Source: Macrostomum lignano (taxonomy: Eukaryota). Taken from it: a stretch of 64,000 bases of DNA. Position numbers and translations under genes: made by a program. The notes beneath the pieces are model-generated. The model saw only the letters and a list, made by a program, of their open reading frames with translations, searched no databases and was not told the origin of the DNA. Every line of letters starts with the position of its first letter. Position 1 is the first letter of the stretch. This document shows, in pieces, positions 1-64,000 of this stretch. The stretch spans positions 1 to 64,000 of the forward strand of contig NIVC01001424.1 of NCBI GenBank assembly GCA_002269645.1, read 5' to 3'.

Positions 1-465
1 CGTGATTGAGATCGTCTTGTTGTACAACGAAACAAGAGACCTGGACGCTGACGGATTCGCTCGAACAGCAGATCGATGAGGCGCACGCTGGCCTGCTGCG
101 CGCCGCCTTCAAGCTCGACTACGAGCGAGTCACCAATGCGGCACTCTATCGCCGCACAGGCCTGTCCCGTCCCAGCGAACTGTTTGCGCCGTCGGCGACT
201 CCAGCTAGTAGGCCATTTTATCGAGCCGAGTCCTACTGCCCACAGCCGGTGCAGGAGGTGCTGCTGCTGACGCTACAGGCACCCTACCGGCAGGGGCAAG
301 CGCGTACTCGGCGTTTCGTTGGCTGCCTTCTGGCTGATGCTGGCGCCCCGTACACTGCCGGCGGGGCGGCTTACGTTCGCGCCCAGGCCTTGAAACGCGC
401 CATGTTACGTTGCCTGCTAACTGATTGACAACGTATTTTGTTGTGTTGTTGTATGCAGATGTCAA
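1..465 (+). mobile_element. Degenerate 3' end of an RTE-like non-LTR retrotransposon
   Basis: Across frames it reads VLLYN-ETWTLTDSLEQQIDEAHAGLLRAAF...RRRRLQLVGH...ESYCPQPVQEVLL, resembling the post-RT C-terminus of RTE elements. It is frameshifted and ends in a TTG-rich tail (~436-452). Confidence 0.6.
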
Positions 466-1839
466 AGGGAATGAATCAGATTTTCAAATTAGGTAATTGA
501 ACAAAATTCATTTTGCAAATTGGTTGTGAAAAGTTTTTGCTTGCAAAAGTTTTACTTTCAAAAGTTAATTTAGCCTGGGTTCATTCAACAGAGAATTATT
601 CAGTGAATAGTGAAAGAAACTTCTGCCTTAAAAGGTATTTTAAGTTGAGTTAATGGTTGTACAAATAATATGCTGTGTTGATAGCTGCCTCTCCTAATGG
701 TGGGTGAGTCTTCCGCAGATCCATTACTTCCTTAACAGCCAAAATGCTACGGGAAGCATCTACGAGCGTACGTGCTTCGCAATGCTTTCTGTTAAAAATT
801 TAAAACGTTTTGTATCCAGCTTGATGGAGTTTGCCGGTCTCGCTACAAATATTTCGACTTAACAAACATTTTAAGCGCTTTTTATCTCTCGCTTCGGTAA
901 GCAAAGTCGCTGTGTAATCAGGCTTGGCCTCCGCTCAGGCAGATTCAGTGCCGGATGAAGTCTGCTGCAACTTCTGTTGCCAGTGCTTGCTTCTTTGCAG
1001 AAGCGATAAGACGTGTTTCACCTGGCTCAGGTACTCGGAGCAGCAGCTAGGAATGCAGCTCTAGCAAGATGGTAAAATAACTAATGGAAGTTTCAGTGGC
1101 TCTGCAAAACTTTACTGCCGCATCCGGTACTACATACAACTATAGATCCAAAAAATTGTTATAGGCTTGTACATATACACTGAGCTGCTAAAGTTCTTTT
1201 GAATTACAATAAGCTAAATCAGTCTTCAGTTGTGATGGCGAATTCCAATTTCATTTTCACAAAGTTGCGCCCTTCGTAAAAGCTTCTGTCGCTTAGACAA
1301 TGGAAGTATAGTCATTGAAGTCCGTTGCATGTGCGCTTAATTCCAATATCATCCCAGAGAAACGTTAGGTAGACGCAAGCTGTTTCAAAATAAAAAGCTC
1401 AAGTTTTTCGCGAGAATGTAACATTTACATTTGAGAATGTAACACTTAGCAGAAAATCAATCGAATAACTGCCATGGCTCATAACCGAAGATCATAAAAA
1501 CACTCATATATACTCGTACATACATAGATCATATACCAGATCTATGCTCATAACAAGTCTTATCGGGAAGCTAAAATGAGCTGCAGTATTTGTCCATTCT
1601 GGGCGAATAAAGTTAGCAATCGCAGCCTTACTCAGAAACCGAATATATGCCAAGAGCATCTGGACACAACAGTACTACTATTTAGTATCAGTTAGTAGCA
1701 TAACTGTTACAGTATTGAGTCAACTGGTGTGTGCGCGATTTGCATCGGATTCGTCCTAGAAAAAAAACTAGTGAAAGCACGCGGCCGATGTGATTGGTTG
1801 CTGATCTGTTATCCACTACCAACTGGTTTCATACTAAGC

Positions 1840-1847
1840 TATATAAA
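1840..1847 (+). promoter_or_regulatory. TATA box of WSC gene 1
   Basis: TATATAAA about 50 nt upstream of the ATG at 1893. Confidence 0.5.
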
Positions 1848-1892
1848 CCCGACTAATTCCATTGACATAAAAAACTTTAAGTCGAGAGCAAC

Positions 1893-2684
1893 ATGGAACA
1901 GATATCGCGAATTTTGATTTTACTCGGCGCTCTGCTCACCTGTGCGACCTGCAGGTCTGTCAATTACTCCTACGTGGGTTGCTACGTGGACTACACGGGC
2001 AAGGCCAGAGACTTAGACGGACTGACTGGAGTCACCCAGCTGGGTCCGTTTGAGGTTCGCTCAGGCGACCCTCACATAAGAGCAAGCATGACTCTCGAGC
2101 TGTGCAGCAGCGCCTGCTCTCTGGGCGGATTCTCGTACTTCGGGGTGCAGGTTGGTGTCGAGTGCTTCTGCGGCAACTCAATCGGATCGCAGGGCAAAGG
2201 CAATGAGAGCGACTGCAACAGACAGTGCAGTGGAAACTCGCAGCAAATATGCGGAGGTCGATTTCGAAATTAGGTGTTCGCTCTGACCTACCCCTGTGAG
2301 TGACGGGCGATTAATCCATGGTCAAAAATAATTTTTAATCGACTAGCTCGTCTTTTGAGGCAGCTATTTATTTTTTCTCAAGACCTTATGAAATAGATAG
2401 CAGAAAAAACGTGGCTCTAAAACTTGTTTATGAATTTTTATTTCAGACCGTTACTACCTGGTTGAGAAGGACAACAGCCTCTTCGTCAAGACCAACAGCA
2501 CCAAGACCTCGTCCTGGCCGGCCGCTGTCCATTCTGTCGTAGACTGCCTTCTCCGGTGCAGCACCGCAGCCGACTGCCAGGCTGCCGTTTTCTCCGAGCG
2601 GCTGCTCGCCTGCCACCTGCTGGCGTTCGCCTACCGCCAGCCGGCCTGACCGGACCCGACTGGACTATCTACCAGCGTGGCTGA
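1893..2684 (+). pseudogene. WSC-PAN secreted protein gene 1, disrupted (exons 1893-2295, 2447-2684)
   Basis: Signal peptide plus WSC motifs (YVGCYVD, MTLELCSSAC, YFGVQ.G.EC.CG, CGG..RN). TAG at 2271-2273 replaces the S of RNSVF. Phase-1 GT-AG intron 2296-2446. Exon 2 encodes a PAN-like DCLLRCSTAADCQAAVF...CHLL and has a 1-nt loss near 2635. Confidence 0.85.
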
Positions 2685-3059
2685 GAGCAAAATTGGCTTG
2701 AGTCCTGCGACTGGAGTGTGTTGGCATGGAGAAGACGAATTATGAACTATGAACCACTTGATATGTTTTATTTTGGAAACATTAATGTAGATTTCCAGCA
2801 GTTACAATACCTAGGATTTCCTAAGACCCGTCAAAGTAATGGTTCTGTCTTGATTAAAGTAAATCACTGATTCCTTATCGGCCTATGGACTACCCGTTGT
2901 TAAACAACCGATTTCAATATAAACTAAAGAAGCCAGGGCGAATTCAATAAATTTTGCAAAACGGAATCTTTTCCTCCGCATCTGAAACGCGGATTAGTGG
3001 CTTGAGATAGAGTCTTTCACTATATATACTCGTATACAAACGAAACAATAATATTGCAA

Positions 3060-3295
3060 TGTTTATTCACAACAACAAAAACACCACTAAACAAGTTAAG
3101 GTCATGCAGTCAGGGTGAGCTTGATGGTGTGCCCAAAGGTCAGCAGCAGGACGTCCTGAATAGAGGCTGGGGCATAGCTCTGGGCCCAGTTATCAGCAGG
3201 GACACTTTCTAGACCAGTTGGAGTCGCCGACGACGCCAAAATCCGCTTGGATGGACCGGCGATACCGTCGCGTGTTGGTGATTTGGTCAACTTAA
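3060..3295 (-). mobile_element. Degenerate RTE-like LINE 3' fragment
   Basis: Minus strand has CGTCGTCGGCGACTCCAACTGG (RRRRLQL) and QSYAPASIQDVLLLT, homologous to the fragment at 1-465. Confidence 0.55.
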
Positions 3296-3525
3296 CTTAG
3301 TAACAAACGTAAGCCCTGAGCATCGGCAGCACATCTATTTTGCTTACACAAAGTTTCTACATTTTTTAGAAAAAGTAAAATTTCTCAAGTACTTTTGTTT
3401 GAATTGTTTGAGTTGTCCAGGCCTGACCAGCGACTGGTGCATCTAGAGGGCTAGGGATAAAAAGGCTGCTACGGTCCTCTTTTTCAATTCTGGGAAATGC
3501 GGACTTGCTTTCCACTGGATTTCCA

Positions 3526-3606
3526 ATCTAATCTAATCTAATCTAATCTAATCTAATCTAATCTATCTATCTATCTATCTCTCTATCTATCTATCTCTCT
3601 ATCTAT
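3526..3606. repeat. Compound microsatellite (AATCT)n-(CTAT)n
   Basis: Directly visible. Confidence 0.95.
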
Positions 3607-4024
3607 GTTCTATGTATTCCGTGTACTGCACGTAGAGCACTGTCATATTGTTATAGTTAAGTTAAGAAAAATTAACCAACCACAAAGATTGAGTCATTCA
3701 GGTTCAAATCCAGTAGAACAGAAGTCAGACCAACCCATTGACGAACTTTCATTTTCACTTTCTTCATTGATGAATGCTTTCCTTCATTATTCTTGTTTCC
3801 ACAAGTTGAGCATTTTTGGGGCTGAACCCGTAAATCTTACAAATTGCCCTGGAGGGCCTGTGCAGGTTTACGGACTTCAATACATTCTTGTCTCCAAGAT
3901 TTTACCTTGATAAACTTTCAAATCAGAAAGTAAAACAAACTAGACACGCATATTATAAACTTCTGACGATACTGTGAGTCCTTGTCTAGTATGCTTTATT
4001 AGTTCTTGGTCAGCTCTTGACTTC

Positions 4025-4200
4025 GCCTGCATGTTGTAGCCTATTGCATAGAGCGTCGGACTCATGACTAAAAGGTCGGGGGTTCGATTTTCGACCCACT
4101 CGGAACAATTTGTGTCCTTGAGCATGACACTTAACTCTGCATTGCTTCAGTTCACCCAGCTGTAAAATGGGCGCCAGCATTAGCTGGGGTAATTGAGGGT
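4025..4200 (+). mobile_element. tRNA-derived SINE with a CORE-like central domain
   Basis: tRNA-like head with B box GGTTCGATT, followed by GTGTCCTTGAGCATGACACTTAAC...CTTCAGTTCACCCAGCTGTAAAATGGG, which resembles the MIR CORE consensus. Confidence 0.7.
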
Positions 4201-4809
4201 GTGTCCTGGGACCCCCCTCCAGTCCTTCAGTTGCCAAGCCTTCGTAGACTTTGATGCCAAAGCTCACAGGTGATGCTGACATCTTGGACTCCATAGCTGA
4301 ATTTTTGAGCTGATGCTTTGCTCTAGACATCAGTTTCCTGAGGATACTACTCGTACCAAATAGCAACCTAAATGGTCAAAACCAAAATGTAGTTGATTAA
4401 AAAATTATATTGCTTTCTTAAATTGTTGCCTCCCAACAGGGACGGCGCAGATTGCTAGCGGGAGGCTACACAGGGGGTATGTTCCAGCGGCCCAGGCTCG
4501 ATTCCAAATGCAGTCACATTGGAATCTTGGCTTGGCTCTGCTCGTGCAATTAACGTCCTTGCGGGCCAACCCCCGAGGCATACTGCATCCTAACGATAAT
4601 AAAGTTCTGTGTGAGTGCATATGTGCCTGTGCGTATGACTGCGTACGTATCCGCGTGTTGCCTTTTCTGCATTGGAAAAATGGAGAATTTCCTGCAAAGC
4701 TTCGCTAGGGTTTCTCAAATTTTGACAATTCATTTCACTTTCTTGAAAAAAGTATACCCAATATTAATTTTTATACTCTCCACCAGTCTCTAAATTTACT
4801 TTGTAGAAG

Positions 4810-5700
4810 CCACGCAACTTTATCCAGAAATGTAGAGAGAGAATTGTGCAACTACCTTTAGATTCATTTGTTCCCATTCTACTGTAAACCAGGTCGGGCT
4901 TCATTATTTGAGCCAAATTCAGATCCGGTTGTGAAACTTAATAAGAAATCAACATGCAACAGCGACTTGTGTGAGAGTTTGCATTCGGCCATCATCGGGT
5001 TTGGTGCGACATGTAAACATTTATCTTGGCAACTGCAAACTCTGATATTTAACGCTGATTTAGTCGGGGCTAACAAAAAGTTTTCCCAGCGAGTTCAGTT
5101 TTTATTGAACTCTAAAAAAATGAAGGATTTGTCTTTTATCAAAATTAAAACTAGTCTGCTAAATCGTCTGAACAGCACTGCAGGGGCTCTGCGAAATGCT
5201 TTGGCTCATGGTGGGAATAGCTGAGATGTCAAGGGGGACATTGCTGAAATGCTGTGGCTCATAGGGGGAGGAGTTGCTCAGATGCCGAGGGTTAATTTGG
5301 AATTTTTGGTATTCCTTTATTTGTTGCCTCCCCAAACAAAAATGAAGGCGCCGATTGATAGTATCTTCTATTTGCTGATTGAGAAAGGGTTTTGGGTAGA
5401 TGAAGGAAACTTTTTTGGCTCATGAAATTTTTATTCATGGCAACTTGGCGTCATTTTTAAGGCCCCCCAGCGGGGGCTAAATGGCTAGTCTAAATTTCTA
5501 AATCTTTCCGGGTGATGCATTGTCAGTGTTACATGTAGAATTATAGGTGCTAAAAAACTTAAACCTTTGCAATGATCAGTTTCAGGCTGAACTAAAATTA
5601 TTCTATCGTTCAAAGGCTCCACTACAGCTCTTATAATTTTTGTCTATGGTAAATTCGCCAATATGACGACTCTTCGTGTTGTTTTATCCGATTTTATTCA
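4810..5700 (+). repeat. Dispersed repeat, copy 1 (second copy ~8165-8795)
   Basis: Shared blocks such as TTATCCAGAAATGTAGAGA, AAATTCAGATCCGGT, GGCAACTGCAAACTCTG and TGTCTATGGTAAATTC. Confidence 0.75.
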
Positions 5701-6002
5701 GGCTTGTCAGTTTGAACAAGCAGTGACAGTGGGAAAAACCTCGAAATTAACAAAACTTCATGGCTTTGAAGTTACGAGGGTATTTTTGGAGCTTACTTGT
5801 ACTGTGTTACTTGAGGAGTAGTTTGCTGGGAGTACATGTAGTTTGAAGTGGAAAACTTCTAAAAAATTAATTTCTAAATTAAAACCTTATTGTTTCAAAG
5901 CCAATTTAAAAACAATTATCTTCCCTTCCATCTGAAAAATTAGCCAGAAGTTTTGGTTTCTTTTTCACATCGGATCGATAGCCTGGCAGGATAAAAAGTC
6001 AG

Positions 6003-6710
6003 TCAGCAACGCACGAAGTAGTCTCCATCGGTGCTGCTCAGACTGGCAGGCGGGTAGGCGAACCTCAGCAGGTGGCACAGACGCTGCTGGCCAGAGAAAA
6101 TCGCAGCCTGGCAGTCAGCTGAGGCCTCGCACAGCCCCATGCACTCGATGTCGGTTCGGGCAGCGCTGGTCCAGTAGGTGCTCTGGGTGGACTCCACCGT
6201 CTGGTTGGGCATCTGCGACTGCTTGAAATACTTTTTATCTGTAAAAATACAAACTGGCTTTAACAAAATTGGCAAAAATTTGTTTGAAAATTCTTTAAAA
6301 ATTGTAGAAGGCCCACCTGGGTCGGCCAAAGCGAACATGGAGTTGCGCCACCGACCCCCACATTTAGCAGCTCCGTTCCCAGTGCAGACGCGGTTGCAGT
6401 CGGTCTCGCTAGCAGCTCTCAAAGATCCGTAGGAGGTGCCGCAGGAGCAAAACAGACCGAACTGCACCCCGAAGTACGGGAAGCCGCCGAGAGAGCAGAC
6501 GCTGCTGCAGAGCTCGTGAGTCATACTGGCGCTTCTCACCCCAAGACTGTCAGTGCTAAACTGTCCAATTCTGCTCACTCCAGTGAGTCCTCTCAGGTCT
6601 CTGCCTCGATTGTCCACAAAGCAGCCAATGTAGGACACCTGAGTTACTCTATTGGCGGCACAGAGCACCTTGACGGCGAGACCCACAATGCAGACGAAAG
6701 TCTTGAGCAT
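6003..6710 (-). CDS. WSC-PAN secreted protein A, intact (exons 6710-6317, 6238-6003; 209 aa)
   Basis: Signal peptide, complete WSC Cys pattern and PAN-like exon 2 (CMGLCEASADCQAAIF...CHLL). The 78-nt phase-1 GT-AG intron is in frame, so the ORF track reads through it. Confidence 0.9.
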   Translation of the reverse strand: MLKTFVCIVGLAVKVLCAANRVTQVSYIGCFVDNRGRDLRGLTGVSRIGQFSTDSLGVRSASMTHELCSSVCSLGGFPYFGVQFGLFCSCGTSYGSLRAASETDCNRVCTGNGAAKCGGRWRNSMFALADPGGPSTIFKEFSNKFLPILLKPVCIFTDKKYFKQSQMPNQTVESTQSTYWTSAARTDIECMGLCEASADCQAAIFSGQQRLCHLLRFAYPPASLSSTDGDYFVRC

Positions 6711-6788
6711 TGCTACTTGAGTAGCTGGGATTTTAGTTCTGCCGTTGGTCTTACTAGTGCAGTAGGCGATAAAAGCTGTGTTTGTCTG

Positions 6789-6796
6789 CTTTTATA
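6789..6796 (-). promoter_or_regulatory. TATA box of WSC gene A
   Basis: TATAAAAG on the minus strand about 80 nt upstream of the ATG; the same motif precedes genes C and C'. Confidence 0.55.
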
Positions 6797-7050
6797 CCGG
6801 TTTTTAGAGACAATCTGGTTGGTTAAAAGCCAGTAAACTAATGAGCTCAATGTACTACTTAAAGTGGCATACCTAAATTGATATTGATGGTAGTTTTAAC
6901 TTCAGTTGATGAGATTCTCTGACCATCAGGTTCAGGCAGTGGCTTTTGATTCTCGCAAGTAAAATACAATGCTTTTTTCGTTTGTGTTTCGTCCAAATGA
7001 ACGATTCAAGAAACAACTTGATGCAATAACTAAAAATGAGCAATGGTAGA

Positions 7051-7156
7051 TTGTATAGTATGCAACTGAGTTGAATAATGGCCAAAACTCGAGTGCGCGT
7101 AGCGCGTAGCGCACTCGAGTTTTGGCCATTATTTAACTCAGTTGCATACTATACAA
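7051..7156. repeat. Long palindrome (48-bp arms, 10-nt loop)
   Basis: TTGTATAGTATGCAACTGAGTTGAATAATGGCCAAAACTCGAGTGCGC is followed by its reverse complement with one mismatch. Confidence 0.9.
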
Positions 7157-7297
7157 GTGCATTGTATTGATACTTTCACTCAGCGCTCAGTCATTGTGTC
7201 ATGCTGTACGCTCATTATTCCACGCTTAGGGATCATTATTTTAGGCTTCTAAAAATACATTCATGAGACAATGTGTTTGTGTATATGGTTTTGTCAT

Positions 7298-7359
7298 AGA
7301 CAATGATAAATTTTAGTCACTCGTGGCTTCGCCACTCGTGAAAATTTTATCATTGTCTA
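7298..7359. repeat. Second hairpin (18-bp outer arms)
   Basis: TAGACAATGATAAATTTT ... AAAATTTTATCATTGTCTA around an inner GTGGC-TTC-GCCAC stem. Confidence 0.75.
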
Positions 7360-8164
7360 CCTCCAAAACCATATACACAATCTATCATTATTCCACACTT
7401 TTGCGGCATTATTCCACACTTTTGTCGCTGTCATTATTCCACACTTTTTATCATGCTTCATTTGGCTGTTTTAAGAGTTGTTTTACCCAAAGACAACTGA
7501 GTTGTGTGGCTTAGTTTCACCATAGACAACACTGTGATGAGTGCTGATTTTGCTTGGGTCTTGCAAGAAATCAGGAAAGCGAGTAGTGGGAGAAAAAGCT
7601 ATTTGTCTTGTCAAACAACTATGGCTCTAGTGCATCTCGTCAAACAGCCGCGCTTATTAATTGAAAAAATCTTCCTGTCGACGACTGAACGAACCATGCG
7701 GTGCTACCTAGGAAGAAAACTCGACCATGCAGTCTTCAACGCCTCGACGGCTATAAACGATGCCTGAAAGCGGCCAATCGATTCAGTCGAGCAGCCGACA
7801 GTCCCAAAGAATCCCAGCTTGGATACTGCGGTACCAAAGAAGCTCATCAGACGAAGCTCATCAGTCGCATGCCAACTTAACCAAGACGTGCATCTTTCAA
7901 ATGGTAAGTTCGGCAACTATACTTAAGCACCTGTATTCCTCTTTCATAGAAAACATTCAACATAGACCAACTCCTTTTGCAGTGCCAAATCATCAGGCTA
8001 AAGTGTCGAGCATCTTTGAAAACTGCGGCTTTGTATGGTACACATCAAAACTGTGGAATAATGGCCAAAATATTTTTTCATTGCGTCTGGGTAAAAGTAT
8101 AATTACAATGAGACAGCAATGATTTACATTGTAGGACCTGATCTGTATGCTGCAGTGCACGCCT

Positions 8165-8795
8165 ACGCAGCTTTATCCAGAAATGTAGAGAAAGTGTGCA
8201 AATCGTGTTAGAGTAATTTTTCCTATATAAACCCAAGTAAGGCTTCGCTATTTGAGCAAAATTCAGATCCGGTCGTGAAACTCGAATAAGAAATCAACAT
8301 GTAGCAGCAGCTCTACTTGTGAGAGTTCGCATCCGACCTCGGGGTTGGTGCGATATGCAAACATTTATCTCGGCAACTGCAAACTCTGGTACAAATATCG
8401 CAAGGGGGGAGTTGCTGAGATTCCTCCATTTTTTAGCACACTTCTATATGAATAGAAACTGTACAAGGTCAAAATCTGCATGTAGTTTATTCAAACATTT
8501 TATTCCTTTCTTTGTTGACTCCCTAACACAGGAAGGCAGATTGCTAGTATCTTCTATAAGCTTTCTTTAATCTTTTAGAAGACGATTGAACAGAAAATTT
8601 CAAAAATTCAGAAGGTGATTTAGCTACTCGTACATGTAGCTAGTAGGTGCTAAACAACTTAAATCTCTGCGATTATCAATTTCAGACTTTATTTCAATCA
8701 GTCTATGGTTCAAAGGCTCCGCACTGCTGTTATAATTTCTTGTCTATGGTAAATTCACAAATATGGCGACTCTTCTTGTTGTTTTATCCATGAAT
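8165..8795 (+). repeat. Dispersed repeat, copy 2 (paralog of 4810-5700)
   Basis: Colinear similarity with internal deletions. Confidence 0.7.
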
Positions 8796-8957
8796 GATTT
8801 GGTCAAATCTGAACCAATCTGCACCAACCACACCAATTTAAATAAAGAAAAAAGCAAATCACGTTTAAGTTTAATCAAGTGTAAGTTTGTTTTAGGCTTA
8901 ATTTTATCAGCATTATTGTCCAATATTTATCGAGTACGAGTCCCTACTATGAAGCCA

Positions 8958-9705
8958 TCAAGCGCGGGGGAAGAACTCCCCAGTCACGTTCGCCAGAGAC
9001 GGCGGCACTCCAGCAAACGGCAGCAGGTAGCACAGGCGCTGATGTTGCGAGAGCAACACAGCTTGACATTCGTTGGTTGTGCTGCACTCATTCAGGCAGG
9101 TCATCAGACTGCATGCCGCGGTAAGCCGGTCGAGGGAAAGAATCTCAGACAGTGAAGCTGGCGCGATCCACAGCGACGTTGAAGCTTTTCATTGCTGAAA
9201 AGTGGCAGTATACTGGTAGTTCTTGTATAGTAATTATATATTCTGTAACAGTTCTTGACAATCTTGAGAGAAGACATTGGACGAAGCAAAATATTTACAA
9301 TGCTATAAGCGATTCTTGGATCTGGTCCGCCGCAGATGTCGCTCGATTGACTGGCGCAGTTCACGAAGCATTGGTCTGTGCTGGCCGCTCCTTGCGAGCC
9401 GTACGAGAGCCCGCGGTAGCACTCCTTGCCGAACTGCACGCCGAAGTACGGGAAGCCGCCCAGAGAGCAGATGCGGCTGCACAGTTACAGCGTCATGGAC
9501 GTGTTGGAGACGCGGCCGGTGGAGTGCACGGAAAACTCGGCCAGGCTCTGCACTCCCTGCAGTCCGGAAGGTCCCTGGCACCGTCTCTCGCGTCTACGTA
9601 GCATCCGAGATATTCAAATCGGGCGAGTCTCCTAGCAGCGCACAGAAGCAAGAGGCACAGGGACAGCGCCATGAAAATCAATTGCCGGTTTCTCAGTGCC
9701 TTCAT
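8958..9705 (-). pseudogene. WSC-PAN gene B, disrupted
   Basis: MKALRNRQLIFMALSLCLLLLCAARRLARFEYLGCYVD...RDL is followed by a frameshift and an in-frame TAA (MTL*LCSRIC). The PAN exon (CLNECSTTNECQAVLL...CYLL) is also shifted. Confidence 0.85.
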
Positions 9706-10890
9706 GGTCTCCAGCGACAAGCAGCAGTACTGCGTTTTGTCCTGTTTCTCTGGAGAAGCTTCTGTCAAATCAGCTCGGGAGTGAAGCGAATTTATCCCCA
9801 ACTGCCGAATGAGTGAAAGACCACGGTAAACAACTCAAACCTACTGGCTGACGAGTTCGTTAATCCAAATGGATGGTAAAAAAGTCACTTATGAAAAACA
9901 AAAGGAGACAATTCTGATAGAATTAATTTGCATATCTACTAATAAAGGACTGATTAAATATTTGCTGCATGTTTGTAGTTAAGTAACCTAAAAGCCGGAG
10001 GTTTGCATTCCAATCGATTAGCTCGCATGGCGGCCTCTCAGACGCGTCAATATCTTTCCCAAGCTCCAGATGCTTGTATTCCACTCTAGTAGCTCGAATG
10101 ACTGCCTCTCAGGTGCGTTAATGTATTTCTCAAGCTCCAGAACCTTGATGCCAATTAAAATGGAGTGTGCTATTCATCGCATTCAGCTGACTTGCAGAAC
10201 TTTTTGTGTAATTCTAAAGCAGCTTATAATGAAAGCTCGCTCTGGAAGAGTGACTATCGAAATGAAGCCAACGCTTCAAAGTCCAGAATTTTTTATCCTT
10301 AGTGGACTCTTGAGTATAGCAAATTATAGGCTGAGCCCACTTGAGTGTGAGAAGTCGTTGCGACAGAGTTGCATTCGAAGCACCTTTTATCGAGGGAGCA
10401 CTTTAATTATCTTTCATCATTTTGGATTTCGGTTGAAGTTCGGTTGCGAGCATATAGCACACACTGATAACAATACGAGCGTAATGTAGCAAATTGTACA
10501 CATCATGCGACGGCCATGGACACAGGCACAGCACATGACAAGACTATAGAGAGCAACTTCATTCTAATTGAAACTAAGAGAAACACACTGGAAAATCACG
10601 TGATTTGATATTTCAGTTTTTTGGGTCCTGTTGTCTTATGCTTGTCTTACGCTCTCGTTATCCTATTCTCTTGATCGCTTGAAGAAATCTTGTTTTCTTT
10701 ATCTATATTGTTCGCTAGCTCCCTCAAGTAGGTCCGACTTTGACTTGTGATAGCAGTATTGCTTCCATATTTTCAATCCAAAGCCTATTAAATAGAAAAA
10801 AGATGCACCTCCCGAGTTTTTAGTCTCTACTGTATACGCTTATAATTGGTAATTTGGCCCATAGAAACGCAATCTGAAATCAATCTTTAG

Positions 10891-12255
10891 GCCTTAGACA
10901 GCAAATCTGAGAGCTAAGAGTATAAACATTGATATAACCGCAATGTGACGCAGTCCAGTGTCCTTCAGGCCTTAGACAGCAAATCTGAGAGCTAAGAGTA
11001 TAAACATTGATATAACCGCAATGTGACGCAGTCCAGTGTCCTTCAGGCCATAGACAGCAAATCTGAGAGCTAAGAGTATAAACATTGATATAACCGCAAT
11101 GTGACGCAGTCCAGTGTCCTTCAGGCCATAGACAGCAAATCTGAGAGCTAAGAGTATAAACATTGATATAACCGCAATGTGACGCAGTCCAGTGTCCTTC
11201 AGGCCATAGACAGCAAATCTGAGAGCTAAGAGTATAAACATTGATATAACCGCAATGTGACGCAGTCCAGTGTCCTTCAGGCCTTAGACAGCAAATCTGA
11301 GAGCTAAGAGTATAAACATTGATATAACCGCAATGTGACGCAGTCCAGTGTCCTTCAGGCCATAGACAGCAAATCTGAGAGCTAAGAGTATAAACATTGA
11401 TATAACCGCAATGTGACGCAGTCCAGTGTCCTTCAGGCCTTAGACAGCAAATCTGAGAGCTAAGAGTATAAACATTGATATAACCGCAATGTGACGCAGT
11501 CCAGTGTCCTTCAGGCCATAGACAGCAAATCTGAGAGCTAAGAGTATAAACATTGATATAACCGCAATGTGACGCAGTCCAGTGTCCTTCAGGCCATAGA
11601 CAGCAAATCTGAGAGCTAAGAGTATAAACATTGATATAACCGCAATGTGACGCAGTCCAGTGTCCTTCAGGCCATAGACAGCAAATCTGAGAGCTAAGAG
11701 TATAAACATTGATATAACCGCAATGTGACGCAGTCCAGTGTCCTTCAGGCCATAGACAGCAAATCTGAGAGCTAAGAGTATAAACATTGATATAACCGCA
11801 ATGTGACGCAGTCCAGTGTCCTTCAGGCCTTAGACAGCAAATCTGAGAGCTAAGAGTATAAACATTGATATAACCGCAATGTGACGCAGTCCAGTGTCCT
11901 TCAGGCCATAGACAGCAAATCTGAGAGCTAAGAGTATAAACATTGATATAACCGCAATGTGACGCAGTCCAGTGTCCTTCAGGCCTTAGACAGCAAATCT
12001 GAGAGCTAAGAGTATAAACATTGATATAACCGCAATGTGACGCAGTCCAGTGTCCTTCAGGCCATAGACAGCAAATCTGAGAGCTAAGAGTATAAACATT
12101 GATATAACCGCAATGTGACGCAGTCCAGTGTCCTTCAGGCCATAGACAGCAAATCTGAGAGCTAAGAGTATAAACATTGATATAACCGCAATGTGACGCA
12201 GTCCAGTGTCCTTCAGGCCATAGACAGCAAATCTGAGAGCTAAGAGTATAAACAT
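10891..12255. repeat. 78-bp tandem satellite, ~17.5 near-identical copies
   Basis: Unit GCCATAGACAGCAAATCTGAGAGCTAAGAGTATAAACATTGATATAACCGCAATGTGACGCAGTCCAGTGTCCTTCAG. The only recurrent variant is CCATA/CCTTA. Confidence 0.97.
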
Positions 12256-12886
12256 GATATGCGACGCAGTCCAGTGTCGATGGGAATCACAGTTTTTAAT
12301 TTATTGGAAAATTTCATGGCCAGTCCAGAAAATCAACCAGTTAAAAAACGTGAATAAAAAAGTTAAAACGCCGTCAATTCCGAATCAGCAACTTGCAGCC
12401 AGAAATTAATCATGGAAACAGGGAGTCAGAGTAAAGTCAAAGTTTATTCGAGTTTCAAGAGACTCATATTCTGCCTCTTCACAGCACTTTTGACCGATTT
12501 GACAGCTTAACATATGGAGGCTGAAAATTTCCAAGTTTGGAAAGCAAACTTGCTGATTCCACGTTGAATTGAAATTGCCAGAAACTATGGTACGACGTAA
12601 GTCTAATAAATTTGCTGTTTGAGATTGGGGTTAGTTTAATATGGTACGATATGACATAGGTCCCCTTCTGTCTGAGGAACAGTGAATCTGCATCAAGGAC
12701 CACTGTCAGTAGAACATTCAGCTTCATCTGAATAGATAGGTCCAAAAATCATCTTAACACCTCTAAGATATTTTACTAAATTGATTGAAGCCTTTAAAAT
12801 ATTTTGGGTGCAATGGTAACCTTGTTTTAGCATTAGTTTCAGCCTGAATTCGGCTCCAATTTCGAATCAACGTCTTTTCCAGAGAC

Positions 12887-14071
12887 TCAGCCACGCAGAA
12901 AGTACACTCCGATGGTGCTGTTAAAGCTGGCAGGCGGGTAGGCGAACCTCAGCAAGTAGCAGAGACGCTGCTGGGCAGCGAAGATCAAGGCTGGACAGGC
13001 CTCGCACAGGGACAGGCACTCGAATACTGTCTCGGCAGTTCTGATCCAGTGCGTTGGTTTCGTGGATTCGACAGTCAAAGTAGGCAGGCTCTGCTTAGTG
13101 AAGAGGTTTTTCTCTGGAATAATAATGCGCGTCGCTTGTATGTTGAGGTCGTTTCAGACATTTCTTTTTCAACAGCTAGTGTACTCAGCTTACTATAATG
13201 CATGCTTTTTAGTTTAGCTTAGTTCCCATTCCCAGTAAGTCAGCGCCCCCCCCCCTGCAGATACCAGATTCGCAATGGAAATACAAAGGCTGAAGTTGAG
13301 TCTGCACTGTGCAAACTCTGCCACCAGCAACTGAAGGAGGGGGAATTCAGTTTGCGTTTTCACTACAAAATAACTTACATGACCTTTATTTAACCTTTTA
13401 TCCAGAAGAAAAAAATTGATCATCGAACAGAGAAAATACGAGTACATTGTTAATTTTTCAATTTTCAAAAATAATGCATTGTTAACGATAGGCGACAAAG
13501 TGACTACCTAAACTCTAACAAAACTGTACCATTAACCAAACACAAAACCTAACCTAAAACCTAACCTAAACCCTATCCCAAACCCTTATCTAAACCCTAA
13601 CCTAAACCGCCAGCAGTCAAAAGCCTGAATCCCCAGTAAAGCAACTTCGCTCACCCGGGTAGGTCAGTGCGTACACCGAACTGCGCCAGGAGGCTCCGCA
13701 CATTCGACCTGGGTTGCCGCGGCAGGGAGTGTTGCAGTCGGTCTCGATGGCCGGTCCCAGCGATCCATAAGAGGGGCCGCACATGCACTGCGACCCAGTC
13801 TGCACTCCCAGGTAGGGAAATCCACCGAGCGAGCAGACTTCGGCGCAGTACTCAGGCGTCATCAGGGAGCCGCTGCTCACCAACAGACTAAAAACGGTGG
13901 TGAAGGTTCCAATTCTGGTGACTCCAATTGGATGCCAGTGAGGTCTCTTTTCGAGCCATCCTTAAAGCAGCCAAGGTACGACAGTCGGACCGCTCTGGAG
14001 TCCGCACAGGATGTCAGCAGAGCAGTGCTCAGTGCCAGAGCCACAAGAGTAACCAATTTGGACTGTTGCAT
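12887..14071 (-). pseudogene. WSC-PAN gene E with one frameshift (exons 14071-13655, 13113-12887)
   Basis: Signal peptide and YLGCFKD..RDL. A net +2 frameshift near 13925-13932 interrupts RDLTGI-x-GVTRIGTF; the WSC continues to YALTYPG. GT-AG intron, then a PAN exon with a 3-aa deletion (CEACPALIF). Confidence 0.75.
13540..13607. repeat. Degenerate telomere-like (CCCTAA/CCTAA) tract inside the gene E intron
   Basis: aaaacctaacctaaaacctaacctaaaccctatcccaaacccttatctaaaccctaacctaaacc. Confidence 0.6.
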
Positions 14072-14289
14072 TGCTCCGCAAATAACTCTTTCGAACTCAA
14101 CTTCTACGAATGCAACGGAATAGCTCGTATTGAGAAACTTTCTTCCTATCTTTTCTCGTGAGAAGTTATGCTCTCTAATTGTGTATGGCGCAAGGCTCAG
14201 TTTTACCTAAACAGCCTCTCTGAGGGCTTCTTCCTCAAACAGGAAAATAGTAAAAAACCTTGGCTTTTGTCAATATTCTTCACACCACA

Positions 14290-15757
14290 TTGGAGCAGCT
14301 GTGAGTCTCCTGAACTCTCCCAAGGCATTGTTTGAGTTTTCAGGTGTTTGCAGGTGTTAGGATTAAATGAAATCGTTTTTACATAGCGACAGTCGAAAGC
14401 TGGTAAGACTCTCCCATGCTGACCCCGGAATTGTTAGCTGAACGCTGCATCTAAGTTTTCATGCCGATTAAGAAAGTTTTTGACAATTTCCCTGGAAATT
14501 TTTGAGACAAAAATATGCTAGTGGGAAGTCTGAGTCATTTGACCATGCAGCTGACTTTTCTGAGACCCCTTGTAGGCATTACTTAAGAGATGTAAAATCA
14601 CATCGGGCTACTCATGAAAAGGTTATCTGTAAAATGGACAGTTCTTTTCTTGACTTAAATTTCGTATCTATCTCTAACAACCCACGTGTGAAGCAGTGGA
14701 AATTTGTCTATGGGCATTTGTCTATGGGCATTTGTCTATGGGCATTTGTCAATGGGCATTTGTCAAAGGGCATTTGTCTATGGGCATTTGTCTATGGGCA
14801 TTTGTCAATGGGCATTTGTCTATGGGCATTTGTCAATGGGCATTTGTCAATGGGCATTTGTCAAAGGGCATTTGTCTATGGGCATTTGTCAATGGGCATT
14901 TGTCTATGGGCATTTGTCTATGGCTATTTATCTATGGTTGATGTTCACGTGATTCTGGCTTCCCTTAGGCCGCCTACCAAAACTGAGTACAATGCTATTC
15001 TAAACTTTTAAAATATATTTTAATTTATCACTACAATTTACACCATCTATAGTAGTTCAAATGGGAAATAGTGTTCTAAAATGATTTTTTTAGCTAATTG
15101 AGTAAAATAGGTAAGTCAATAGGAGTGATATTTTTCGTGCAGTTGCAACGTAATTCTCTATTTTCTAATCCCTAATTATAAGAGATTCACGTATGCCCTG
15201 CCAGCAGACGTCTTTCTAAATGTGCTGTCATCTCAGCCCCTGGGGCAGAGTAGGTCTGACTCCAGCGCAGCGAGCTCTGGGTTCGATTCTTTCGATTCTG
15301 CAAAATCTTTAGAAGTCTGCTTACTGTTGATTCCTCTCCAGAAACTAGTTGACAGCCGAAAACTTGGAAGCAAGAAACAAGTTAAAGCAATTCTATTAGT
15401 ACAAAGTCAAGTATCCATGGTATTGGTTTATAGTTAAAAAAATGTTCAATCTAGCATTGCAATAACTGTGCTGGATTGCTTCGTATTGAGAGCTGATTGA
15501 GTAGAAAATTGATTACCCAGCTGACCTTTGAATTACAGGAGAGTACGATTCAAGGAGCGAAAATTCCAAGTCTTTCCTTCGTCAGGCTGAACGAAAAGCA
15601 ACCACTGAGCCAGGGACCAACACCGTAATGAACTGGCATAGAGACCTTCACTTGCACCAGAAAGCAGTCCTTCATGCACATGGTAAATTACTCACAGTTT
15701 CACTTTTGAAAATCCAAAACATAGCTGGGCACAAAAAACTGCAGCTGGAAAGTCTAC
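14290..15757 (+). mobile_element. Unclassified dispersed element, copy 1 (copy 2 at 42539-43875), with an internal 14-bp array
   Basis: Colinear similarity from TTGGAGCAGCTG...CTCCTGAACTCTCCCAAGGC to CAGCTGGAAAGTC. (GGGCATTTGTCTAT)n at ~14703-14937 and a B-box-like GGGTTCGATTC near 15279. Confidence 0.7.
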
Positions 15758-15879
15758 CGCCCACTAGACTTACTTGACTTAGCTAAAGGGGCCTCCGTGC
15801 ATCCGGATGCAGCGAGGAGGCGTTGCCGGTGGTGCCGGTGTCCGCAGCGCGGTCCCCCTCCGAAGAGTCCAGGAGGTGG

Positions 15880-16230
15880 ATGGTCGCTCGCCCGGTAGCC
15901 CTTAGGTAGCGTCGGAGAGGTCCGGGTTTGGGCCGAGATAGGTGAGCCTGTCCTGGTGAAGGCGGGGCATTCTCGACACCAGAGAGGCAGAAAGGGCATT
16001 CCTCGCTACTGATTTTTCCCTGGAGGTAACGATGCCTGGCAAGCAGCCATGACCTGAGACCACCCTGATGTCACCGCCCTGATGTCCCTGCGGTTGAGTC
16101 CAAGCAGGGCCCTGCACAGGGCGGAGGAATTAAGGACAGGGGACAGCCGCGCGGGATTGCCTGCAGTCGGAGGCATTAGCCCACCTCTCCCTGTGCTTTG
16201 AAGCCATCCACTGGCTGATCCGAGTCCACC
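15880..16230 (-). mobile_element. Degenerate LINE 3' fragment (I/Loa-like CCHC zinc-knuckle region)
   Basis: Across frames it reads LLGLNRRDIRAVT..VSGHGCL...SSEECPFCL...CRECPAFTR.RLTYLGPNPDL, matching the GH...CxxC...C-P C-terminus of RNase H-bearing LINEs. Confidence 0.6.
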
Positions 16231-16313
16231 GCCCACTGGTTATTTAACAAATTCTCAAATTCCTTCAAAATTTTAGGCTTAGATACTCCAAAGTTTAATG
16301 CTTGACAGCGAGC

Positions 16314-16504
16314 TCAGCCGCGCACAAAGTAGTCTCCATCGATGCTGCTCAGACTGGCAGGCGGGTAGGCGAACCTCAGCAGGTGGCACAGGCGCTGCTG
16401 GCCAGAGAAAATCACAGCCTGGCAGTCAGCTGAGGCCTCGCACAGCATCAAGCACTCGGCCTTGATTTTGGCAGCGCTGGTCCAGTAGGTGCTCTGGGTG
16501 GACT
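16314..16504 (-). pseudogene. Orphan truncated PAN exon, inverted relative to gene C
   Basis: ESTQSTYWTSAAKIKAECLMLCEASADCQAVIF...YFVRG*, near-identical to exon 2 of C/C'. Homology breaks abruptly at 16504 and there is no WSC exon. Confidence 0.85.
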
Positions 16505-16802
16505 CTAACTTTATTATAACATTGTTCACTCTAAAAATGCACGAAATTTAGGAGCTAAGCGCAATTTAAAGATGGCATGCAACTGTAAATCAACTGACCT
16601 GCACTTTAGGGTTGGGGTCAGGGATAACTGACCCCGTTAGGTTTTATGTGGGTTGTCAATCTAGTCTACTCACCGATGGTCTCGATAACTTTATGAAATT
16701 ATTTTAATAATGTATTTTTAATGCTAGATAGGTTACTATGAGCAGTACCCTGAGCACATTACGAAATATCTGATTACGCAAAAATCTTTCCTAAAAAACG
16801 AC

Positions 16803-16810
16803 TATAAAAG
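16803..16810 (+). promoter_or_regulatory. TATA box of WSC gene C
   Basis: TATAAAAG 55 nt upstream of the ATG at 16858; conserved in the paralog at 50862. Confidence 0.6.
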
Positions 16811-16857
16811 CCCTAGGAGGAAACACTTCCTAGCAGCTCCCTTCCGCCAAGCCCAAA

Positions 16858-17590
16858 ATGCTCAAGACGATTTCATATTTTACAAACTTTGCTGTTCTGG
16901 TTGTTAGCATTTCTGGCAGGGCAACTCAAGTGTCCTACATTGGCTGCTATGTGGACAATGAGACCAGAGATCTGAGAGGACTCACTGGAGTGAGCAGAAT
17001 CGGTCAGTTCAGCATCGGCAGCCTCATGCTGAGCAGCCTTAACATGACACACGAGCTCTGCAGCAGCGTCTGCTCTCTGGGCGGCTTCCCGTACTTCAGT
17101 GTGCAGGCCAATTATCATTGTTTCTGCGGCAGCTCCTACGGGTCTCTCGGAACTGCAAACGAGACCGACTGCAACGGCGTCTGCGGTGGAAACGGAGCTC
17201 AAATGTGCGGAGCCTCGTGGCGAAACTCAGTCTTCGCCCTAACCTACCCGGGTGAGTGAGCTCAGTGTGAGCAGTTCTGATTTTACCTCTATGTTTTCAG
17301 CGTCTTTAAGTAGAATTTATGATCAACTCTAACAGAAATTTTCTACACTTTCAGGCAAAAAGTATTTTGAGCAGACGCAGATGCCCAACCAGACGGTGGA
17401 GTCCACCCAGAGCACCTACTGGACCAGCGCTGCCAAAATCAAGGCCGAGTGCTTGATGATGTGCGAGGCCTCAGCTGCCTGCCAGGCTGTGATTTTCTCT
17501 GGCCAGCAGCACCTGTGCCACCTGCTGAGGTTCGCCTACCCGCCTGCCAGTCTGAGCAGCACCGATGGAGACTACTTCGTGCGAGGCTGA
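16858..17590 (+). CDS. WSC-PAN secreted protein C, intact (exons 16858-17251, 17355-17590; 209 aa)
   Basis: Signal peptide and WSC exon. The phase-1 intron GTGAGT...TTTCAG joins in frame to the PAN exon; no stops. Confidence 0.92.
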
Positions 17591-18176
17591 GCTCACAGTC
17601 AAGCATTTAGCGTTGGAGTAACTCAGCCTAGCTTCTAGACGATACGCTCGTACAGAACATTTGGAACGGATTTAAAAATTTTAGTTTTAGGCACAGCCAT
17701 ATGTAAAAGACTTAATGGGGAGTTTTTAGAAAAAAATGTAACAATTAACTTGCTAACTTGCTAACTCCAGATTCGGTGTTAAGCGACGCGAAAGAATTAA
17801 GGAGGAAATACACTGTGCATGACATGCTTGAAGCAGCTACCGCAAGCAATGGGCTCGTACTCTTGAAAATCTGCATCTTTTTACTGCCTTAGATAGAATA
17901 GTTAAACAAAGGCATCCTGGAATCCTTTGGGCATCCTTACCCACCTCCTAACTAGCTGGCTGAGTCTTCTCCTAAAAGCTATTGTGCTTGCCTACCTTTG
18001 GAAAGTTAGAAGTAATTAATTATTAATCTGTGAGTTTCTCGACAACGCGGAGCTGCAAAGCTATTCGGGGGCCTTACTGTTGATTAGCAACTGAGTGGGG
18101 AGAGTTAGGAAGAGAGAGTTTTCCAGCTTTCTTTTGCTAATTATTGGACACCTGACGTACTCCTTGTTTTTTTGAA

Positions 18177-18543
<367 letters not shown>

Positions 18544-18723
18544 GTTTATGCTAAACTGAATGCTTTCTTTATAACAGTACACGCTATTCCCCACAAACTG
18601 CAGTATGGTATTTCTTCACAAAAACTCTTTTCTAGCTACTACTCAGTAGACGGTCTCTCATATTCTTAACATTTCTTCTTAGACAAAAGAGCAGCAGACG
18701 TGTAGGATTCATAGTACACAGGC

Positions 18724-19122
18724 CAAGCGTTTCCAAAAGTGTCTCAAGGTTAACAGAACGTTGATGAAAGGATTTTCCATCTTAGACAATTAGTATTCCC
18801 GGCCCAAGAGAAAACCAAGGCAGTACACTGATATGAGCTACATGTATATTTACAAAGGTTTTTCAAACTGAGACTTAAACTCTTATGTAGTTACTGAGTA
18901 GATCGAGGCACATACCTATCACAACCCCAAGGTAAAAGAAACCAAGTCTTCAACCAGGTTCGCAGAGGAGTAGTTATCTCGGACGAAGATGGCTGGGTAT
19001 CTCGGACAAAGGCGCGAAGGTCACGGATGTTGTCCGGGTCGGTCAGCTCGTCTATCCACTGGGGGTGGCCGAGGTATTTGTGCACCGCCTTTAAAAAGAA
19101 AACCTGTGCTTCCTGGACCTTG
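18724..19122 (-). mobile_element. Insertion absent from the paralogous block, containing a LINE C-terminal fragment
   Basis: The paralog at ~54660 joins ACACAGGC directly to AGGGTTGTAC. The insert encodes [29 protein letters not shown], resembling the extreme C-terminus of LINE ORF2. Confidence 0.55.
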
Positions 19123-19281
19123 GAGGGCTGTACTCTGAGCTCGGAGTGAAAGACGGCTCTGATTGGTCTAAGAGCGAAGCGCCATCTCGCAAATTTCGCA
19201 CTTAAAAGTCTGCTCGCTCTTGTCTGACTGGAGATTCAGAACTGCCGAATTCGTGTTCCAAGTTCCTTTTCGAGCAGAGAA

Positions 19282-20034
19282 ACGTTCCGCCCAGAAGCGG
19301 CTGTGTCCGTTCTGTTCTGCGCTGCCCTCCTGCTGACTTGCGCCACCTGCAGACATGTCCACTTCTCCTACCTGGGCTGCTACAAAGACCATTCGTCCGC
19401 CAGAGACCTGAACGGGCTCAGTGCAGTCAGCAAGATCGGTGGGTTCAGTGTCCATCACCCTTCTGGTGGTGTCTTTTCGAGCATGATGTCGCACGAGTTG
19501 TGCAGCAGCATCTGCTCGATCGGCAGCTTCCCGTACTTCGGGGTGCAGTACGGGGCTGAGTGCTACTGCGGCAACTCGTACGGATCCCATGGCCTGGTGA
19601 GCGACGCCAACTGCAGTATGGATTGTCCCGGTAACGCGATGCAGAAATGTGGCGACTCCAACAGAAACTCCGTGTTCGCCCTGAGCTACACAGGTACTAT
19701 TATGGTTTCTACTAAAAGCTCAGTATACCATCGCCAGAATGACACCATGCTGAGACGATAATTTAAGAGGCTTCATTTTCGTTGAATTTCAGTTTCGGAC
19801 AACAACACCTACACTGTGGTGAAGCAGTCCAGCCCTCCCGTGACATCCGGTACCACTTCCGTCTGGCCTGTCGCTGCCCAGTCCGTCGAGGACTGCCTGC
19901 TCTAGTGCAGCGCCAGAGCCGACTGCCGGGCCGCCGTTTTCTCCCGACAGGAGCTCGCCTGCCACCTGCTGGAGTTCGTGTACCCGCCAGGCCACCTGAG
20001 CGGGCCCGAGTGGACTCTGTTCGTGCGTGGCTGA
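19282..20034 (+). pseudogene. WSC-PAN gene D, disrupted (exons 19282-19693, 19793-20034)
   Basis: Start codon is ACG where paralog D' has ATG. In-frame TAG at 19903-19905 (CGG in D') in the PAN exon. Confidence 0.85.
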
Positions 20035-20714
20035 GCTCGAGCGGTGCTGTGACCGACTGGCTCAGTTGTTGAGCTGAGCATGGACTCAAAGCAAACTTTA
20101 ACGACCAGTTTTTGATGCGTAATCCTACAGATTTGATCCAAGCAAAAATAAAAGGCTTAATAACATTAGTGACGCAACTGGCATGACTAAATTCGGTTTA
20201 TTCTGTTCTGTTCGTGCTTTTAGCCCTACCGGTAAAGCATTTTTTGTCAGTCAATGTCAGCGATTTCGATACGCTCTGAAAAATAGTTGCACGTGTGCAA
20301 CTGACTATCTTTTACTAACTCATCCTGTGATCAACCGAAAGTTGCAGAACATGTGAACTGAGCATCCACCAAGTGCTTGAATGGCTTTCGTTAATGGGGC
20401 GTTAGGAAGGAATGTGTATGCGAAGTTTTATTTGGTCCATTAATATTTCAAAGTCTAATGATGAATTATTTTAATAAAATTCAGACATTCTTCCACCAAA
20501 CAGGGAACATAGCAACTCAGAGGCCGAGGACGAACAAAGAATGAACAGAATTATTAAAGCTTTTACACGAAGTGCTCGAAGTACTGCTTTAGCAGATGAT
20601 GCATTTCACCTGGGAGACTCCTTGCTACGAGTGTACCTGAATTATGCTTCAGTCACAGTGGACTACATAAATTTGCCACATATACTCTCTTAATTCAATT
20701 AATATTGGTACGGG

Positions 20715-20845
20715 CCACCAGTTTTACCATCTGGGTAAACTAGAGCAATGCGGAGTTTTGTGCCTTGATGTTTAATAAGAACACAAATTGTTCCGATGGG
20801 GTCGAGAATCGAACCCCCGAACTTTCAGTTGTGTGTCGTGAGCAC
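20715..20845 (-). mobile_element. Second copy of the tRNA/CORE-like SINE
   Basis: The reverse complement contains GGGGGTTCGATTCTCGACCCCATCGGAACAATTTGTGT...GCATTGCTCTAGTTTACCCAG, matching 4078-4160. Confidence 0.65.
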
Positions 20846-21140
20846 AGTTTAAATTCATAAATACATAAGTCTGGTAAAGGATACACATATAAACTTGATC
20901 TCCACAATGTATTATTCTCAGTGCTACAGTATAACAGTAAGAGAAAATGCGGTAGAGAAATAACTGAATAACCAGGTACCAGCTGCCACTAATTTGCAAC
21001 AGCATTTCCTCTGACGCTGCTTCATTGGTTTTGGTTGAAACAAAACTATACTTTTTGTATTCATCTGTTTGTCATCGAAACACAATGCGGTTTTTCTGCG
21101 ACTGTGGCTACCCACTGAGTCCCGAGCTTCTAAGGAAGTA

Positions 21141-21146
21141 GCTAGG
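21141..21146. other. Left 6-bp target-site duplication GCTAGG
   Basis: Identical to 38505-38510. Confidence 0.95.
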
Positions 21147-22600
21147 AGTAGTATGAGTTTATGCAACTCTGCCGCACTTGCACTGCGGAGATAGGCGGTA
21201 ATGTAAAAGGATAGGAGGGCGTAAAAGAGCCAGCTGAGATAGCCAATGGAAATAAGGGCGTGGGGTGGGTGTGATTGGCTGGGTGGTGAAACGCTTATGC
21301 AACTCTGCCGCACTGGGGGAGGCAGGTAGCAAAGCAAAGCATCGGAAGGTTTTGGAATAGCAGAGTAAACAAATTAAAAACAAGGTAGGCATGGCGTGGA
21401 AACGTCCACCTCAATTTGTGCCTGGCTCGGCAACTCCTCAGCGTCCCCCACTGTGTTTATCCTATAGAATGTCTATGCACTATTTGTCAGTGCGGAGTGA
21501 AATAGATAAGAGAGAGGCTCTGGTCTTCTTGAGTGTCTGGCTCTGGCGATTCTAATAAATGGGCAATAAACTTTGTAACGGGTGCGGGGCTTGAGTGGAA
21601 AGGGTAGGGTTGGAAGTGGAGGTGAGGTTGGTGGGCTCTAAAACAGTTGTTCAACTCTGCCGCACTTTCACTGTGCAGGGACAGAGAGGTGAGCTCTAAA
21701 AAACAGTTGTTCAACTCTGCCGCACTTTCACTGTGCAGGGACAGAGAGGTGAGCTCTAAAACAGTTGTTCAACTCTGCCGCACTTTCACTGTGCAGGGAC
21801 AGAGAGGTGAGCTCTAAAAAACAGTTGTTCAACTCTGCCGCACTTTCACTGTGCAGGGACAGAGAGGTGAGCTCTAAAAAACAGTTGTTCAACTCTGCCG
21901 CACTTTCACTGTGCAGGTGAGCTCTAAAACAGTTGTTCAACTCTGCCGCACTTTCACTGTGCAGGGACAGAGAGGTGAGCTCTAAAACAGTTGTTCAACT
22001 CTGCCGCACTTTCACTGTGCAGGGACAGAGAGGTGAGCTCTAAAACAGTTGTTCAACTCTGCCGCACTTTCACTGTGCAGGGACAGAGAGGTGAGCTCTA
22101 AAACAGTTGTTCAACTCTGCCGCACTTTCACTGTGCAGGGACAGAGAGGTGAGCTCTAAAAAACAGTTGTTCAACTCTGCCGCACTTTCACTGTGCAGGG
22201 ACAGAGAGGTGAGCTCTAAAAAACAGTTGTTCAACTCTGCCGCACTTTCACTGTGCAGGTGAGCTCTAAAACAGTTGTTCAACTCTGCCGCACTTTCACT
22301 GTGCAGGGACAGAGAGGTGAGCTCTAAAACAGTTGTTCAACTCTGCCGCACTTTCACTGTGCAGGGACAGAGAGGTGAGCTCTAAAACAGTTGTTCAACT
22401 CTGCCGCACTTTCACTGTGCAGGGACAGAGAGGTGAGCTCTAAAACAGTTGTTCAACTCTGCCGCACTTTCACTGTGCAGGGACAGAGAGGTGAGTTCTA
22501 AAACAGTTGTTCAACTCTGCCGCACTTTCACTGTGCAGGGACAGAGAGGTGAGCTCTAAAAAACAGTTGTTCAACTCTGCCGCACTTTCACTGTGCAGGG
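21147..22600 (+). repeat. Left TIR including a 58-bp tandem array (~21637-22600)
   Basis: Inverted match to 37545-38504. Unit GAGCTCTAAAACAGTTGTTCAACTCTGCCGCACTTTCACTGTGCAGGGACAGAGAGGT, with 60- and 47-bp variants. Confidence 0.92.
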
Positions 22601-22829
22601 CGGAGGGCTAGGGTTTGAAGTGGAGGTGAGGTTGGTGGTTTGGGGGGGGGGTAGGGATTGGATGGCAGACAGAGCCATACTGTCTGTGCATATATATTTG
22701 GGGTAATTGTACATGGTGTACACAGGCAAACAGTCTCTGTTTTTTAGAGAGAAGATATATATACGCGCCTAAAAATTCGAAAGAAGCAAGAACGGAATTT
22801 GCGATTGATTTTAATCTCCAAAAAATATA

Positions 22830-24107
22830 ATGAAAGTCAAAAGCAAATCAGCTGTTAACAGTCTGCCTTTTTTTGAAGCCTGTCTTTCTTGCAACAAATG
22901 CGTCCTCGGAGGGCTGAAGCCGGACCGCCACATAGCCTGCAGCACCAGTAAGTGGAGCGTGTGCTGGCAGTGCAGCTTTTTTAAAAAGAGTAATGGAAGC
23001 TTCTCAGCCTCACGACATGACGGGCATCTCCAACTTCCGAGCGGAGACAATGGATTGCGTAATATCAAGCGGCTTGTGCTCCAAAAAGCGCACCAGCTTG
23101 CTAAGGAGGAGGCAGCTCGCACTCAAGTGCTTAGTCAGGTCATCCGAGGCGTCCTTGATAGTGACGATGATTTTGTTGTTAATCAGTCGATTTCGTCAAA
23201 ATGCCCTGCTGGAAGGGGAACAGATGAGATTGCTGGAAAGCAACTAAGAATGAGCAGCCCATACAGTTTTTTGGAGGAGCCCAGTGATCTTGAAGAGCAC
23301 GACGACTTCAACCAGCAGCCGCAGCTGCCTGCCGCGGCCAACGAGGAGCTGCCTGACGCCGGCCAGCTGCCCGCCGCGGCCAACGAGGAGCTGCCTGACG
23401 CCGGCCAGCTGCCCGCCGCGGCCAACGAGGAGCTGCCTGACGCCAGCCAGCTGCCCGCCGCGGCCAACGAGGAGCTGCCTGACGCCGGCCAGCTGCCCGC
23501 CGCGGCCAACGAGGAGCTGCCTGACGCCGGCCAGCTGCCCGTCGCGGCCAACGAGGAGCTGCCTGACGCCAGCCAGCTGCCCGCCGCGGCCAACGAGGAG
23601 CTGCCTGACGCCGGCCAGCTGCCCGCCGCGGCCAACGAGGAGCTGCCTGACGCCGGCCAGCTGCTCGCCGCGGCCAACGAGGAGCTGCCTGACGCCGGCC
23701 AGCTGCCCGCCGCGGCCAACGAGGAGCTGCCTGACGCCGGCCAGCTGCCCGCCGCGGCCAACGAGGAGCTGCCTGACGCCGGCCAGCTGCCCGCCGCGGC
23801 CAACGAGGAGCTGCCTGACGCCGGCCAGCTGCCCGCCGCGGCCAACGAGGAGCTGCCTGACGCCGGCCAGCTGCCCGCCGCGGCCAACGAGGAGCTGCCT
23901 GACGCTGGGCAGCTGCTCGCCGCGGCCAACGAGGAGCTGCCTGACGTCAGCCAGCTAGATGAAATTCTAGATGACATTGAAAATCTAGAACTACCTCAAG
24001 CAGCACCGGTCGTAGCCCCAGTTTTCAACCTTTTTTTGCCTGCGGTAACTGGCAGGGGCTATGAAATTCATTTTGACAATCAAAAGCTTACCCTGATAGC
24101 ATTGTAA
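22830..24107 (+). CDS. Polinton ORF1: Cys/His-rich N-terminus plus ~15 x 14-aa acidic repeat (AAANEELPDAGQLP)
   Basis: 425-aa ATG ORF with a TATATATA at ~22756. N-terminal CxxCxxC-x9-HxxC-x7-CxxC; 42-bp repeats at ~23325-23958. Function unknown. Confidence 0.7.
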   Translation: MKVKSKSAVNSLPFFEACLSCNKCVLGGLKPDRHIACSTSKWSVCWQCSFFKKSNGSFSASRHDGHLQLPSGDNGLRNIKRLVLQKAHQLAKEEAARTQVLSQVIRGVLDSDDDFVVNQSISSKCPAGRGTDEIAGKQLRMSSPYSFLEEPSDLEEHDDFNQQPQLPAAANEELPDAGQLPAAANEELPDAGQLPAAANEELPDASQLPAAANEELPDAGQLPAAANEELPDAGQLPVAANEELPDASQLPAAANEELPDAGQLPAAANEELPDAGQLLAAANEELPDAGQLPAAANEELPDAGQLPAAANEELPDAGQLPAAANEELPDAGQLPAAANEELPDAGQLPAAANEELPDAGQLLAAANEELPDVSQLDEILDDIENLELPQAAPVVAPVFNLFLPAVTGRGYEIHFDNQKLTLIAL

Positions 24108-24292
24108 TTGTAAGTCTAAATACTTTGATGCAGAAAAATTGAAGTAAAAATATACTGCTAGCATTCGATTTTTTACTTCATTATGACTGGATAAGTTGGA
24201 ATTTCGTTTCTATTTAATCAATTTCAATATTAGTTTTTCGCATAAATATAATAGTTTGAAAGTTTAATTTGTATCCATACTTTGTATTAGAG

Positions 24293-24920
24293 ATGTATTT
24301 GACCATTCAAACTAATTGCAGCCAAGGGAACCAAATAACAGGCAAAGTGGCAGAGCAGGACTCAAGCGAGTTTTCAGAGTCCGATTGTGACTGCTGGTCA
24401 GAATCAGAGAGCGAAGATAATTGGTCTGAATCAAGTTCCGGGGCAGACTACTCGGAGAGTGATTTCGATGGGCTCTCTGAAACCGACACCAACAACACTA
24501 AGCAAGATTGTGCTAGTAGCGGTTCCAGTCTGATCGACACCGGCGGCGGCAGTGCAGGAAGCGACACCGGCGGTGGTAGTGCAGGAAGCGACACCGGTGG
24601 CGGCAGTGCAGGAAGCGACACCGGCGGCGGCAGTGCAGGAAGCGACACCGGGGGCAGTGCAGGAAGCGACACCGGCGGTGGTAGTGCAGGAAGCGACACC
24701 GGTGGCGGCAGTGCAGGAAGCGACACCGGCGGCGGCAGTGCAGGAAGCGACACCGGTGGCGGCAGTGCAGGAAGCGACACCGGCGGCGGCAGTGCAGGAA
24801 GCGACACCGGGGGCAGTGCAGGAAGCGACACCGGCGGCGGCAGTGCAGGAAGCGACACCGGCGGCGGCAGTGAACTCAGCTTGATCGAAAACAACGGTGC
24901 CAGCAATATTCATCCTTATC
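24293..24920 (+). CDS. Acidic Ser/Gly-rich ORF or exon (12 x GGGSAGSDT), probably spliced to pPolB
   Basis: Open frame with an ATG at 24293. A GTGAGT donor at 24921 and a pyrimidine-TTTTAG acceptor at 25106 join in frame to the pPolB ORF. Confidence 0.55.
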
Positions 24921-25106
24921 GTGAGTCAACAACATTTTTAATTTCAGCCTTAAAGTTATTTAATTCCTGGGTGCATTCGAAAGTTTTGTATTTAAAAATC
25001 GAGAAATTCGATTTAAGTGTGCTTATTGAGTCTAAATTTCATTATCATGGAATACCATCCTTTGAGTAACAGAAAATAAGCAAAGCTGTTAATTTTTTTA
25101 TTTTAG

Positions 25107-28100
25107 ACATTCAGCAAGTAGCAAGTGCGCACAACGAAACCCTGGTGGTGTATCGAATTTCCGTGCCAAGCGATGCACCATGTGACCCATTTGAACTCGC
25201 CCGACGGAGCAGGGAAGCAATACAGCGAATTGTATTCGAGAAGATGGCGAATCCAAATCTTTTAGTCAGAGCGCAGCTAAAAATGAGCATCCGAATGAAC
25301 AGAATCCAAGCTGGTGAAGTGGTGAACCAGGAAGAAAGATGGGTAAGCACTCGTTTGCAACCTGTCAATGACGCCGCTTGCTTTGATGATTGGTGGAAGC
25401 AGCAGATTGATGGTTGCGAAGGCATCATTGAGAAGATGAACACAAATGGCAGTGGTTGGGTGATTGTGCGCGTCAACTGCATCGACTTGAACATTGCGGT
25501 TGGTCAAAGACTGCGCTTCTACTCTGGTCACGCAAGCAATTTTGAATTACCTCCTCTGCTGAAGGCAAAAAAAGCCGTCATCAATCCTCCTAGTACTGGC
25601 TCTGATTGTTTTTTGTATGCCTGCCTTGCAGTGCTGCATCACGGTGATGAGAATTTGAGGAAAAACCCTCAAAGGCTTTCTACTTACAAGGACTGGTTGA
25701 ACGATATCAATCTTTCAGGAATTTCCTTACCCGTTGGACTCAACCAGCTAAATCGAATCGAATTACTGAACCCAAGGTTATGTTTTGTAGTTTTTTCTTG
25801 GTCAAGCAGTAACGGTGTCAGTGTGCTGAGGCAGCCACGAGTTGAAGTCGCATGCAGTCGCAAAGTAGTTCTTCTCCTACTATTGAACAAATCAGCTAAC
25901 AAGGATGAAGAGGATAAACACTGGTGCGGAATTGTGAGCCTTGATAGGCTACTAAACAGTAAAAGCGGTCTTTACCACAGAAAATGGTGTGAACGCTGCT
26001 TGAGCTCTTTCGTAACTGATCAGAAGCTAAGTGAGCACAGAGAGCAGTGCTATCGCTCTAATGAGTTTGCTGTCAAGGAACGAGTTCCTACTGAGAAGCG
26101 CAGCGTGCTGTCTTTTCAAAACTACTTCAAAACTATTGAAGCACCGTTCGCTATCTATGCTGATATTGAAGCATTTAATTCTCCGCTAGGCCCCCACACT
26201 CGAGAGGTCATGCATCAGAAGGTTGAGGAAATGGAGGTCAGCGACAATGAGCAAGTCTGCAGCACACGCAGCAGCAGCAGCAGCAGCAGCAGTCATGTAC
26301 AAGCAAGACCAGATGAGGGCATGATAACTGGCAAAACCGTCTTTATTTCCGAGCATCTGCCTGCAGCGGGTGGATTTCTACTCGTTGCTCGTGAAGGCAT
26401 GAAGGGACCACCACTCAAGGATCAAGGTCATGTGAAGTTGGTCTCCAGTTCGAATCCATTGGAGTGTATGGAAACGTTTCTTCATGAGCTGGAACGCGTG
26501 GCTCGAGAAGTCTATGAATGGAACAGAAAGCACAGCTACCAAACGGCTGAAGCAGACACTATTGCTAGTCAAATCTTCAGTGAATCCTCCAACTGTCATT
26601 ACTGTGATCGACAGTTTACTGACACTAATGACAAGCACTATGACCATGATCATCTGACTGGAAAATTCAAAGGCGCCGCATGTTCACGGTGTAACAAATT
26701 AGCGCAACTTCGCCGAAGATTTCTGCCGATTTTTTCCATAATCTCCGAAATTATGACATGCACCTCCTGTTTTCAACAGCGTTAGGAAATATGAAAAACT
26801 GGAAGCTGAGTGTCATTCCTCAGACTTCTGAACGCTATATGTCTCTTCGAGTAGATTTCCCAATCGCCGAAATCACTCTACCGAAAGGCAAAAAGAAAAC
26901 AATTTTCTTCACTCTGCAGTTCCTCGATTCATTCCAGTTTTTAAACGCGGGTCTAGACAAACTGATTCGCAACTTACCTCTCCAGGACAGAAAATTCACT
27001 CAGCAAATGAAAAGCTGCTTTCCAAAGTTAACTAATGAAACTTTGTCTATCAAGGGAGTCTTTCCCTATGATTTCGTCAAATCCCCCGCGAATTTGGCAG
27101 TGACCGAACTTCCGAGCAGAGAAGAGTTTTTCAACTCTCTGACAAAGACAGCTTGCAGTGAGGAGAGCTATGCTCATGCGCGCAAAGCCTGGAAGCAGAT
27201 CGAAGCAAAAAATTTGCACGACTACATGCTTGCCTACCTGCAGCTTGACATCCGTCAACTTGCCGATGTTTTTCAGAACTTTCGCCGTTTGAGTCTCCAT
27301 GATGACGGTCTTGACCCGGCCCACTACTTTACTACACCAGGTCTATCATTTGATTCCGCACTGAAATCCGCGCCAACACCGCTCCAGTTGCTCGACGATG
27401 CTGAGAAGTACAGACTCTTTGAGCTTGGCATTCGTGGAGGAATGACCTTCACGAACGTTCATCATGTTACTGCCGGACCAGTCACCAGTCACCAGTCGTC
27501 AGATGGTGCAGATTCATCAAGCGCAGCTTCTAATGCCGAGACAAATTCTTTGCTCCCCGTAGACATGAATAATCTCTACGGGCAAGCGCTGTCCGAAAAA
27601 CTACCCGTCAGTGACTTTGAGTGGCTTAGTGAAGAAGAACTGTGTGAATGGACAGAAGAGAAGCTACTTAAATTGGATGACGATGGTCCAGTTGGCTACC
27701 TATTTGAGGTTGATCTGGAATATCCAGATGTAATCCACACGCAGACACAAGATTTGCCATTTGCCCCCGAGAAGGCCGCGCCTAAGCTCGAAGAGTTTCC
27801 GCCATTCATGAAACGTCTTTGGGGCGAATTGAACACTCGCAACGAGCCGTACAAAGGCTGTGTGAAACTTTTACTCACATGTCATGACAAGGAATCCTAC
27901 GTCGTGCATTTCCGAATTTTGAAGTTCTACTTGCGTCACGGTATGCGACTAAAAAAGGTCCGAAGAGCTATTCGATTTTGTCAAGCTGCAATTTTCCAAG
28001 CCTACATTGACAGAAACAGCAAAAAGCGCTCAGTGGCTACAACGGAATTCGAAAAAGACTATTACAAACTGAAGAATAACTCCCTGTTCGGCAAAACGAT

Positions 28101-28943
28101 GGAAAACGTACGGAAGAGGCTCAGTGTTCGAATTTCTAACAATGAGGAGCAGTCAGAAATCTATTCATCGCGTCCGAATCTTAAGGACTTTACGATTGTG
28201 ACTCAAGACTTAGTAGTTTTTCAATTTTTCAAGACTTCAGTCACTCTTGACCGCCCAATCTACGTTGGTCAATGTGTTTTAGATGACTCTAAGCTGGCGA
28301 TGTACCGATTGTACTATGGAAAGCTAAAGCCAACATTTGAGAATCCTGCTCTCCAACAAGGAGTTTCCCTATGCGGTGGGGACACCGATTCCTTCTTTCT
28401 GTGCTTTAAAAACATCGATGTTCAGAGTGCTGTTCTACCAGAACTCATTCGCCAGCGATTGCTAGATACCTCAAACTTCCCGGCCGACCATCAATTCCGA
28501 TCCGATGATCTAAAAGCCAAGTTAGGCTGCATAAAGGACGAATCTGCAGGCAACCCCATCGTGAATGGATCCTTTTGAGACCAAAACTATACTCGATGAA
28601 GGCCGAGTCTGGAGGGAAGAAGGCAGCCAAAGGTGTTCAGAAGAGTGTGCTGCGGGCAGAAATCACACACGATGACTACATGCAGGCGTTTGCCAGTTTG
28701 AAGGAGCTTCGCGTCTTAACACGCAGAATCGCTAGCCGACGACACAGAGTAGTCACTTTAGAGCAACAGAAGCGTGCCCTGACTGTATGGGAGGACAAGC
28801 GTGCGTGGACTTCCCCAAACCAAAGTCTTCCGTATGGGCACTTTGCTCTAAGAGACCCCTGCCGCCACAGCTGCCGCCGTTACAATCGAGAAGCACCTCA
28901 ACTAGCTGCTGATCAGGCTCCCAAGCAAATGAGGATGCAATAA
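25107..28943 (+). CDS. polB: Protein-primed family B DNA polymerase with an endonuclease VII-like insert; two apparent -1 frameshifts
   Basis: Motifs CHYC...DHDHLTGKFKGAACSRCN, PIF(F)HNLRNYD, FLDSF, KGVFPYD, DPAHYFTTPG, GIRGG, DMNNLYG, KLKNNSLFGK, GDTDS, LRPKLYS and KAAKGV. Frame breaks at ~26730-26735 and ~28562. Confidence 0.95.
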
Positions 28944-29276
28944 CATACATTTGACTAGTGCGTACTTTTGAATTGAGCATTTGCTCAGCTTTGCATTCTG
29001 TTTTTTGTACATGTTGTCCGCATAAATGCTATAGTACTTTTCTTTAACGTGCAATTGCTTTTTCAAAACTTGCTTTACTTTATGAGTGTTAGCATTTTCA
29101 TTTTCTTTCTTTTTCTCATGTTCTTTTAATATTAGTATCAATTTTCGCTGTGTTGCAGTTTGCTGACAATTTTTTAGCATCTTTGTAACCAAAAAATAAA
29201 ACTAGTAAACAAGGCATATTAACGTTTTTTTCTGCTAGTTCTTGTCGGAAGATTAAAGACGGGTAATTATTGTGCT

Positions 29277-29861
29277 TTATTTTAGTTGCATAAGTGTGTT
29301 AACAGAGCGAAACAGGGAAGAACTGTCCGATTTTAGCATACGCAGAGATTTTGCCCCACTTAGAATATAAGAAGCATTATGAAAAAGCAAGCATTTACAA
29401 TACTTAAGTTGACAAACTAAAGCTGAAAATGTTTCTGGTTCATACTGGGCTTTGGGCAAAACTTTAACAAGTTCAGTAAGCGGTAGCGCATTTTGGAGCT
29501 TAAAACGTCCATGAGCAGTAATAGTTTTAATTCGAACACAAATTGTTTGATGAGGCAGCAGTTGAGCCGGCACTCTCCGATGCAGCATAGCCACGAAGCG
29601 ACGGGCAGCCCTTTTGGCGTCTGCGTGGGTCTTGGCACCACAGATGCTCAGTTGCCCAGTAGGGTAGAGTAGCAGAGTCACTCTGGGACTTCGCATCCGC
29701 TTGATGAGCACCCGGGGCCAGACGGGCCGGTAGATCACATGAGCCATGCTGAGAGCCAGTTCCCGTAGAGGCAGCTGGGCGCCCCTGCCACCATCCAGTC
29801 TCAGATCCACTCCGCCAACCAGATTGGTCACTCTTAGGGCTGTAGCTGCAGGTGGACTCAT
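29277..29861 (-). CDS. Divergent TATA-binding-protein (TBP)-like protein, 194 aa, intact
   Basis: Two-repeat TBP core: RVTNLVGGVDL; LPLRELAL...YRP...RMRSPRVTLLLYPTGQLSICGAK...AKRAARRF; LPLTELV...YEPETFSAL...LLFHNASYILSGAK. These parallel TBP IQNIVSTVNL / [23 protein letters not shown] / YEPELFPGL / LLIFVSGKVVLTGAK. Confidence 0.88.
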   Translation of the reverse strand: MSPPAATALRVTNLVGGVDLRLDGGRGAQLPLRELALSMAHVIYRPVWPRVLIKRMRSPRVTLLLYPTGQLSICGAKTHADAKRAARRFVAMLHRRVPAQLLPHQTICVRIKTITAHGRFKLQNALPLTELVKVLPKAQYEPETFSALVCQLKYCKCLLFHNASYILSGAKSLRMLKSDSSSLFRSVNTLMQLK

Positions 29862-30378
29862 TTCGATCCTTGACTTCTTCACCAAATCTTCTGCCAACTT
29901 CACTGCCCCTGTGCCACGGACACTGCTCGCTTCTTAAGTTGATGCAGAACTTTGGCTTAAGCCAACTGTAGTGCAGCAATGAATTTCTCACTGCACAGCC
30001 AGTATCTGAATCTTCAATCGAGGGTGCTCCCAAATCTTCTAGGTTATAAACCTGTCTACCAAGCAGCTCAGTCAGGAAAATAGACTTCCTTTCCCCATTT
30101 GTCCAGATCGGACCACTGGCAATCCTCAGAATGTCTTCCGCCAGTTCCATGTACGGACGGGTTCCATCATTCCACTTAAACTGGTGCAGACTCTTTGATA
30201 GCTGTCTGTAGCAAACTCGCATGTCAGGTGAGACTCTCTCCCATGGATACGGAGGTGCGTACACATGGTGAGCAATTCGGTAGCTTCCCGCTCTGACTTG
30301 AACAACTGCCAACTCTTTCACAACAAATTTTTTGCTTGTGCTGTTGCACGGGAATCCTTGGAAGTCAATGTAGTTCAT
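29527..30378 (-). CDS. Conserved Polinton-type ORF with a DEDD/RNase H-like exonuclease-type N-terminus; the real protein probably ends near 29935
   Basis: YIDFQGF...FVVKELAV...PPYPW...HQFKWNDG..PY...VYNLEDLGAPS...CAVRN. The C-terminal ~140 aa overlap the TBP ORF in another frame. Confidence 0.6.
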   Translation of the reverse strand: MNYIDFQGFPCNSTSKKFVVKELAVVQVRAGSYRIAHHVYAPPYPWERVSPDMRVCYRQLSKSLHQFKWNDGTRPYMELAEDILRIASGPIWTNGERKSIFLTELLGRQVYNLEDLGAPSIEDSDTGCAVRNSLLHYSWLKPKFCINLRSEQCPWHRGSEVGRRFGEEVKDRNESTCSYSPKSDQSGWRSGSETGWWQGRPAASTGTGSQHGSCDLPARLAPGAHQADAKSQSDSATLPYWATEHLWCQDPRRRQKGCPSLRGYAASESAGSTAASSNNLCSN

Positions 30379-30406
30379 GATGCAGCTTTCCCTCGAAATT
30401 TCGGAG

Positions 30407-31097
30407 TCAGTTCCCCTTCTTATATACTTTTCTTCCGGGCAGTTTCAGCCAGGCTGTGTTGCTGCCGTACCCCTTGACTAGACTCGCCTGTTCTTTCTCC
30501 AGTTCACTCCCTCTGCTGGTTGCCATTTTCTTTTTAACTGATTTACCAACAGCGGAAAGCGGAACATTAAGCTTTTTCTGCTGCAGCAAATCGATGAACT
30601 CGTTCCAGCCAACTGGTTCACGCTCACATGGCGAATCCCTCACTGCGTGCTGAATCAAGTCCAGTATGTTTGAGGAAGGGATTGACGTGCCTGCGATTTC
30701 CACCTCTCCGTTTTCACAAACTCGAATCAGCTCTGGATTGGTGGACAGGATCGTCCATAGACTGCGAGCCCTGGTTTTGAATTTCTGTGGCACCGACTTG
30801 CTGATCTTCTCTTCCCAGGTGTTCATCTGTGGTGTCTCTGTTTTCATCAACTTGGCTTCAGTATTGCGTGCTCCTTCTTTTCCAGCGTGCTTGCGTTGGC
30901 CAGCAAACTTTGCATTGCACTTTGATACATGGCGGTTTTCACATCTTCTGGACAATCTTCGGCATACAAGATATCATCGCATTTCTTCTGAGCCTGCTTC
31001 AAGTTAGCGTCAGTGCTATCTCATTTGGCTTCAAATTCTGCATCAACATCTCATACTCTGCTTTAGGAATCAGAACCATTTCTGAAAATTTGTTCAT
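30407..31097 (-). CDS. Conserved Polinton morphogenesis-module ORF of unknown function (frameshifted)
   Basis: MNKFSEMVLIPKAEY... and ...VPQKFKTRARSLW...NGEVEIAG..IPSSNILDL...PVGWNEFIDLL...NVPLSAVG, a pattern typical of Polinton conserved proteins. Two frame breaks. Confidence 0.6.
30419..30426 (-). promoter_or_regulatory. TATATAAG box upstream of the exonuclease-like/TBP-like unit
   Basis: 48 nt upstream of the ATG at 30378; the identical octamer precedes the PC4 gene. Confidence 0.5.
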
Positions 31098-31400
31098 TTT
31101 GCTTCTTCTTCTTTACCAGCTTAAGCAGAATCGGGAGTATTTTAATGAAGCCAGCCTTCAACAAGTCTGTCTTTCTTCTTTTGTGAGTAATTTTCGAATT
31201 ATCTCTTTTGACTTTGCAAGAACAGCTTTTTCATCGAGCGAAAACGATAGATTGTTTTGTAAGAGATTATGGCAGGCCTCGACAAGAAAATAACGCACTT
31301 CTTTTGGACAATTTTTTATCAACAGCCGCTTGAAGCGCACGGTATATTTAGGTGACGCAAGAACCGCAAAAAGACTTGCATGTGAATCAAGCACTTCCAT
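31060..31400 (-). CDS. Small conserved Polinton ORF (basic, core-protein-like; one frameshift)
   Basis: RLLIKNCPKEVRYFLVEACHNLLQNNLSFS...IIRKL, then after +1 A: KRRKTDLLKAGFIKILPILLKLV. Confidence 0.55.
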
Positions 31401-31442
31401 AGCGATGAAAACAATAGCTGATAAAAAACAAGCTTCACTTTC

Positions 31443-32087
31443 TTAAGCAAATACAAGATGGGGTCGCTGGTTGGGCAAAATTCTGGCCCGCACTCGCAGC
31501 TCATCGGGAGTTGATGGGTGAAAGTCTAGGAACAGGTAGGCTCCCCTGCTGCGCGGTCACGTGCTTGAACACTGACAGCAGAAAGCCGGGCTTCTCTGTA
31601 AAGCACTGCCTGCCCAGTGCTGCAATCTGCAGCTGGTCTCTGGGGTTTTTCAAGATAGCTAAGTACATTACATTCAAGCTCATTGTTCGCGACTCTTTTC
31701 CCTTAAAAAATATATTCTGAGTCAGCATCACCAAAAGCACGGCAAGTGATGTGCGATTCCTGTGAAAAAATTTCGCATTGAAGCAGAGTTTGAAGTTTCC
31801 TCTATTAAGTCATCGAAAACAACCAGGTCATTGGGCCTAAGTGCTGCCTCGATGTTGGTGGGAAATCCCTGGCGCAGCTGCACACCTAGGCTGCTCAGTT
31901 CTGCATGGCCTGCCTGTGAGATCCCATAGTACCACAGAACTCTGCCAGGCTTCACATCAAACATGACGTCTCTGTACTGGATCAGGTGTTTGACAAAGGT
32001 TGTTTTTCCTGCATTGGTGGGCCCGCAGACAATCATGCAGCTTCCCTGCCTGAGGCGGATATCGTAGCAAACTCGCTTTTCTTCCAT
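31443..32087 (-). CDS. A32/FtsK-family genome-packaging ATPase (frameshifted)
   Basis: Walker A GPTNAGKT, Walker B LVVFDD, AHH, TQNIFFKG, RTMSLN, KNPRD and LDFHPSTPDELRVR. Frame breaks at ~31743 and ~31545. Confidence 0.92.
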
Positions 32088-32110
32088 GTCTAATGCATAA
32101 ATATTAGAAA

Positions 32111-32619
32111 TCACGCACATCTTTTTCTTAAGTTGGCTTCAAACCTCTGTAAGATTCTATCATTCAAATGATTTTTTTCATTAGCATGCAAATGCTTCAA
32201 AATCCCCTCAAATGACCGATTGAACAGAAACTTTTGATAAGCAAAATAGATGCAAAACATTCCGCATTTATTAGAGTTAGCACATTGAAATCTGTTTATA
32301 TTGCTTCGGAGCCAAAAGCCAGTTGTTTTAATCTCTCGAAACAAATTATAAACCACAGATAAAATTTCAGGTTCCCAGCCGAGGGAGTTGAACAACTCAA
32401 TGCAATTTCCTTGCCCAACATAGCACACCACCCAATGACCAAATGAACCATTGTGCTGTAGTAGAACAAAAACAAACTTATTTTCAAGGAAATTGATCGA
32501 TATTTTCTTTTTAGACTCAAAGGCAAAACATTTTTATAGCGTGAATGTAAAGTAATGATGAGAAATTTTCGGCAAGACAAAAATTTTCTGGCGAGATTAA
32601 GTAGTTGAATTGCGTCCAT
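32111..32619 (-). CDS. Adenain-like cysteine maturation protease (frameshifted)
   Basis: GHWVVCYV, FNSLG and Q..NSNKCGMFCIYF, giving the His...Cys catalytic motifs. Confidence 0.88.
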
Positions 32620-32624
32620 GCCAA

Positions 32625-33901
32625 TTAAGAGGAATAGTCCAGCAAAAGCTCCCGGTGCTTGGTGACCTCAATCAGCGAGTCATACAGGCACAGAGCGATC
32701 AGGGACACCGTTTCGTCCAGAGCCTGTCGGAAGCGAATCTCCAGCCGCAGGTTGCCCTCCTTCTGTCCGTACCACAGAGCCGCTCTCTCTGGTGTGAGAT
32801 CGAATGCAAACACCGTGTTGTTGTTGGAGAAGAGCTGGTAGGGGATCCACGGGACCGAATTGCTTGCAGATTGACAGCTTTTCAGGTAGTGCAAGTATTC
32901 TCTTACAAAGGAATTGTTTTCAGGTGTGAAGGCGCCGTGGCACACGGTCTCTCCACCTTTCTTTAGAGCCAACCGGCTGAGGTTGAAGCTCTGGAACTGG
33001 AACGGACTCGCGTGATGATGACCGTTGAATGCTCGGTGGCTCACGAAGGCCAGCATGATGAACTTCGGCAATTTTCCATGAGTGAATCCTTCAATGTTTT
33101 TAGATTGAATGCCCTGGGGTAGGATGAAGTTCTGCATTTCAGTTCGCTCGATGGGATACAGTGCATTTTGGTTTGTCAGCCCCTGCTCGTGAGCCAGGCT
33201 GATGTGGGCACCACTTTGACTCGGCGAAGATGCAGAATGCTGTGAGAGATTTCCATGCGATAAGCCGCGTTGTTTACATTCGGGGTTCTGATGGCAAAGG
33301 CCCCATCGCTGGGGACCAGTTTGATGTGCAAGTGCAGATTGCTTAGCAGAAACACTGGGCACTGGAAAACATCGCTGAAGAGCGGCCCCGCATACTCCAT
33401 CCATCGGGATTCCCTGTGGCTCTCCGTGTGCTCTTCAGCTGCAGAGTCCGGCTCCAGGAAGCCAGCAGGGTAAAGTTTTAGTTGCTGGGCATCAGATGAG
33501 CTCATTAGTGCTTTGAAGTACGCATGGTAGGGATAGAGCTGGTCTCCACCAGACACCACTCGCTGGTTAATGCTCACAATTACATCTGAGAAGGCTGTAG
33601 ACAGAACAAAGTTTTCTGGGTGCACATCACTGTCTCTGCGCTCGGTGATGATGCCATCTCCATCTCGAACATCCTCCCTCAGCAAACCCCCATCCAGTCT
33701 CACAAGGCGGCAGCGAATATAAAGAAAAGAATTCAGCAGATCTGTGTATTCATCGGCAGATTGGTGGCAGTCAAATTCAATGGGGGAGTTTGCAGTAATG
33801 GAATTAACTGGGTGAATATCAACATAAGTAGCTTTTTCAATGCAGGTTTGTAGAACGGGCGTTTTAAATAAATCAAGTCTGGGATTGAATCCGTAAGCCA
33901 T
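32625..33901 (-). CDS. Double jelly-roll major capsid protein (one frameshift at ~33207)
   Basis: LDLFKTPVLQTCIE...IHPV...PIEF; YPYHAYFKALM; GPLFSDVF; GKLPKFIMLAFV...FNG...PFQFQ; FAFDLTP; GNLRLEIRF...DSLIEVTKHR. Confidence 0.93.
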
Positions 33902-33903
33902 GT

Positions 33904-34293
33904 CTATGACAGAGAGTCGAGCACGCGTTTCACAGTTTTCTTGCTGACTTTTTGCTTTCGCTTTCCTCCACCTGCTCTATTCTTCTTTGCTTTCGTCTTC
34001 CTATTCTTAAGCTTTTTCCTACTAGCCTTGCTCGGCTTTCTTCCATTGGACCTCTTATTGGGGCGATCGCCACCAGTTGCCTTTCGGGTGCGCTTCTTCT
34101 TCTTCAATCGTTTCGGACTTGCTTCAGTATTTCTTTTGCGCCTGACATTGCTAAGCGTTGAGGATAATGATGTAGCCGCTGGAGGAGGCTGGTATGTCAT
34201 GATCCCAGGAAAGCTCCCACAGCCATAGAGTGCAGGCTTTTCGTGTCCTGTCCTCACCCCCGAATATTGCTGGATCAGCTGCTGGTAGTTCAT
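33904..34293 (-). CDS. Lys/Arg-rich putative DNA-condensing core protein (129 aa)
   Basis: ATG ORF between penton and MCP. N-terminal YGCG/QYSG glycine motifs and a strongly basic C-terminal half. Confidence 0.7.
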   Translation of the reverse strand: MNYQQLIQQYSGVRTGHEKPALYGCGSFPGIMTYQPPPAATSLSSTLSNVRRKRNTEASPKRLKKKKRTRKATGGDRPNKRSNGRKPSKASRKKLKNRKTKAKKNRAGGGKRKQKVSKKTVKRVLDSLS

Positions 34294-35117
34294 TGAATGC
34301 GTTTCTCCCGAATCTGAACTGTGAGCAGAACAGGGCTGTGAGTCTGTGCAATCAGTGGGCAACCATAGATGTCCCGCAGCTGAACTCGAATGCTGTGGAG
34401 AAGACTGATTCGTTGAATCGGGAAGAATATTGTTTTCTTAAATATTTTTGTTTGATAGTTGCCCCATTCAATGCCAGCTTTCATTCCAACTGTTCTCAAC
34501 AAGGAGCCCCAGTTGCAATTAGTTGACTCAACGACACTGCAGTGTACATTGATTAAGCTGGTGCGCGGACAGCCAATGCAATGCTCGGACACGCGGCTCC
34601 CTGGCTGGATTTTCACAGCCTGGTTTCCAAATCCCAGCCAATGCAGAATTTTGCTGGATGGGAGAAACAGCTCTGCTCTCGCAGTGTTGTTGTGCACCAC
34701 AGTTCGTGAGTTGCGGATTTCGAACTTCATACCAAATTCCCTGTTGCCACTACGCCCCATCAGGCCGGACTCATCAGCCTCCATCTCAGACTCCCTGTCA
34801 CTCATCGCATCAAAGAACAGCGAATCAGAGTTGGCCAGCAGCTCATTCAGGCGCTCCACCAGCTCCTCCACTCTAGCAAAGCGTCCGGGTTGAAGAACCA
34901 GGGCCTCATGCTCTCTTCCATCTGAGACAGTGAAGCAGTAAGGCTCGTCAACATTGAACCATGCAGCAGGCAGATGGATTTCAGCCAGACCTGCCTCATA
35001 GTCCACATTTCGATCCAAGTAAATAGGTGAAGACAGGTAAAAATTAAAGTCACTAGGAGTACCTTCAGCATGCTCACTGTTAATCAAAATAGTTCGCATT
35101 ATAAAGATAAACTTCAT
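34290..35117 (-). CDS. Minor capsid (penton) protein, intact
   Basis: PSDFNFYLSSPIYL...YEAGLAEIHLPAAWFN; PGRF; INVHCSVVES; FFPI...SIRVQLRDIYG.PL. Confidence 0.88.
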   Translation of the reverse strand: MKFIFIMRTILINSEHAEGTPSDFNFYLSSPIYLDRNVDYEAGLAEIHLPAAWFNVDEPYCFTVSDGREHEALVLQPGRFARVEELVERLNELLANSDSLFFDAMSDRESEMEADESGLMGRSGNREFGMKFEIRNSRTVVHNNTARAELFLPSSKILHWLGFGNQAVKIQPGSRVSEHCIGCPRTSLINVHCSVVESTNCNWGSLLRTVGMKAGIEWGNYQTKIFKKTIFFPIQRISLLHSIRVQLRDIYGCPLIAQTHSPVLLTVQIREKRIQ

Positions 35118-35147
35118 GATGAGGGATGTGCCAAAGCTAAACCTTTC

Positions 35148-36203
35148 TTAAGTTTTTTCATCCACCCAGCCAGTCGAGTCGTAGCCGGCCCACTTCACCA
35201 GATAGCGAATTTTTCCCTTCCGCTTCTCCGTTTTCAGGATCTTCTCAATCACATACAGCCGCTGTGAGTCCGGGACAGCCTGCAGCTCGTGCTCATGGAA
35301 GAGTCCTCGAATCTCTTCCCCCCGCATGTCTTTAATCTTGTACATGTAGGGATAATGTTTTGGGGCTCTGCTCACCACGGTGTACACTTCCTCACTCCAG
35401 CTCGCTTTGTATCCCTTTTTGAATAGCCGTGGAGCATTGGAAATTCTCACTGACTGGTTTTCAGCGAATTTAGGCTTCCTTAATTTTTCTAGAGTCTCGA
35501 CTGCTTTTCCGTCGTACAGGTTCATCCACACTTCAGATTCATTCTCTTTGCAGACACTAGTGGGTGCCATTTTGATGCTTCTGTGATAGGTATTGTTGTA
35601 AGATTTTACCAGCTTAGGCAGCACATCAAGCCAGTGCAGTGTACTCTTGTAGGTGAAGTAGCGCCACATTCTACTTTTCAGAGTTCGATTCCATCGCTCA
35701 ATGACAGCCGCCTTCTGCTCGCTGTTAGTTGGGAAAGCCAGAATCCCTCTGTCAATGCAGTATTGACGGAAAGTGGAGTTGATAAATTCCTTCCCCTGAT
35801 CTGTGCGAACTGTGCGTGGCTGGCGCTTTGAACTTCTCAGTATGCTCTCGAATGCTGACTTCACTTCTGTAGCAGTTTTATTTTTCAGTGCCTTGGCCCA
35901 AGCACACTTTGACAGTACGTCAATACATGTAAGAATATATTTGTAGCCTTTATTATACTTTGCGAATGGAATCATTTCTACCAAGTCAAGTTCCCACTGA
36001 TCATCGATAGCCCGCACTATGATTGGGGCCCTTGGATATCGCCTCCTAGCTGGCTTGTGTAGGGTGTGCACTGGCTGCTCACTGAGCCACTGTTCTATGC
36101 ACTTAGTGGATATGCGATCTCCTCTTCTCCTAACTTCATTCAACAGTTTGGAAGCACTAGAAAAACTAGCCGGCTGTTGTGGGTCAAAGTAAATTTTTTC
36201 CAT
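35148..36203 (-). CDS. Retroviral-like DDE integrase with C-terminal chromodomain, intact
   Basis: WELDLVEM, IDVLSK, RTDQGKEF, VIERWNRTLK, YHRSIKMAP, FKKGY..SWSEEVY and YVIEKIL...YLVKWAGY. Confidence 0.96.
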   Translation of the reverse strand: MEKIYFDPQQPASFSSASKLLNEVRRRGDRISTKCIEQWLSEQPVHTLHKPARRRYPRAPIIVRAIDDQWELDLVEMIPFAKYNKGYKYILTCIDVLSKCAWAKALKNKTATEVKSAFESILRSSKRQPRTVRTDQGKEFINSTFRQYCIDRGILAFPTNSEQKAAVIERWNRTLKSRMWRYFTYKSTLHWLDVLPKLVKSYNNTYHRSIKMAPTSVCKENESEVWMNLYDGKAVETLEKLRKPKFAENQSVRISNAPRLFKKGYKASWSEEVYTVVSRAPKHYPYMYKIKDMRGEEIRGLFHEHELQAVPDSQRLYVIEKILKTEKRKGKIRYLVKWAGYDSTGWVDEKT

Positions 36204-36571
36204 CCTCAAATGAAAAAGAACCAGATGTACACAGGTATGTTTTTCTTAAGAACAACGATTGGCGTTTTAAAAGACAGGTTTTATTCCAATATTAAACTCA
36301 TACAGCGTACACTTATTATATTTTTTTAACTTAGGGACTGCGAACAGTTGGTGATCTTAAAAAGAAGATTGCAGGAAATAGTTACACTGAGTAGTGCAAA
36401 TAAGTATAAACTGCATGCATTTAAGTATAAACTTGGTTTGTTAACACCTGAATAAATAAGACTAAACGGTTACGACAATTGTCAAAACTTAACTTAGCTG
36501 AATAAAATTAGACAAAAGCAAACCAAACTGAATTATCCTTTGAGTCTCATCAGTCTCATCCAACCTCCAGC

Positions 36572-37303
36572 TCAGTCTTCAAAACGCAGCTTAGACACCT
36601 TCATTGTCTCCTGCCTGCGCAGAGGATACGGCAGTTTTCGCTTCCGATTGTTCTCCACCTCAGCGGCATGAGCCCGGAATCGGTACCACACCGGATCCTG
36701 CTGTAGGTCCGTGTCCTCCGCCGGGATGTTCCCAGTCGATGTGCCGGCTCTGGCCAAAGGTGTGGAAGTCACAGCCTCGATGTCGGTTGTCAGCTCCGAT
36801 GGTGAGCCGACCTCCTCCTCGCCTTCAGCAGCCTCAGTCTTGACCGGCAGTATGAGGGTGGCGTCTTCGTCCTCATCTTCGGATGAGCTCAGCTCGTACT
36901 TCGCCCCCGCACCTTGGTAGGGCTCTGATAGCTGCTGGTCTATCCAGTCCGAAGTCTGCCACAGCTTCTGCCAGAGCCTCGGAGACAGCGGCACGGTGTT
37001 GCGCTTCATAAATTCATCACAGCAGTCCTCAGGCAGCCGCTTCAGCCAGATGAGGCCATCCTTGACTTGAACAAATTTGTCGAAGCCCAGCTTGATGACC
37101 TTGAGCTCGTTGTTCAGAGCCGACTTCACCAGGGAGCGCTTTAACTCCTTTAGCTTCGTCCACTGCTGCACATTCAAGTTGAAACCAGGAACACCAGGCT
37201 TGAGGCTTGCTGTGCTGCCATGTCGGTAAAACTTCCTGATCGCGATGTATTTCTGGCCTTCGAATTCTTGCACCTGCACTCTGTAACCTTCACTAATATC
37301 CAT
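36572..37303 (-). CDS. PC4/Sub1-like protein (one clear plus one degenerate PC4 domain, acidic tail), intact
   Basis: YRVQVQEFEGQKYIAIRKFY...KPGVPGFNLNVQQWTKLKE matches the PC4 core. Second repeat LGFDKFVQV...IWLKRL...TVPLSPRLWQKL. Confidence 0.85.
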   Translation of the reverse strand: MDISEGYRVQVQEFEGQKYIAIRKFYRHGSTASLKPGVPGFNLNVQQWTKLKELKRSLVKSALNNELKVIKLGFDKFVQVKDGLIWLKRLPEDCCDEFMKRNTVPLSPRLWQKLWQTSDWIDQQLSEPYQGAGAKYELSSSEDEDEDATLILPVKTEAAEGEEEVGSPSELTTDIEAVTSTPLARAGTSTGNIPAEDTDLQQDPVWYRFRAHAAEVENNRKRKLPYPLRRQETMKVSKLRFED

Positions 37304-37387
37304 AGTTCACACAAAATCACTTCGAAAACTTGTGAAATCGAATTCAAGAAAAAAATAGATTTACCGTTGAATTTAAAAAATCGGGGG

Positions 37388-37395
37388 CTTATATA
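37388..37395 (-). promoter_or_regulatory. TATATAAG box upstream of the PC4-like gene
   Basis: About 90 nt upstream of the ATG at 37303, just inside the right TIR array. Confidence 0.55.
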
Positions 37396-37544
37396 CCCTC
37401 AAAGCGGAGTGGGGTGGGTGTCAGAATGAGCACCCACCCCTTTTTTGCTTATTCGGCATCAAGCAGCGGCTGCTCGTCGGCATCAGCCACACAACCCGTT
37501 ACAAAGTTTATTGCTCATTTATTAACAATGCCAGTGCGCCTTGA

Positions 37545-38504
37545 GCCCACCTCTCTGTACCTGCACATTAAAGTGCGGCAGAGTTGAACAACTGTTTTAG
37601 AGCTCACATCTCTGTCCCTGCACAGTGAAAGTGCGGCAGAGTTGAACAACTGTTTTAGAGCTCACCTCTCTGTCCCTGCACAGTGAAAGTGCGGCAGAGT
37701 TGAACAACTGTTTTAGAGCTCACCTCTCTGTCCCTGCACAGTGAAAGTGCGGCAGAGTTGAACAACTGTTTTAGAGCTCACCTCTCTGTCCCTGCACAGT
37801 GAAAGTGCGGCAGAGTTGAACAACTGTTTTAGAGCTCACCTCTCTGTCCCTGCACAGTGAAAGTGCGGCAGAGTTGAACAACTGTTTTAGAGCTCACCTC
37901 TCTGTCCCTGCACAGTGAAAGTGCGGCAGAGTTGAACAACTGTTTTAGAGCTCACCTCTCTGTCCCTGCACAGTGAAAGTGCGGCAGAGTTGAACAACTG
38001 TTTTAGAGCCCACCAACAACCTCACCTCCACTCCAAACCCTACCCTTTCCACTCAAGCCCCGCACCCGTTACAAAGTTTATTACCCATTTATTATCAATG
38101 CCAGTCGCGCCAGAGGCAGACACTCAAGAGCGGAGCCTCTCTCCGCTTAGAGTTGCATAGGCATTGCTATACAATAAGCACATTGGAGGATGGTGAGGAG
38201 TTGCATAGGCCAGGCACAAAATTGAGGTGGAAGTTTCCACGCCACGCCTACCTTGCTTTAATTTGTTTACTCTGCTATTCCAAAAACCTTCCAATTCTTT
38301 GCTTTGCTTTGCTACCTGCCCCTCCCAGTGCGGCAGAGTTGCATAAGCGTTTCACCACCCGCGCCGCCCAGCCAATCACACCCACCCCACGCCCCTTATT
38401 TCCATTGGCTATCTCAGCTGGCTCTTTTACGCCCTCCTATCCTTTTACATTACCGCCTATCTCCGCAGTGCAAGTGCGGCAGAGTTGCATAAACTCATAC
38501 TACT
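37545..38504 (-). repeat. Right TIR including ~8 copies of the 58-bp unit (~37545-38010)
   Basis: Reverse complement of the left TIR. The outer ~105 bp are identical; the inner part has indels. Confidence 0.92.
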
Positions 38505-38510
38505 GCTAGG
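38505..38510. other. Right 6-bp target-site duplication GCTAGG
   Basis: Identical to 21141-21146. Confidence 0.95.
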
Positions 38511-38967
38511 CTAGATATTGCATATAAATCCAAGAAAAATCAATCAACATGAAGGCAGTCTTGCTCCCGACGTCTCGCATCATAGCAGCTCAAGAGTTTG
38601 CCTTTGTCTGTGAGTTCAGGCAAATTAGCTAGCTCGCGTTTTAAGAAGCTCACTAGCAATCTTCCCCTCTCCCCGTTCGGAAAGCAACAAGAGAAATAAA
38701 AAAACATCTGGATAAACTACATTACCATTTTTCCATCTGCGTTCACCATTGTTATTCTCTCAGGAAAATGACGTTTAAAGGAAAAAAGCATCCACCCGGA
38801 ACGCCAACTGTCTGGCCTAGAATATCAGATGTTCCAGGAGCTTTGGCTCTAAGCATGTGAATAACTCCAATGAGCCAACGCATTTCAGAAATTCCCCCTG
38901 TTAGCGTTGACATCCTAGCTATTTTCCCCATGTGTCTTTTACGGTCGAAAGGGCGATTCTTATATGG

Positions 38968-39810
38968 TTGACATGTCGCTTCTTTTCTGTTAGACCATGT
39001 CGCTTCTTTTCTGTTTCACCATGTTGCTACTTTTATGTTTCACCATGTCGCTTCTTTTATGTTTGACCATGTCGCTTCTTTTCTGTTTCACCATGTTGCT
39101 ACTTTTATGTTTGACCATGTCGCTTCTTTTCTGTTTCACCATGTTGCTACTTTTATGTTTGACCATGTCGCTTCTTTTATGTTTGACCATGTCGCTTCTT
39201 TTATGTTTGACCATGTCGCTTCTTTTATGTTTGACCATGTCGCTTCTTTTCTGTTTGACCATGTTGCTACTTTTATGTTTGACCATGTCGCTTCTTTTAT
39301 GTTTGACCATGTCGCTTCTTTTATGTTTGACCATGTCGCTTCTTTTCTGTTTGACCATGTCGCTTCTTTTCTGTTTGACCATGTCGCTTCTTTTCTGTTT
39401 CACCATGTTGCTACTTTTATGTTTGACCATGTCGCTTCTCTTATGTTTGACCATGTCGCTTCTCTTATGTTTCACCATGTTGCTACTTTTATGTTTGACC
39501 ATGTCGCTTCTTTTCTGTTTCACCATGTTGCTTCTTTTATGTTTGACCATGTCGCTTCTTTTATGTTTGACCATGTCGCTTCTTTTATGTTTGACCATGT
39601 CGCTTCTTTTATGTTTGACCATGTCGCTTCTTTTACGTTTGACCATGTCGCTTCTTTTCTGTTTCACCATGTTGCTACTTTTATGTTTCACCATGTCGCT
39701 TCTTTTATGTTTCACCATGTCGCTTCTTTTATGTTTGACCATGTCGCTTCTTTTATGGTTGACCATGTCGCTTCTTTTATGTTTGACCACGTCGCTTTTT
39801 TATGTTTGAG
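38968..39810. repeat. 24-bp minisatellite, ~35 copies
   Basis: Unit TTTGACCATGTCGCTTCTTTTATG with variants. Confidence 0.96.
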
Positions 39811-40353
39811 AAGCGCTTTTATGTGACTCAGCAGCCGCTGAAGAATAGTTCTGCCAAATTTCATATACTAGCTAGTTTATTAACTGATCGGAATGTAGAG
39901 AACTGTAAATCATCATAACGCACTACTTTGAAGTAATATTCTAATAAAATCTATTTAAACAGAAGTGACTCAGAGCCCTACGGTAGGACCAACGTTTTTT
40001 GATCAATCAAACATACGCGACCTAAGTAAATAACGGGGTTTAAATCAGTTTTCCACCAAAATTTTACTATAAATGTAGGAGAAAATCCGAGTAAAAAAAA
40101 TCAGACTCAGAGCGGTCTCAAGCAATACCTTGTAATACGTTAACTAAGAAGATCCATATCTCCGAGAGAAGAAATCCGGACAGATTGGTAAGCGTTTCCC
40201 GATTTAGTTCTTTGCTATAGCACAAATAAGTTGATAAATTGAGTTTATGAGAGCCACTTATTGTCGACACATTTGAGAAAGGCCTCCTTGTTTCCTAGGA
40301 TACATTCCTAGAGGATTTATTGATTTGAATTGAGTTATCCGTTGCGTTTCGGA

Positions 40354-42060
40354 TGTAACGAAGAAGATGCCCTTCAGGAGGACTTGTTACAGATACGAAA
40401 ATAATTCAATTGTTCATAAGGGCGTCACGTTCTATTGTGAATTCCGAGCTCGAGGACCGTCAAGAATTCTGATTCGCTCTCGTTTTGGTCGACCCACAGA
40501 TAAAGTTATGGACTCCAGAAGACAACAGCTGTTCACAGGAACCAGCTGCCGCCACCGCTCAGCAAAGCGAGCCAGCCCTACAAACAACAGGACTCCGCCG
40601 AATACCGACCGCAAGAGGATCCGCTACAGTAAGAGTTATTCGATTTCGTATATACCTAGGCATTTGTTCCCCTGTGTAAAAGTGGGAGATATTGAGTGAC
40701 TGATCACCACTCAATATAAACTCTTCAACTGGTGATCTCGCCCAGGCCTAACTCAGGCTCGATCCCAGGCCTAACTCAGGCTCGATCCCAGGCCTAACTC
40801 AGGCTCGATCCCAGGCCTAACTCAGGCTCGATCCCAGGCCTAACTCAGGCTCGATCCCAGGCCTAACTCAGGCTCGATCCCAGGCCTAACTCAAGCTCGA
40901 TCCCAGGCCTAACTCAGGCTCGATCCCAGGCCTAACTCAGGCTCGATCCCAGGCCTAACTCAGGCTCGATCCCAGGCCTAACTCAGGCTCGATCCCAGGC
41001 CTAACTCAGGCTCGATCCCAGGCCTAACTCAGGCTCGATCCCAGGCCTAACTCAGGCTTGATCCCAGGCCTAACTCAGGCTCGATCCCAGGCCTAACTCA
41101 GGCTCGATCCCAGGCCTAACTCAGGCTCGATCCCAGGCCTAACTCAGGCTCGATCCCAGGCCTAACTCAGGCACGTCAGGCTAAATCATTCCAGACCAGG
41201 CGAGACTGCTAAAAACACCTGGACACAAAATAAAATTTATGCATTGCGTAACCCTACTGAATTTTTCGTGCCGGCCTACCATTGTTTGCATATAAACCCT
41301 ATGATTCACCGCACAACTCAGCTGTTCAATTTTGTGAATATCTCATTATTTCAATCACCCCCTTTCTCTTTGATAAAGTCGTTATATAGAAAATTTTGCC
41401 CTCGCCTTTTTCGCTTCCTCCTGAGTAAATAACAGCCGCGCCCGCACACACACACACAACACACACCCCCCACCCATTGCTCACCACTTTGAGAGGTCAA
41501 TCTGGAAAATCCTTTGGAAATTGACCCCAATCTTGACTTTCCACCATTTCCATTTGAAAATATGGCTCGAAGAAACCCTACAGTGCATCGTGATGTTAAT
41601 GAAACTGTTGGAATGTATACCATGGATAAGGACTTTAACACCTTCATTGAACACTTTGACCTTGTAACTCGCGAAAACGGACTACTACAAAATCTAGAAA
41701 AGGCACTTCTTCTTCCTCCACTGCTAGAAGGTACTGCTCGAGAAATTTATGGCAAACTAAATGCTCCTGCCCAGCAATTCGCCAGATGGGGAACCAATCT
41801 ATCTGTGCTTCTACACAAACTTCATTATCGAAAAATGAGTCCGACGGAATCCTAGCTTCCCTGCAATTACCTTCGTCGATGATGTTCGCAAAATTATTAA
41901 AGCGTTGCAATTGCACCAGCCACCACCACCGAACCCATGAGCTCAACCTATCGGACCAGCAAAACTAGCTGCACGAGAAAGACAACGCCTTGCTGATCGA
42001 GAACAAAGCCTAATCCTCCAAGTCATTAATAATGCTCAACCTTGTCTGCGAGACAGGTTG
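40354..42060 (+). mobile_element. LTR retrotransposon remnant: putative 5' LTR (40354-40727), PBS-like TGG, degenerate gag
   Basis: TGTAAC...CTCTTCA followed by ACTGGTGATC. The ORF at 41562 (DFNTFIEHFDLVTRENGL...KALLLPPLLEGTAREIYGKL) resembles a Ty3/gypsy gag N-terminus. No pol and no second LTR seen. Confidence 0.5.
40741..41172. repeat. 23-bp minisatellite, ~19 copies, in the putative LTR-element leader
   Basis: Unit CCCAGGCCTAACTCAGGCTCGAT. Confidence 0.96.
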
Positions 42061-42538
42061 TTAAGAGAAACTATTGAGACAGAGGAACAGAAAGTTGAGA
42101 AGCAAGTTCCCCACGGGGCGCTATCACAAACCCTAAAAATCACATTCTCTAAAAGCAACCTACATCACAAACCCTAAATATCATAACCCCTAAATATCAC
42201 ATTCTCTAAATTCCAAAATTCCAAATTCCAGATATTTAGGGGGTTATTGTATTTAGGGTTTGTGCAGCTGGTGTGTCTTGTAAAATTATAGATTCAATTG
42301 CTTAAGAATTTACGTACTTAGCTCGTATGCTCTTTTTCCATCAGATGCTACTTGAAGTATAATTCAACATGACCAATACCACGCGCTGCTCGTAAAAATA
42401 TGTAAATACCTCGTACACTATTCCTCTACCTACGGTTCTAGGTGCTACATCTATTATCCTTACAAGAAATTAAAAATGAACTCTTCCAATACGTTAACGA
42501 TATGGTCCTTCACCCATGCCCCATTGACTGTACAACGC

Positions 42539-43875
42539 ATTGGAGCAGCTGCGGATCTCCTGAACTCTCCCAAGGCTTGGGTTTGAGTTGTCAGGTGTTG
42601 GCAGGTGTTTAGGGATAAAAAATGTCGTGCTACATAGCGGCAGTCAAAAGCTGGTAAGACTTTCGCCCGCACGCAGACCCCGGAATTGTTTGCTGAACGC
42701 TGTTTCATGCCAACTAAGAAAGTTTTAGACAATTTCCTAACTTTTCTGAAACACCTTTTAGGCCTTACTATAGAGTTGGAACCATTATAGACAGATGTAG
42801 AAGTATATTGGGCTACTCATGAAAAGGTTATTGAGGCCGTCCTATTCATGGCATCTCTTTGAAATTTGAGCACAAATCAACTACATGGTCTATAGGCATT
42901 TTTCTACAGGCATTAGTATACGGGCATTTGTCTAATGGGCATTTGTCTAATGGGCATTTGCCTATGGGCATTTGTCTATGGGCATTTGTCTATGGGCATT
43001 TGCCTATGGGCATTTGTCTATGGGCATTTGTCTATGGGCATTTGTCTACGGGCATTTGTCTATGGACATTTGTCTATGGCTATTTATCTGTGGATGATTT
43101 TTACGTCATTCTGGCTTCCCTTCGGCCGCCTATCAAAACTCAACACAAACCTGAACAAATGGAATGAAAAAAAATCACGCAGGTAAATACTTATTCAACA
43201 TGCTCTACATAATCTAAACTTAAATTTAAATATTTTTATTACTACAATCTATATTACTTATAATAGTTTAAACGGGTAACGCGATTATCTAAAGTCACGT
43301 GTGCCCTGCCAGCTTCCAACTTTCCGCACAGCATGTACTTTTATCTCAGCCCCGGGGGCAGAGCCGGTCGCCTGTACGAAATGCGTCTGGCTCTAGCTCA
43401 ACGAGTTCCTGGGCTCGATTCCGTGAGCAGCCACATTCTGTAGAATCTTAAAAAAGCTGCTTAGAGTTTATTCCTCCCAGAGAAACTGGTTGACAACAAA
43501 AAACGCAAAACACTGCTTTGCAATTACAGAGTCAAGCAGCCATAGCATTGTCTTATTGTTGAAAAAATGTTCAATTGCTTTGCATTGAGAGCTGATTGAA
43601 TAGAAAATTGCTGTAACCCGAAAGACTTTGAAATTACAGGAGAGGAAAATAGAATTCTTGTTTTCTACCAGTTGAACCAGTTTTTTACCCTAAATATTTT
43701 AAGAGGGAACGAAAATTCCACGTCTTTCCAGACGAAAATTCCAGACTGAACGATAAGCAACCTCAGAGCTAGACACCAACACCGTAGTTGACTGGCATTG
43801 AACTTAACTCACTATTAAATTTTTTTTAAATCCCACAAAACCTAGAAACACAACACTTCAGCTGGAAAGTCAACC
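42539..43875 (+). mobile_element. Unclassified dispersed element, copy 2 (paralog of 14290-15757)
   Basis: Colinear similarity; (GGGCATTTGTCTAT)n at ~42921-43085. Confidence 0.7.
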
Positions 43876-44586
43876 GGTTATTTAAAAAATTCTTTTAAAA
43901 GTTCGTCTCTTCCTCTGCCTTCTTACAGCTCCACAACAACGTAAGGATAAAAACAGCCAAGCAAAGAGACGATAAAACTGAGCAATGAGAGATGTCCTGA
44001 GATCACTTCTCAAAATCCATACCGGTATAAAGAAGAATTACCATAGTAACCACTCGAGACTGATTGCATCCGACTCAGATAGCTATAGTAGCACATATGA
44101 ACTACTCTTTTGTTGCAATGAATTGAGTAGTATGACATTCTTGCTTTCAATTTGTAGCGCCTAGACAACAGATTGCGTATTCTGTGAAGATTCTGTGTTT
44201 GCAGATCCCCCTGGCAACGGGACGAGATCGGGCCGGCCGGGAGACAACTTAGACGACGATGGATATGGCCCCGGACCCCCGGAGATGAGCAGCAGAACGC
44301 ACAGTTGACGGGAAATTGACGATAAGTTCAGCGAGAGACAGAAACCCAGGAAAGGGAGCGCCGCATCAAACTCAACCAATGCTTTAAACTCGCCACTCCA
44401 CCGCCCCTGCGAGGGCAGAGCGCTCTGGGGCTGCGTCCTTAACCAGGGGCGTCGCCAACGGGAGGGGGGACAGGGGGACATGTCGCCTCCAGTAAAAGAT
44501 CTGAGGGGACATGCCAATGCTTTGTCCCCCCACCCCTACCTTGTGGCCCGTTGTGAAAATCAATAACAATTGCTGCATGGTGACAA

Positions 44587-45608
44587 AATAGCGCCTGCGG
44601 CGCTGAAATGAGTGCCTGCGGCGCTGAAATGAGTGCCTGCAATGCTAAAATGAGTGCCTGCCGCGCTAAAATGAGTGCCTGCGGCGCTGAAATGAGTACC
44701 TGCGGCGCTGAAATGAGTGCCTGCAATGCTAAAATGAGTGCCTGCCGCGCTAAAATGAGTGCCTGCGGCGCTAAAATGAGTGCCTGCAATGCTAAAATGA
44801 GTGCCTGCCGCGCTAAAATGAGTGCCTGCAATGCTAAAATGAGTGCCTGCAATGCTAAAATGAGTGCCTGCCGCGCTAAAATGAGTGCCTGCGGCGCTAA
44901 AATGAGTGCCTGCCGCGCTAAAATGAGTGCCTGCGGCGCTAAAATGAGTGCCTGCCGCGCTGAAATGAGTGCCTGCGGCGCTAAAATGAGTGCCTGCGGC
45001 GCTAAAATGAGTGCCTGCGGCGCTGAAATGAGTGCCTGCGGCGCTAAAATGAGTGCCTGCGGCGCTAAAATGAGTGCCTGCCGCACTAAAATGAGTGCCT
45101 GCGGCGCTAAAATGAGTGCCTGCGGCGCTAAAATGAGTGCCTGCGGCGCTAAAATGAGTGCCTGCGGCGCTAAAATGAGTGCCTGCGGCGCTAAAATGAG
45201 TGCCTGCGGCGCTGAAATGAGTGCCTGCGGCGCTAAAATGAGTGCCTGCGGCGCTAAAATGAGTGCCTGCCGCACTAAATTGAGTGCCTGCGGCGCTAAA
45301 ATGAGTGCCTGCGGCGCTAAAATAAGTGCCTTCGGCTCTAAAATGAGTGCCTGCCGCGCTAAAATGAGTGCCTGCGGCGCTAAAATGAGTGCCTGCGGCG
45401 CTGAAATGAGTGCCTGCGGCGCTGAAATGAGTGCCTGCGGCGCTGAAATGAGTGCCTGCAATGCTAAAATGAGTGCCTGCCGCGCTGAAATGAGTGCCTG
45501 CGGCGCTGAAATGAGTGCCTGCCGCGCTGAAATGAGTGCCTGCAATGCTAAAATGAGTGTTTGCAATGCTAAAATGAGTGCCTGCAATGCTAAAATGAGT
45601 GCCTGCAA
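44587..45608. repeat. 21-bp minisatellite, ~48 copies
   Basis: Unit AAAATGAGTGCCTGCGGCGCT with variants. Confidence 0.96.
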
Positions 45609-45676
45609 CACCGATTCCGAAAATAATGTAAGTAGTATGCATGAGGGGGCTTCCAGGACAATTTTTGTTAAATCTC

Positions 45677-46045
45677 CCCTTGGATCAACATCTACTAAGA
45701 TCTATTCATAAATAATGCGCTTACACCTAAAATCAGCCATCCCAATGCAATACTTACAACTGCTCATCTAACGGTGATAAAAAAATCAACCAGCGTAAAC
45801 CAATTTAAATCCCCCTTAGATCGATATCTACTAAGATTTATTCATACACAATGCGCTTACATCTAAAATCAGCTATCACAATGCAATACCTACAACCACT
45901 CATCTAAGGGGGATAAAAAAGTCACCCACCCCTTCCATAAAACAACCTAATCCCATTTAGATCGACATCTACTACGATCTATTCATATGCAATGCACTGA
46001 CAGTTATAATCAGCTATCACCATGCAATACCTACACCTGTTTATC
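45677..46045. repeat. Three diverged ~137-bp tandem copies
   Basis: GATC.ACATCTACTA.GAT.TATTCATA...AATGC...AATCAGC.ATC.C.ATGCAATAC.TACA recurs at ~45684, ~45820 and ~45960. Confidence 0.7.
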
Positions 46046-46574
46046 TTAAATGGGAAAACTAGTCGATTCCATAATCGATTCTAGCTAGCATGACTAAGCA
46101 TTTTTTAGCCTGAACTAAACTGCGCATAACCAAGGCTCCTCAACCACAACCGCTACTGAACTACCTAAACCATCCTTAGACTTAAAATAATTTCCTTGTA
46201 GCTCATTCTGGTTTTCGTCATCGCATATAAAAAAGTCATGCACAGCTCTCCACAGGTGTCACTGTTAAGATCTTGAAGTATAAAGTCTAAGCGGTAAATT
46301 TTTGCCCTTTAAAGTAATTTCTCAATTCTTCAGGTGGGGCTGTTCCATAGCTATCAAAGTAGTATTATGTATGCTTGCGATCAGGATCAATCAACCAACA
46401 GACCCAATGAGAACCTGGTTTGTCAAAAGTGTCAAAGTTCATGATACCGCATTCCTTTTTATGGTATTGATTGATTTTGGAAGCGTATCTCTCGGAAGCG
46501 TATCTCTTTGGAAGCGTATTGGAATATCTCAAATTCATTAGCTAAATCTTGAAGAAAAGTATACGTTGTCATTT

Positions 46575-47160
46575 TTAGATTTTATTAAATAAAAACCTTT
46601 TTCTCGCCACCTCCAATGACCAAAGGGTAGACTTTCAATGTTGCCATCTAAGACAAATCGTTTGTTGTCTGCACCTGAAAGACCAATCTTCTTTCTTTGA
46701 ATTGTATAAACTACGAGTACATGGTCTTCTGACTGCAGTTTGGAGAATTTTGCCAGGCCAGGTCTCTATATTCGACTTCTTTTAACTCATTTTGAACTAC
46801 GCTCGTACATGCTTGGGAATACCTTTCGATCTTTTAATAGGTTCTGAGTCCTCACATTTTATAAAGTAGGACTTTGCCCTCAGACCGATGAATTCGCTGA
46901 TGATGTCCCCAGCCTTTTCATCTTTCATTTTCCCTAGGATTTTTTTATTTTGGGTGGGTTATTCGCTTTAGCATGCCTATGGAGGACACAGACAGAGATG
47001 CCCCCTCTTTTCGAACTTTCGACAAAATTGTACATATCTATATCCATTAAGAGTTCAATGTACCAATCTGTATCTTGATCCCATTTCATTTTCAACAATG
47101 ATTCCCAGCTAGTGACAGGCAAAGACACAAAATGCGCAGGGAAGAAGTTTATCCAAGAAG
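46575..47160 (-). pseudogene. Internally deleted relic of a second, different Polinton pPolB
   Basis: PAHFVSLPVTSWESLLKM...ELLMDIDMYNFVESSKRGGISVC...AKANN is joined directly to LGKMKDEKAG.IISEFIGLRAKSY...RSKGIPK and KIGLSGADNKRFVL...SLPFGH. Confidence 0.85.
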
Positions 47161-47685
47161 TTTAACCAAGAAGTTTAGCACTATGAGCAATTGTAATAAC
47201 CATCCTGAGAAGCTTTGCTTAGTGTAGAATTCTGACACTGTCCATCCGTAAACCATTGCTGATCGAGACGGGAGTCAGATCCTCTTCCTATGAGACACTG
47301 CACAAACGACTGCCACCCAATAGCCGTGGCTTCCCCAAGCGTTGATTCCCAAAGCAGCTGGCGAGAAAAAAAATGCCCCAGCAGTCAGAAACAATAGCAG
47401 CTGAGACTGGGGTGGGTGGTGGGAGCCTGGGTCATGGCTTAGAAGAGTTCTATTTCTCTCTGTGGCTAAGAGCCGCCCCTGAGTCAGTCTAGTAGCAAAA
47501 TCCCCTCCCCTAGTTGATCATTGCCATTGCTTCCATCCCCGAACAGCCACCCCTGCCGGCGCCCCAACCCCCAGGTTCTCAATCTGCATCCGCGCCGCTC
47601 CCGGGATTCTGGGCCACCGACGCAGGTTTCAACTCCGCTTCATTGTCGCCTAATTGCCACAGGAATCGCTGAATACGCTGCCAAA

Positions 47686-48312
47686 ATGCTGAGCAAGACC
47701 AACTCAATCTTTCTCGGACTTGGCGTCCTCGCTTTCTTAGTTGGTAAGCTGGCTGAAGCATGTAAAATATACAGTCGTTTGTACTCCAATAAAGTAAACA
47801 GATTTTATTATTATCAGCTAAATCTGTTCACACGCAGGTGTCGGACACGCCATTAAGTGTCTGGCATACACCCACGCGGGCATTGAAGACCTTCGCGGCA
47901 CCCCCATTGTACTGGAGTGCGGTAGCAACGTGACCACCTGCAACAAGATGATTTCTGTTCAAAATCACACGGCTTCGAGCATGACCTTTAAATTCAATGT
48001 CAGCTTTACTGTGAGTAATCGATGAATGAGCTGATTAAGTTAGTTCTGTCTCAGAATTTTCGCCCCCATCCAAAGCAGCTGTGAACTCAACCGCACTCGC
48101 ATTCTCAGGTCTACTCTGGCTTTTGCGGTGGCTGCTCTTCCAGCTTGCCGTCTGGTTTCACCTGCACCACCTGCAACACCGACCAGTGCAACTCCGCCTT
48201 CGCCGCTGTGCTGACTGCGCCGTGCAACTCCGATTTCGCCTCTGTGCGCGCCGCCGCCCTGCTGACCCTGGCTCTGCCGCTGCTGATGGCCGCCGCCCTG
48301 CGCAGCTTCTGA
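47686..48312 (+). CDS. GPI-anchored three-finger (Ly6/uPAR-like) protein, 144 aa (exons 47686-47743, 47838-48010, 48109-48312)
   Basis: Signal peptide MLSKTNSIFLGLGVLAFLVGVGHA; IKC...EC..NVTTCNK; FCGGCS...CTTCNTDQCNS; hydrophobic C-terminal tail. Two canonical GT-AG introns with compatible phases. Confidence 0.75.
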
Positions 48313-48427
48313 AAGCAGCACGCGAACCCGAGAGTTCTAAGAGAGAATGAAACGCTTTGAAATGTTCCACAAAAACTTTGATAGCGTTCCCTGATATTCA
48401 ACATCGATTTCTGTTACACAAAGCAAA

Positions 48428-49900
48428 TTACACTCCGAATCTCTCCTGACATTCACTCCGAATCCCTGCAGACATTCACTCCGAATCTCTCCTGACATTC
48501 ACTCCGAATCCCTGCAGACATTCACTCCGAATCTCTCCTGACATTCACTCCGAATCCCTGCAGACATTCACTCCGAATCTCTCCTGACATTCACTCCGAA
48601 TCCCTGCAGACATTCACTCCGAATCTCTCCTGACATTCACTCCGAATCCCTGCAGACATTCACTCCGAATCTCTCCTGACATTCACTCCGAATCTCTGCT
48701 GACATTCACTCCGAATCTCTGCTGACATTCACTCCGAATCTCTGCTGACATTCACTCCGAATCTCTCCTGACATTCACTCCGAATTTCTCCTGACATTCA
48801 CTCCGAATCTCTGCTGACATTCTCTCCGAATCTCTCCTGACACTCACTCCGAATCTCTCCTGACATTCACTCCGAATTTCTCCTGACATTCACTCCGAAT
48901 CTCTCCTGACATTCACTCCGAATCTCTCCTGACATTCACTCCGAATCCCTGCTGACATTCACTCCGAATCTCTCCTGACATTCACTCCGAATCCCTGCAG
49001 ACATTCACTCCGAATCTCTCCTGACATTCACTCCGAATCCCTGCAGACATTCATTCCGAATCTCTCCTGACATTCACTCCGAATCTCTGCTGACATTCAC
49101 TCCGAATCTCTGCTGACATTCACTCCGAATCTCTGCTGACATTCACTCCGAATCTCTCCTGACATTCACTCCGAATTTCTCCTGACATTCACTCCGAATC
49201 TCTGCTGACATTCTCTCCGAATCTCTCCTGACACTCACTCCGAATCTCTCCTGACATTCACTCCGAATTTCTCCTGACATTCACTCCGAATCTCTCCTGA
49301 CATTCACTCCGAATCCCTGCTGACATTCACTCCGAATCTCTCCTGACATTCACTCCGAATCCCTGCAGACATTCACTCCGAATCTCTCCTGACATTCACT
49401 CCGAATTCCTGCAGACATTCACTCCGAATCTCTCCTGACATTCACCCCGAATCTCTGCTGACATTCACTCCGAATCTCTGCTGACATTCACTCCGAATCT
49501 CTGCTGACATTCACTCCGAATTTCTCCTGACATTCACTCCGAATCTCTGCTGACATTCTCTCCGAATCTCTCCTGACACTCACTCCGAATCTCTCCTGAC
49601 ATTCACTCCGAATTTCTCCTGACATTCACTCCGAATCTCTGCTGACATTCTCTCCGAATCTCTCCTGACACTCACTCCGAATCTCTCCTGACATTCACTC
49701 CGAATTTCTCCTGACATTCACTCCGAATCTCTCCTGACATTCACTCCGAATCCCTGCTGACATTCACTCCGAATCCCTGCAGACATTCACTCCGAATCTC
49801 TCCTGACATTCACTCCGAATCCCTGCAGACATTCACTCCGAATCTCTCCTGACATTCACTCCGAATCTCTCCTGACACTCACTCCAAATCTCTTTTGGCC
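48428..49900. repeat. 23-bp minisatellite, ~64 copies, with higher-order structure
   Basis: Unit CACTCCGAATCTCTCCTGACATT alternates with CCCTGCAG and CTCTGCTG variants. Confidence 0.96.
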
Positions 49901-49935
49901 TTCACTCCGAAGTGGTATAGGGAATTTACGAGTAT

Positions 49936-50141
49936 AGCACACCATCACTTTATTTTGAAAAAATACTTTTTCTTATGACCCGCACACCAGAGCATTGTTT
50001 GCTTTTTTCAAACTTCATATGTTACTCTTGATTCCATACTTAAACTATCCTTACTTCCTTTTTTCAATTTTGAAAAGTTAAAATTGCGCTGCGGGGGGTC
50101 ATAAGAAAAAGTATTTTTTCAAAATAAAGTGATGGTGTGCT
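49936..50141. mobile_element. MITE-like element with perfect 46-bp TIRs
   Basis: AGCACACCATCACTTTATTTTGAAAAAATACTTTTTCTTATGACCC and its reverse complement; no coding capacity. Confidence 0.75.
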
Positions 50142-50861
50142 TTAACGTAAGATTACGCTTACTCTATACTACTACTCTATACTAAATTCCCTATACTACT
50201 CTCAAAAACTCGTACTATTCTAAGTCTAGATGCAGACATCAACTGATTCTCACATCAGTACGTACCTTTTGGATGAAGGGAGAACTTACAATCCCCAACA
50301 CTGCTCTGTACAGCTTCTATTGTTCTAAAAAATAGGGAACTTCCCCACAGCTTCTATTGTACCCTTGAAGGGAGAACTACGTTTGTCTATACGTGGATCC
50401 AACAGTACTCTAAAAATCTCTTACCCAATCTAGTTGCTAGAACGGGAAATTGACGCGGCGCACACTGACCAGTTGCAGGCCGCCCTCAAGATAAGCGACG
50501 ACGGAGTCAATCACTCCGTCGTTTACTTCCATGCCGCCTAGCCTGATCCGTTCAAGTGAACTCGTGACAGGCATTCGAGTTGTACTGTCAGTAGCCGCTG
50601 TAGGAGGTGCTGCGGTGCTGCGGTGCCCAGATTTTCCTTGTTGAGTGTTTTCTGGGCAACCATCAACCCCTTTCCTTTCGTACCTTTGGTCTTACCTCTA
50701 CTGAACCAGTCTAGTGATCTAGATCTACTGATCGATGGTCTCGATAACTTTACGAAATGATTATAATAATGAATTTTAAATGCCAGAAACGCTACTTTAA
50801 GCAGTACCCTCAGCACATTACAATATAACTGATTCCGCGAAGATCTTTGCTAAAAAACGAC

Positions 50862-50869
50862 TATAAAAG
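50862..50869 (+). promoter_or_regulatory. TATA box of WSC gene C'
   Basis: TATAAAAG in the same context as 16803. Confidence 0.6.
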
Positions 50870-50926
50870 CCCAAGGAAGAAACACTTTCTAGCAGCTGCC
50901 TTCCTTCCCGGCCCAAAAATGCTCAA

Positions 50927-51650
50927 ATGATTTCATACTTTGCAAGCCTCGCTGTCCTGGTGGCCTGCGTTGCCAGCAGGTCAACCCAGGTGTCCTACAT
51001 TGGCTGCTTTGTGGACAATGAGGCCAGAGACCTGAGAGGACTCACTGGAGTGAGCAGAATCGGTCAGTTCAGCATCGGCAGCCTCATGCTGAGCAGCCTT
51101 AACATGACACACGAGCTCTGTAGCAGCGTCTGCTCTCTGGGCGGCTTCCCGTACTTCAGTGTGCAGGCCAATTATCATTGTTTCTGCGGCAGCTCCTACG
51201 GATCTCTCGGAACTGCAAACGAGACCGACTGCAACGGCGTCTGCGGTGGAAACGGAGCTCAAATGTGCGGAGCCTCGTGGCGAAACTCAGTCTTCGCCCT
51301 AACCTACCCGGGTGAGTGAGCTCAGTGTGAGCAGTTCTGATTTTGCCTCTATGTTTTCAGCGTTTTTAAGTAACAATTATGGCCAACTCTAACACAGTAT
51401 TTCTAAATTTTTAGATAGAAAGTATTTTGAGCAGACGCCAAGGACCAACCAGACGGTGGAGTCCACCCAGAGCACCTACTGGACCAGCGCTGCCAAAATC
51501 AAGGCCGAGTGCTTGATGATGTGCGAGGCCTCAGCTGACTGCCAGGCTGTGATTTTCTCTGGCCAGCAGCGCCTGTGTCACCTGCTGAGGTTCGCCTACC
51601 CGCCTGCCAGTCTGAGCAGCACCGATGGAGACTTCTTCGTGCGCGGATGA
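50927..51650 (+). CDS. WSC-PAN secreted protein C', apparently intact (exons 50927-51311, 51415-51650; 206 aa)
   Basis: Paralog of C with a phase-1 intron GTGAGT...TTTAG. It starts at a secondary ATG because the ancestral ATG (50919) now reads MLK*. Confidence 0.85.
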
Positions 51651-52157
51651 GCTCGCTGTCCAGCATTCAGCGTTGGAATAATTCAGCTCCTAAGGCTTCT
51701 AGACTGGACAAAATATTTTGAAAGAATTTGAAAATTTGTCTTAACTACTTCATTGGGAGTTTTTTAAAGAAAAAAATGTAATAATTAACTTGCTAACTTC
51801 ATATTCGGTTTTAAGCAACATGAAAGAAGGAAATACACAGTGCGTGACAAGCTTGAACCAGCTACCGCAAGCAATACTCTTCAAAATATGCATCTTTTTC
51901 AGTGCCAAAAGTGTACTGCCTTGTAAAGCATAGTTAAACAAAGCCGTCCTAGAATCCCTTGGGCATCCCTGCCCGCTGCCATTTTTACCTAACTAGCTGG
52001 CGGAGCCTTCTCCTGAAAGCTATTGTGCTTGCCTAGCTTTGGAACGTTGGAAGTAATTAATTATTAATCTGTGAGTTTCTTGACAACGCGGAGCTGCAAA
52101 GCTATTCGGGGGCCTTACTGTTGATTAGCAACTGAGTGGCTCTGTGAATTGGGAGAG

Positions 52158-52222
52158 ATTTTTCCAGCTCAGTAAGCAATCTTTTGCTAATTAATGGACA
52201 CCTGACGCACTCCTTGTTTTCT

Positions 52223-52261
<39 letters not shown>

Positions 52262-52327
52262 TAGCTTTTTCCAGCTCAGTAAGCAATCTTTTGCTAATTA
52301 ATGGACACCTGACGCACTCCTTGTTTT

Positions 52328-52362
<35 letters not shown>

Positions 52363-52436
52363 GTAGTATAGCTTTTTCCAGCTCAGTAAGCAATCTTTTG
52401 CTAATTAATGGACAACTGACGCACTCCTTGTTTTCT

Positions 52437-52475
<39 letters not shown>

Positions 52476-52543
52476 TAGCTTTTTCCAGCTCAGTAAGCAA
52501 TCTTTTGCTAATTAATGGACAACTGACGCACTCCTTGTTTTCT

Positions 52544-52585
<42 letters not shown>

Positions 52586-52653
52586 TAGCTTTTTCCAGCT
52601 CAGTAAGCAATCTTTTGCTAATTAATGGACACCTGACGCACTCCTTGTTTTCT

Positions 52654-52692
<39 letters not shown>

Positions 52693-53241
52693 TAGCTTTT
52701 TCCAGCTCAGTAAGCAATCTTTTGCTAATTAATGGACACCTGACGCACTCCTTGTTTTCTGCAGCAGCAGCAGCAGCAGCCAGGCCACGATGACCTTCCC
52801 AGGTGGGGCCAGGTGACGGTCAGCCAAATCCGCACTAAGAAATCCCCCCTGACTCGCGACACCCTGTTTCGGTTCGGCCTCGCTCAGAACGACCGATGCG
52901 CCGACTGCGGAGAACCGGACTCGGTCGATCATCTTATGCTCTACTGCCCCTGCCACCACCAGGCCCGCATCCGCACCTGGGGCGGGGTGGTCATTTCCTG
53001 GAACGACGTTCTCGAGGGTGGCGGCGCCCTCATCTGTGACTACCTCAAGAGGGTGGGTCGGACCGAGCCGCCCATTGACGACCCTGGCGGCCACCCGGCC
53101 CCGCCCCGGCCGCCTGCGGGCGGTCGGAGGTCGGAGTGAAGAAAAGAAAGAAGCAGCAGCAGCAGTAGTAGTATAGCTTTTTCCAGCTCAGTAAGCAATC
53201 TTTTGCTAATTAATGGACACCTGACGCACTCCTTGTTTTCT

Positions 53242-53280
<39 letters not shown>

Positions 53281-53348
53281 TAGCTTTTTCCAGCTCAGTA
53301 AGCAATCTTTTGCTAATTAATGGACACCTGACGCACTCCTTGTTTTCT

Positions 53349-53387
<39 letters not shown>

Positions 53388-53562
53388 TAGCTTTTTCCAG
53401 CTCAGTAAGCAATCTTTTGCTAATTAATGGACACCTGACGCACTCCTTGTTTTCTGCAGCAGCAGCAACAACAGCAGCAGCAGCAGTAGTAGTATAGCTT
53501 TTTCCAGCTCAGTAAGCAATCTTTTGCTAATTAATGGACAACTGACGCACTCCTTGTTTTCT

Positions 53563-53601
<39 letters not shown>

Positions 53602-53669
53602 TAGCTTTTTCCAGCTCAGTAAGCAATCTTTTGCTAATTAATGGACAACTGACGCACTCCTTGTTTTCT

Positions 53670-53711
<42 letters not shown>

Positions 53712-53720
53712 TAGCTTTTT
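52158..53720. repeat. ~107-bp tandem array (~11 units), each with a (GCA)n(GTA)n microsatellite
   Basis: Unit TAGCTTTTTCCAGCTCAGTAAGCAATCTTTTGCTAATTAATGGACACCTGACGCACTCCTTGTTTTCT-(GCA)n-(GTA)n. Confidence 0.95.
52781..53152 (+). mobile_element. 5'-truncated LINE (I/ingi-like CCHC C-terminus) inserted into (GCA)n
   Basis: GC-rich insert encoding QIRTKKSPLTRDTLFRFGL...CADCGEPDSVDHLMLYCP, with stop TGA and a GAAAAGAAAGAA tail. Flanked by GCAGCAGCAGC on both sides. Confidence 0.8.
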
Positions 53721-53891
53721 GCAGCCGATTTGGCATTACGCGCATTAAATTTAATCCAAAATGCGTTTGCCAATGCAACGGAGATTCAAAATTCAAAATG
53801 AGAAACACTCGAATGGCCAATGGCTGCTGCAGCTCGCTGTATGCGTTTCTCATTTTGAATGTCCAAATGATCATTTAGATTGTCAAAAACA

Positions 53892-54014
<123 letters not shown>

Positions 54015-54816
54015 TTAAAAGTAAGGAGTTTTGGCCATAGACAGTTTTTAAGATTTCATTCTTTCCTTCTTTGTCTAGAGCACAGATACTAATACTAAAT
54101 ACCCATATTGTATTCAGTATCTGTGGTCTAGAGTGCTGGTGGGCTAATGTAGTAGTAGTAGTAGAAATAGTAGAAGTAGTAGTAGTAGTAGCTGTAGTTA
54201 GTGTGAATTGGCTATCTTATACCGATTTGAACTGTACTGCTTTGTGCGTTTGGCTGCTCAATTTTAGCTTACCATTTTAGACCCTCCCCCTCCACTGAAC
54301 TGATCGATTTCTATTTATACGTACAGTACTTCTTCGCAATGTACATCGTTCGTCCTAACTACATGTACTCAGTTCTGTAATACAATATAAAGGACCAACG
54401 CGTCAGTTTAGAAACGCTGTCTACAACTTGCGGCTCAAGCCAATTCAATCGCTTCGTGTCAATCTCATTTCATCACAGTTAGTTTATACTAAGCTAAGTG
54501 CTATCTTTATAAGAGTGCACTGCCATTCTCTACAAACTGTAAGATTTTCTTCACGAAAATTCCTTTCTAGCTACTATACAGTAGACGCTCTCTCATGTTA
54601 TTGACATTTCTTTTCAGACAATAGAGCAGCAGACGTGTAGAATTCCATAGTACACAGGCAGGGTTGTACCCTGGGATAGGAGTAAAAGACACCTCTGATT
54701 GGTCGAACAGCGATGCGCCATCTCTTAATTGCGCACATTAAAGTCTGTTGGCTCTTATCTGCCTGGCGATTCAGAACTGCCGAATTCGTGCTTCAAGTTC
54801 CTCTCCTAGCAGAGAA

Positions 54817-55558
54817 ATGTTCCGCCCAGCAGCGGCTCTCTCCGTTCTGTTCTGCACTGCCCTCTTGCTGACTTGCGTCACCTGCAGACTCGTCCGCTTC
54901 TCCTACCTGGGCTGCTATAAAGACAATCCGTCCACCAGAGACCTGAACGGGCTCAGTGGAGTCAGCAAGATCGGCGGGTTCAGTGTCCATCACCCTTCTG
55001 GTAGTGTCTCTTTGAGCATGATGTCGCACGAGCTGTGCAGCGGCATCTGCTCGATCGGTAGCTTCCCGTACTTTGCGGTGCAGTACAGGGATGAGTGCTA
55101 CTGCGGTCACTCCTTCGGATCCCATGGCTTGGCGAGCGAAGCCGACTGCAGCATGGACTGCTTGGGAAACGCGATGCAGAAATGTGGCGGCCCCGCCAGA
55201 AACTCCGTGTTCTCCCTGAGCTACCCAGGTACTGTTCTGATTACTAAAGCTCATTACCTATAGTCAGTTTAAAAACATGCTTACTAATGAGAAGCTGCAT
55301 CTACCTTCAATTTCAGTTTCGGACAACAACACCTACACGGTAGTGAAGCAGTCCAGCCCTCCCGTGACATCCGGTGCCACTTCAGTCTGGCCTGTCGCTG
55401 CCCAGTCCGTCGAGGACTGCCTGCTCCGGTGCAGCGCCAGAGCCGACTGCCGGGCCGCCGTTTTCTCTCGACAGGAGCTCGCCTGCCGCCTGCTGGAGTT
55501 CGTGTACCCGCCTGGCCACCTGAGCGGACCCGAGTGGACTCTGTTCGTGCGTGGCTGA
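54817..55558 (+). CDS. WSC-PAN secreted protein D', intact (exons 54817-55228, 55317-55558; 217 aa)
   Basis: MFRPAAALSVLFCTALLLTCVTC signal peptide and full WSC. Phase-1 intron GTACTG...TTTCAG, then PAN exon DCLLRCSARADCRAAVF...CRLL. Confidence 0.92.
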
Positions 55559-57650
55559 GCTCGAGCCGTGCGGTGACCGACTGGCTCAGCTGATGAGCTG
55601 GAAAAGAACTCAAGCTCGTCTTTGATGCGAAATCCCACAGCCCTGATCTAACTAAAAATAAAAGCCTTAAAAATATTTGTGACGCTACGGGCATGACTAA
55701 ATTCGGTAGATTGCTTTCGCCCTACCGGTACAGTCACTCAAAGTCAATGTGTAACTGACTTTACGTTTACTAACTCATCGTGTAACCAACCGAAGGTTGC
55801 AGGAGCAAGTACTCAACGCCACCGAGTGTTTGAGTTGCTAACGCTCAATTAGCTAATGGGCGTTACTTTGCAGAATTAGAAGTAATCATTAAGAATGAAT
55901 GTGTGTATATTGCATTGCATTACATTGCATTAAAAAACGTTGAAAAAGTAATATAGCAGTCGTTGGTCTATCTATCAACAGAAGCCTTAAACTGGCTTAA
56001 CTGCAACTCATATGATTCTGCTCCATCCTAGGAGAATATTTATTATTTATGGTGCATGAACTGCCAGGCTACCTGAGTCAGTTGACGGTCAACCGCCCAG
56101 CGGGATAAATTGAAGGATGAGTTGAGCATCATTAAAATATTTTCTGCTTAAACCAGCTAGTTTAGGCCGCGCTAGCCATGCTTTTTCCAACTGAAATTTG
56201 GGAGGGTAAAGTTTTTGCCTGACTGCGCAAGGCTTCGGGAGGATAATATAATATAATACTAATATGCGTTTTGCAATAGCCAACCAATTTAGCACAAAAC
56301 TGCTGCAGCTCAGGAGCCCTGCCAGAGCTGAGTGAGCTGTGATGATGCCTATGCATCTTCCGGAATCACACGCCAACCTTTCATACCAGCTCTTTCCAAT
56401 TGCCTTTCCCACATAATAGTCTTCATCTTGCATCATAACGTTCCGTCTGCAGTAGTAGCAAGCAAGCATTGACTCCGGAAGCTTTCTAAGTACAATTTGA
56501 AACTCTGAATGCGATTTTAGCGAGGAATGGCTGGCAACCTAAAATACACCTTTTACTTCTTACCTGCTTTTTACTGCGCCCAATTTGGTGCGCTGCAAAG
56601 ATTCCAGCAGAGTTTCTGTTCACTATAGACAAATTGAGATTACCATGCATGCAGGCAATCTGGTTTTCTTGCTATCAACTTGGCTTATTTCACGAACAAC
56701 GAACTCCAATCCATCAGTCCACCAGACTGATTTATCGGATACTTCTCTTCTTGAAGCTGTGAAATCCTAGAAGTCCTTGGCTTGCAGTCAAGCCAAATTG
56801 ACTTGTGTTGTCTATGGCTTTTTGTAGCTTGTCTGTGTTAATCTCAGCACGCTGTCAGACTGCTGATGGCCACGCAACAAGTTAAATGAAGAAGTTCAAA
56901 TCAATTTACACATACTCTTGTAGTAGACTTTAACGAATGTTCGAAAAGTGTGTCGTGAAACCAGGTGTAAATCAAAAAACTTTCTTGAATGAAACAAAAC
57001 AGATTTTCGATATTATTGTGAACGTGAGAAATAACTCGAATTTAATGAAACTAAATAAATTTGGACCCATGTTGATATTGAAGCTTACTTATGAACTATA
57101 GGTAACTATAAAACGTGGAGTACACTTGATTTAAAGCTTTTAAGACTCACAACACACATCTTGCTTCTTATTTGGCTTTTATGGCGTTCAATTTGATGCG
57201 TTTCAAAAATCCCTTGACTAACAACTGAACTGAAATATTTGTTTAAATAAACGTTTTAAAACTTTATTGCAAAAGCAGGTGTAAATCAATATATGCATTT
57301 TAATTTGAAATCAGCTTATCAATTTTTATGTTACCGTGAAAAAAAATGCTCGAACTTAAAGAAACTTCAACGCTTTGAACCCTTGCTATTTTTAAAGCTT
57401 ACTTATAGTCATTTGCCATGAAATATAGAAGTACACGCAAAGTCTCTAGTAGCAGGACACACACTTTAAAAGTGTTGAAAAGGGACACAGCAGCCTATAT
57501 AATGCGTCTAAAAAGTACATGAATTTCTAAAACAGAAACCTTTTTTCAAAGCCAATCTGAAAAAATTGTTTTACTTCTATTTGAAAAATTAACAAGCGGT
57601 TTGTTTTATTTTTCACATCAGATTAATTGGCTGCCAGGATCGCACGTCAG

Positions 57651-58386
57651 TCAGCCGCGCACAAAGAAGTCTCCATCGATGCTGCTCAGACTGGCAGGCG
57701 GGTAGGCGAACCTCAGCAGGTGGCACAGGCGCTGCTGGCCAGAGAAAATCACAGCCTGGCAGTCAGCTGAGGCCTCGCACAGCATCAAACACCCGATGTC
57801 GGTTCGGGCATCGCTGGTCCAGTAGGTGCTCTGGGTGGACTCCACCGTCTGGCTGGGCCTTTGCGACTGCTCGAAATAATTTTTATCTGTAAAAATGTAC
57901 ACAGACTTTTACCAAATTGGCCGAACTTTGGTTTTAAATGCCTAAATGGTTGTATTGCAATATTAAGGACAGACTCAAGAGCTTACCTGGGTAGGTCAAA
58001 GCAAACACGGAGTTGCGCCACCCGCCTCCGCATTTAGGAGCTCCGTTCCCAGCGCAGACGCTGCTGCAGTCGGTCTCGCTAGCAGCTCCCAGAGATCCGT
58101 AGGAGGTGCTGCAGTAACAATACTCACTGGTCTGGATACCAAAGTACGGGAAGCCACCCAGAGAGCAGACGCTGCTGCAGAGCTCGTGTGTCATACTGGC
58201 ACTGTGGAATGCGTGGCTGAGAGCACCGATGCTAAACTGTCCAATTCTGCTCACACCGGCGAGTCCCTTCAGATCTCTGTCTCCATTGTCCGCAAAGCAG
58301 CCAATGTAGGACATCTGAGTTACTCTACCGGCAGCACAGAGCACCGGGACGGCGAGACCCACAATGCAGGCGATGGTCTTGAGCAT
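57651..58386 (-). CDS. WSC-PAN secreted protein A', intact (exons 58386-57987, 57886-57651; 211 aa)
   Basis: Paralog of A. The GTAAGC...TTTTACAG intron joins in frame. Confidence 0.92.
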
Positions 58387-58689
58387 AGCTACGAGTACTT
58401 GAGTAGCTGGGATTTACGTTCTGCTGCTGCTTATACGATTGTAATAAGCGATGAAAAGCTCTCTTTGTCTGCTTTTAGACCGGTTTTCTAGAGACAATCT
58501 GGTAGGATGAAAGCCAGTGCACTAATGAGAGCGGCAATGGAAGTTTCGCTATGTCAGCCTCGGCGGTCTGGTTCCTTATGTCCGTGGCGGTCTGCAACAG
58601 TGCCGCGGTCTTGACTGGGCTGGTTTTTATTCTGAAGTAATCGTTCAGACCGAGGCCCTACCTGACTGCCAGCGGGTTGAAGTTGCTCC

Positions 58690-58830
58690 AGGTGATCGTT
58701 GAGAAAATCTGTAATTTTTTCATAACACAGACCTCGACGTTGACGGTCTCGCTAGAGCACCAAGTTGACGCGGCGGACGCTGGTCTGCTGCAGGATGTTT
58801 TTAAGATCAGCCACGAGGACTTACCAACGC
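58690..58830 (+). mobile_element. Degenerate RTE-like fragment (a similar one lies at ~50440-50520)
   Basis: TLTVSLEHQVDAADAGLLQDVFKIS is homologous to TLTDSLEQQIDEAHAGLLRAAFKL at 40-120. Confidence 0.5.
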
Positions 58831-60021
58831 GGTACTTTGTATCCATGCATTGCACTTTAACGATGTCATTTATGGCCTAGGGGTCTTCTTCCGGAGACTA
58901 CAAGTGCTACAAGAACTTTGTAGCGCCTGACCTGGTTTGCGTTCGCCTGGCGCATTCTCTTTGGAGAAGTCCGACTTTTTGAGCGATCAGCCTTCTCTTT
59001 GCTTGCTTAGCCAACTGCCGTCTGTTCATAGCAGTTGGTACGACATTCGAGCAATTCCAGAGAGTGGCAGCCTGACCTTCTGGTTGAGGCTCGAATCCAA
59101 ATGCCAATCTAAAATTGATAGGTTAAGATGCAAGCCATCATTTGTTGACGGCTATTTAGTGTCAGTTTTGCGATCACAGCCGTTAGAACAGTTCGGCTTT
59201 TTTGTCCTGAGGATCGATGAATGTACATGTACTCACTTTGACGTAGTTTCATAGTTTACTTTGGTGATTTAGCCGTTATTTTCTTAGATACGAAATAACT
59301 TACCCATAAAATAAACTACTAGATTAAATTTTTAGGTGTCGCACTCAGTCGGCAGTCTTTGTTCTTTGTTCTCGGCTGTCAGCGGGAGTTTGTCCCTAAT
59401 TTATACCGTAACATAATTCCTGTGACAGTCTTTTGCCATTTTCGCTTACCTTTTTAACCGCAGTAAAAATTTTTCACGGGATTTCTTACTTAAAACTGGG
59501 CCCGATAAAGCTCCTTAGTCTAAAAAATGCGGACGCCCAAAGGTTTTTTTCCGACAGGCACTTGATTCACGCTTGAGCTATATCTTATGGATGCTGGAGT
59601 TCCATAGGCACCCCAGACCTGAAGGAACTGTTGGCAGGCCCAAACTGCCCGATGCTTCCGCCCAGACTTCACACAGGAGCCAACTCATCAACAGAACGTT
59701 GAGTTATCCGGCGGCTACGACACATAATTTGCCTAGATTCCAAAAAGACGACTACTAGCCATGCAAAGGGTCTTAAATATGAGTGTAAATTGAAAAAGAA
59801 CACTGCCTAAACTTTGCTCTGGTACTAAACTCATTTTTTATTATCCGCATCGTTTAATAGCAGAGAAATGTATTGACTATTGACTGACAGCGACCATGTT
59901 ACTACTGTGACTGGTAAGTAGTAAGTGTAAATTAGTTTTAGACTTAGTTTTAGCAGCTTCATTGTCCAAAGTTTATCTAAAATTGTCCAAAATTCTAGCT
60001 CAGGACTCTAACACGAAGCCA

Positions 60022-61110
60022 TCAAGCGCGGGGGAAAAACTCTCCAGTCACGTTCGCCTGAGACGGCGGCACTCCAGCAAACGGCAGCAGGTAGCACAGG
60101 TGCTGATATGCTGCGAGAGCAACACAGCCTGGCAGTCGCTGGCTGAAGTGCACTCATTCAGACAGGTGACCAGCTGCACAGATTGGATTCTGCGGTAAGC
60201 TGGTCGGGGGAAAGAATCTCCTACACTGAAGCTGGCGCGATCCACAGCGATTTTGAAACTGTTCGTTGCTGAAAAGTGGCAGTTACCATGACTTTTGTGT
60301 ACGGCAGTAGTGCTTGTTGATAAACGACATACTGCACTATATATGCATCTAATATAAATATACTTTTATTTACATTATAGACAAGTACTTAATTTAATTG
60401 AAAACTGAGAATTTGGTGCTGAGAATACAGAATTTACACTTTCTGTACCATGAGTGTTGGTCCTTAAATGAGTTTGAATCGCACCACAAACTCAGTTAGC
60501 TCCAAGTGAATGTTCGCCGCGCCACGGATTCGAACCAGGGATCCTGGCGCTAGAGTTTGACGCGTTTACCGGTTAGCAGGTTAGGTTTGAAATTAGGTTA
60601 GCGAAAATACAAGCGAGAGACAAGAAATCTCCTAATTTTGTTTCTTTGCAAGTCTCTAGTTGCAAAATTCTATCGTTAAAATCAGCAAACTTGCCAGAAG
60701 AGATCGCGCGAAGCAAAATTATCCTTAACGATTTTCAGATCACTTCGTTCCGACTGTGAAAAGTTTTGTCTGCCAATTTACTCAAAATGCAAAGAAATTT
60801 TTATAAAATCACTCACACAAATACGTCTGAGAGTACACGGAGTTTCGATCTGGTCCGCCGCAGATCTCGCAGTTCTCGAAGCATTGGTGTGTGCTGGCCG
60901 CTCCTTGCGAGCCGTACGACAGCCCGCAGTAGCACTCCTTGCCGAACTGCACGCCGAAGTACGGGAAGCCGCCCAGAGAGCAGATGCGGCTGCACAGTTC
61001 CAGCGTCAGGGACGTGTTGGAGACGCGGCCGGTGGAGTGCACGGAGAACTCCGCCAGGCTCTGCACTCCCTGCAGTCCGTGAAGGTCCCTGGCACCGTCT
61101 CTCGCGTGTG
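60022..61110 (-). pseudogene. WSC-PAN gene B', disrupted (WSC exon ~61110-60817, PAN exon 60268-60022)
   Basis: Paralog of B with the start codon, signal peptide and first WSC strand deleted. The PAN exon is frameshifted (CAGCATATCAGCACC). Confidence 0.85.
60516..60577 (-). mobile_element. tRNA-derived fragment (SINE head or tRNA pseudogene) in the B' intron
   Basis: CCTGGTTCGAATCCGTGG T-arm/B box; no complete cloverleaf or 5' acceptor strand. Confidence 0.45.
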
Positions 61111-62729
61111 CTGCGTTTTGTCCTGCTCCTCTGGAGAAGCTTCTGTCAAATCAGCTCGGGTGTGAAGCGAATTTATCCCCAACAGCCAAACGAGTGAAGA
61201 GGCTTCGGTAAACAATTTAAGCCCACTACCTATAATGAGTTTGTAAAAGCAAATTGGTGGTAAAAAGTCGCTAATGGGAGACAAAACGAGGTATTAGTGA
61301 TAAACTTATGACCAGACGTGTCTGCTAGTGGAGGAAGGATTGAAACAGCTCGTATCTGCTGCATATTTGTAGTTGAGTGGTTCAAAAGCCAGACGCTCGT
61401 ATCCCACTATATCAGCTCGCATGACGGCCTCTCAGGTTCTCAAGCTCCAGAACGTGCTGCTAATATAAATTGAGTGCGGTATTCATTGCAATTAGCTGAC
61501 AAACATTCTTTATGCAATGCTCAACAACTTTTTATGAAAAAAGCTTGTTTTAGAAGAGTAAGTATAGAAATGGACCTCAAGTCAGGCAAGGGGGCATGTC
61601 TCCAACTGATTAGAAGCCGTAGTGGACATTCCAACGCTTTATTGACCGAGAACAAACACTTAAATTCCATCAGACTCCATTATCTTTTGAGTATAGCATT
61701 GAGGCTGAGCCCAATTGAATGTGAGAAGTCGTTGCGATCATTTTGGGTTTAGTACATTTCGAAGGTACGTTACGAGCATACGAGCATCTGACAATAATTT
61801 AGCAAATTGTACGCATCATGCGAGGGCCGTCATTTTATTTGATACTAAGCGAAAAACAAATGGAAAATCAGTAATTCGAACATTCATAATACGCTAAACT
61901 TAAGGAAATGCTACTGGAGACGACTGAGTACGAGTAAAATTCAGTTGTATTTGAAGCCATTGTGATTGTAATAACTATGAAGCTAGCTGTGCTCTCTACC
62001 TTTTTTTCCTTTCTGCAAGTGGAAGCAACCGTGATTGATTGGATCAGTTACAGCTCTGGCCCAAATCTTATGTTACTGGGACTCTGATAACTGCTGGACT
62101 TGCTCCCAATGAAACTAGATCAGGTAAGCCTGAAATTCAACGCTACCCACGGTTCGAGCAATAAGTTGCTGGGTTAATTTAATTAACGAAAGTTTCTAGT
62201 GGTCCTCGGGCTTGGCTTTCCTAGAAGAAACGAGTCGAAATTCAGCTGCGGAATGAACACCCGGTCAGGGAGATGTCAAATATATTTGGTTGGTTTCTTG
62301 ACCTAACAAACGTAAAGCGTAATTTTAGCTTTATTGGGTCACTGTCTTTAAGACTTCAATTCAATATCACCCATTGAACTTAATGCATAGCTTGTAGGCT
62401 CGTAGGCTACCATTTTTTTATTTTTTCAAGCGTAAATCAGGGAGCAGCGACGAATAACGGTGGAAAGTTTGGGTGCTACTTTACACTAACAAAACAACGG
62501 CAAGACAGAGACAGCATGGAGAGATTTAAGCCACATATAGCCTGCAAAGAGGTTAGCAGAGCAGAAAAAAACAAGAAAGACAGCAGACTTTCTTGACAGC
62601 TCAAACAGCTCTCACAGACAGCGAGACACGCTTAAGTGTCAAAACGACAGTCAAAACCAATTAACACCTTCAGCAACCGGCCAGTGAAGTATGCAGAAAA
62701 AATGATAGAACTGCCTAGAAAAAACTATC

Positions 62730-63296
62730 TATACTCAGTAACAGTCCAAAGTTCCACCCTCCAAATGGGATGATTTTTTCTCACTTACTGAAAGTGACGC
62801 GAAACTTATTGCCACTTGGAGGTTGTCCAGGATGACAACGCGCCGCCACACCTGAACTGAAGAAAAGAGCTACAGCTGCGCACTCTGCGCTGGCCTTCAT
62901 GCAGAGTTCCCAGACATGAATCCCATTGAGCATGTCTGAGACTTCCTAAATCGAAAAGAGAATCCACTGCAGAATGTTGCGTAGCTTGGCAGCAGCTTCC
63001 CCAGGACTTTCTTCGCCCCCTCATCCTGGGGATGCCCTGCAGAGTCGCCTCACTTTTTCGTGCAAGGGGATCCCGCACGAGTTATTAAGCATCGCGATTC
63101 TAACTGCATATTTCGTAAAAAATAAATTGTTATAATTTTTCCACTGACGTTTATTATTGATTCATCAGCTTTCCCTTCTTCGCGGCGGCTTAGCTACGTA
63201 ACTTCAGAGTTGAATTGTGAGTGAGAAGTTGTCGCAATAAGTCAGAAAATTTTCATCTCTTCTGGAGGGTGGAACTTTTGACTGTTGTTGAGTATA
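62730..63296 (+). mobile_element. Internally deleted Tc1/mariner element
   Basis: ~34-bp imperfect TIRs (TATACTCAGTAACAGTCCAAAGTTCCACCCTCCA). Transposase C-terminal relic QDDNAPPH...PDMNPIEHV...WQQLPQDFLRPLILGMP.RV...RG. Confidence 0.8.
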
Positions 63297-63385
63297 TCTG
63301 AATTCTATCTAATAAGATTTTAATATTTACGAGTACATTATACATTAAATCACGTCTTAATTTTCTCAATCGACAAGGGTAAAAA

Positions 63386-63815
63386 TTATGGACAAGTTTT
63401 TAACTTTTCAAGGACTGACATTTCTTGCAGCAACACCGAGTTTCGCTTGGAGCCTCCGCACTTCTGCAGCAAATTTTCTGAGCACGTGTGGCTGCAGTCG
63501 CTGTCATTGGCTTTGCCATAGTTTCCATGAGAGTGACTGCAGAAGCACTCGATTTTTTTGCAGACCAAAGTACGGAAAGCTGCCAAGAGAGCAGATGGCG
63601 CCACAGAACTCATGCGAAGCTTCACTACCAGTGTTTACAAATCCTGTGACACTGACGGCAAAGTCTCCAATTGAGCTCATTCCTTCGAGCCCGTTTAAGT
63701 CTCTTGACGCAGGCTTGTCGATATAGCAACCCAAGTAGGTAAAGCGAGCCAAACCGAAAGTCACTGTGGTCAGGACGGCACAGTAGAATACGAAAATTAC
63801 CGTTAAATGCGGCAT
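63386..63815 (-). pseudogene. WSC gene G, frameshifted; no PAN exon found
   Basis: Signal peptide and YLGCYIDK..SRDLNGL...HEFCGAICSLGSFPYFGLQ. Frame break in the A7 run at ~63553-63559, then ECFC...CSHTC...KCGGSKRNSV. Confidence 0.8.
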
Positions 63816-64000
63816 GCCAAGATTTCGATGATTTCACTGCTTGAGAATCACGTCGTCACTTGATTTATCGAAAAGCAGTGGGAGCCAATTACCAGCGGTT
63901 TTGTAGTCCTGAATGTACAGTAATTACTGTCGGAACTGCAGCTGGTCCAATGAAATCCGTCCAACTGTCTATCTATCTAGTTATCTCTCTATCTATCTAT

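Follow-up and report, generated by a model that had tools for sequence, protein, structure and literature searches.

Polintons carry putative capsid genes, and how these genes are switched on, and hence whether and when the elements act as viruses, is an open question. The window, a stretch of 64,000 nucleotides from the genome of Macrostomum lignano, contains a Polinton with a reading frame that resembles the TATA-binding protein (TBP). This locus raises the question of whether the element encodes a genuine TBP of its own and, if so, which promoters such a protein would serve.

A TBP gene within the element

The element is 16.6 kb long, with inverted ends at 21510 and 38143 that contain 58-bp arrays, and it includes the following features.

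21510..22600 (+), left terminal inverted repeat, 58-bp array, inner edge approximate
25244..28943 (+), protein-primed DNA polymerase B (pPolB; PF03175), in three pieces here
29277..29861 (-), TBP-like gene, core only, intact here (ORF translation, Pfam, PDB matches, AlphaFold2/Foldseek)
29527..30378 (-), exonuclease-like (exo-like) ORF, frame extending 111 codons into TBP
31501..32120 (-), packaging ATPase, in pieces here (weak P-loop Pfam matches only)
32625..35117 (-), putative major capsid (two pieces), basic core-like and minor capsid genes
35148..36203 (-), rve integrase with chromodomain (Pfam)
36572..37303 (-), PC4-domain gene (Pfam)
37570..38143 (-), right terminal inverted repeat, 58-bp array, inner edge approximate

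Several hallmarks of Polintons are present, with Pfam matches to pPolB (PF03175, E 3.5e-16) and the integrase (PF00665, E 5.4e-13), and with terminal inverted repeats (TIRs) at both ends of the window element and likewise in a second family of elements (family 2). The ATPase and the protease gave only sub-threshold P-loop, C48 and C5 matches to Pfam, and their order and similarity across families fit these assignments. The ORF at 29527..30378 has no match in Pfam or PDB and is called exonuclease-like after a DEDD-like motif at its start, and the genes in 32625..35117, for which Pfam (jelly-roll proteins) gave no match, are those that we take to encode the capsid and core proteins from the Polinton gene order. 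The element has pPolB, rve integrase and TIRs, together with putative ATPase, protease and capsid genes, in common with Polintons, Mavericks and adintoviruses (Starrett et al., PMC8502044).

In the window copy, the genes for pPolB, the ATPase, the protease and the putative major capsid protein are broken. Contigs of four public runs have small indels relative to the window in the right arm, so some of the breaks may be specific to this copy or represent assembly errors. No 6-bp target-site duplication was found at the ends of the window copy, where the flanks differ, which a chimeric copy would explain. The flanks just outside the terminal repeats (21444-21500 and 38150-38190) resemble each other in inverted orientation, and the copy may be chimeric or inserted in a preferred repeat. 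Host tandem arrays surround the element (10807-12354, 18092-18700, 38852-39950, 40649-41269, 44459-45700, 48293-50000 and 52049-53795, with periods of 78, 9, 24, 23, 21, 23 and 107), along with dispersed repeats of 200-250 bp.

The 194-residue frame at 29277-29861 (-) is open from its ATG through to its stop in the ORF list and has inverted repeats on both sides, as claimed in the initial annotation of this locus. The profile PF00352 matches it in two stretches (E 4.9e-21; 74.8 bits, cut-off 22.9), so the profile check proposed at that time came out far above the cut-off, and all 35 sequences matched by phmmer in PDB are TBPs or TBP fusions. Each of the two repeats ends in GAK in the window copy, again in agreement with the earlier description. 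The AlphaFold2 model of the protein (pLDDT 95.6, pTM 0.87) has the saddle fold, with TBPs filling ranks 1-44 in Foldseek (TMq 0.74-0.83); the model is not independent of TBPs, since ordinary TBPs were present in its input alignment. This structure comparison excludes a protein without the TBP fold, an outcome that the initial annotation itself had named as a refutation, and the ORF is confirmed as a real TBP within a TIR-bounded Polinton.

The protein shares with cellular TBPs (PF00352; PDB 1CDW, 1YTB, 1MP9) the two-lobed saddle (TM ~0.8), the first Asn, both Phe residues of the C-lobe, the Glu-Pro-Glu stirrup that contacts TFIIB, and the GAK ends. It differs from them in being only 22-28% identical, reduced to the core and present in about 150 copies on a mobile element, and in having Pro in the first Phe slot, Tyr for Phe in the N-lobe, Thr for the second Asn and for Val, and Ser for Pro in the C-lobe.

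A search of the M. lignano genome yielded 151 TBP matches from the 150 candidates that were scored out of 232. Among the near-full-length matches of the family to which the window copy belongs (family 1), 94/98 are stop-free by hand count, and in the fetched loci the exo-like gene is located upstream in 30/30 and pPolB downstream in 26/30. Pairwise Nei-Gojobori estimates of dN/dS for the N-lobe range from 0.05 to 0.23 in 10/10 pairs of the window copy with other family-1 copies, pairs that are not independent, and from 0.15 to 0.36 for the C-lobe in the seven divergent pairs with a computable dS. The TBP gene is under purifying selection and is no one-off capture. The about 150 matches and the low dN/dS values exclude a single, neutrally evolving copy, the second outcome listed beforehand as a refutation.

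The TBP of family 2 is 37% identical to that of family 1, compared to 50-56% for pPolB and the integrase, and it is again encoded directly after the exo-like gene in a TIR-bounded element. A more distant set of Polintons (group 3; pPolB 31% identical) has a TBP-like gene on the same strand within 13 kb at 45/59 ATPase loci. As a query, the group-3 protein has no match in Pfam. A profile gave E 7e-8, with 67 matches found; the group-3 alignment matches TBPs in PDB (best E 2.8e-9) and aligns to families 1 and 2 with a probability of 97%, and TBPs fill the top 44 Foldseek ranks of the model, at a TM of only ~0.45. The element thus has a dedicated TBP, as had been claimed, in the sense of a selected gene that recurs across Polinton groups. 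No Polinton without TBP was found: group 3, which was intended as the control, carries the gene, and L050 is too decayed to be scored. The link drawn below between TBP and a promoter-like box therefore has no negative control.

In one group-3 subfamily (L065 3-1190; also L063, L064 and L067), the TBP-like frame continues stop-free into a deoxynucleoside kinase (dNK), and Pfam recognizes TBP and dNK in one frame, which is either a fusion or a pair of in-frame neighbours. Fusions of the exo and TBP frames and similar fused frames (P0008, L013, L043) were discarded; each is limited to one or a few copies and looks like the result of copy-specific indels. Group-3 TBP-like frames (L052 1090-1110; L057-L062, L065) have no ATG at the start of the domain and a pyrimidine-rich CAG just before it, which from its sequence looks like a cis- or trans-splice acceptor. 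The C724/C2542 type of group 3 (L058, L069 and L071; ~30 copies) has an internally deleted pPolB and otherwise open genes, TBP included, and is possibly non-autonomous. Group-3 Polintons also contain dUTPase and dNK genes (L049 3754-4623; L052 1728-2407) and an ORF with a weak match to adenovirus protein X (mu). The integrase of family 2 (L046 ~6840-6950) seems to contain a short GT-AG intron with a branch-point-like CTAAC.

A phylogeny was inferred from 36 rows, leaving out most of the unnamed homologues. Families 1 and 2 are sisters in this tree (100/98) and are located far from host TBP, with long branches. AU tests rejected a grouping of the two families with host TBP (p 0.0002) as well as with host TRF2 (p 0.029), the row of which is a long branch, while a single clade of families 1 and 2 with group 3 was neither shown nor rejected (p 0.108). 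Descent of the element TBP from host TBP is rejected by the tree.

Within family 1, the gene is a mosaic.

29505..29512, mosaic junction inside TBP at codon 117-119 (common N-lobe; subfamilies differ in the C-lobe and on the pPolB side)

The junction is located at codon 117-119 in 8/8 family-1 pairs that share the window-type N-lobe but not the C-lobe, and past it dS exceeds 1.1 and pPolB identity drops to ~60%. Contigs from three of the four runs, representing three studies, leave the window sequence at 29507, and the junction is therefore not an assembly artefact. Near-identical N-lobes are followed, from about the same codon on, by at least nine distinct C-lobes whose synonymous divergence is saturated (L016, L017, L019, L034, L036, L037, L039 and L040, beside window 29505-29512), and the C-lobe type travels with the pPolB allele in the mosaic copies; the mosaicism may reflect a hot spot or selection on chimeras. 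The exo-like frame is open across the first 107-129 codons of TBP, in the -1 frame, in both families (window 29527-29861; L031 2696-3084). This overlap exceeds that of synonymous shuffles (P 0.002-0.03 in four lineages), and in family 1 the frame ends in ATTAAA just before the junction.

A shared box upstream of the right-arm genes

Comparison of the 160 nt upstream of each start codon identified a box with the consensus WTAAGAA, which is listed here together with the partial and TATA-like sites.

22756..22763 (+), TATATATA box, candidate early promoter, before left-arm ORF1
29931..29938 (-), CTTAAGAA box, 76 nt before the TBP ATG, within the exo-like ORF
30417..30424 (-), TATAAGAA box, 45 nt before the exo-like ORF
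31118..31125 (-), CTTAAGCT, partial box, before the upstream ATG (31097) of the orf146 gene
31440..31447 (-), CTTAAGAA box, 46 nt before orf80
32125..32132 (-), CTTAAGAA box, 11 nt before the first and 44 nt before the second Met of the packaging ATPase
34004..34011 (-), CTTAAGAA box, 109 nt before the putative major capsid gene
34435..34442 (-), TTTAAGAA box, 148 nt before the basic core-like gene
35145..35152 (-), CTTAAGAA box, 34 nt before the putative minor capsid gene
36243..36250 (-), CTTAAGAA box, 46 nt before the integrase
37388..37395 (-), TATATAAG, TATA-like box, candidate early promoter, before PC4

WTAAGAA precedes 8/10 genes of the right arm, namely those for the integrase, minor capsid, core, major capsid, ATPase, orf80, exo and TBP. 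The genes without it are orf146, which has CTTAAGCT, and the protease gene, which abuts the capsid stop codon and has no box in family 2 either. All eight coding-strand sites of the 7.3-kb right arm are located 11-148 nt before a start, compared to 1.4-2.4 sites expected under Markov models, and the opposite strand contains two. No WTAAGAA was found on either strand of the left arm or in the terminal arrays of the window. Corrected for word choice, the enrichment over the 10 genes has a P of 0.0003 for 7-mers and 0.006 for 6-mers. WTAAGAA is not a rare word, as shown by 14 sites in 47 kb of host flanks; its position is the unusual part. The box was rejected as a stop-codon artefact, the upstream stop being overlapped by only 1/8 window sites. 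It falls in different codon frames across genes and families, and the box of the TBP gene is kept inside the exo frame in subfamilies with an exo dS to the window of ~0.9. The spacing between box and ATG is variable, from 11 to about 160 nt, and no initiator signal was seen at +25 to +35 after the box in 28 aligned sites.

The box recurs in the other elements. With the word fixed beforehand, WTAAGAA precedes 6/10 genes in family 2 (P 0.001) with a strand ratio of 7:0 in favour of the coding strand; near matches are present before the ATPase, orf198 and TBP, and two of the family-2 sites are TATA-like. In group 3, TATAAG, a word picked after inspecting another group-3 copy, precedes 6/7 genes of the C2542 copy (P 0.00015), and the strand counts of TATAAG(C) are 7:1 and 10:0. 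The group-3 boxes start with an intact TATA, and host TBP might read them. The presence of this box before most right-arm genes, with its recurrence in family 2 and as TATAAG in group 3, is new here.

Ordinary TATATA boxes are found in front of PC4 and in the left arm. The PC4-domain gene is located behind a terminal TATA box in both families (window 36572-37303; L031 1364-1801), and the genome contains 107 PC4 matches, many of them ~7.5 kb from a TBP copy; the PC4 product may be a coactivator or may bind single-stranded DNA. The initial annotation suggested that the element TBP redirects Pol II initiation to the element's promoters or acts as a decoy for host TBP partners, and it proposed TATATAAG for a binding test. 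This word is found only before PC4, and it is WTAAGAA that provides a candidate site for such redirection. A shared, altered TATA-like box before most structural genes suggests that the element steers host RNA polymerase to its own late genes.

Residues facing DNA and TFIIB

The element TBP has neither the four Phe nor the two Asn of the canonical patterns. Repeat 2 (the C-lobe) retains both intercalating Phe residues, while the Phe slots of the N-lobe hold Pro and Tyr. The first central Asn is kept (Asn13), and the second is replaced by Thr113 in 17/17 rows from families 1 and 2. The two Phe of repeat 2, the Tyr at the fourth-strand Phe of repeat 1 and the change of the second Asn to Thr had all been read correctly from the window. 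The assignment of Trp to the first Phe slot is an error, or at best lacks support: in the HMMER, MAFFT and hhalign alignments alike, Pro49 occupies this slot and Trp48 falls on the preceding Arg, and the position aligned to Trp48 contains His in family 2 and Arg/Lys in group 3. A slip of one residue at Trp48/Pro49 is possible in these alignments. The proposed likeness to TRF2/TLF did not hold either. TRF2/TBPL1 also combines the TBP fold with altered Phe slots, but the host TRF2-like protein keeps both Asn residues and is altered in other slots, and its clade with the element TBP is the one rejected at p 0.029.

Families 1 and 2 are identical at 18/32 DNA-facing positions, taken from a list in yeast numbering, compared to 45/144 positions elsewhere (p 0.013), and the DNA-face count is lowered by MAFFT having misplaced the first stirrup of family 2. 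The changes common to the two families include F116Y, K120Q, T124C, T73G, Q158K, N159T and V161T (yeast numbers). Residues that are both shared and unlike host TBP are not significantly enriched at the DNA-facing sites (10/32 versus 25/144, p 0.088). Group 3 likewise has Pro in the first Phe slot as well as Tyr-Pro, with Ser/Thr at N159 and Thr at V161. Judging by known TBP-DNA structures, the smaller, polar N-lobe residues could accommodate the G at position 6 of the box. DNA bending may be weaker with one intercalating Phe missing. A proline in TBP favours T at position 1 of the TATA box, according to the available text of PMC12529657. This proline is replaced by Ser, Thr or Asn in 17/17 rows of families 1 and 2, the boxes of which often begin with C, and is kept in 7/7 rows of group 3, the boxes of which begin with T; the pattern is one contrast, not a statistic.

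A pair of Glu residues in the C-lobe forms the contact with TFIIB/TFB/Brf, and viral TBPs usually lose this pair and bring their own TFIIB (PMC7221094, in the part available). Both residues (E141 and E143) are kept in 17/17 rows of families 1 and 2, and group 3 has Asp-Ala-Glu at the TFIIB-contact stirrup. No TFIIB was matched by Pfam among the 17 ORFs of the window. TFIIB searches of the genome gave 15/23 and 6/51 candidates, all of which are low-copy and host-type, with none among the listed Polinton loci; a very divergent TFIIB could escape these searches. The core of host TFIIB is split by an intron at the fetched locus. The helix of the N-lobe that binds TBP regulators is basic in family 1 and acidic in family 2.

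A probable late-promoter factor and its alternatives

We propose that TBP is a long-standing core gene of these Polintons and would act as a minimal, re-specified initiation factor for late genes. PC4 and the terminal genes of the left arm would be expressed early from ordinary TATA boxes readable by host TBP. The element TBP would bind the non-canonical box (C/T)(A/T)TAAG(A/C)A before most of the structural, packaging, integrase, exo-like and TBP genes, and the retained Glu pair of the C-lobe would recruit host TFIIB and hence Pol II. We regard a late-promoter factor that uses host TFIIB and Pol II as the probable role of this protein. The family-1 TBP gene is itself located behind a box, so a priming route is needed. 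If this reading is true, the element TBP should prefer CTTAAGAA over TATAAAAG, and host TBP the reverse. None of the runs that contain the sequence is recorded as RNA. In four putative-RNA runs from four studies, 28-30/30 bins are covered, but the depth tracks copy number and was not counted as expression. The NCBI name of P0001 has the form of names in an RNA-built gene set, as given in the available text of PMC5730564, and we take this inferred link as a hint only.

By analogy, the element TBP most likely works like the late TBP of beta- and gammaherpesviruses, such as ORF24 of KSHV, which acts at TATTWAA late promoters. The proposed likeness consists of a more polar DNA face, a non-canonical late box and the use of host Pol II; ORF24 is, however, large, retains four Phe, lacks the glutamates for TFIIB, makes its own contact with Pol II and depends on five further viral factors (available text of PMC12529657). 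The element protein, in contrast, is only a 194-residue core without the Pol II-binding N-terminal domain and vTA complex of the ORF24 type and has kept the glutamates. The similarity lies in the fold and in the proposed way of working, and the element is not part of the herpesvirus system. The TBPs of Nucleocytoviricota are also virus-encoded and divergent, and structural matches in BFVD are weaker than those to cellular TBP. They often occur together with a viral TFIIB and have diverged adapter residues (PMC7221094, in the part available), whereas no TFIIB or RNA polymerase was detected in the element. The late promoters of baculoviruses and nudiviruses have the same TAAG core before late genes. 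They are read by a viral RNA polymerase of four subunits that initiates within the motif, and the element encodes no such polymerase.

The most serious alternative, although an unlikely one, is that the boxes are weak TATA variants for host TBP/TFIID or host TRF2, and that the element TBP acts as a competitor or decoy, titrating away TFIIB/Brf1 or other partners of TBP and damping host or early transcription. The invariant TFIIB glutamates, the TATA-like boxes of group 3 and of two family-2 sites, and a C-lobe that is swapped among subfamilies and has a highly variable outer surface, as expected of a host-facing surface, would all be consistent with a decoy. However, a decoy has little reason to fix a changed DNA-facing surface across families that are only 37% identical, CTTAAG and CATAAG are without TATA, and the opposite charges of the regulator-binding helix in families 1 and 2 leave no common decoy surface. 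Considerably less probable is that TAAG is read by a helper virus with a late polymerase of the baculovirus/nudivirus type, or by another protein of the element, with TBP having a separate job. TAAG is invariant in 28/28 aligned sites, though by site selection, two sites are located just 11 nt before the first ATG, and virophages and PLVs reportedly share promoter motifs with their giant-virus helpers. Against this, both of the 11-nt sites have a second Met 35-44 nt from the box, most other distances are at least 34 nt, which fits a TATA-type position, and TBP is present in every group with the box.

It is also improbable, and slightly more so than a helper, that TBP binds element DNA at the replication origin, at the terminal arrays or for packaging, with the boxes as a post-transcriptional signal. 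The C-lobe moves with the pPolB allele in the mosaic copies, and the group-3 TBP gene lies beside dNK and pPolB and runs into dNK in one subfamily, as such a role might predict; yet the TFIIB-contact glutamates are kept, and the boxes fit promoters in their strand and 5' position, with none in the terminal arrays of the window. Passive cargo, in the form of a recently captured and decaying copy of host TBP or TRF2, would agree with the several other broken genes of the window copy but is already refuted by the many copies, the low dN/dS, the three deep groups and the AU tests that reject a host origin, and it has hardly any probability left. The late-promoter reading remains the preferred one.

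A broader reading, to which we give nearly but not quite even weight, is that a minimal TBP belongs to the ancestral core genes of a broad lineage of animal Polintons and has been overlooked, often being too divergent for Pfam, and that it co-evolves with a family-specific box (CTTAAGAA, CWTAAGAA, TATAAGC) as a two-part late switch in need of only host TFIIB and Pol II. If true, unclassified Polinton ORFs of other animals may be such TBPs, and the exchange of a single TBP lobe between subfamilies would tune host contacts and leave the N-lobe untouched. Among the described viral uses of the basal machinery, a self-encoded TBP with a matching box would be the smallest, in which one protein of 190 residues shifts promoter specificity and keeps the contact to the host adapter, unlike the systems of herpesviruses and giant viruses. 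A self-encoded TBP with a matching box offers a concrete and cheap test of how Polintons switch on their capsid genes, in a flatworm host for which transgenesis tools are apparently at hand, and the natural series of TBP and box variants is a ready data set on the rules of TBP-DNA recognition.

The possibility that the gene is unreported, raised in the initial annotation, holds in part. A TBP label is present in the legend to a figure of adintovirus-like elements, in a section on non-animal datasets, and the available text of that paper contains no family-wide analysis, residue analysis or cognate promoter for it (Starrett et al. 2021, PMC8502044); one of its supplements gave no TBP match. Beyond this legend, nothing on a Polinton TBP or its promoter was found in a search that covered the text of openly accessible papers. 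TATA matches in PMC10675990 (mirusvirus-like elements) and in the reference list of PMC12220804 are unrelated.

The named relatives of the ORF at 80-89% identity are M. lignano proteins, and outside the M. lignano genome assembly, relatives were obtained from Logan/ENA/JGI (P0002-4, P0009, P0017 and P0160-62). Scans of viral and metagenome contigs gave no true relative, and L048 was rejected as a chance match. An IMG/VR contig (L047 7076-7672) contains a TBP gene between the terminase and portal region and looks like an archaeal tailed virus. Matches in the protein atlas are to TBP clusters only, with recognition scores below the threshold, and serve as leads only. Short, core-only TBP-like proteins (P0049, P0135, P0059, P0093, P0034, P0020, P0023 and P0199, the last named from a pseudoscorpion) branch near the Polinton TBPs; several of them share the Asn-to-Thr change, and they are candidates for Polinton TBPs of other hosts.
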